Source: Welwitschia mirabilis (Eukaryota). Taken from it: a DNA stretch of 47,454 bases. Below are positions 1 to 47,454 of the stretch, piece by piece. The notes under the pieces are model-generated. The model did not search any database, was not told the DNA's origin, and saw only the letters and a program-made list of their open reading frames with translations. Position 1 is the first letter of the stretch. Each line of letters opens with the position of its first letter. Position numbers and translations under genes: made by a program. The stretch is taken from the NCBI GenBank assembly GCA_051453625.1, contig JBOZIK010000001.1, positions 14,164,506 to 14,211,959 of the forward strand, given 5' to 3'.

Positions 1-1099
1 TATTTTGGGAGTTCATGATGTTTTTTTTTCCCTTCCATGAATAACTAGTAGGAAGTACATCCTTATCTTTCATAAAGTTATGCTCTTCAATCTTATGGCC
101 AGACTTCCCACAAACCTGATAGGTTATGCTCTTACATGACTCGCTATTGTGCCCTCTCCTTTTACATTTTTCATGGACATGCTCCTTAGGCCTAAGGTAT
201 AACTTTTTGGCATGACCCATTTCGTTGCAATAGTTGCATGAACTATGTGGATTCTCATATTCCAATTTTATCTTCTCTATTTCAAAGTTGTGAATGATTT
301 GAAATTCTATAAAGATTTTGTTAACTCTCTAGCTATTCAAGCACAAAATCTGATGAGTATCATTCTTATTCTACTAAGAATTATTGGATCTAGTTTGATG
401 ACATCCCTAAACCAAATAACCATCAACCAAATAACCAAGGGTCTTTTACCCTTGTACTATTTAAACCTTATTTAGATTCAAACTTGAACAACACTAAACC
501 CTCAACTAGTGCAATAATTTAAATTGTTTAGATGTCTATCTAACTCAAAACTACCTAGTTTCTTATCACTTTCATGCATAGAGAATGTCTTGATGAAACA
601 AATTAACTAAATAAACTAAACTTCAACCTCTCATTTATGTTTATGTAGTGCTAATAAGAGGCTTTTATTTTGAACCTTCCCCTTTTCATGAAAAGTTTCA
701 TAACTAAAAAAGTCATTTAAAAGAACTGCAAAAAATAACTTCCATGAAAATGCATATCAAATGTGCTTTTGCTGCTCTTGCTACACATAGGACGAGGCCT
801 GAGCCCTTTCTTTTCACCTTCTCTTCTATGCTTTTTCAGTAGGGATTTTCTCTCTATCCATCCCTTATTGCTTTTCTTCCAATTACTGTTATAAGGCGTG
901 CTAGCTCCAAAGACTCACTGACTCACCGATGCCAGAAAAACTCTTTGAGGCTTCTACTTATCTCCACCTCCTTTGCTTTTTTGTAATACTCCACGAGTTG
1001 TCCATTGCTCCTACCTATGATCCCACTCTCTTGCTTAAGGACTCACTCTACTCACTAGCCTCATTTTCCTATTTTCAAAAAATTAGCTTTCAATACAAT

Positions 1100-4000
1100 T
1101 CTAAATAATAATTATGTTAATGATGAACAAGGTTGATGGAGAGGATTAGAGAGGGAGGAAAGCTAACGTTTGGGTAAGAGGATCAGATCGAGGATAGTAG
1201 GCACAAAGGATGACTTGTGAAGGCCCACATCAAAGAGGTGGTTTATGGGGCTCAAGCGGGAGTCCCTTCCTCTAAAGAATTTTTTCGTTTAGCATCATTG
1301 GCTTTTCCTTCTGAAAGAGAAAGAGGAACTGGCAAGAAAGGATAAGAAAGAAGTGAACTAAAGCAATCCTTAATGAAATATTTAAGCTTAGAAGAAGAAA
1401 GGTCAAGTCAACATGTCCACATTGCATGTTTAGCACAGGTGTGTTGGAAATGAGTTCCATTAAAGTAAGTTTTTCTTTTAAATATCTGAAGATGGGTTCT
1501 TTTGCTATGATATTCTTCTAAGATGTGAAAATTTCAAGACAAAATCCTCTCCTAAGTACTACATAGATATGGAGAAGAGGATAAAATTTAACTTTATTAG
1601 TATATTTGTTTCATCTAAATATAATCCAAACATGAAAGTGATTATAAAGTTAGTTGCACTAAGGTGAATAATAATCTTGGAAATTCAAGTTATAACACTA
1701 AAAGAGGGCTTACTCCTATTAATAGTTTAATATAAATAGGACATAAATAACATAATGGTAAAAGGCTTCCCTTTTTAATTCACACAGGGCTTTAACTTGG
1801 CAAGATGAAATCTAGGGGAGGATTTTGAAAAACTATTCCAAAAAATATCATTCTAGATTAAGTCAAGAGGAATAAGTTTAACCCTCTGGAATCAAGTCTT
1901 TATATAGGAAAGTGCAACATAATTTAGAGACATTATCAAGTTAGACCCTGTAACATGCAATAAGACAAGAATAGTGCTAATAAGATAATGTTCTTAGATT
2001 GATCTAGAACTAGGAAATAAGAGACTTCAAAGTCATTCATAGCTTCAAAACTAACCGAGTAAAACTAGAATGTTAGAACCATCCTAGGCCATGCAACTAA
2101 CACAAAATAATGAAGCACACAAAAAGGTATTGCCTCAAGCTAAAAGAACTCGTTCACAAAAGGTGCAGAAAAAGGGCACATATGTACAAGGTATGTGAAA
2201 ACATGGCCTATCAGGTTTGTGAAAAGTGTAGGCAGGTAACAGAAGAATGGAGGTATAAAAAAGATAACAATAACTTCTAACACTTCTGAGAAGAAGAAAA
2301 TTAAATACAATGATTAAACCACAAAGTAAAAGTGAAATAAAAGTTCAAAAATAAAACCAAGTTCCTGAACATAATAAAAAGGAGAATCCCCATTACCAAA
2401 GCCTAGTCAATAGGATAGATCTCAAAACATTTTTCCAAATAGATTCTCAACCTTAACGAGTAATGACTCAGGTAACTTCGATATAGAGTTGAAAAGTGGA
2501 AATAAAGTTGGAAAAAAAATTTTTAAAAAAAATTGGGGAGACCATAAAGAATTAACAAAGAATAAAAGAAAGCAATAGAAAATATTACAAATGGGTCTTA
2601 AGAAACACTTTTAGAGATGGTGAAAACCTTTGAAGGATAAACTAAACAAGGATTAAGAGTTAGAACATTAGGGGCATACAAACTACCAAAAAACTCAAGC
2701 GTTAAGGTTACCTTATGAAAAGATTAGCCCAAATATAATATGTTTATAAAAAAACAAAAGATCATTCAAAGGATTGTTTTATAATATATAAACAACACTA
2801 GAATATTAAATGGAAACCAAGTAAAGAAAAAATAGGATACTGCAACCTTCTTCGAGAAGGAAACCCAATAGAAAAGGATTGAAAGAAAAAGGAAACTCAA
2901 TAGAAAAGGATTGAAAGAAATAAAAGGCTTTAAATATTGGAAATAAAAGATTTGTTGTTTAGTTAACAATCACCACCCACAAAAAATAAAAGAAAGAATA
3001 AGATTATAGAAAAAACTAGAACATAAACTAGTTGGGAGAAAATTTCTTAATAATACATCATATCACTCAAACGTATTTTGAATGGGTAAAACAGGGGGCT
3101 AAAGTGGAATCCTATAGAAGATGAGGATCTTGAATTCCTAATAATAAACCTAAACATGATCGACTTACTGATAGATAAAATTCAATTCACATGATCAAAC
3201 AAAAGGAAATTAAAAAATAGCATCTTATTTAAAATAGAAAGGCACTGATCATAATGGATTGGGTAAAACAAACAAAATGGCTACTGGAAGGGAAATGAAT
3301 ATGATGTTCAAACTGCTAACCAATTCTACCTTTAGGAAAAAAAAGAGATCAAGAAGGGTTGATTCACTTTTGAAAACACCTTCCTTTCAAAAACAAAGTT
3401 GGAAGAGTTTGCGAAAAACAATTGGGTTGTGTAGGAAAGTGAGCTAGTGAAAAAAATTCCAAGAAAGGTTGGAATCTAAAAAGCAATGATTAAAGTAGTT
3501 GAGTAGGAAAAGAAGAAACAATATAAACTAGAAAGATAAATTAAATCATGTTTTAAGAGAGATACAAAAATGACAAGAAGAAGGACAAGACCCACAAGAT
3601 GAGAAAAGACAAAATCTTAGGGAACTACATAACATTAAAACACAAGAAGAGATATACTAAAGACAAATAGCCCACATTAACTGATAAAGAATGGGATAAG
3701 CACATTCAATTTTTCTTCAACTTAGTAAACTGAAGAAGGCATCAACACTTCATAAAGGAGGTCAGTTGGGCTAAGAGTACCTATTCAACAGATGGGTTAC
3801 ACAAAGTATTCTTACATAGTTTTTAACGATTATTCAAACAAATGAATATATAGAAATATCAAATGCTTTTGCAAACTCTAGCACAAATAACTGGAGAGGG
3901 AAACACCACCTAAAACCCTTAGATAAAACTCTAGGACAAATACATGTTGAGGCAAAATTCCCCTTAAACCCTTACATAAATATGAGGTGTAGAAGACTAT

Positions 4001-6136
4001 AAAAACTATAAAGCTAAATAAGAGTCCCAATTTAGACAGGTGGACAATTGATTTCTTTAGAAAGTATTAGCAACATATGAGAAGAATTAATATAGGTGGC
4101 AAACCATCAATTTTTCAAGAACAACAAGATCAACTTGATCACAAAAAAGGCAAAACCTGTATGTGTAGAACTTCAAACCAATTCAAGTTTGTAACATAGT
4201 ATATATACTATTCTTAAAAATATTGGTAAAGAAAATTCACCCATCCCCACAAGATAGTGATGCCTAACTAGGTTGGGCATATGAAAGGTAAAAGTATCTT
4301 AAACCAAATAATTCTTAACCATGAAATCTTGCACTTTTTTCAAAAGACAAATATTCCATCATGTATTTTATATCTAGATATTAAAAAAAGAAACAAAATA
4401 TTAAAATAGTCTTTCTCAGAGTTTCATGGCCTATCTCCTAGAAAGAAAGCAATTTCTATCTTAGAGTTTCATGGCCTATCTACTGGAAAGAAAGCGATTC
4501 CCTAAAAATTTTAAGAAATTAGTTGTCCAAATGCAAAGAACAACTAGATTTAGTTTATAGCTACAGCAAAGTATGCATGGTTTTTTTTTTTTGGGAGTAA
4601 ACCAAATATTCAGAGTTCTTTAGAGTAAGGAGTCTAAATAAAAGAGATCCCCTTTCACCTTACCTCTTCATAATAATGCTTAATTGCTTTCAAGACTACA
4701 TAAGAGAAGAAAAAGGAACAAGTTTCATATTGTACAATAAGAACTACCTTTATCACCCCTCATTTTCTCAAAGGAAAACATGAAACAAATTCAAAGAATT
4801 AAGGAAGGTCTTCAAAGGTTTGATAGGGAATTGAAACTAAAAGTAAGTGAGGAAAACAGCAGTATACTACTAACACATGGAGAAGTATTCAACAACGGAC
4901 CAAAAAACTCCAAAGATCTAATAGGGGAACAAAATGAACAATCACCTAAGAATACCCACGTTCCATTAGAAGCACATCTGAACATGTTGTCACAGTTTAA
5001 AGTAACTATTCCTCTTAAGAGAGGCAAAGATTATAGTGGTAAATGTAGTTTTGACAATCATTGCTCAATATAGTGCATCCACTAGATTTCTATACAAAAA
5101 AAAGAAAAAAGTTTGATGAACAAAATAATTAGAACTTCAAGAAAGAAGGTAAAATAGTGCATGCACTAAAGCTTCTTAGAAAAGTAAAAAATATAATTAA
5201 TAGAATAATCAAGAACTTTATCTAGTAAAAAAGTAAAAGGGGCATTAGTAATCATGTAAGGAAATGGAAAGAGATATCAAGGCCTATGGAATGAGGAGGA
5301 TGAGGTATCCAAGACATTCAAGATAACAAACTTATTACATCAGTGAATATCATCATGAATATTGAAGCAAGGGATCCCCATGTAAAGAGTGGATAAAGTA
5401 TAGAGATTAAAAGGTACATCCCCCTTATAACATAGAGGAGTTAACCCTGAAAAATTATTTTCTTAAAAAGAAGATAAGAAAAGAAGTAAAATACTATGGG
5501 ATACGAAAACCTACACAAGAAGTGGAATTTAACAAATTGATGTGACTATTGAAAAATTAATTGAGAAAATAAAAACTTGGTATCTTACAAAAATAAGGGG
5601 AAAGGATGAAGTTTTGTTGAATAATAAAGAAGTTATTTCAATAGGGCTCTTACTTAGCAAATAAAAAATTATCTAAGAGACATATAAGAGAAATGTACGA
5701 TAGGAAAACTTATGGTTTTAAAATGGATGTAAATGTGATGTCATAGTGATGGATTCATTTTTATACATGCATCATTAGCTTCTATCAATATATGTAGAAA
5801 AAGTAAGAAACAATTAAAGGAACGAAATTATGAAGATAAGAAGAGGACTACAAAAATCTTATAAGGTTTTTATGAAAAATAAAGTACAAAGGAATTACAA
5901 GGATGAATATGCATAATTAAGGATGTGTGTTTGCAAGTGTGCCTTATGAAAACTAAATCCATAACTTGAAAGCCATGATTTAAAGCATGTATGTGTAACA
6001 CATTAATTTTCTATAATAAAAAGAGACTATTCATATTTCTTATTTGACAATCTGAAGAAATATAAACTGAGATGAACCAAAGTGCTTAAAAGAGGATTAT
6101 GTGATCTAACAATATATTTTAATATATAGTGATGCA
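1100..6136 (+). mobile_element. Degenerate L1-type LINE retrotransposon (ORF1 DUF4283/zinc knuckle; ORF2 endonuclease-RT-zf), many stops and frameshifts
   Basis: Decayed motifs appear in the expected order: ORF1 'IKLDPVT...IDL' (~1935-2010) and a CxxCxxxGH-like knuckle (~2155-2200); endonuclease WNIRG-like (~2660), 'IDL...FT*SNKR' (~3160-3210) and 'IERALI..DW' (~3233-3262); RT 'KSPxLDRWTIDFFRKY*' (~4020-4070), 'LITKK.KP...NFKPI' (~4135-4185), 'SILNQIILNHEILH' (~4293-4335), 'RDPLSPYLFII' (=GDPLSPYLF, ~4643-4676); zf-RVT-like (~5725-5770). The ends are approximate and the 3' end runs into a gap. Confidence 0.85.
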
Positions 6137-6907
6137 NNNNNNNNNNNNNNNNNNNNNNNNNNNNNNNNNNNNNNNNNNNNNNNNNNNNNNNNNNNNNNNN
6201 NNNNNNNNNNNNNNNNNNNNNNNNNNNNNNNNNNNNNNNNNNNNNNNNNNNNNNNNNNNNNNNNNNNNNNNNNNNNNNNNNNNNNNNNNNNNNNNNNNNN
6301 NNNNNNNNNNNNNNNNNNNNNNNNNNNNNNNNNNNNNNNNNNNNNNNNNNNNNNNNNNNNNNNNNNNNNNNNNNNNNNNNNNNNNNNNNNNNNNNNNNNN
6401 NNNNNNNNNNNNNNNNNNNNNNNNNNNNNNNNNNNNNNNNNNNNNNNNNNNNNNNNNNNNNNNNNNNNNNNNNNNNNNNNNNNNNNNNNNNNNNNNNNNN
6501 NNNNNNNNNNNNNNNNNNNNNNNNNNNNNNNNNNNNNNNNNNNNNNNNNNNNNNNNNNNNNNNNNNNNNNNNNNNNNNNNNNNNNNNNNNNNNNNNNNNN
6601 NNNNNNNNNNNNNNNNNNNNNNNNNNNNNNNNNNNNNNNNNNNNNNNNNNNNNNNNNNNNNNNNNNNNNNNNNNNNNNNNNNNNNNNNNNNNNNNNNNNN
6701 NNNNNNNNNNNNNNNNNNNNNNNNNNNNNNNNNNNNNNNNNNNNNNNNNNNNNNNNNNNNNNNNNNNNNNNNNNNNNNNNNNNNNNNNNNNNNNNNNNNN
6801 NNNNNNNNNNNNNNNNNNNNNNNNNNNNNNNNNNNNNNNNNNNNNNNNNNNNNNNNNNNNNNNNNNNNNNNNNNNNNNNNNNNNNNNNNNNNNNNNNNNN
6901 NNNNNNN
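6137..6907. other. Assembly gap (N run). The other gaps are 29270-29338, 35403-36120, 46112-46523 and 46825-46924
   Basis: Runs of n in the sequence; the X-filled ORFs in the track come from these gaps. Confidence 1.
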
Positions 6908-7261
6908 TTGTAAATGAGTTTATAATATAATAAATTCTATTATGAAGCCTAGCTTATTCATAATACAAAAAAAAATAAAGGACAAGGTTCTAATGGTGGT
7001 TGGATTAAGGAGAAGGGGATTTAAAGTCACAGAGACCTATGGGAAGTGCCAAAGACCACTAAGCATCTCTTTCGGTATTATCTACTTGTGACAAAAGTGT
7101 GACAAGGTTTCAAAAGGGGAAAAAGAGTGCCTATGTTGAACTCGATTAGAAAACATGAAAAGTAGGTTTTTCATTTATCTAGCTAGCAAGACACAGGAGA
7201 GTTTTCAAGAGGGAAAATTCAGCCATGCAAGGTATCCTTTAGTAAATCTATCAAAGAATAG

Positions 7262-7708
7262 AAAAGTTGAAGCTACAAGGGAAATGGAAAACACCCTTAA
7301 TTTGAGCCAAAGGAAGTGGGGAAATACAAGGGAAATGCACAACTTTGACAAAGACTCCAAGCAATGGGTTAGACATGTTTAACAGACTCTAAGGGAAAGA
7401 CCAATTCCAAAACAAGAAAAGGCATATCAAATGGCAACTGTGAAGTTGAAAACTAACAAGCAAAAAAATTAGAACACAAAAAAAATTCTTTATTACGTCC
7501 ATCAAAAGGATAAGCCAAAGCTACAAGGAGAATGGGAAACACCCTCAGTTAAACCAAAGGAAGCAAAAAAAATATAAGGTAAATATGTAACTCTAGCAAA
7601 GGATCCAAGCAATAGGTTGGACACATGTGATGGACCTAAAATGTGACCCCACTTTTAAGATAAGAAAAGGCATAAATATTGGCAAGGTTGTAATTTGAAA
7701 CCAACATA
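7262..7708. repeat. Diverged tandem duplication, period ~250 bp
   Basis: aagctacaagg...ccaaaggaag...ccaagcaat...aagaaaaggcata occurs at ~7270-7460 and again at ~7518-7708. Confidence 0.8.
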
Positions 7709-8311
7709 TACCCATGAAGCCGAGGCAAATCACTGAGACAACTAGTCTTGCTCATAAGTAAAGACCGATTTCCCTTCTTTTACAAGATACAATCAATTGA
7801 TAAGTTTTTTGCGAAAGAAACCCCCAAAAACAAAAAAAAGATATTGAATTTTTTCCTTTTTAAAAAAAAGGCAAAGCTATAAACCATATATTTTAGCCAT
7901 GGAATTTATTGGCACATATTGATACAAGACAGAAATCACTCCAAATTGAAAAGATTACACTTTACCTTTTTGGTTTTTTTGGTTTGTCCATATAGAAGGA
8001 AAATAGATTTGCCAAACTTTCTTAAACAAAAGCTAAGAAGAGTATTCAAAAAAAGCATTCAAAGACTAATTAAGAAAGTCATCGATTTCTTAAAAGCTCA
8101 AAACTTGCTGAAGTATCCACCATACAGTAATGAAGAAACTTGCTAAGGAAGAACAAAGGGATTCAAAATCCCATCAAATAAAATAAAAGCCAAGGTATTT
8201 AAAAGAATCACCAATAATGACAAAATCAATGCTCTAATGAAAAATCCAACCATAGAAAACCCCAATCCCTTTATAACCTGAGAACGCTCTAAAAGAAGAC
8301 CCCTCTAATGA

Positions 8312-8780
8312 GAAGTGAACCCTAGAAATGATCATCCTCAATAACACTGAGTAGCCAATGGAGGATAAAAATATAGAAGACGATAGGCATAAAAATTCAC
8401 CCATGTTTTAAATTAGCATGTAGAGGAATCAAAGGAGAGGATGTGAAAGTTGGAGAAAGTCAAAGCTGAGAAAAAGTTGAGAAGAAGCTAGAGGAGTATC
8501 ACAATACCAATAACATCATCATCAACATCACCACCAAAGCCTAAGACAAAAGCCTAAAGAGGAGTGAACCCTAAAAATGATCATCCTTAACAACACTAAG
8601 TAGCCAATGGAGGTTAAACATATAGAAGAGGAGAGGCATAAAAATTCACCCATGTGTCAAATTAACATGTAGAGGAATCAAAGGAGGATGTGAAAGTTGG
8701 AGAAAGTCAAAGCTAAGAAGAAGCTGGAAGAGTCTCATAGTACCAACAACATCATCATCAACATCACCACCAAAGCCTAA
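8312..8780. repeat. Tandem duplication, unit ~220-230 bp, period ~250 bp
   Basis: agtgaaccct...gtagccaatggagg...aaaattcacccatg...catcatcatcaacatcaccaccaaagcctaa occurs at 8312-8543 and 8562-8780. Confidence 0.9.
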
Positions 8781-9510
8781 AAGAGGAGTCCCCACAAAAA
8801 GAAGACAGAGGCAGGAGATGAGGTTTAAACTACAAGTAACCTACCACAAAAATGAAACAAAGTATGACAAACTACTAACAAATAAAAACTAGAAAAAACA
8901 TTACACCAAATTACGCCTTAAAGAATATGCACTAGAGTAGGCTATTGGGTTGAATAACACAAAGCACAAAGGACATCTTAAAACGTAAGCAGACCAAATC
9001 CACTACTACAAGGACAAACTGACAATGCGATATTTAAGGTGATGGTATTGGTTTTCCTCAATGTCTTTTGTTTAGATCATCTTCCATTAAATCACCTCAA
9101 TTACATAAGAAAAAGAGACCCTCTTTTATCAACATAAAGGCTTCACCAACCAATGACTCTTGTTTTTTAAAACTCTTTTTGGAATCTATAACATAATTGA
9201 ATACAAGCAATTAGTTTTTCAAATTATATATACACATATATACATGCACACATATACTTGTATCAAATTTCTAAATTAAAATTCCCCTTGCAAAAACACA
9301 TATGCCCTATAAATAAGCATTTAATCTATGAATAGAAATTTTATCTATAATGTGGATCTAAGTTACAATGCAACTATCCACAATCATCTTAAATTCCTAA
9401 ATAATAATTTCCCTTACATACACAAATAAAACATACCATTAAAAATTTCACCTACAATGGAATGTTTTGCACTTAAAAATTTAGCTTCCAATATAATTAT
9501 AAGTAATTAT

Positions 9511-10168
9511 GTTAAACTTCTAAATAGGAAATTCCATTGCAAACATAAATAAAACCTAAAAATAAAAATATAACCTACAAATAAAAGTTTCATGTACAAT
9601 GAATACGTATCTTAAAAGTTTTACATGATTAAATTAGATTTTTAAAATGTATACACTAAAAAATAAAGCCGCTAGTAATAAGAACTTCAACTATGACCAA
9701 AAAAAGAAAAAAAACTATGAACTTTAAAAGCTCTCGTTCAAACAACATTAAGATGTTAAAGTACTTATAAGGTTTAAAATAAACAATACATCAAAACAAT
9801 TTCAAAATCAAAACATTTTTAAATTATCCATTTTAAATCCCCAAATATAGATATTTAAGTTAAATTTCTAAATAGGAAATTCCATTACAAACATAAATAA
9901 AACCTAAAATGAAAATTTAACCCACAAATAAAAGTTTTACCATAAACACATCTTAAAATTTTGACATGATTAAGGAAGTTAGATTTTTAAAGCTTATATC
10001 CTAACAAATAAAGCCACTAGTAAAAAGAACTTCAACTGTGACAAAAGAAACTTATGAATTTTAAAAGCTTTCATTGAAACAACACTAAGATGTTAAATTA
10101 CTTATAAAGTTTATAACAAACAATCAAAACAATTTTTTTAAAGTATCCATTTTAAATCCATAAATATA
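9511..10168. repeat. AT-rich tandem duplication, period ~348 bp
   Basis: ttctaaataggaaattccatt...aaataaagcc.ctagtaa...aagaacttcaact...tatccattttaaatcc occurs at 9511-9850 and 9859-10168. Confidence 0.85.
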
Positions 10169-11197
10169 AAGAATAATTTATTTTAAAAATATAAATATAC
10201 CAAATATTCATCAATATTAATCAACCGAGTAATGTTCAATAGAATAATAATAGTAGTTTAAAAAACAAAAACAAAATTGATAATTCTCTCAACAAATCGT
10301 ACAACATGCGTTTCAACTCAAAAATATTTCAAGATTATTGACGTTTAAAATATAAATATAAATAATAATTTATTTTACAAATATAAATTTATTACATGTT
10401 CGTCAATATGTTGAGGTTCAATACCATGATAATAATTTAAAAACACAAAAAAAAAAATTTGGAGAACTCGCTTAACAAATTGTACATCATTTGTTTCAAT
10501 ACAATGATAACAGTTTGAAAATTATAAAAATGTGAGAATTTTCCACACAAATGGTACAAAATGCATTGTATTATCTAATCACTGAAACCGTTTCTTGTTA
10601 AAAATTTCCGAAAAACTAAATTTACATGTTAAATTTCTTTTAACTGAAGAAAAGTAGTTTTACCTATTAAATTTCTTTATGTGCCCTTTAAAATAACCAT
10701 TTTATCTTTTTAAAATCCATTCAAATTTATAATTTTACCCTTAAAAAATATATAAAGATAAAGCACAATTGATTTTGCAGAAATAAATATAAATAATATT
10801 CATCACTTGTAATCTTATCATTTATGAGATACATAAATAACAACTGATTTTTTCCTCAAGACAACCTAATAGTAAAGCACGACTCTCGCATCTTTGTCTT
10901 TGTGGTTGAGTTTTTCACAAAACTATTTCTTAAATTTTACAATTTTATTATTTACAAAAAAGTTATTGTATTGATTGACATCAAAGTTATTATGAATTTT
11001 CAGTTTTTTTAAAGAGATCTTCTAGATTAAACTAAACCCAAAAAATAAGAGCTTATTTCCATGTTGACTTTCAAACAATTTTAACTTATATTAAAACATT
11101 TTGTACACACGTACAAAAATGTATTACCTAGGCTGACATCATAAGTCATTTTGAGTAAATTTCTAACGTTTGTTTCACTCTTTTAATGTATTAAGAT

Positions 11198-11265
11198 CAA
11201 AATAAGGGGCCTCTGTCAAATCAAACCATACCAAAATAAGGGGCCTCTGTCAAATCAAACCATAC
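11198..11265. repeat. Perfect 34-bp tandem duplication
   Basis: caaaataaggggcctctgtcaaatcaaaccatac x2. Confidence 0.95.
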
Positions 11266-11350
11266 TTTAGTCTAGAATTTAACCTCACTCTTTGACCAAT
11301 CCTACCTATGATTTTTGTCTTTCTATAGACTTTGCATGTTCTCTTGTAAT

Positions 11351-12352
11351 CATGGTTGTGAAACTCGAACTCACACCAAACTCGTTTGGCTACCTAGACT
11401 TGACTCATTAGCTAAACTCAGCACGGCCAAAAAAGTTAGGTTTTTATATATTTTTTAAAAGAAAAAACATGTTTATGCATTCAACTAAGGCATAAAGCAC
11501 TTCTAAATATTAGAAAATGTTAAAATACATCATATTAAATATTAATATAACAAGTAGCTATGTTTGCCAAAAACTCAAAGTTGTCATTACTTATTACAAG
11601 CTACATGCTTACAATTATTTTAATTCATTATTTTTATGCTTACAATTATTTTGATTCATTATTTTTGTAAAGCAGTTACAATTCCTAAAGATACACAATG
11701 TCATTTTTTATAAACTTTTTTAAAACTCCTAAGCTACAAATGCTTTCCTACGCTTTCCTTACTTGCTTAATTTCAATGCAAGAAAAAGGCAAATACACAG
11801 AAAAGAGGGGGAAATGTGAAAAATAATATAGATTTTAACTTAAAAATTAATTCTAAACTTTTAGATACATCACATCATCTTCCATACCTAAAGAAAATGA
11901 CAACACACAATTATTTTATGCACAAAACATGATTATAAGAAACATTTTTGCATTTTTTTATGTTTATGCACTTTTTCTTGGTGTGAAAGAAAACACATAA
12001 CAACGGTAAAGAGAAGGGAATCACTAGTGGGTGACAAGAGTTATAATAATAATAATAATAATAATAATAATTTCAGCCCTGTAATTAAGTCTCTGAAATG
12101 ACTTTGAATGTTGATGCTTGAATGCCGACATTTGAATAATTGATGTTTCACACTTTCACCTCTTTTCAGCCCTTCTTTTTACCCATTTTTGTTTTATTTT
12201 TGAGCCCTCAAGACAAATAATGTTTCCTTAACTGTCTTAGGGTGTTTAAACCTTTAAAAAACCAATTTTTTAAACATTTTTTAATGCATCCACAAGTTTG
12301 GCGAGCGAGACACTCGCAAACTCGCCGAACTCACCAGTGTTTCACAACAATG
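11351..12352. mobile_element. Non-autonomous hAT-superfamily DNA transposon (MITE-like, 1002 bp)
   Basis: TIRs CATGGTTGTGAAAC (11351-11364) and GTTTCACAACAATG (12339-12352) match at 13/14. The 8-bp TSD is CTTGTAAT (11343-11350) / CTTGTAAC (12353-12360). Subterminal AACTC(G) repeats lie at both ends. The interior is AT-rich and non-coding, with an (AAT)n run near 12045-12071. Confidence 0.85.
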
Positions 12353-12549
12353 CTTGTAACTAATTCTAATTTTGAGGTCCCCCATTAATATTCTATTCAT
12401 CATTATAACTTTAAAGTATCCAAATTTCATCATATTAAGTGACATCACAGTTATTGAATAAATTTCCAAGCTTTTAAAATTTTTAGTACTAAACCCAACC
12501 ATATTGTAAGTTTATTGCTTCATTAGCTTTTAAGCATTCTAAAAAATCG

Positions 12550-15500
12550 AATACTAGACCAATTATTAACTTCGAACAATTAATTTAAAAAAACAAAATC
12601 CGCAGCAAACACGAATCATAAAAGCACAAAAATTCTCTTAACTGGACGTCTCTCCAGCATAAGATCACATCCCATATTTGGAATCGTTAGGATGAAATGC
12701 AATATAGAACTTACCACTCTATACACAATGTATTAGATTTCAAAAGACAGCATAACAAGAAAACATTTAATGGAGTTGCACCTCTTCCATGCCTTCAATC
12801 TCCAGATAGACAAAACAAGTAAATAAAACTGCATATACCAGAACCGAGTAAAATGTTTCGTTTCGCAAAATTTGTAACGTTAAATGTGATATTAGTTTAT
12901 GATTTCACAATTTCACGAGAACATCATTACAACACTATATATAAACACAAAACAATTTAAAGCAGAGAAAATAAAAATTCGTAGAAATGAAATTTGACAA
13001 AATCACTTAACGCTACGTTGTCTTATGCCTTAAAACTGTAATATTCCAAAACCACTTCCACTACCATTTTGTTTATGTTGTGATCCCCCTAATTCAAAGT
13101 GAATTGATATTACAAATCATGTTGAAATCAGTTTCTATGCTATGTCAAACTAGTATAAGAGTATACGGATAGGATATACTAGGCAAAGAAATATCAGGTT
13201 CTGTGCGATAACTATGTCTAACGAGAATGAAGATATATCATACTGAAGAAATATCAGTTTCTGTACTCTTTTTAACTTTCAAAATGTAAACTCTATAAGA
13301 AAATACTTTTAATTTACCTATCTTTAGACTATGCTCTTTTTACCAGACTATAAGAAGAAACCGGCAACCAATTAGACGCTACTCCATAAGTAAAAGGTAA
13401 TCAATATGTCCTTAATGAAATTGACAATAAGAGAGAATTTGCTAATAAGTTAATTCAAAAAACCGTCACCGTTTTGCTGCATTTGTCAATTAAAATAACG
13501 AATAATGGTGTTTGGAACAATAATCACCAACTACTTACATAGTAGGCCACTGGACGAGAAAACCGTTAAATACTTCCATCAAAGCTGTGCAGTTTCGTTG
13601 TCAATTCCACAAGCAGATTAGCTACGTTGTTTTGACTCGGAGAGACAGGACGTCGATCGATTCCATAGGCAAACTTAACACATAAAGAAAAAATCTGTAA
13701 GATATTTTGAAAGCGTAGAAAACCTCGTAACAAATGCAGTCCTTTCAGTGAAAATACCTTTCTTTCCACTCATATCGCCAGCAAGTCTGCGCTTAGGAGT
13801 CTAAGATAGCGAACACGCACACTGAGATCGCCCGGATTGGCCCAAAAATTTATTCATGGCCAGATTCTAGGGTAATGAATTTTTCACTGCAAAATTCACC
13901 AGAGAAATCCACCTCAAAAATTCAACCGAAGATGTTTAGGATTCCTGAATTCTGCAATGGACAGGCCTAGACCATTGTGGGCTCCTCTGGCGATTCAAAT
14001 GCTGTAGAAGTGACGCATGGAGAGATGTCTACGTACATTCAATTAGGGTGTGATTAATTGTATATGAAAAAACCTCATGTACAAAAAGCATTGCCTCCTG
14101 GTTTGCCTCGGCTTGGCAAAGTGCTCGGAATCGCTTTGCCTTTGTCATCTTTTGCTGTAATGACTTTTCATATTTGCCTTTCTCATATTTTTTTGTAATG
14201 ACTTTTGACATTTGAATTTAATAAACTTGTTCATTATATCCCTCTATTATATTGCTCTACTGCGTGACTCTCCACATGCCGCTCTCCCCAGCTTTTCTTT
14301 TGGCTATGTCAACAAATAAAAGGGAAGTAAAAGGGTTGTAATGAAATCCAATAAGTAAAAGGGTTGTAATGAAATTGAAGCATTCTCTGAGAAACAGGAA
14401 AAAATTTACTTACTTTATATTGAATCATGCTTTCCCAAAAGCTCAAACATCACATATAAACCAGAAAAAAGGGGAGGATGATTACATAGATTCCAATAGT
14501 GTATCTCCTTTTATCGCTCCAAGAATATGGAGAAATGAAAATGAAAAAAATAGAGCATCCAAAGCTCAGAGCAGATAAAAATTATCTTAACCAGAAGCAG
14601 AATAAAAAGAATATTACCTCAGGCATCGGAGTACGACATCATTAGACAGGTCTGGACCAAGAACCCAACGAACAATACAATAGGAAGATGCCGAAATAAA
14701 AATAAGTAGCGTCACTCGTTAACTCTCATCTCAAATATGACAGCAGATGAAAAACAACAGTCACTAGGAAGCGTGTAATTAGAACAAGTAATCAACACCG
14801 ATTCGTTTACAGAAGATTATAAACACGTATGTATTCCATAAGATAAACAGGTTGCACTCTTGGCATGCTTAGTCTAACTTAGATCCTAAATGGATAATAT
14901 TTGATGTCCAGAACGCAAAACGAAAAGAACTTTATCCAATCGTTTCAAGTACGCATTAAGCATCAAGATAGAATAGAAAGAAGTTTGGTAAGATAACAAT
15001 TCCAAAACTGAGATACCTTAATTAAAGTGGCTAAGACGCCAATACGACGATTTCCACGAAAGACACCAGCAATAATGAGGTTAGTTACCATAAAAGATTT
15101 CAGCAACGTGCAGTAAACGTTTAAACAAGAATCAGTTAACGCACCTTACATAGCGTTCAGGTATTCACTCGGTATATGTTAACATCCTTATTTTCTTAAA
15201 GCCAGCTTCAGAGTTCAAACAAATTCACATGGCATTGAACGTTCTTGAGCAACGTTATATATGCACATGTATTTTAGTGAGAGAAGCATTAATTATTTCC
15301 GACCCGATACGTGTCTTCCAAAATTATTAGATGAGTAACAATCAAAAGGGATCAAAGAGAAAACAAAGCGACACACGCGCCAGGCATGAATGAAAGCCCT
15401 GCCAAAAAAAAAATTGAAAAAGAAATAACGCAGTATATTTATTAATATTTTGATCAACCTCGAGAGCGCTCCCTACGAGGTACAATCCCTTGTATCTACA

Positions 15501-16435
15501 ATCTACATGCATAAATATATCCTCTATGACATTGTCTATGGAGCAGTTAAGGGGCCTCACAGAGTCCACGGCTGCAATAGACTGCCAAATTTTCAAAATA
15601 CCGTGATATGTAATTACAATCATCATCAGCAGATATATAGCACTAGTCAAGCACTATAGTCAGAAATCATTACTAACTAAAATCATATAAGTATGATTGA
15701 GGTAATATTATACTAAAAGAGTTGTTAAACCGTGCTTTGAGGCCAGACGAAATTTTAAAACAATAGTGAGGGTATAAAACAGAGGTAGCAAAGAACGTCC
15801 CTCTTTGAAGTTTAACAAGAAAAGACGGTGGAAATATATTGCAAACACATACAACAAGACAAACGTAAAAGTCGAAAACAACGTTTCACTAAAAACGCTC
15901 GATATGAGACCGAGCAAGCACATCAAAGATCGGCGAAAATAAAGCTGTAGATCTGGTGAACATCAAACAAAAAGAAAGAAAACCGCACGTCAACAACACA
16001 GAACGCAGAACTGAAGCACGTGGGATGAACACAACCGGAAAACGTAAAATGCGACATACATCCGAAAAAGGAATAAGCAGGAATAAATAAATTACAGACA
16101 CAGAAACATACAACTAGCGTTTCTAGGGTTCGAAGAAAGCAAACAATGAACAAAACATCATCAAGAAATCAAAAAAATAATAAACCAACCTAAAGCCACG
16201 GTGTCTAGGATCTCCACAAAACATCGAATGAAAGCTTATCGAGAAATCAAAAACTGTTTCTAGGATCTCAACAGAGCAAACAAAGAAAACAATACTTATC
16301 AAAAAATCAAAAAATAAACAGACACATACAGCTAGGGTTTCTAGGTTTTCATAAAAGCAAACAAAGAAATAAACGGTATCAGTTCAACAAACAATAATTG
16401 TGACAGACATTCAAAATGCTCTACCAAGTGATAAC
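12550..16435 (-). ncRNA. Candidate spliced long non-coding / small-RNA host transcript of unknown family
   Basis: CpG is retained here but depleted in the flanks. Minus-strand U-rich intron-like tract ~15.7-16.4 kb. Acceptors (T)10GGCAG| at 15399 and ATGCAG| at 12829. Donors AAG|GTGCGT (~15144), AAG|GTATCT (15016), GAG|GTAATA (14617), AAG|GTATTT (~13757), |GTAAGT (13538) and GTG|GTAAGT (12714). No credible ORF. Transcription is inferred, not shown. Confidence 0.45.
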
Positions 16436-16454
16436 GAGAAGAGGCCTGCATCGC

Positions 16455-16632
16455 GACCAAATATATACAACATTATATCGGAACAATTGTGAATCGTAAG
16501 AAGCACGACCATCCGGAAGAGCCGCACACAAGAAAAGCTGCACTTCTTGATAAGGACAATTCATTAAGGCTCATTGTTAAGGAAGAACGTCCGCGAACAA
16601 CAGGATACGAACGCGTTTCATTGACGTGGCGA
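16455..16632 (-). promoter_or_regulatory. Putative Pol II promoter: ABRE/G-box-like TGACGTGGC, CGCG box AACGCGTT, TATA-like element
   Basis: TGACGTGGC at 16622-16630, palindromic AACGCGTT at 16610-16617, CCGCG at 16591-16595 and TATATAT (minus) at 16461-16467. An initiator-like TCACTT lies ~30 nt downstream (~16430) and a telo-box-like AAACCCTAG at 16332-16340. Confidence 0.5.
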
Positions 16633-16982
16633 TTACTTTAAAAAGTTCATTTTCTGAAAGAATATATTGATTAAATTTTAATAAAAATTCTTAAGCCAGA
16701 CGAAAGGGTAATTGCAATGACCACAGTTTTGTAAGCTTTCATACCTTCGCTTGTCCTTGCAAGTAAGTGGTTTAATGAAATACTATTTTGTGTTTGCCAT
16801 CTCTACTTCTCATGAACCGGATTTTGTCAAAGCAGAAATTTCATAAAAATTATATTCAGGACTAAGTTTGTGTCACCAAATGAAACCCATTGGTGGCCCT
16901 TATTTGCTTAAGAGCTTATTACAAAATGTCTAGATTTCACTTGTGACATATACCCGTCATCTCAAAACCCATATTAAAATTT

Positions 16983-17120
16983 CAAAAAAAAAAAGCCTCA
17001 TGTCAAATGTGTCTTAAAGACATAAATAAAACCATAAGCGAACATGCACATTGTAGAACTTGAACCCAAAATCCTAAATCTAATTGTTTATAAACATGAC
17101 TTGATTAACTATGCTATATG
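16983..17120 (-). mobile_element. Possible decayed tRNA-derived SINE head
   Basis: Minus strand has an A-box-like TAGCATAGTTAA (17116-17105) and a B-box-like GGTTCAAGTTC (17066-17056), 38 nt apart, followed by a T run at ~16984-16994. Confidence 0.3.
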
Positions 17121-17299
17121 TTAAGCTCTAAGACTCTCTCTCATGATGTTGAAGTTATTTTGTTTTTGTTCTAATTCAAACCTTTCCTAAGTATTCCAAC
17201 ATTTTATTAATGTTATACATATTGAAATATTTTACATCAAAGGATCTTAAGTAGAGAAACAACATTTGGTAATATTAAATGAATGTGAAAAAAAAAATT

Positions 17300-20200
17300 A
17301 AGCGACAGGAAACTAGGATAATGCCTATTAGTTATAAGTGGTTATTTTACTATACTTAAAGGATGATGTTAGATATGAAATATTAACTTGATATTAACAT
17401 ATTTCAAGATTAAGAAGCCTATGACCAGGCTATAAATATAATGCAAATTAAAAGGAGAAAACCTCGTAGCTAAGAAATACATTATCATAACCAAACATAA
17501 ACTCTTTGAAAGTAATAAAAGATCTTTAAGAACCCTTTGCTACATGATTCTCAAGTGGTATAATAACGTTTTCATAGTCTTTTTTAAACTCGTTGGTTGT
17601 AGTCATACAAGGGCTATCATAGAGGTTTAAACCAAAGGGATATGTTGTGCAATAACAATATTTTAATGAGGCAACTGTGAAATTAAGCAAAGCACATCTG
17701 ACCACTGTTCTAATAGCCAAAAGGTATAACTAGTATCCAACTAAATTTCTTCACTTGACCTTGGATCTCAAAGCAATAATTTGTAAATTAGTAGTTTAAA
17801 TCTTAAATTAGAAAATTAAAGTTATCAAAAAATATGATTGCATTAGCTTTTTAAGATCTCATAAAAGATGTAGGGTCTAAAATAGTTCCAAAGAAATAAA
17901 TAGTATGTTATTAGATTTTGTAGATATCCAAAAATAATATGCTTTTAATAAGGATGAAATTCTTAAAAGGCTACAGGAATCCACATTAAAATGTTTTAAT
18001 CCATAAAGAAATCAATGACGTAATGTTATAAGTTGTCTTTATTATTGCGGGAAAAAAAAGGAGGCAGCAACTACAAATTCGATATGATAAAGCCTTCTAT
18101 CAATAGGTCTTACTTGATAAAATAGACACTATAAACAATGTTATGCTTTTTATAAGGAAGTTAATTTCCAAATGCTTTAAGCTCTTGATACCCATGAATT
18201 CTCTAACTAAGAGGTATGCATAATTTATCACAATGATTCTCAATGGATATGTCTTTTAAAAGCATATCATAGGAATTTTTAATTCTATAAGGATAAAAAG
18301 AACTACCATCTTTTGACTATATTAAATTTAGAAGTGAAAAATAATTATCTGGGATAGGAATTGCATTGGAAATCTAAGAGATAAAGTTTGCCAAAAAAAA
18401 AAAAAAAATTCTACAGAATTTAAGTTATCATAGATCTACTAGAATATTTCTCATGAAATCATCAATTATTTAAGCAAAGACATAAAAGAGGGACCACACC
18501 CTATTAATCTAATGAGCTATTAATTAAGATCTTAAAGAAGTAATTTAAGTGCTATTTAATGATAACAATCATGAAACTACTTATTCTAACATTGAATAAA
18601 TAATAAAAAACTTTTTCCACATAATATTCTTTTAAATCATCTTCCATGCAATCCTAAATCTTTTGAAGATAATAAATCCTTAAACCTTAACATCTCTAGG
18701 AGGCCTAAACCAATCAACAGGATTGATATCTTTCCATCTTCATCTATTCTTTAGATAAGTGGCTGTAAATAGTTAAAAATCTAGATCTCATCATCATATT
18801 ATGGAGTCAAAATATTAGCTAACCACTTATCATAAAGATACACCTTGTAGAAAGTAGTTAAAAAAGCTTAAACCTCCCTTTTTAATAGATATGTACTAAA
18901 CCCTCCATGCAACTATGCAAAATAATTTTATATCTTTATTAAATAACTACATGACATCATAAAATATCTTTCCAATTTTCTTATAACTTAAAGGAGTGAG
19001 AGCCTAATAAGAAGAAAGACAAATATGATTAATAGAAGAAACAATTTACACACTAAGTATCTTTTAGCATTTTGAGACTTATCTACTTTGAAAGCCAATT
19101 TATTAAAAGTAAAGTATCATTACTACCTAGCAGAACCTTGTAAAAAAAAAATTAAAAAAAAGATAATTTCAAGAATTTTAATCACCTTCTCATATTGGGT
19201 AATTTTTCATGGTTTAAACATAAGCCATGTGTAACTTTTGAAAATAATAAATACTAATGAATTTTCTTGATTGGTCTTAAAATCAACAAAATAATAATAA
19301 ATATTAATTCTAGAGAGTAACTATAATAGCTTAAAAATTGTTAATTAAAAAGAAGTAGTTGTCTTCAAAGTGCATTTATGAAAATTATTTATTATTTAAA
19401 TAAAGCACCTATGGGTATGTCCGAAAAATTATTTTTAGAGGATTATTATTATTTGTTTTCATTCTTAAATTTTTCAATTTTAAAGGATTTGATTCATATA
19501 TCAAAGATGTGATTAAACCCTTGGTTATTATTATATAGCAAAGAATTTATTTAATTATTAATAATGAAATCAGTTAGCTAATCTTCTCATTAAATCTTTT
19601 GGCTTCACCTTATTTATCAAATCATTTCTACTACATGATGATTACCTTTGTGGTCTTAAATAAGTTGGTTCGAATTTTAACTGATATGAATATTGTGACT
19701 AAGATTTTCATGCTTATCCTTTTGCATAGCATGACATGAAAAATTACTATAATAATATAAATATAGGAAGACCAAGGACATCCTTACCTTAAAGATCTTT
19801 CAATAGGAAGAGTGAAAATAACATCTCCTATAATATCAACACTAGCATTTGCATCCTTAAACAAATAATTTACCATATGAACAAAAATATTTTCAAATCT
19901 TAGCTTTCTATGTAAGGTAAGATGAAGTTTAATTCAATTCTATCATGACCTTTTGGATAATAAAGTTTAAAAAAGAAAATATCTTGATTAGTATCCTTTA
20001 CTCATGCTAAACATTTTCAAGAGGATAAAACATTATTAAGAATATATCTAACTTTGATTAATAAAACTCTAATCAATACAAATAATATCAAGTATTATAG
20101 TCTTTAACTTGTTCGTTAAGCATTAAACAAAGTCATTGATCTCTAATTGGAAATGAAATGCGAATCACCTAATTTTGGAAAAACACAAATGATATCTTAA

Positions 20201-20750
20201 TTAAGCTTTGAATTAAGCTTCCTTTATGTCAGGATTTCTAATCCACCTTAAAGTATTCCTTCTACATAATATCCCAACAAGTTCTATAAAATTCTACTTA
20301 AAAAAAAAAATCCATTCATGAAGCCTTACCATTGCCCTTACTAAAGCAAACTTCCTTAGCTCATCCTCTATAATATATTTCTTTAAAATTTATTAATGAA
20401 CTTCTAATAGTTTTTAGAGAATGCGATTATAATATTGATTAAAAAGATGTGGATGAAAACCATCTAATAAAAAACCTTAGTAAAATGTCTAACTGAATAA
20501 TAAAGAATGGATTAAGGATAGAGTACAAGCTACCATCATCTTCAAGTTTGTCTAATTAAGAAGAATAAAAACCTGCCTTAAGGATCTAAAAATTTATTTA
20601 TGGTTAACATCTTGAATGTTAAGCTAATAAATTATACTCAATAAAAGGCTTCCTAAGAATTTAAATAATTACTCATTTAAAATTGCTCATGAGGATCATG
20701 ATTAAAAAGATGTTGTTTTATAGTAATAGAAATTTATGGTATGTGCTATT
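17300..20750 (-). mobile_element. Degenerate L1/Tx1-type LINE ORF2 (RT plus RNase H-like C terminus)
   Basis: Minus-strand motifs in order: 'EFYRTCWDIM' (~20265-20295); a KxxDRI-like motif (~19935-19955); 'RSLR*GCPWSSYIF' (=RSxRQGCPLSPYLF, 19758-19800); YADD-like 'YAK' (~19722); 'SDIPIG' (=LGIPIG, ~19408-19425); RNase H-like 'KHFNVDS' (~17977-17997) and 'ENHVAK' (~17535-17552). Confidence 0.8.
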
Positions 20751-21199
20751 AAATGTTTTAACACACCTCTAACTTTAGCAAATATTTATTTACTAGCATG
20801 TTTAAATGATTTTGAATATAACACATAATGTGGATGTAATGTGTAATCAATCTAGTATTTTCACTTAGATGCATTGGGCTACCTTCTTGACCTAAAAGAA
20901 ATGATTGATGAAAAGCCTAGCTAGATTTGTATAATCCTTAGGATATGTGGTCAACACCACTTATATAAATCTAGCATGAACTATCTAATTAGAGGCATGG
21001 AAGACTTATCATATTTTACCCTCAAGTAATGTAGCACTTACTAGGACTCAAAATCATAAACTAGGATCTAATACTATGTTAGGCTATTCACTTAAACCAA
21101 AATTTACAACTGAGAAAAATCCTACATACATTTGTACAAATTATTAAGATACCTAGTTATTAAGATGTTTCATAAAATATGTATCATAATTTTTATTGA

Positions 21200-22320
21200 T
21201 TTAATATTATATGCATTTTCATGTAATTTTAAGAGAGAAGAACGATTTTGCTTGGTCAAATGTTTGAAGTTGATCTATAAATAAATAGTGTAATTATCTC
21301 ACAATAAGCAAACATGACAAGATCTAACAAAAGAATTAGTCATTCTAATCAGAAAAATATTTCCAAAATTCCTAGAAATATTTTTTTGGTAAATGAAATT
21401 CTATGTAATAAGTTGTGTTTCACATGATAAAATTATAGATTAAAACTAGGCATGCTATATGTTTGTTCTAAAATAGTTCCTGTAAGATTATTATCCATCA
21501 AACCCCTTAAAAGACTCAATTTTTGATTAAAATTCTCAAATAATCCAAAGATCTTAAGGGAAAATTAAGGCTAAACTACTTGTAAAGACTAGAAGGCTAT
21601 GAGATTTTCAATTATTATAGGTACTTCTTTATTGAAATCTCTATTTTCTAAATCAACTTACCATGCATAGTCTTATTTCAAACATACATTCCATTTAATT
21701 TTTTTAAAACAAAATTTAGAAGGATGTTATGTTGCCTGATCATGGACAATAGGTTACTTGGATTATCTTACTTCTCTCAAATAAAGGTGAACATTATAGT
21801 TTTCTTTAATGCTATAAAATTAATAAAATAAAAAAAATTTAAAGATTAAAGTAAATAACTTAGTTAACTTATTTTAGCTATCATCTAAGATTTTTGACTC
21901 TTATTTAAAAGAATATTATGGTTCCATGCCAAGGACATTTCTTCTACTTCATAAATTCATAGGCTCTTTATAAAGATAATAGAGTTTTGATTTCAATTTA
22001 ATCCTATTAAAAATTCTAAAAAACATATAAAAAGATTATTTCTTTATTAATAACATAATTTTACAAAAGAATATTTTATGTAATTTTATATTTGAAATAA
22101 GAATATGTTTTCAAGTTCCTCAATAAGAATGGATGTGTCAACTTTATAACTAAAGATGTTGTTGAAGATGAATATCATGTCTTTCTTAAATGTTACTTAA
22201 GAAATAACATACAAAATAAATGGAACATCTTTTAGACTCATCTCATGAGTATTTTTCTTATCTAATAGCTCCATTTTAAGTATTTTTAAATAAACTTCCA
22301 TAATTAGAATATAAGGTATG
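21200..22320 (+). mobile_element. 3' fragment of a LINE ORF2 with an RTEX/L2/CR1-like C-terminal zinc-finger motif
   Basis: 22091-22147 reads FEIRICFQVPQ*EWMCQLY. After a 1-nt frameshift, 22161-22193 reads VEDEYHVFLKC. This matches the 'EtGRw..vPre.R.C..C...vEDE.H....C' pattern once deamination is reversed. The 5' limit is a guess. Confidence 0.55.
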
Positions 22321-22499
22321 CATGTTATAATTACTTAAATAAATAATTGAGTCATGAGTAGGTCCTATATCATATATGAAAAGGACTTAACGATAATTAA
22401 ATCAAAAGGAAACAAGGATTTTTGCATAAGGTTGGAGTGGAAATTTCACATAGCATCTTCTTTGTTTTATGTAATTTTCATCCTTTTTTAAATTATTTT

Positions 22500-24500
22500 T
22501 TAGATGAGTAACATGGATATAAACAATCCATCCAAATTATGCATTTCAACTTTGAATGAATTAGAATTTTAAAATGATATGATCCATCAACTTAAGGAAT
22601 AGACTTATATAGAATTAACATTCATCTTTTGTTAGTGCCACTCAAGGCACATTAAATGATTTAAAAAATGACTCTAATAGTAATTCTGATTATTTTATTT
22701 TACCTAATAAATAAGATTTCTCCTCATGCTATACCTTTCTTTAAGTTCTAGTTTATATCCCACATCTTCTTGTTCTACCCTATAAATAATATCTATTTTG
22801 AGAAATGAAAATTTTTTAATGGAACAGGTTTGATATTTTCCATAAAATGTTTTTTATATTAAACTAGCATATAGCTCAATGGTGCAAAGGGCTATTAACA
22901 TTCACTCTTTTATGCATAAACATGCTATTCTTATTATTTAAAAATGGGATCATGATTTTAATGTGAGTCATCCTAAGCCTTTGATATTTTTTTATATGGT
23001 TAAACTTCCAAATCTACCTTTGATTTTTAAACCATCAGAATAGGATATTATTATCCTTCTTGGTACTATTCTTCATTTTAAAAATGATTTTCTATTGGAG
23101 GTATTTCTTAATAATACTTTATTAGTGTAAACCTTGTTATGAAAAAGAAAATCCTAATATTCAAAATAAGTGGTGCAATCTTATATCAGCCTCAGATTTA
23201 TTTTAATATTCCAAATTCTAGTAATTATTATGACTGTAAAGGTTATCTTTTTAAAACTTACTCTTTTTTGAAGAAGAAACTAGAAATAAAGTTTCTTCAG
23301 TATGTAACTTAAGATTTCGAGTTAATTATTTCTTGTCTCTAAATAATGATTTTAATAAATAACCTATATCATAGATTCAATAAAATGCTTTAAGATAAAA
23401 AATCCTTACTTTAAGGATCCTTTGTAAGAACATTCTAGATTCATTTAAAATTCTTATTATAGATTAATAGAGTTTTATTTTGGTGGGATTAAAAAAATGG
23501 TGATAGTTATCCTAGCATTTAGAATAGAAAGAAAGATGGAATACACTTTCTTTTATCTTGGAAAAATTATTTTTAGATAGTGTTTCTATTTTTAATACTT
23601 TTTCTACATTGACTTTGGATATGGATATTAATTCATAATTACATACTAATTTATCAAAGATTCATAGATTCATTCCTCATTTCACATTCTCATTATTAAA
23701 TGTCTTAGGCCTCATAGACAATCTTTGTAGAAAATGTATTAGTTTTTATCTTCATTTTATTACACCTACTAATGTTATTCTTCTCTAAGAAATTAAGATT
23801 TCTAGATTCTTCTCATGAGCATTTTATCCATAATGGATTTCATATTTTCATTGTTATTCTAAAGGTAAAGGGACTTTTCTATTATTTTCTATCCTAGATG
23901 TAAGCCATCTTTATGATCTTTCAGTTAAGATAGTGACCAAACAAGTATGTGGTTATCTTTACTTCTTATTTGGAAGCTTTGGTATTTATTTTATTTATGT
24001 TTTAATGATTTTAAGAGTCATTGCATTTTAGGACAACAAGTATCTTTGAGGATTCCTAATGTTCTTCAAATTTTCAGAAGATATTTTAATATGTTAAAGC
24101 TTTAAATGATAAAATAGATGGTATATTTCAATTTATAAAAGCTTTAGAATATTTAGCTTAAATGAATCTAAGGATCAATTGTATTTAAGTCATAGAAGAA
24201 ACTAATTTAATTCCACATCTACTTAACTGACTTTTACTTAAACTAGTTACATGTCTAATTTTATTTGCATCCAAAGCAAAATAGACTAGATTTATGTTAT
24301 AGCTATTATCTTTTGGTTTATCCATTTTTAAAATATTAATGGATGGAATTTTATCAAATCACTTTTTAATATTCTTAGGTATTAACTTTTATAGTACTAA
24401 TCATTCTAAAAATTAATCTCTCTTTTGGTTGCATTATTAAGCAATTACTTAGAAGGAAGATAAAAAGCATATCAAGATTTTATAAAATATAGAGTCTTGT
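22500..24500 (+). mobile_element. Highly degenerate LINE 5' part (ORF1-like)
   Basis: 'VKLPNLPLIF' (~22998-23027) resembles the DUF4283-adjacent WVRLPNLPL motif and is preceded by 'ILII*KWDHDF'. Downstream sequence is barely readable. Confidence 0.4.
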
Positions 24501-24564
24501 CTCCCTTGATTTTTTAATTATTTTGATTAATAACACTACACTATTAAGTTATAATTTTCCAAGT

Positions 24565-25763
24565 TGATGTTAAACTGACATTTTCTGGTATGACAAAGTG
24601 TGTGTGTGTGTGTATTCCTTATAGAAAATATTAATCCTTATAAGTTAGAAGCAGTAAACATTTATCAATAGCCTGACTTGAACTTGATAAGTTATAGTCC
24701 CTCAAAGAGGTCAACTTGATTCCTAAGGGTTGACCAAACTTATAACAAGAAGTGTCAAAAGTAGATTACTAAGGGGTCAAATCAATTCCTGAGGGTTCAA
24801 CCAAACTTGTATAATAATTTGTCACATCTAATCATCAAGGATTGACCAAATTCCTGAAGGATCAATTGGATCTAGAGTCAAAATGTTTTCATATTTTTCA
24901 TTAAAGGGTTGATAGGATTCTTGAGGGATCAACCAGATTTGGGATAAACACGTTGTTTTACACTTTTATTCATATAGAATCAACTAAACCCAAATGTCGT
25001 GGACCAGATATGTGATCAACTAGATACCAAATGGGATTGATTGAACATGGAGACATAAAAAGATTGGAATAACCGAAAGAAAATGAGGGTGACCGACTTT
25101 AGTGACAATACTCAAGGGGGTCAATCATACATTTCACAAGGCTAACTGGTAAAGACATATCCTCCTGTTTTTATCTGTTGGAGAATTAGATTTACTTGTA
25201 AAACCCTAAAATGTATTTCCTATATATTTCTCAACCATCAAAATCATTGTACTTCTTTCACTTAACCAAAAATTGAATGAGCATTCTTTTAGTTATTTGT
25301 TATTTGGTCAATTAGTTTACACTGTACGTACTTGGATTTGTGATATCATCACTGACAATGTAGTACTATTATCATTGTACTTTATATCTAGTGAAGATTA
25401 TGCATTGTTGCATACTATTGACACTAAAACACATTCTTTCTAAAGGTTTAGATTGAGCATTTGAAAAGTCTGATTTTAAAAGGTTATAGGTAAATCTAAA
25501 ATACCTAAAATGTGAATAATTAAGATCCAGATCAGTCTTAGGTAGAAGCTAATCACCAAGAGTAGAGTAGGGTGTTTTCTGAATCCTTATAAATTATGTA
25601 TCAATATCCATTGGTATTTTATGTTTTTAGTTATTGTCTTTTAGATTATTTTTAGTATTTCATATGCATAAATATTTTTAATATTCATTACTTATAGAGA
25701 TAATTTTTCAATTTATTTAGTTTTAAATCCTATTCATCCCCCTATAGGATTCTACATCCTTCA
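24565..25763 (+). repeat. 5' LTR of a Sirevirus-type (SIRE/Maximus) Copia element
   Basis: The LTR ends ...CCTATTCATCCCCCTATAGG...TTCA, matching the Sirevirus U5 C-rich motif. Repeated palindrome-like motifs lie at 24709-24940 and a TATA-like element at ~25221. The start is approximate. Confidence 0.7.
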
Positions 25764-25765
25764 CT

Positions 25766-25777
25766 TAGTATCGGAAC
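25766..25777 (+). other. Primer-binding site (tRNA-iMet), decayed
   Basis: TAGTATCGGAAC matches the canonical TGGTATCAGAGC at 9/12 and begins 2 nt after the LTR-terminal CA. Confidence 0.75.
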
Positions 25778-25829
25778 TAGGCTGAGTCATTAGTATATCC
25801 TATTAGATCTAGATTTCTGAACCGTAAAT

Positions 25830-28800
25830 ATGAGTAATCCTTTTGATGGCCTCTCTACTAGAATACCGCCCATGTTTGATGAATAAACTATGCCTACTGG
25901 AAGGCTTATATGAAAATCATTCTTAGATTATTAGATATAGACGTAGAAGAGGTAATATCAATGTACATGTTATGCCCACACTATCCAAAATTGATACTAA
26001 TGAAACCACCATAGTGGCAGAAAAATCTCCAGATTAATAAACCCCTACCGACAAAGCCAAATCTACCCTAAATGCTTATTCTCTTAATGCTATTTTTTGT
26101 GCAAGGTGTGTAGATGAATTCAAGAGGATTGTAAACTGTAAACATGCTAAAGAAACTTGGCATATTCTTGAAATAGCACATAAAGGAGCATCCACTGTAA
26201 AGTAAGCAAAGCTACATATGCTTATCTCCAAGTTCGAAGATATTTGCATGAAAGAAGAGCAGATTCTATAAGAGTTCTTTACTAGAATGATTGACATCAT
26301 AAACTCTATAGCAAGTCTAAGTAAGAAAATGGATAAAAGAACGGTTGTAAAAAAGTTCTAAAATGTCTCTTAAAATGCTTTAAGTCAAAGGTCACAGCCA
26401 TCAACGAAAGAAAGAACATCAATCAAATGGAACTTAAGGAACTTCAAGCTAATCTTCAAACTTAGTAGTCAAGATTTTCTAAAGATAAAAAGGAAAGTCT
26501 TCTGTTAAAAAGTATGCAAGAAGAGTCCAAATTTGAAAAATTGGATGAAGACTTGATGAAGAGGAGATTGCTCTTTTGACAACAAAAAATTCTTACATAA
26601 AAGAAAGAAAGAAGGTAATCAAATAAGAGATCAAAGAGGGATTATTCAAGACTAAGAAGAGATCTAGAAAAAGAAAAAAAAATCCAAAGTTATGCCTATA
26701 AGAGATATGAACATATTATAAACAGATGTCCAAACAATAGAAGATATTAGAGCAAATCCAAGACATCATCATTTATTGCCACCTGGGATAATGTAGATAA
26801 GGAAGATGACAGTAGCTCAAGCTAAAAGTCAAATGGAGATAAAAGACTTTATTTTATGGTAATAGTCCCTTCCATAAAGAACATGCCTTACTTAACAGAA
26901 CCAAATGATTTAGATTATATTAGAGAAGCTTAAAAGGAACTTGAAGATATCTATTAAGAGCTTTATTCAAAATGTGAAAATTTGGTGAAATAAATCAATG
27001 AACTAAACAAGATAGTAAAGGCTATAACAAAGGAAAAGGAAGAGTTAGAGACAAAGTATAGGATGGTTCAAACAAAAAACTCTAAACTTACTCAAGAGGT
27101 AAAAAGTTTGTCTCACTTTGTAAATAAATTTTCAAATAATTCAAGTAAATTAGAACAAATGCTTGGGATATGAAGACCAGTTTATGATAAGAAAGGTATT
27201 GGATTCATCTCATAAAAACCATAAAATTAGTCAAATTAGGTAACATGGAAAAATAACTATATGTCATAAATTATGTTTCAATTTTATAGAAAGACGGGTT
27301 ATTCAAAATTATTTTGCAATGCTAAAAAGTTAATGCTGTTTTTAAATTCTATTAGTACTTTTCCATTTAAATTTGTCCAAAGGAAATGTGTACCCCAATA
27401 ATCCAAATGGACTAAGTGGATAAGGGCTAATAATTTATAAAGTTTATTAATTCAAACAACCTTTAAAGTATTAAATGAAAATAGCTAGTACTTGGATAGT
27501 GATTACTCTTGATACATGATACGTAATAAATCAAGATTCTAACATTTAAATAACTTTGATGAAGCAAAAGTAACATTTGTTGACAACAAAAAAGTAAAGA
27601 TTGAAGGTATTAGAAGCATCAGTGAAGGTAATATGCCAAAAATTAATAAAGTTTTATATGTGAATGGTCTTAAACTTAATTTGCTAAGTATTAGTCAAAT
27701 TTGTTAAGGTCATAAAGTTATTTTTGATAATCAAAGGTGTGAAGTTAGACATGGTAAAAAAAATGATATACTTCTTAAAGCAAATAGAATAGATAATGTT
27801 TATAGGCTTGATCAGTCTTTATCTACTTATTATTTTTATCATATAAATCAAGAAGAATTATGGCACTAATGATTAGGACATGTAAACTATGATTATCTCA
27901 AAAATATCATTAAAAAAAAGATTGTGAAAGAAATTCCCAAGATTGACATTAAAAAACATGGGCTTTGTGATGCTCGTCAACAAAAAAAATAAGTTAGGAT
28001 TTCTCATAAAAGTAAAAACATAGCCTTCTCAATAATGCCACTTGAACTCATTTACATGGACTTAGTGGGTTTGGCCCAAACTAAAAGTCTAGGAGGAAAA
28101 TGATATTTTCTAACCATGGTTGATAACTACTTTAGATTTACTTGGATTGCTTTCTTAGGAAGAAAAGCTAAAACTTTTAAAAGTTCCATTGAAGTTTGTA
28201 ATAAAATTCAAAATGAGAAAGGACACACTATTAAAAAAATTAGAAGTAACCATGGAAGAGAATTCGAAAATCATCTTTTTAAGAAGTATTGTGTAGACAA
28301 TGGTATAGAACATCAGTTCTCAGTCTCAAAGAATTTTCAACAAAATGGAATTATAGATAGAAAAAACCGAGTCCTTCAAAAAAGGATAAGAACAATGTTA
28401 AATGATAAGAAAGTTTCTAAAGCTTTTTGGGCTGAAGCAGTAAGCACTTCTTACTACATTATCAAAAGAGTCTATCTAAGACTAGGCATGGATAAAACCC
28501 CCTATGAGCTTTGGAAAGAAAGAAAACCAAATGTTTCATATTTTAAAATCTTTGGAAGTAAATGATTTATCTTAAGATATAGAAAACATTTAAGTAAATT
28601 TAAGTCCAAAGCTGATGAAGCAATATTTTTGAGATACTCAACTAGAAGTAAAGCCTATCAAGTTTTCAACAAATAAAGTCTAATAGTGGAAGAATCTATA
28701 AATGTTCAAATAGATGACTTTAACATAAGAATTCTTCCTTCAAATGTTGAATAAAATATAACTCCAAGCACCTTCACAATAAAAGAAGTAACAATCAAAA

Positions 28801-28890
28801 AGGAAAAAGAGTCACCTCAAGAAGTTACTTCTAAAAAGTTTAAAGATCTAGAAGATCATCCACTATAGTATATCATTGGAGATGTTAGCT
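25830..28890 (+). pseudogene. Copia gag-protease-integrase pseudogene, truncated before RT
   Basis: MSNPFDGLSTRIPPMFD..NYAYWKAYM (gag, from 25830); zinc knuckle at ~26688-26732; '*YLDSDYS*YM' (protease WYLDSGCSRHM) at ~27486; 'LWH**LGHVN' at ~27858; 'PLELIYMDLVG' at ~28038; rve ORF 28116-28565 (IRSNHGREF, QQNG..DRKNR, FWAEAV, TPYELW); 'DHP...IIGD' at ~28854-28882. The sequence after that is unrelated. Confidence 0.93.
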
Positions 28891-29338
28891 CAAATAAGAA
28901 AATAATTCTTTCTTTCCTTCTTTGTTAATTAGATCAATATTATGTATTATCTAGATCCAAAATAAACAAGGAAAGATCTTATATTTTTTTTGTATCTAGA
29001 AGTTATCAATGGTTTTCTCTTTAACCTTAATCTATAATTTAGCTAATAATAAATATTTTCAAAGTTTTGGAAATTCTATTTTCATTTTGTAGATCTCTTG
29101 TAGACCTTTGAAAGTGGATTTTACAAAAGCTTCAAAAAAAAGATAAATAAATGAAAACTTTAATAGATTTCAATCATAGGTACATTTATGGTATTTAAAT
29201 CCATTCTTACCCTCCCTCCCTCCCCCATTCCCCCACACTCTCTCTATTCTTACCCTCTTTTTTTCACTTNNNNNNNNNNNNNNNNNNNNNNNNNNNNNNN
29301 NNNNNNNNNNNNNNNNNNNNNNNNNNNNNNNNNNNNNN

Positions 29339-29432
29339 ATACATACATATATACATATATACATATATATATATGTATGCATGTGTCCATGTGCATACCA
29401 ATACACACATATATAAACATATATATACACAC
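29339..29432. repeat. (AT/AC)-rich compound microsatellite next to a gap
   Basis: atacatacatatatacatatat... run. Confidence 0.9.
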
Positions 29433-31286
29433 TATGATCCTTCCAAACAAGGTTATAATAAACTAGAGACAATTTTATGAAGTTATATATGATTGACTTG
29501 TATTATTTAGGAACGTTTTACTAGATTATTCTAGAGTATCTCTTATCTTCTTAAAAAAATAGGTGATTTTGATTTTATATATTATTTTGATTAGGTTTAT
29601 ATTTTAGGTAGAAAATGCATTTTACATATTGTTTATGTTCCTGGTCATGTAATATCATTAGTTTTGAATAGATCGACTGCATATTTTTCCAAATAGAATC
29701 ATACTTAAAAAGGTATTTGTATTGTGAATTTATAATCTAGCCCAACAAAATTAAAACCATAGAAACTTAACATGGAAATCCATCAACCATACATTAATTA
29801 GCATAGAAACATTATTCTTTTATCGATGGTTTAAAAACTTGAAACATGGTGACTTCCTCTATCTCATGGTCCTTTGGCATGTCACTCTTTTAAGTTAGCA
29901 TCTAAATACTTCTAAATATGCATTATTTCAAGGGTAATGGCTTTAGTGGATAGATTTTCAAATTTTATATGGATTTATTTTAGCATAATTTTAATTAATT
30001 TGTAATGAAAAATATTTATGGGATTTCCTTAAATGATTTAGAGCAAGATCAAAAATATTGATTTAATTTCATTTAGAAATAGCTTACTATTCCAAAAGTG
30101 AGACTTTTTATTTGGTACCTCTTACATTGGTGGATTTTATTAGTACTATTTACTTTATTTAAAACATTTCTTAGTACTATTTCCTTATTATGGTTTGGAT
30201 GAAATTTTTTATTAGACTTTTTATGAATGTAATTATGAAACTTCTATTTGGTTATGAGTATCTCGATCTAGCTAGATTGGAAATACTTTGTTTTAGTGAT
30301 GATTCTTATTTGAATCCTCCTCAAGTCCTTTTGTGGAAGTGCATTTATCTTATTGAACCGTATCAAATATGAAAACACCATGATGTAATCACATTCCATT
30401 AAAAAAAAAAAATTACTATGACAATATCACATTATCACATTACTCATTACTTTTTTAATCACAATACTATCAAATTGCTCATGTAGGTTTTTAATTACAT
30501 TAAACTCATATAGAAAATACTTTCAAATTCTTTCAACACATCAAGTGCTTATTCATTAAAGAAATCAAGCTACTTAGCATTTATTTATGCTATCAGCATA
30601 GCTTGATGGCATTAGAAACATCATATTTATGAAGTTGTATAAAGTAGAACAAGTCTTATGCATATTTTAAAAAGTAAAAACTTACAATTTTTAGAAGATA
30701 TTGGAAGGGAAAGAGTGGGAGACTTAGGTAGTATTTATTGCGAAAAAGATAACGAGGAAGAGATTGCACACTCTATAATGGCCTAGATAAGAGTCCTAGA
30801 GAAAGACACTGGGCAAAGAAAAGATGTAGATAATGCCATTTCATTTCATAAAATTCTTAGTCATGAAAGCATTACTTTGTTGCAGAAGTCCTATGAGAAA
30901 TAACGTTAAGTTAATACTAAGACCAAATAATGCTAATGATTCTAGAACCTAGCTTATCATTAAATGTTGATTAATTTTTAGTGCTTGGGTTTTTTATCTT
31001 TTAATAAATAGTAAGTAAATAACTAAGAAAGATAATACGTACCACAGAAGTAAGTTATAGAAATTCATCCATAGGTCTAAATCAGAAAGCCATGAATCCA
31101 AAATCTCAAATCGATGGTTATGTATTTCTTTTAAGTTGTTAAGAAAGGTAATTCAAATAAAATGAAGTTTTTTTAAAAATATGTCAAATATATTATTGTA
31201 TGAGTAATAAGGGACTTAGTAATTAATAAAAAGTTATAAGCACTATTCAAGGAGTATAACTCTTATAGAATAGATTTGAAACCTTT

Positions 31287-32531
31287 TGTTGTGATGCATA
31301 TTTATGCAATCCTTAAGTCCTGAAGTAAATCTTATAAATCATAAATGCTTGTATAAGACACACACTAGTATAGATCGAAGTTAACTGGAATGTCATAATC
31401 CATAGAAAGCACTAGGCAAGAAGTTAGAGAACTAATTTGACAAAGTATTTTTGTTCTTTTTTTATTAAGTAAATAAAAATAAAAAATAATGTAAAAATAC
31501 AATGCAAGATAAATGCTAATTCAATGCTTATAAATTAGATGCAAATGAAATAACTCTAAGTAATGAATCTATTTAATTACTAATCCTTCTATTATCAAGA
31601 TCGACCCATGTAACTTAGATTAATTAGGGAAAACTATCACTTAATCCTAACCAACATAAGCTATAAAGTACATCGAATAGAATATACATAAATGCAATTA
31701 TTATAACTATGAAAATACAAGATGGAATAAAATGAAAGTACTTAAAATAACAATATCAACCTATTAAAGTTGCTCTTATAACCTAGATCAACTATGAAAT
31801 TTTCATGGAATCATAATTAACATAAACCATAATGGAGATGCACATAATATAAATAAAGAAACTATTTCATTAATCTTGAAGAAAGAATCCACTTATAAAG
31901 CAGCAGCACTTCAATAGAGGATACACAATCCAACACCAAGAAAGACTTTTCTTTACAGCTAGGATGGATCTCTTGCCCTTTTATCTCCTGTCATAAGACT
32001 TTTAAGTATAAAATATGCTTTTAAAAGTAAGGTCAAGAAGGTATTTATAGTTTTTGTAAGGAAAATTCTAAAAACAAAACCTTAATGATCTAGGTGCATT
32101 AGTTTCTATAAAATAAATGTCATCCTGGCTATTTTCTAGATGATAATTAGGACTATGCCACATCACAAAAGATAATACATCAGCTTCTAGATCTAGTCCA
32201 AGTTAGCATTGTTTTTAACTCCTAATGTGCTATCATCTAGTACTGTCATTCGAACAATAATGGGGACATCATTCTTTTGAATTCTACAACTAAGTGAAAT
32301 TAGCCTTGTAGAACATTAGACTTCTCCTTAGAATGCTAAGTATCAAAATTTTCCTAAAATGTCTTAAAATGTGCTAAGGATTGCACATTTTCATGATCAT
32401 AAGAATTGCACATTTCCATGATCATTCCATTTGTTCTTCATAATCATTAAAAGTTTACTTAAACCTATCTAAATGTCCTACAAAAGTACTTAAAATATAC
32501 CATCAAATACATATGATTTAACATCACAATA
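31287..32531 (-). repeat. 3' LTR of the Athila-type element
   Basis: Collinear with 42316-43582; terminal inverted repeat tgttgtgatg/catcacaata; TATA CTATAAATA on the minus strand at ~32042-32050. Confidence 0.9.
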
Positions 32532-35500
32532 TAGCCCCCCACTTAGCCTTGTCAGTCTTTGACAAAGTAAGTAAATAACTATAAATTATAAACTAAATTA
32601 ACTAAGACAAATCGTAACCAGGGAAACATGAATTTAGTTCAAAACACTTATCGAGGATTAAATATTAAAATCTAATGAACTGGACATATTACCTTGATAG
32701 AATATGTGACCATACTATCATCTTATATGTCATCTAGATGACCATGAGGAGGATAGGCTTAAAAAATTAAAATAAAAATCAAGTGTCTTTAAACATAATC
32801 ATCAGAAAAATCAGAGTACTGCAATCTGTGTTACCTCCCATTTAAAATGTTTGTTACATTATAAAATAAAAATTTAATGCCATACACAAAAGCCATTATA
32901 AGATATAACTATGATAACTTAGAAAATGATGATATATATGTATAATTAAAATAGTTATAACTCAAAATGATGTGCATAAAACAATTAGTGAGTTTTAAGT
33001 ATAATCTACAAAAGATAAACACATAAAAAATAATCATAACATTACTTCCCTCATGGTGCTATAGTGAAGTCTATACCAGAGCTCATATATGGAGGTGGAG
33101 AAGGAGGTTGCTCCTCCTCAACTAGAAAGTGTGTACTGAGAGTCTACTACCTAGGGTGAGTTTTACTAAACAATACTCATAATGCATATCAGACAAATAA
33201 AATGAAATCATAACTAGACTAGCACATCATATATATGTATCATGAAAGCTTAAAATAATCCCCCATAATTAAAATTATTATTTAAAAATATCTCAAAAAT
33301 ATGTTCTTCTCATTACATATGAATCATACATCATGTATTCAATATTTATAAGAAGAAAAAGATAAGAGCACATTTTAAGTGTTGTCCACCAATGTCATCA
33401 AGATGACCAAGTAGATGACAAGCTTCTAAGAAAGATTGGTAGAAAGTAAAATATAGGTAAGGTAAGATAGTTAATGACAACAATGATGAGACTTTAGAAA
33501 ATCATCATGAAGTCTAAGAGATAGGTAAAAGCTAGGAGGTAAAGGAGTTAAAGTTTGAAAGAACTCAAGGTAAGATAAAAAGGATGTCAGGATAGGGCAA
33601 TGATAATGCACTAAGTAGATAGAAGCGATGCTAGGGGAAATCCTCAAATGTGATTGAACTTAAAATCATTTAAAATTACCAACTGGTGTATGGAAATACA
33701 AAAATATGCTAAAAAAAGTTAACCTTAATAGATAAAAACACAAGTAAAATAAAACAACAAGAAATCTACTAAATGATGAAGTCCTAAGTCTTTTGATGAA
33801 AAAGTAAGGAAATTACTTTAAAATACCAAGTAAAATGACTAGGGAAAACAAAAAGTAAAAATGGACAACTAGGAACATGAAGAAGATTATTTACTTACCT
33901 TAAATTCTAAGCTAGCAAAGTCCCTTAGTAGAACTTATAAAATTAGTTGATTAATGATGCATGACATAATGTAAAAACTTTATAAAGTACTACTTATATA
34001 GGCAATGATTATGAAAAGGCTAAGTATATCTAATGTTTTTAATTAATAAATGGTAAGATCAAAACCTATTTAGAGATGGACTCACTTGCTTACATCAAAA
34101 AAAAAAACTAGAATGCAAAAAAGTAAAATGATCATGTGGAAGTACTATATGCACAACGAGTTTAGGAAAAAAGCAATTCCTTTGATGGAACCAGGGACAT
34201 AACTGATACTATAGCCTTAAAGTAAGAATTATTTCCATAATTAGGCAAGTGCAACCACTATTAAAGGAGTAAAGACTTATGAAGCATGTCCAATTGATCC
34301 CCTAATGGAGTTCCCATAGCTACCAATACTACTAGAGGCCCCTCTTAGAAAAATGTACCCTAGTATTATAGGACATATGTTGATCATATTTTTAGCTGAT
34401 ATACAAAATATCATGATCATATAAGCCAACATGACCATGTACTCTTAAAAACAAGGGTGAAGCAATGAGATGATAAATAGGGGAGGACATATACAAATAA
34501 CTAAAGGATTATACCATTAAGAGAAAATAAAAGAACCAATGCATCTTCCTTTAAAATGAAATTCATAGACATACGAATGTCTTAAGATTAGATAAATCCA
34601 ATCTTATCACTTTGAAATGCCTAAGTAAAAAGTTACTAGTTATGGTAACTTCATAAAGTAAAATACAAGTCAACTTAAAGATGTTTAAGTAATAGCATAA
34701 CATCTACTAAAGGAATCAACTAAGGAAGAATTCAAATAATAATAGAAGGAAGTCCTCCTCATTGAGGGAGAGCTTCAAGATAAGTGCTTTTATTATGTTT
34801 AAGATTTAATTAATAAATGCCTCATAGATTTTTAAGCTTTACTCATTAACTTTCTGAATTTTCCCAGTGTTTAGATTGAAGATTTCAACTAAGCAATTAT
34901 AATTTACTTTTTCTAAAATATAAGGACCTAATCATTTAGAGGTTAAATTGTTATGTAAAAGATGCACTTGGGTATTATACAATAGAACTAGTTAACCTAA
35001 CTTAAGGGATGATACATAAAAAAAAAAAAAAGCCAAGGATAGAGACATATCAACATAAAATAAGAAGGAAATACTCAAACAAGCTTAAAGTATTAAAAAA
35101 ATAAGTTTTTTTTCAAATTTAGTAATTTACTTAAAAGAAAAAGAAATTGTAATATTCCAAAATCACTTTTAATTAAGTGATTATTATTAAGTACAATTAA
35201 AGCACATTTAAGAATAACTATTGTGTAATGAAAGGGTGTGACCCTTGAATTTATAACATTATGTTCCTTCATCTTGTTTATAATCCTATGGTGTTAGGTA
35301 GGATGGATAAACTGGGTGGATGTAACTAATGACAACCTTAGCTGATCCCCAAGGGTCCTAAGAGGGGAACTCAGGTCATAGTCCACTTCTTTACCTTTAA
35401 CCNNNNNNNNNNNNNNNNNNNNNNNNNNNNNNNNNNNNNNNNNNNNNNNNNNNNNNNNNNNNNNNNNNNNNNNNNNNNNNNNNNNNNNNNNNNNNNNNNN

Positions 35501-36129
35501 NNNNNNNNNNNNNNNNNNNNNNNNNNNNNNNNNNNNNNNNNNNNNNNNNNNNNNNNNNNNNNNNNNNNNNNNNNNNNNNNNNNNNNNNNNNNNNNNNNNN
35601 NNNNNNNNNNNNNNNNNNNNNNNNNNNNNNNNNNNNNNNNNNNNNNNNNNNNNNNNNNNNNNNNNNNNNNNNNNNNNNNNNNNNNNNNNNNNNNNNNNNN
35701 NNNNNNNNNNNNNNNNNNNNNNNNNNNNNNNNNNNNNNNNNNNNNNNNNNNNNNNNNNNNNNNNNNNNNNNNNNNNNNNNNNNNNNNNNNNNNNNNNNNN
35801 NNNNNNNNNNNNNNNNNNNNNNNNNNNNNNNNNNNNNNNNNNNNNNNNNNNNNNNNNNNNNNNNNNNNNNNNNNNNNNNNNNNNNNNNNNNNNNNNNNNN
35901 NNNNNNNNNNNNNNNNNNNNNNNNNNNNNNNNNNNNNNNNNNNNNNNNNNNNNNNNNNNNNNNNNNNNNNNNNNNNNNNNNNNNNNNNNNNNNNNNNNNN
36001 NNNNNNNNNNNNNNNNNNNNNNNNNNNNNNNNNNNNNNNNNNNNNNNNNNNNNNNNNNNNNNNNNNNNNNNNNNNNNNNNNNNNNNNNNNNNNNNNNNNN
36101 NNNNNNNNNNNNNNNNNNNNAAAGATCCT

Positions 36130-38200
36130 TAGATAAAGAAGCCACTCAAAGAAAGATAAGATTTTGATTTTACCAAAATCACTATAGCCAAGGATAGAGC
36201 CAAAGATACACTCCAATGCTTTGAGCTAAGAAGCAATGGAGTGATGCGCTATTATCAAACAGTATGATAACATGGATAGATAACCAACTGATATACTATT
36301 CATATGCAATGGGACACATCTCATTATTGTTGTTGAGGGAGAGTCCATACATATACCTAGTATTCTTGGCTAGCATGTGTATGTATCTAGAAAAGGAGAT
36401 AACATTCATTCAGATGAATTCTATTATGCAAGGCTTATTGTTATCTGTTTTAAAGCTTTTGCCCCTCTTTACTATTATTCTGTCACTGTGAAAACTCCTT
36501 CTTGAAATGAGGTAAGATGGAAAATGAAGGAACTTAATAGTACAACAACCTTTGATGATAAAGTAGAGCATAATGCATAAGTGAGAATGCCCACAATCTT
36601 TCATCTTCTGATTGATCATCTTAGTTTTACCACAGATAAGAACTTTTTTAGTTTAATTAAATGAAACCTTTTAACTTTCAACATCCATCATCATCTTTAA
36701 AGGTATCAAATCTTATAAAGACAAGGACATAGCCAGCTAAGTACAGACTCCCATCATTCTTTAAAAGGCATGTTGTACCCCTTCGTAGTTACTCAGTCCT
36801 CTTATCAATACAATAGCAAATATAGATGTCATAGTAGATACAGTGAGAAGAATCAAGGGAGATGCATGAAGTGGTATGTGGAGAGACTGTAGTTCATAAA
36901 CTTAATGGTTAGTTAATCAATTTGATGTACTTCTTTAATGAAGACAATGCCCATACCCATGAAGTAGTGCACTTTGATGTGGAAATGGAATGTTTACACC
37001 CCTAGATTCGATGCACTGAAGCAAGCCATAGTCCAAGACCATAAAACCAATGACACTGTTGCATAATAGAGGATTCTTCAAGTTAAAATTGCAATCATAT
37101 TGCTTCCATTTGCTCTGAAAACATCGTTACCATAGCTGGAGGTGTGAACTATTTGGAGGTGTGAACTATTTGGAGGTGCAATCATGGATGCACCTCCAAA
37201 TAGTTCGCACTTAGATCGTTTGCTTTCTATAGAACCATGACAACCACAGAGTTAAACTTAAGAGTGTATAAGCTATTACTTGACATTACATTCACTTTTT
37301 TTCGGAGGACTATAGATATTGTAGTCTACTGGCAAATAGACATTTAGAAGAGGAACTTTTTAGAATGTGCTGGAAATGTTATACTTAATTGTAGTGAGAT
37401 ACAGCGTTGTGAGAGCGCTATAGAGATGTTTTTGATAGCATATTTTATGCACCCATAGAACCTGTTTTAAGTGTTTAGAAGCTTAAGCACCTTATCTACC
37501 TTTGCTAGTAGGCGCTGAAAAGAGCTAACATTCATTAGGGTCTTGATTTTCTACACAAAATTGATTGAGTAAGCAATGTCGATCCATGCAAGCATCACCG
37601 ACAGCAGACCCATGGGAAACCTTTTGCATGAGACATAATTAAGAAAGGTAAAACCTCTTTGTTAGAGATGGCATTGGACAAGCTAAAGACCATCATTGAT
37701 AATGAAAAAAAGAGAGATAAGAAGATTCAAAGCACCATGAAAAAGTATTCACTGATAACATTACCCTTCTCAATTCCATCTATCTTTAGTGCCTTCTCAG
37801 GGTAGTGGTGGTGTAAAGGGAAGATGATGCATAAGCGCTGATGTTAGCCTTAAGAAAATCCTTCCTTAGCTTCCATAGTCGTCCTCTCATCGTGAACACT
37901 TTGACTCTCCTTTACACCCTCTTCAACTACACTGTGAAGGTTTACATTCTTAATTATCTTCGTACTGCTATCTTCATACTGCGAAGGAGAAGAGCTGCCT
38001 CTTGTTTAAATTGAGGTTGATCATCATGCGTCATGGGAAAGGCTTCTTGATGAATCCTTATCTACTTTTCAATGTAAGGTAGATGGTCATGCATAAAGGG
38101 AAAACCCTTCAAATGGACCATTTCTTAACTCTACATTTATGGCATGTGAGGAAAAGAGAAGACACACCAAAAGATGAAAAGTAGCTGAAACAAAAGCACA
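36130..38200 (-). pseudogene. Decayed antisense ORF inside the nested element, possibly aminotransferase-like plant mobile domain (PMD)
   Basis: GC is higher than in the flanks. Minus-strand fragments 'CKRFPMGLLSVMLAWIDIA' (~37572-37628) and 'QVLWVHK' (~37443-37463) loosely recall the PMD motifs 'G...aL.pavLA.iY..L' and 'Q.W.wE'. Many stops. Confidence 0.35.
37137..37210. repeat. 17-bp tandem repeat merging into a 22-bp inverted repeat
   Basis: (tggaggtgtgaactatt)x2 followed by tggaggtgca. The arm at 37159-37180 pairs with 37189-37210 (21 Watson-Crick pairs plus 1 G:T) around an 8-nt loop. Confidence 0.95.
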
Positions 38201-39248
38201 GAGGAAGTTCATGGATTCCTTAAAGAGAATGGGTCCATAATTAATAATAACTAGTATGTAATAGATTCAAAAGGAAGTAGAGATTCATGGCAATGGATCT
38301 TAATCGACAATCAAACATTTGATTCATTATTATTTAACGAGATTAAGGGACATAATTTCTGCAAACATTAGAGAGAAGACAGTTACAAACAAGAGGAAGC
38401 TGAACTGCCACACATAAAAATGATAAACAAGAAAGCATGTATTACTTAATTTATTTTTAAAAAATATTTTAATTTATGCATTTCAATTGTTAAATTAAAA
38501 TATATTATAAAATTAATAAGTAATGGCTATTATATAATATAAAAGTATAAATTTTCTATTATATATTTACTTGTCATATTATATAATGAGTTATTACTAT
38601 TAATGTTATATAATAGAAATATATATATTAAAATAAAAAAGAAATTATTTTTATTAAAAAAATAATAATAAAAAATAAATTATAAAAATAGTTTTAAAAA
38701 TAACATAAATTATAACTTAACAACAATTAATACAAATAAATAAAAATAATTATAAAAGAGTAGTAATCACAATCATAACCTTAATAAAAATTAACTATAA
38801 TTTGCAAATGTTTATAAGATGTAATTTAAGTTACTTTATTTTACTTTTATATGATACATTAAAGATGTTTAATTTGGTAATAGCATGCTTTTGGAATGAA
38901 GAAAAAGATAATGAAAAGGGTTAAGGAAAGATGTCCTCAATTGGAGAATTATTTAACAAAATAAATTAATAAACTAGAATGACGTATTCTACTATATGAT
39001 ATGAGACACACAAATTATTTATATAATTTATCTAAAATAATTATCTATGTTTACTTATTATGATAACTTTCTTCATGGTTATGTGTTATCAAGGTAATAG
39101 TCTAACTTATGGAACACTTGCCTTTCAGATTAAAAGTAGTGAATTTGAGCATTTGGAATATCTTTACTTAGCACATGAATCCTAGGAGGCCTTGGGCATA
39201 GTATGATGGCTAAGAGATACTAATGAAGACTAAAAATAGATAAACAAT

Positions 39249-39377
39249 AGGTGCAGGCATAGGTGGTCCATCCACTAGAGGATGCACGCTCAAGCAGTCC
39301 ATTCGCTAGAGGATGTACACTCAAGCAGTCTATCCACTAGAGGATGTAGGCATGAGCAGTCCATTCATTGGAGGATC
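39249..39377 (+). repeat. 31-bp tandem array (~4 units) upstream of the PPT
   Basis: Units like gtccatccactagaggatgcacgctcaagca start at 39266, 39297, 39328 and 39359. Confidence 0.9.
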
Positions 39378-42315
39378 ACTGATCGAGGATGAGTAGAAAA
39401 ATTAAGGGGAATGAAATGTAATACTCCAAAATAACTTTTAATTAAGTGATTATTATTAAGTACAGTTAAAGCACATTTAAGGATAACTATTGTATAATGA
39501 AAGGGTATGACCCTTGGATTTGTAACATTATCTCCATTCATCTTATTTTTAAGCCTATGGCATTAGGTGGGGTGGATAGACTAGGTGGATGTAATCGATG
39601 ACAACCTTGGCTGATCCTCGAGAGTACTAGAAAAGGGACTCAGGTCGTAGTCCATGTCTTCACCTTTGACCAGTAGTCGAAGGTTGAAGCAAGACATAGA
39701 GATCAAACTTGATGCTATGACAATAAAAATATATTTTTATTTTCTTCTAATTAACATGTTGTTTTTTCCCTTATTCTTTTCATTTTACAATGTTCCTTAT
39801 TAAAATGTAAATTCAGTATTTTGGGATATTATAGAAATATTTATTTTTCTAAGGTTATGATCCTAGGTATGGTACTTTTTCAGAAAAATAAGAACCAAAT
39901 TACATAGGAACCGATTGATAAAACATAAAAGGTATACAATCATTTTGAGATAAATAGAGTAGAAGGATAAAACCTTGATAGCACAAATTTTAGAATATAA
40001 ATAATAGATGAAGAAATGATAAATTTCATTAATAAATAATGTCTTATTGAATCATCATAAATCATGATTATCATTACATAATTCATTAAAGGTGCTACTC
40101 AAAGAATAGATCCAAGAAGTCTTTAAAGGCTTTTTATAATGTTTAGTGAGATTAAGAAGCTTCCTAACATCTAATTAAAGATATGAATTTTCATCAAGGA
40201 GGTAAGGCTTTTCCTAATTTAGCATTCTAAGATATCCAAAAGCATACTTTTGAAAAAAGTAATCATTAAAAACATAAGGTAAAGTGGACATAGTAGGGGA
40301 GGGAAGGATGTTATTTTAAGTATTACATGGAGTTTTAAGAGGATGATATTGAGAGATATTAGGAATAGGCTCTTCAGAATTATGGGTTTTATTAAAGACA
40401 AGAGAAGGGATGTGACCTTGTGAAATGTGTAAATGTTTAAATGGAAAATTTGAAAAATGTTACCTTTATAAAGATCACAGGGTAAGGTGAAAGTAGAAGT
40501 AGAAGAAAGGATATATTTGGAGTTTTACATGAAAGTACAAGTGGAAGGTATGAAGAAACATAGGTAAAATCTTCAGGTTGGTTTGTTGCATTGGAGTGAA
40601 TAAGTCTATCGTTTATTAAGTTTGATTGAATCTCTATGGATCCTCCCTTATGTTTCTATTCTTCATTGTTATCTTTGTCATTACTTTTTTGCGTTGTTTC
40701 TTCACTTTCCTCATCATTATCTTTGATTATATCTTCTTTTTCATGTTGAATATTATTCTCATTCTCCAAGTTATTGGAGTTATTAAAGAGATCATAAAGA
40801 GAAATGTGCTCATCATCTTCTTCATTATTCTTGTTTTCTTCATCATGCTATTTCATGTCATTGTTTTTCAAATTATTATATTCACGAAAAAGATCATAAG
40901 GGGAAATGTGATCATTATCTTCATCCTAGTTTAAAAAATTTTCATATTCTTTATGAAATGATTCCTTTATTCCATTTGAGATTTCTACTAGAAAATGAAT
41001 GATAGGAATATTATCTAGTATCTCAATATAATCATCTAATAAATAATCATCCTCATCCTTATTATTGAAAATTGAGTTAATCATCATTATCCTTCTTTTA
41101 GTTATCTCCAAATAAGTGGGATATTGTAATTTGATTCAAAAATATCTTTTTATATTTTAAAGCAGGATTTGTTACTACTTGTTCTTAAGTTATTCTCAGT
41201 TTTCTTAAAGTGGAATGTAGTAGAATAAGCAAGATAGGTTTGAGAATGTTGTGTTCTAGAAGAATCTTAAGATAGTTGATTTTGTGACATCATTTGTTGA
41301 AAGACCCTAATCAAATTTTCTAGGTTCTTGCTATGATTTTCTTTCTCTCTTTTTTTGTATTTTCTCACATCTTCTTCATTTCTTTGATTGACTCATGAAG
41401 TGAGTCTATGTCTTATTCATTGTAATTCATGGGAGATGATATTCTTCAGATTAATTCATGGCAAATAGTTGGGATTTGCTAAAACAATTATAGGATGCTT
41501 CTCTAAGTAAGGTGGAATCCCTAAAATGTTGAAAATCCTTATTATCATTTTTAATGAAGCATAAAAGAAGAGGGGAAAAAATAAGGAGGTTGAAAAGAGA
41601 AAGGGGCTTAATTACTAATCTCAACATCATTTAGTATTGTCCATCCTTTTTCTAAAAAATTTCTCAAAGTGGTCTTTTATCATTTTTCTCAGAAATTTTC
41701 AAGATCCTCCTTATTTCATATAATATTTGTTTTATCACTATTCATAGAAATAGATGAGAAGGATGAAACAAGAAGAATTAATTTGGATGGTAAAAAAGAC
41801 AAGTAAAGATCAAGTTGCACTTCCTCTAATATTTTGCCTCTTTTACTAGAATTCACCATGTTCCTACATACTTAGAAAGTTGTATTTTTTTTTTAGATTT
41901 TAAATTATCAAAAAAAAAAAAAAAAAAAACAAAAACACAGAAAAAATAATTCATAAAAAAAAAGAAAAAAATGGGTCTCTATCATCTACTTCATTATGTA
42001 GATAACAAAGAGGATAATACATAATTTATTATGCTACCAAAAATTACTAAAAATAGAAAAACCTAACTTGTAAAAAAAAAAAAATGAAACTCTTAGTTTT
42101 AGTCTGTCATCTACTTGTATTGTTTGAACTATAGATGAGATAATAAGGCATTATCATATTATGGAAAATGAAAATTGCAAAAATAAAACTATGAAATCTA
42201 AAATAAAAATACAACATTACTTCAAGGAAATAATATAAATATAATTCAAGGTACTTATCTGTTGTAGTGACAATCCTCTAGCTCCTTATAGCCTTCCCTT
42301 GCAATGATGCCAAAA

Positions 42316-43582
42316 TGTTGCAAAATGCGTATTTATGATAGATTTATGTCCTTAAGCAAATCTTTTAAATCATAAATTCTTACACAAAACACATACTAGT
42401 ATAATTTAGAGCTAATCCAAATGTTATAATCCTTCAAAGGCACGAGGCAAAAAGTTAGAGGGTTGATTTGTAAAATATTTTTAATATTTTTCCATTAAGT
42501 AAATGAAAATAAGAAATAATGCAAAAATATAATGCAAGATAAATGGTAATATAATGTGTATAAATGAGATCCAAATGAAATAACTCTAAGTAATGAATCT
42601 ATTTAATCACCAATCCTTTTATCACCAATATTGATCAATATGACTTAGATCAATAAGAAAAAATTGTTATTTAACCCTAACCAACATAAGCTATAAATCA
42701 CATTAAATAGAATATAGATAAATGTAACTATTATATTGATGGAAATGCAAGATGACATGAAATGTAAGTACTTAAACTAATAATATCAACCTTTGAAAGG
42801 TTGGCCTTATGACCAAGATCAACTATGAAACTATCACAAAATCATAATCAACATAAACCATAAAGGATATGCACATAATAGAAATAAAGCAACTATTTTA
42901 TTAGTCTCAAACCAAGCATCCACTTATAAAGTAGTAGCACATCAATGGAGAATAAACAGCTCAATACCAAGGAAGACTTCTCTCTGTAGCTAGGATAGAC
43001 CTCTTATTTTTTGATCTCCTATCATAAGACTTTCAAGTATAAAAGATCCTTCTGGAAGTAAGGACAAGGAGGTATTTATAGTTTTTGCATGGAAAATTCT
43101 AGAAACAAAACCCTAATGGCCTAGATGAAAACCTAATAGCTCAAAGGATGCGTGGCTCCATTACAAAGCTAGGTGCATCAGTTTACATAAAATAAATGTC
43201 ATGTTGACTATCATCTAAATGATAACGAGGATGATGCCATTCAAAAAATATTATACAAAAGCTTCTAGATTTACTTTAAGTTAACATCCTTTTCAGCTTC
43301 TAATGTGTTACTGTTTAGCACTATCATCTGGACAATGACAAGGACGTCATGCTTTTGAATTCTAAAACTAAATGAAATTATCCTACTAGATCATTAGACC
43401 CTTGTTCAGAATGCTAAATTTTAGAATGCACCTGAAATACCTTCAAATATGCTAAGGATTTCAATTTGCATGGTCATTCCATTGGTTCTTCATAATTGTC
43501 AAAAGTTCACTTAAACCTATTTAAATTCTTGTGAAAGTACTTAAAATACCCCATCAAATATATATAATTTATCATCACAATA
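42316..43582 (-). repeat. 5' LTR of the Athila-type element
   Basis: Adjacent to the decayed PBS and collinear with 31287-32531; it has ~48 extra bp at ~43121-43168. Confidence 0.9.
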
Positions 43583-46523
43583 CCTCTCATATTATTTGGT
43601 CATTTTTAAAAGATATTTATATGTAGGAGATTTATGGGATCTACATAAGACATCTTACATCCTCAATAAGCTAACCTAATGATCTAGTGGTTGCACAAGC
43701 TAAACCTTAAAGTTAGTTCTATTTAAATCATTCATTTAAATGAACTCCCTTACTTTTGATAATGATGAGGATTAGAAAGAGAGGATATTTAATTATTAAA
43801 GATAATGCATTTAATTTTTTATTCTTTTTTATGTATCATTGTTGACATCCTTAAGGTGCATTTGATTTTAATCTTAGAATATTTTTAATCATTTTAATCC
43901 AACTAAATTATAAAATCAATTTTAATCTATTAAAATATTACAATGGTATTAGAGAAAAATGATCTAATACTTAATTTTTTATTTTATTAAAATAATAATA
44001 ATAAAATATTTTTTCTTATTAAAAGGTTATTCTTTTTTTAGAACTAAGTTCATAATTACAAAGGCATGGAAGCACTACTCTATCATTAGGATCCCTTTAA
44101 AGAAAAAATTAAAAAGGGATAAAAAATATTTTATTAATAATAAAAAGAGAGTTAAATTACATTAAAGTTTTATTTAGGGAAAAAATAAAGGTCTCACATA
44201 AGATGACATGGTAATTTCTCATAAGAGATAAGGATATAATTCAGTCATTATTAGAACCATCATGAACATAGGCATGTTAATAGAGGTCGTCAAGTAAGGT
44301 CTTAACAAAGTTAGGAAAGATATCTACCTTATCATCATCCAAAAGTAGACAAATCATGGTGATGAATTTGTTATAATAATAATTCAATAAAAATATTGCT
44401 ACTTTGAGACATGAAATTTATAGTAGAAAGCAAAAAGATCATTCTTATTATGAGTTGCTCTAAGGATCATTTGAGAAGATGCTTGAGATTTGTAATATGA
44501 TTTTCTTAAAGATACCTTCACTAAGCCTACTTCTAGCTAAGCGACCTTATCTTTGAAGATCTATTTATTTAATTAAAGGGAATTTATCTCCATCTATAAA
44601 TTAATAAAAGTATGTTAATAAAATATGAATTTACAACTTCTTTAATTAGAAAACCTATAGATGAAAAAAATGTTTCTTTATCATCTTATACCTCATTTCT
44701 ACCTTATTTAGCTATTTCATATTTTGTTTCACTATGCAATAAGAAAATTATAACTCGTTGATTTAGTTTTTGAAATTCTAGTGAATGGGTTCTAAGTAGA
44801 AATTACCTAACATAGAAATAGAGATGTTTTTCTTAAAATTCAATTCATGATGATATACATACTAGAAGTTGTTATTTTAACATGATCATTGTATTACTAG
44901 GACAAATATCGTACCCTTTAATGTCTTATCCTATTTGCTCCAAGAGATATGTTCTTATGCCTTAGGAACAAGTTCAAATAAAAGGGTTTAGATCCTCTTG
45001 TCTAACGTGGACATAGATGTAGTAATATAAGACGAATAAGAATCCATGAAGGTAGGGGAAGCCAAGGGAGAATAAGATGTAGAAAATCATACTAAATAAT
45101 GGATCTTTGGGATTCATAAAATCAGTCATAGAGAAGTCATTATCCTATTAAAAATCATTCAATCCATTGAAATATTATTCTCTAGTTCATAAAACCTTAA
45201 GAAGCAAAACTTGATAGGCTACTTAATTTAGTGCAAGAATGAATACCCAAGTGTTATTTCATGCTTAACTTTCATTTCTCTTAGGAAGGAGTTGGGGAAT
45301 ATGCCCTATCATGGTCCTACAATAAGGAAGGAGATTAACATAAGAAAGAGTTAAATGAAAACAAGAGATTTAAGGAATAAGAATACAAAATATTCTCTTA
45401 CTATGAATTTATGCTTATTATGCCTTAGTATAAGTGATTCCTTCACCTCATCTTGAACTTCTTAGATTATGAGTTGAAGAGATTATAGTGAAAGAATTTT
45501 TTTTTTTATCTTTAGGAACTCAACCTTAAAGCCATAATAAAGGATTTTTCTTACTGATCCATCTATAACAATCAATAAGTAAAAGTAAGTTAATATTAAT
45601 AATATAATAAATGACTTAGAAAATAAATAATTTCTTACCATTAAAGAGATAAATATAGTATTTGAAGAAAACACAAGTCCAATAAAATTCAAGCCCACTA
45701 TAATTTCCTCACTCCTTAGTATAACCAAGAAGAGGATTATAGAGATGAAGAAAATAAAATCTAGGGGGACCCATAACCAAACCTAGATTCCCTTCCCTCT
45801 TTCCCAAATTTTTATAAATTTCTTTGTATTAATAAGAAAAGAAAAAAATATAAGAACTTCTTTGTAGGTAATAAAACCTATGTTAGAATTTACCTTGGTC
45901 CTTTCTAATTAAGAAAAAAATCTTAAAATAGATGCTATAATTCTAATTAAAAGACATCTTCTTATCTCAAGTTAAAGCTAAAAAATAGATTGCATACTTT
46001 AGGATTTTAAAACTGATAATGAAGAATGTTGCAGTGTGAATTTATGCAATCTTGAAGTCCTTAGGTAAACCTATAAATGATATAACTTGCAAAAAGACAC
46101 ACGCTAGTATANNNNNNNNNNNNNNNNNNNNNNNNNNNNNNNNNNNNNNNNNNNNNNNNNNNNNNNNNNNNNNNNNNNNNNNNNNNNNNNNNNNNNNNNN
46201 NNNNNNNNNNNNNNNNNNNNNNNNNNNNNNNNNNNNNNNNNNNNNNNNNNNNNNNNNNNNNNNNNNNNNNNNNNNNNNNNNNNNNNNNNNNNNNNNNNNN
46301 NNNNNNNNNNNNNNNNNNNNNNNNNNNNNNNNNNNNNNNNNNNNNNNNNNNNNNNNNNNNNNNNNNNNNNNNNNNNNNNNNNNNNNNNNNNNNNNNNNNN
46401 NNNNNNNNNNNNNNNNNNNNNNNNNNNNNNNNNNNNNNNNNNNNNNNNNNNNNNNNNNNNNNNNNNNNNNNNNNNNNNNNNNNNNNNNNNNNNNNNNNNN
46501 NNNNNNNNNNNNNNNNNNNNNNN

Positions 46524-47454
46524 ATCTATATAAACCAAAGCTTGTCACTCAACTAAGATCAACTTAAATCATAAGGGAGATGTACAATAATGACATGAAA
46601 GAAGAGATTGTATTAACTCAAGTAAAATCAGAACAACATTCACTTACAAATTAGAACAACAGCACCTCAATAAGAGGGACATAGCTTAACACCAAGGAGA
46701 CTCCTTTCTTTAGCATAGAATGGATTGCTCACCCTTGAAGCTTCCATCACAAGTATCAGATACAAAAGATGGGCTAGAAATGAAGGAGGAGAAGGGTCTT
46801 TATAGATTTCCAAAAGAGGAATTTNNNNNNNNNNNNNNNNNNNNNNNNNNNNNNNNNNNNNNNNNNNNNNNNNNNNNNNNNNNNNNNNNNNNNNNNNNNN
46901 NNNNNNNNNNNNNNNNNNNNNNNNGAACAACAGCACCTCAATAAGAGGGACATAGCTTAACACCAAGGAGACTCCTTTCTTCAGCATAGAATGGATTGCT
47001 CACCCTTGAAGCTTCCATCACAAGTATCAGGTACAAAAGATGGGCTAGAAATGAAGGAGGAGAAGGGTATTTATAGATTTCCAAAAGAGGAATTTAGAGG
47101 CAAGCCCTAAATGCGGGAAGCAGAAACCCTAACGACCCACATGGGTTGTTTGATCCCATTTACAATAGAATTTATTACTGCAGTATAAAAACAATTGTCA
47201 TCTCTTATGTTGCTGGCATGACATAGTGGACGACACTGCCTTATGGCTTGGGCAGTGCTCCATGTGCTACCATCGGCCCTGTGGGTTGCCTGTGCGTAGT
47301 CCCGATGCTATCATCCTGCATGTCGTCCAGATGATAATGTGGACGATGCCCCGCCACCATGTGCTGTTGCTGGCATTACTGACTACTGTCCACATCAGCA
47401 GTCTGGTCATCCTATGTGTTGTGGGGACGACTAATAGGACAATGGTCTTCTTTT
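46524..47454 (-). mobile_element. Partial, younger LTR, probably related to the Athila-type LTRs
   Basis: Same motif order as the 42316-43582 LTR (aagatcaact...cactta.aaa...agcac.tcaat...acaccaag...gtatttatag...aaaccctaa). Minus-strand CTATAAATA at ~47068-47076. CpG is retained at 47110-47454. Confidence 0.6.

Follow-up and report, generated by a model that had tools for sequence, protein, structure and literature searches.

A probable long intergenic noncoding RNA gene in a CpG-retaining island of the Welwitschia mirabilis genome

In plants, primary microRNA transcripts (pri-miRNAs) carry a cap and a poly(A) tail and often undergo splicing, and the usual rule for annotating plant miRNAs tolerates few one-sided bulged bases, a limit that 5 nt exceeds. 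Long intergenic noncoding RNAs (lincRNAs) typically accumulate to levels far below ∼28 to 37 reads per kb per million reads. A described case from Arabidopsis, the long noncoding RNA (lncRNA) ASCO, is reported to act as a decoy that binds splicing factors, NSR among them (10.1101/2020.01.03.894055). At the DNA level, stable unmethylated regions (UMRs) of plant genomes are described as marks of expressed genes and of regulatory DNA (10.1101/2020.05.21.109744).

Here, we describe a locus of Welwitschia mirabilis that shares features with these systems. It lies in a window of 47,454 nt (the whole stretch of DNA analyzed, contig JBOZIK010000001.1; positions are those of the window). We think it probable that the locus is an independent gene of the plant for a polyadenylated lincRNA, encoded on the minus strand. 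Its main RNA is a spliced transcript of roughly 3,000 letters with no frame better than chance. The original prediction, a reading of the bare sequence, had proposed a functional noncoding RNA gene at this place and is partly supported: an isolated, spliced, ORF-less minus-strand unit of the polymerase II (Pol II) type is present, and that it is functional we infer.

The locus stands out by its retention of CpG dinucleotides and CHG triplets:

12300..16630, no strand: CpG- and CHG-retaining block (CpG positions and observed/expected ratios, CHG observed/expected ratios), coextensive with the transcription unit including a rare 3′ exon

Between 12500 and 16950 (4,451 nt) lie 130 of the 302 CpGs of the window. 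CpG observed/expected (o/e) is 0.94 there, versus 0.24 in the left flank and 0.18 in the right flank, and the predicted contrast between CpG retention and depleted flanks is thereby borne out. Per 500-nt bin, CpG o/e is 0.84 to 1.22 in the bins from 12501 to 16501, apart from bin 14001 (0.44), and 0 to 0.41 in nearly all other bins, the exceptions being 9501, 10001, 10501, and 12001. The CHG triplets show the same contrast, with a CAG/CTG o/e of 1.22/0.94 inside the block versus 0.37 to 0.60 in the flanks and a CCG/CGG o/e of 0.89/0.74 versus 0.08 to 0.22. Dense CpGs stop at 16630, near the 5′ end of the transcript, and none of the five C>T/G>A variants within the main transcript is at a CpG. 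Elsewhere in the window, 1 of 45 ORFs of at least 62 amino acids had a match, a Ty1/copia integrase remnant (28104 to 28562) that is at most ∼54 to 60% identical to flowering-plant elements, which indicates that the flanking transposable element (TE) is old. By CG/CHG decay, the unit is the only island of the unmethylated type in a stretch of decayed repeats that spans at least 47 kb. Judging from this decay of di- and trinucleotides, CG and CHG methylation would have eroded the old transposon DNA on either side but spared the whole unit, whose CpGs survived for that reason. The contrast between a CpG o/e near 1 inside and 0.2 in the flanks implies that this escape was long-lasting. A cue in the bare sequence, a CpG and CHG island amid eroded repeats, can thus locate a well-expressed noncoding gene in a plant genome rich in repeats.

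The RNA evidence came from two raw RNA runs of two studies (X9 and X12) and two contig sets (X1 and X2), all with the same species label. The label “RNA?” of X1 to X4 was a guess; the contigs examined (X1 and X2) carry both spliced joints. From X9, 1,398 reads were placed on the locus (12,546,805 records read), and from X12, 950 reads (11,053,536 records read). The RNA is present in the oligo-dT library, its abundance is ∼28 to 37 reads per kb per million reads, and expression of the main unit is high and reproducible in the two independent studies. Four older runs from four studies contain 36 to 74% of the sampled locus words. Read cover is unbroken from 13416 to 16601 in both raw runs, with zero or near-zero depth in bins 12177 to 13415 and from 16602 upward. 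Two long contigs, of 3,288 nt (X1) and 2,988 nt (X2), lie wholly within the locus, contain both intron joints, and have their ends inside it, without foreign sequence. RNA-seq thus delineates a single transcription unit on the minus strand, from ∼16626 down to 13400 or 13145, whose product is a stable transcript well above the 200 nt expected of a plant lincRNA (both long contigs, continuous cover).

X9 and X12 behave as unstranded libraries (first mates about equally on the plus and minus strands), and the unit was therefore assigned to the minus strand by its splice dinucleotides and 3′ bias, in agreement with the predicted direction. Only two joints, those of introns 1 and 2, occur in the raw reads, and both read CT..AC on the plus strand. 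Depth in the oligo-dT run X12 is ∼80 to 89 at 13770 to 14300 versus 29 at 16248 to 16424, a rise toward low coordinates that fits a 3′ end on that side. Two GT..AG introns with 23 to 79 junction reads per run, together with the 3′ bias in the oligo-dT library, indicate processing of the Pol II type; among the loose read ends, no poly(A) tail was seen. The unit has the following parts:

16660..16669, minus strand: putative TATA-like element, read from the sequence, ∼35 to 43 nt upstream of the 5′-most contig end (X1 record 6, 16626)
16622..16629, minus strand: ACGT-core element at the 5′ end region
16580..16626, minus strand: 5′ end region of the transcript with likely start sites (X1 contig start at 16626, X2 contig start at 16580)
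14414..16626, minus strand: exon 1, 2,213 nt, 41% U, unspliced (continuous X9 and X12 cover; both long contigs ungapped; no joints)
16100..16394, minus strand: degenerate internal repeat modules of exon 1, one kind in four copies of 33 nt and another as a pair of 77 nt (repeat families D3, D7, D12, and D20; blastn of the locus against itself)
14304..14413, minus strand: intron 1, 110 nt, GT..AG, 45% U, partly retained (joint 14303/14414 in 56 X9 reads, 23 X12 reads, and one contig each of X1 and X2)
13758..14303, minus strand: exon 2, 546 nt, 42% GC, bounded by both intron joints
14135..14214, minus strand: tandem repeat in exon 2, 38 nt × 2.1 (tandem-repeat search)
13674..13757, minus strand: intron 2, 84 nt, GT..AG, 44% U (joint 13673/13758 in 79 X9 reads, 51 X12 reads, and one contig each of X1 and X2)
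13399..13673, minus strand: exon 3, main 3′ end near 13400 to 13450 (X2 contig end at 13399; X1 contig reads through to 13145)
12829..13538, minus strand: rare alternative intron, 710 nt, GT..AG (X2 record 10: 12610 to 12828, then 17 letters identical to 13539 to 13555)
12610..12828, minus strand: rare alternative 3′ exon (X2 record 10, depth 4.4; X12 depth of ∼1.7)

Both ends are visible as changes in X9 depth, which tapers at the 5′ end from ∼51 (16248 to 16424) to ∼15.6 (16425 to 16601) and 0.63 (16602 to 16778) and at the 3′ end is ∼29 in bin 13416 to 13592 versus 0 in bin 13239 to 13415. The cluster at 16455 to 16632 that had been taken for a promoter is accordingly the transcribed 5′ end of exon 1 and not upstream DNA, and the U-rich tract that had been likened to a first intron is part of this 2.2-kb exon. 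Intron 1 had a depth at variant sites of ∼6 (X9) and ∼23 (X12), versus exon depths of ∼100 and ∼80.

Splice sites guessed from consensus alone proved unreliable, since four of the six proposed were wrong and the exon model built on them lacked both main introns (14304 to 14413 and 13674 to 13757). At acceptor 15399 and at donors 15016 and 14617, the reads and the two long contigs continue without a joint, as does X2 record 10 at donor 12714. The proposed 114-nt exon (12715 to 12828) is not bounded as envisaged, its donor at 12714 being unused. Donor 13538 and acceptor 12829, the remaining two, delimit a real but minor intron, so that transcription and a predicted junction were both found; the isoform was seen in one low-depth contig only (depth of 4.4 versus 45.7 for the main form). 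Other low-depth contigs reach down to 12257 (X1 records 4 and 5, depths of 5.4 and 6.3). A repeated element with high-depth short contigs (12140 to 12360) adjoins the low end of the rare contigs.

These minor forms, lying next to the repeated element, and a CpG o/e near 1, which also fits recently arrived DNA, would agree with a locus that forms no separate gene but belongs to a young transposon, to DNA inserted from an organelle, or to the untranslated portion of some coding gene beyond the window. We regard this as very improbable. A repeat search detected no terminal repeats, direct or inverted, on either side of the block, blastn revealed no similarity between the block and the remaining 42.7 kb of the window, and Pfam identified no TE or organelle protein domain among the 90 ORF pieces of the block. 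As judged within the window, the terminal repeats, TE domains, and many copies of a transposon are all absent. There is no tRNA or rRNA in the window (Rfam), and the lack of a Pfam or Rfam match, together with short GT..AG introns, speaks against organellar DNA; at 84 and 110 nt, the introns belong to the nuclear spliceosomal type, and the intermediate read fractions of the variants suggest alleles of a nuclear locus. The two long contigs join no coding exon and end in the locus without foreign sequence, which makes the unit intergenic within the 47-kb window and the joints seen in four runs.

Coding is unlikely for this RNA. The longest ORF of the locus, 103 amino acids from stop to stop, is matched or exceeded in length in 136 of 500 dinucleotide shuffles, and the longest ATG ORF of the 3,288-nt RNA, 94 amino acids, in 62 of 500; it is thus within chance. 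A homology search with the 94-amino-acid ORF returned one candidate and none at an E value of ≤0.01. Pfam searches of the 90 ORF pieces of the locus (at least 30 amino acids) gave a best E value of 0.012, with all matches below the curated cutoff. Within the 94-amino-acid ORF, at 15403, an indel allele that adds AA was carried by 22 of the 61 reads in X9 and by 8 of the 26 in X12. ORF length, homology, Pfam, and this frame-shifting indel all point to the lack of coding capacity that is expected of a plant lincRNA, and the prediction that no credible ORF exists holds. Peptide-like stretches beside donors 15016 and 14617 were dropped, as these donors are unused and no Pfam match was found there.

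The RNA could still serve as an mRNA for a micropeptide, encoded by one of the 5′-proximal ORFs of 14 to 47 amino acids or by ORFs of 60 to 94 amino acids; it is polyadenylated and abundant, and several ATG ORFs of 33 to 94 amino acids are present. We consider this highly improbable, as the ORF lengths are within chance, no ORF piece reaches the Pfam cutoff, and the longest ORF, the only one searched individually, has no homologue and is hit by the common +2 indel allele.

No known RNA family was recognized, as the original prediction had stated. Rfam 15 gave no match at the gathering score in the whole window, and at an E value of ≤1 over 12000 to 17500 it returned a scaRNA model alone, with 22 bits versus a gathering score of 91 and outside the unit. 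The prediction had also noted stem-loops that pair better on the minus strand. Folding is indeed stronger on the minus strand (mean energy per 120-nt window of −19.5 versus −15.2 for the plus strand), which looks like an effect of U-rich composition; four minus-strand pieces were unremarkable against their own shuffles (z of −1.86, +0.86, −1.27, and −0.80). Two hairpins, at 14040 to 14110 and 12270 to 12345, were set aside, the plus strand folding at least as well. The hairpin at 12270 to 12345 is an inverted repeat, rich in GC, to which the main transcript does not extend. One further hairpin was retained:

13885..13959, minus strand: best local hairpin, a weak miRNA-like candidate, in exon 2 (−25.7 kcal/mol; z of −2.60 on the minus strand versus −0.20 on the plus strand)

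This hairpin bears on the proposal that the unit hosts a small RNA or snoRNA, and more specifically that it is a small-RNA precursor, either a lineage-specific MIR gene or a phasiRNA/TAS-like transcript. Its stability (−25.7 kcal/mol, z of −2.60) is confined to the minus strand, exon 2, which contains it, is flanked by an intron at either end, and a capped, polyadenylated, spliced form is familiar from plant pri-miRNAs. We nevertheless judge a small-RNA precursor very unlikely. The z of −2.6 is not significant because it is the best of ∼225 windows, and the 3′ arm contains a 5-nt one-sided bulge, beyond the usual plant miRNA rule, so that the hairpin lacks the 21-nt duplex with few one-sided bulges of a plant miRNA. 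Within the unit there is no Rfam match to an miRNA, snoRNA, or other family, even at an E value of ≤1, which leaves it without a known miRNA family and its introns, of 84 and 110 nt, without the embedded snoRNA of a host gene. An efficiently diced precursor would hardly show the even read depth across the hairpin and the high abundance seen here, and CpG/CHG retention would argue against heavy siRNA-directed methylation. The suggested host role thus has no support in these results.

Several points count against the reading as a lincRNA gene. The RNA is polymorphic, with 19 variant sites between 13984 and 16524 plus indels. This load, an absolute count taken without a neutral baseline, gives no sign of strong constraint. 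A hexamer enrichment test of the RNA stayed within chance, with a top z of 3.3 versus maxima of 2.6 to 5.9 in 20 control shuffles, and the number of U runs was not above that of shuffles. Many upstream AUGs, and stops well before the exon junctions, would expose translated copies to nonsense-mediated decay, and the high RNA level would be accounted for only by a nuclear or an untranslated RNA. A telo-box-like octamer occurs in two of the exon 1 repeat modules, at 16123 and 16332; with three in the whole window, a number that 6 of 100 shuffles reach, these octamers are a weak lead only.

A rival reading is an expressed but functionless unit: an orphan active promoter or a decayed old gene would yield a stable RNA, and CpG retention would be a by-product of transcription-linked chromatin and not of selection. 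High variant density, indels included, and the lack of a structure signal, of an enriched motif, and of a homologue of the 94-amino-acid ORF are what it would lead one to expect, and the extent of the CpG-rich block is that of the transcribed DNA and not of a separate regulatory region. Against it stand the high expression, reproducible in two RNA studies, of an RNA also assembled in four older runs of four studies, the clean, efficiently spliced introns and defined ends of the unit, and the difference in CpG o/e between the unit, near 1, and its flanks, at 0.2, which implies long escape from methylation. We hold this explanation to be rather unlikely, although its chance is not negligible.

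Under the preferred reading, an independent lincRNA gene, transcription starts near 16580 to 16626, just downstream of the TATA-like element, and the RNA comprises the 2.2-kb U-rich first exon followed, in the 3′ third, by two short, efficiently removed GT..AG introns. The transcript ends near 13400, less often at 13145, or the rare 710-nt intron leads to the exon at 12610 to 12828, and the product would presumably be the RNA itself. As a tentative guess, to which we give well under an even chance, it could be a regulatory RNA that stays mostly in the nucleus and, like ASCO, serves RNA-binding proteins as a platform or decoy. A more doubtful guess is that transcription and the telo-box-bearing 5′ modules matter in cis, and the remaining weight falls to the rival explanations. 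The boldest version is improbable: an abundant, broadly expressed, U-rich 3-kb lncRNA, conserved beyond the species, would work in trans, with splicing or RNA-stability factors that bind U-rich sequence using it as a decoy or platform, while its telo-box 5′ modules would help to keep the unmethylated island open in a transposon desert. The unit may already be annotated as a noncoding RNA in the species' own genome annotation. Such a gene is one more plant lincRNA and would gain interest only if it were conserved or had a phenotype.

The comparison with known systems can be drawn at several levels. Like the UMRs of TE-rich plant genomes (10.1101/2020.05.21.109744), the locus is a decay-free CG/CHG island on an expressed unit amid eroded repeats; it differs in that its methylation state is read from dinucleotide and trinucleotide decay. 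With ASCO, it shares being intergenic, noncoding, and polyadenylated (10.1101/2020.01.03.894055), and the 41% U of exon 1 might suit proteins that bind U-rich or pyrimidine tracts; by the hexamer test, it differs in having no repeated or enriched motif, and we offer the likeness as a guess at mechanism and not as a claim of membership. MIR and snoRNA host genes resemble it in giving spliced, polyadenylated, ORF-less Pol II transcripts, here with a hairpin between two introns, and differ from it in that no Rfam family is found here, the hairpin has too large a one-sided bulge, and the introns have no snoRNA match. The likeness to plant lincRNAs is broad: the RNA is longer than 200 nt, Pol II-like, polyadenylated, intergenic, made of few exons, without an ORF above ∼100 amino acids, and without an RNA-family match. 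Within that class, this unit is set apart by an abundance far above the typical level and by an unusually long first exon of 2.2 kb.

Reads from two raw RNA-seq runs of two studies, X9 and X12 (oligo-dT), which carry the same species label, and contigs from the sets X1 and X2 were mapped onto 12000-17300. The locus collected 1398 reads from 12.5 million records in X9 and 950 from 11.1 million in X12 (per kb and million reads, about 37 in X9 and 28.5 in X12), and four older runs from four studies contained 36-74% of the words sampled. Read cover was unbroken from ~13416 to ~16601, and depth was zero or close to it in bins 12177-13415 and from 16602 up. The reads of both runs listed only two joints, and these define three exons (14414..16626, 13758..14303, and 13399..13673). 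The features of the unit are as follows.

14303/14414, minus strand: splice joint, 110 nt skipped (56 X9 reads, 23 X12 reads, X1 and X2 contigs)
13673/13758, minus strand: splice joint, 84 nt skipped (79 X9 reads, 51 X12 reads, X1 and X2 contigs)
16660-16669, minus strand: TATA-like element; the contig that extends furthest 5' begins about 35-43 nt downstream of it
16100-16394, in exon 1: degenerate repeat modules (repeat search and self-comparison)

Both main introns are CT..AC on the plus strand, that is, GT..AG on the minus strand. An X1 contig of 3,288 nt (13145-16626) and an X2 contig of 2,988 nt (13399-16580) contain both joints and lie entirely inside the locus; a reading of the unit as the untranslated region of an outside gene was rejected, since these long contigs terminate within it. 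A rare isoform is represented by X2 record 10 (depth of 4.4 versus 45.7), which spans 12610-12828 and continues with 17 letters identical to 13539-13555, defining a 710-nt GT..AG intron at 12829-13538. X9 and X12 behave as unstranded libraries, and the assignment of the unit to the minus strand rests on the splice dinucleotides of the three introns, the U-richness of the introns (44-45% U), and the skew of X12, an oligo-dT library, towards a 3' end at low coordinates.

The exon layout of the original prediction proved mostly wrong. It had placed six splice sites here, of which donor 13538 and acceptor 12829 are genuine but minor; none of the other four (acceptor 15399; donors 15016, 14617, 12714) occurs in a listed joint, and each is crossed by reads or contigs. 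Both main introns (14304-14413 and 13674-13757) were absent from that model, its U-rich tract resembling a first intron is part of exon 1 (2,213 nt, 41% U), and its promoter-like cluster at 16455-16632 is the transcribed 5' end of the RNA. At two positions the RNA departs from the reference: 16118 is C in the reference and G in 62/62 X9 reads, 34/34 X12 reads, and both contigs, and one base at 13501 is absent from 18/18 X12 reads, 16/26 X9 reads, and both contigs. Each mismatch stems from an error in the assembly or from an allele private to the individual that was assembled.

The expectation that the unit has no credible ORF held. The longest frame of the spliced 3,288-nt RNA is 103 amino acids from stop to stop and 94 from ATG, lengths matched by 136 and 62, respectively, of 500 dinucleotide shuffles. 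A search of 5.8 billion protein clusters with the 94-amino-acid ORF gave 1 candidate and no homologue at an E value of ≤0.01, and a +AA allele at 15403, inside this ORF, is common (22/61 X9 reads and 8/26 X12 reads). Among 90 stop-to-stop pieces of ≥30 amino acids from both strands of 12300-17000, the best Pfam E value was 0.012, and all matches were under the curated cutoffs.

On evidence from within the window, a transposon reading of the block was rejected: terminal repeats were absent around it, transposon domains were absent, and the remaining 42.7 kb contained nothing similar to it. An organelle insert was likewise rejected, organelle domains being absent and the introns short and spliceosomal; such introns are consistent with a locus in the nucleus, as are variants carried by intermediate fractions of the reads.

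Across the whole window, no Rfam family reached its gathering score, and at an E value of ≤1 in 12000-17500 there was one noise-level match, outside the unit. Mean fold energy per 120-nt window was −19.5 kcal/mol on the minus strand versus −15.2 kcal/mol on the plus strand, and exon pieces were unremarkable against same-strand shuffles (z of −1.86, +0.86, −1.27, and −0.80), so that the better folding of the minus strand looks like a composition effect. The top hairpin (13885-13959; z of −2.6, chosen from about 225 windows) has a 5-nt one-sided bulge. With no Rfam match in the unit and its best hairpin not significant given that selection, the suggestion of a small-RNA host is without support. 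Hexamers and U-runs were not enriched in the RNA. Two exon 1 modules carry a telo-box-like octamer, a weak signal because 6 of 100 shuffles reached the window total of 3. Telo-boxes are described as DNA sites of TRB proteins, recruiters of chromatin modifiers (PMC11287191); octamers acting in cis at the locus would be only a lead.

The window is AT-rich (GC about 28-35%), and the frequent CpGs noted for the block and their scarcity in the flanks were borne out. The CpG observed/expected ratio is 0.94 in 12500-16950 (4,451 nt, containing 130 of the window's 302 CpGs) versus 0.24 in 1-12499 and 0.18 in 16951-47454, with dense CpG limits at about 12302 and 16630. In 500-nt bins 12501 to 16501 it is 0.84-1.22, bin 14001 alone being 0.44; nearly all remaining bins lie at 0-0.41, except 9501, 10001, 10501, and 12001. 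Of these four, all but 12001 have only 3-6 CpGs each, at a GC of about 21-23%. CAG/CTG ratios are 1.22/0.94 in the block versus 0.37-0.60 in the flanks, and CCG/CGG ratios are 0.89/0.74 versus 0.08-0.22. Methylation of plant transposons is expected to leave erosion in CG and CHG contexts, and, read from base composition, the losses in the flanks would be its footprint. The locus itself has probably been unmethylated in the germ line over a long time, which would agree with the description of stable unmethylated regions as marks of expressed genes in plants (10.1101/2020.05.21.109744).

The sole recognizable protein remnant in the flanks is a Ty1/copia integrase piece at 28104-28562 on the plus strand (Pfam rve, E value of 1e-5, under the cutoff). 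Its closest relatives, elements of Citrus, Vitis, Carya, and other flowering plants, are only about 54-60% identical, indicating that the surrounding repeats are old. Satellite-like, very AT-rich tandem units (66-91% alike, at intervals of about 123-126 nt and of about 320-400 nt) occupy 9246-10814, where three 500-nt bins have CpG ratios of 0.56-1.19. Tandem duplications lie at 11198-11265 (34 nt, two copies, 100% identity) and 11605-11666 (31 nt, two copies, 97%). A repeated element at 12140-12360 adjoins the far 3' end of the unit; short X1 contigs cover it at depths of 120-343, contigs diverge at 12128, 12209, and 12301, and its GC-rich inverted repeat (~12280-12340; 5 CpGs) folds on both strands (z of −3.0 and −4.5). 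A second, far weaker CpG rise lies at 37001-38000 (15 CpGs, ratio of 0.41, GC of 37-40%), and the sole ORF of ≥62 amino acids reaching it (36938-37126) had no Pfam match. Five N runs (6137-6907, 29270-29338, 35403-36120, 46112-46523, and 46825-46924; 2,070 bases in total) yield artefactual long ORFs in the window's ORF listing.

The unit is transcribed independently into an abundant, spliced RNA that lacks a coding frame and is captured by oligo-dT; it lies in a CG- and CHG-retaining island. The chief claim of the original prediction, a noncoding RNA gene, was correct as to a spliced, ORF-less minus-strand RNA, with function itself staying inferential; we infer that the product of the locus is the RNA itself. 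The 19 variant sites listed, plus indels, in about 3.2 kb, together with the absent structure and motif signal, would count against strong constraint, and evidence of conservation or of a phenotype would be needed to raise the significance of the locus above a modest level. As a guess, transcription of the locus might exert an effect in cis; also as a guess, the RNA might serve as a nuclear platform or decoy for RNA-binding proteins, as is described for ASCO (10.1101/2020.01.03.894055). The locus is a real lincRNA gene, a further case of a well-known kind.
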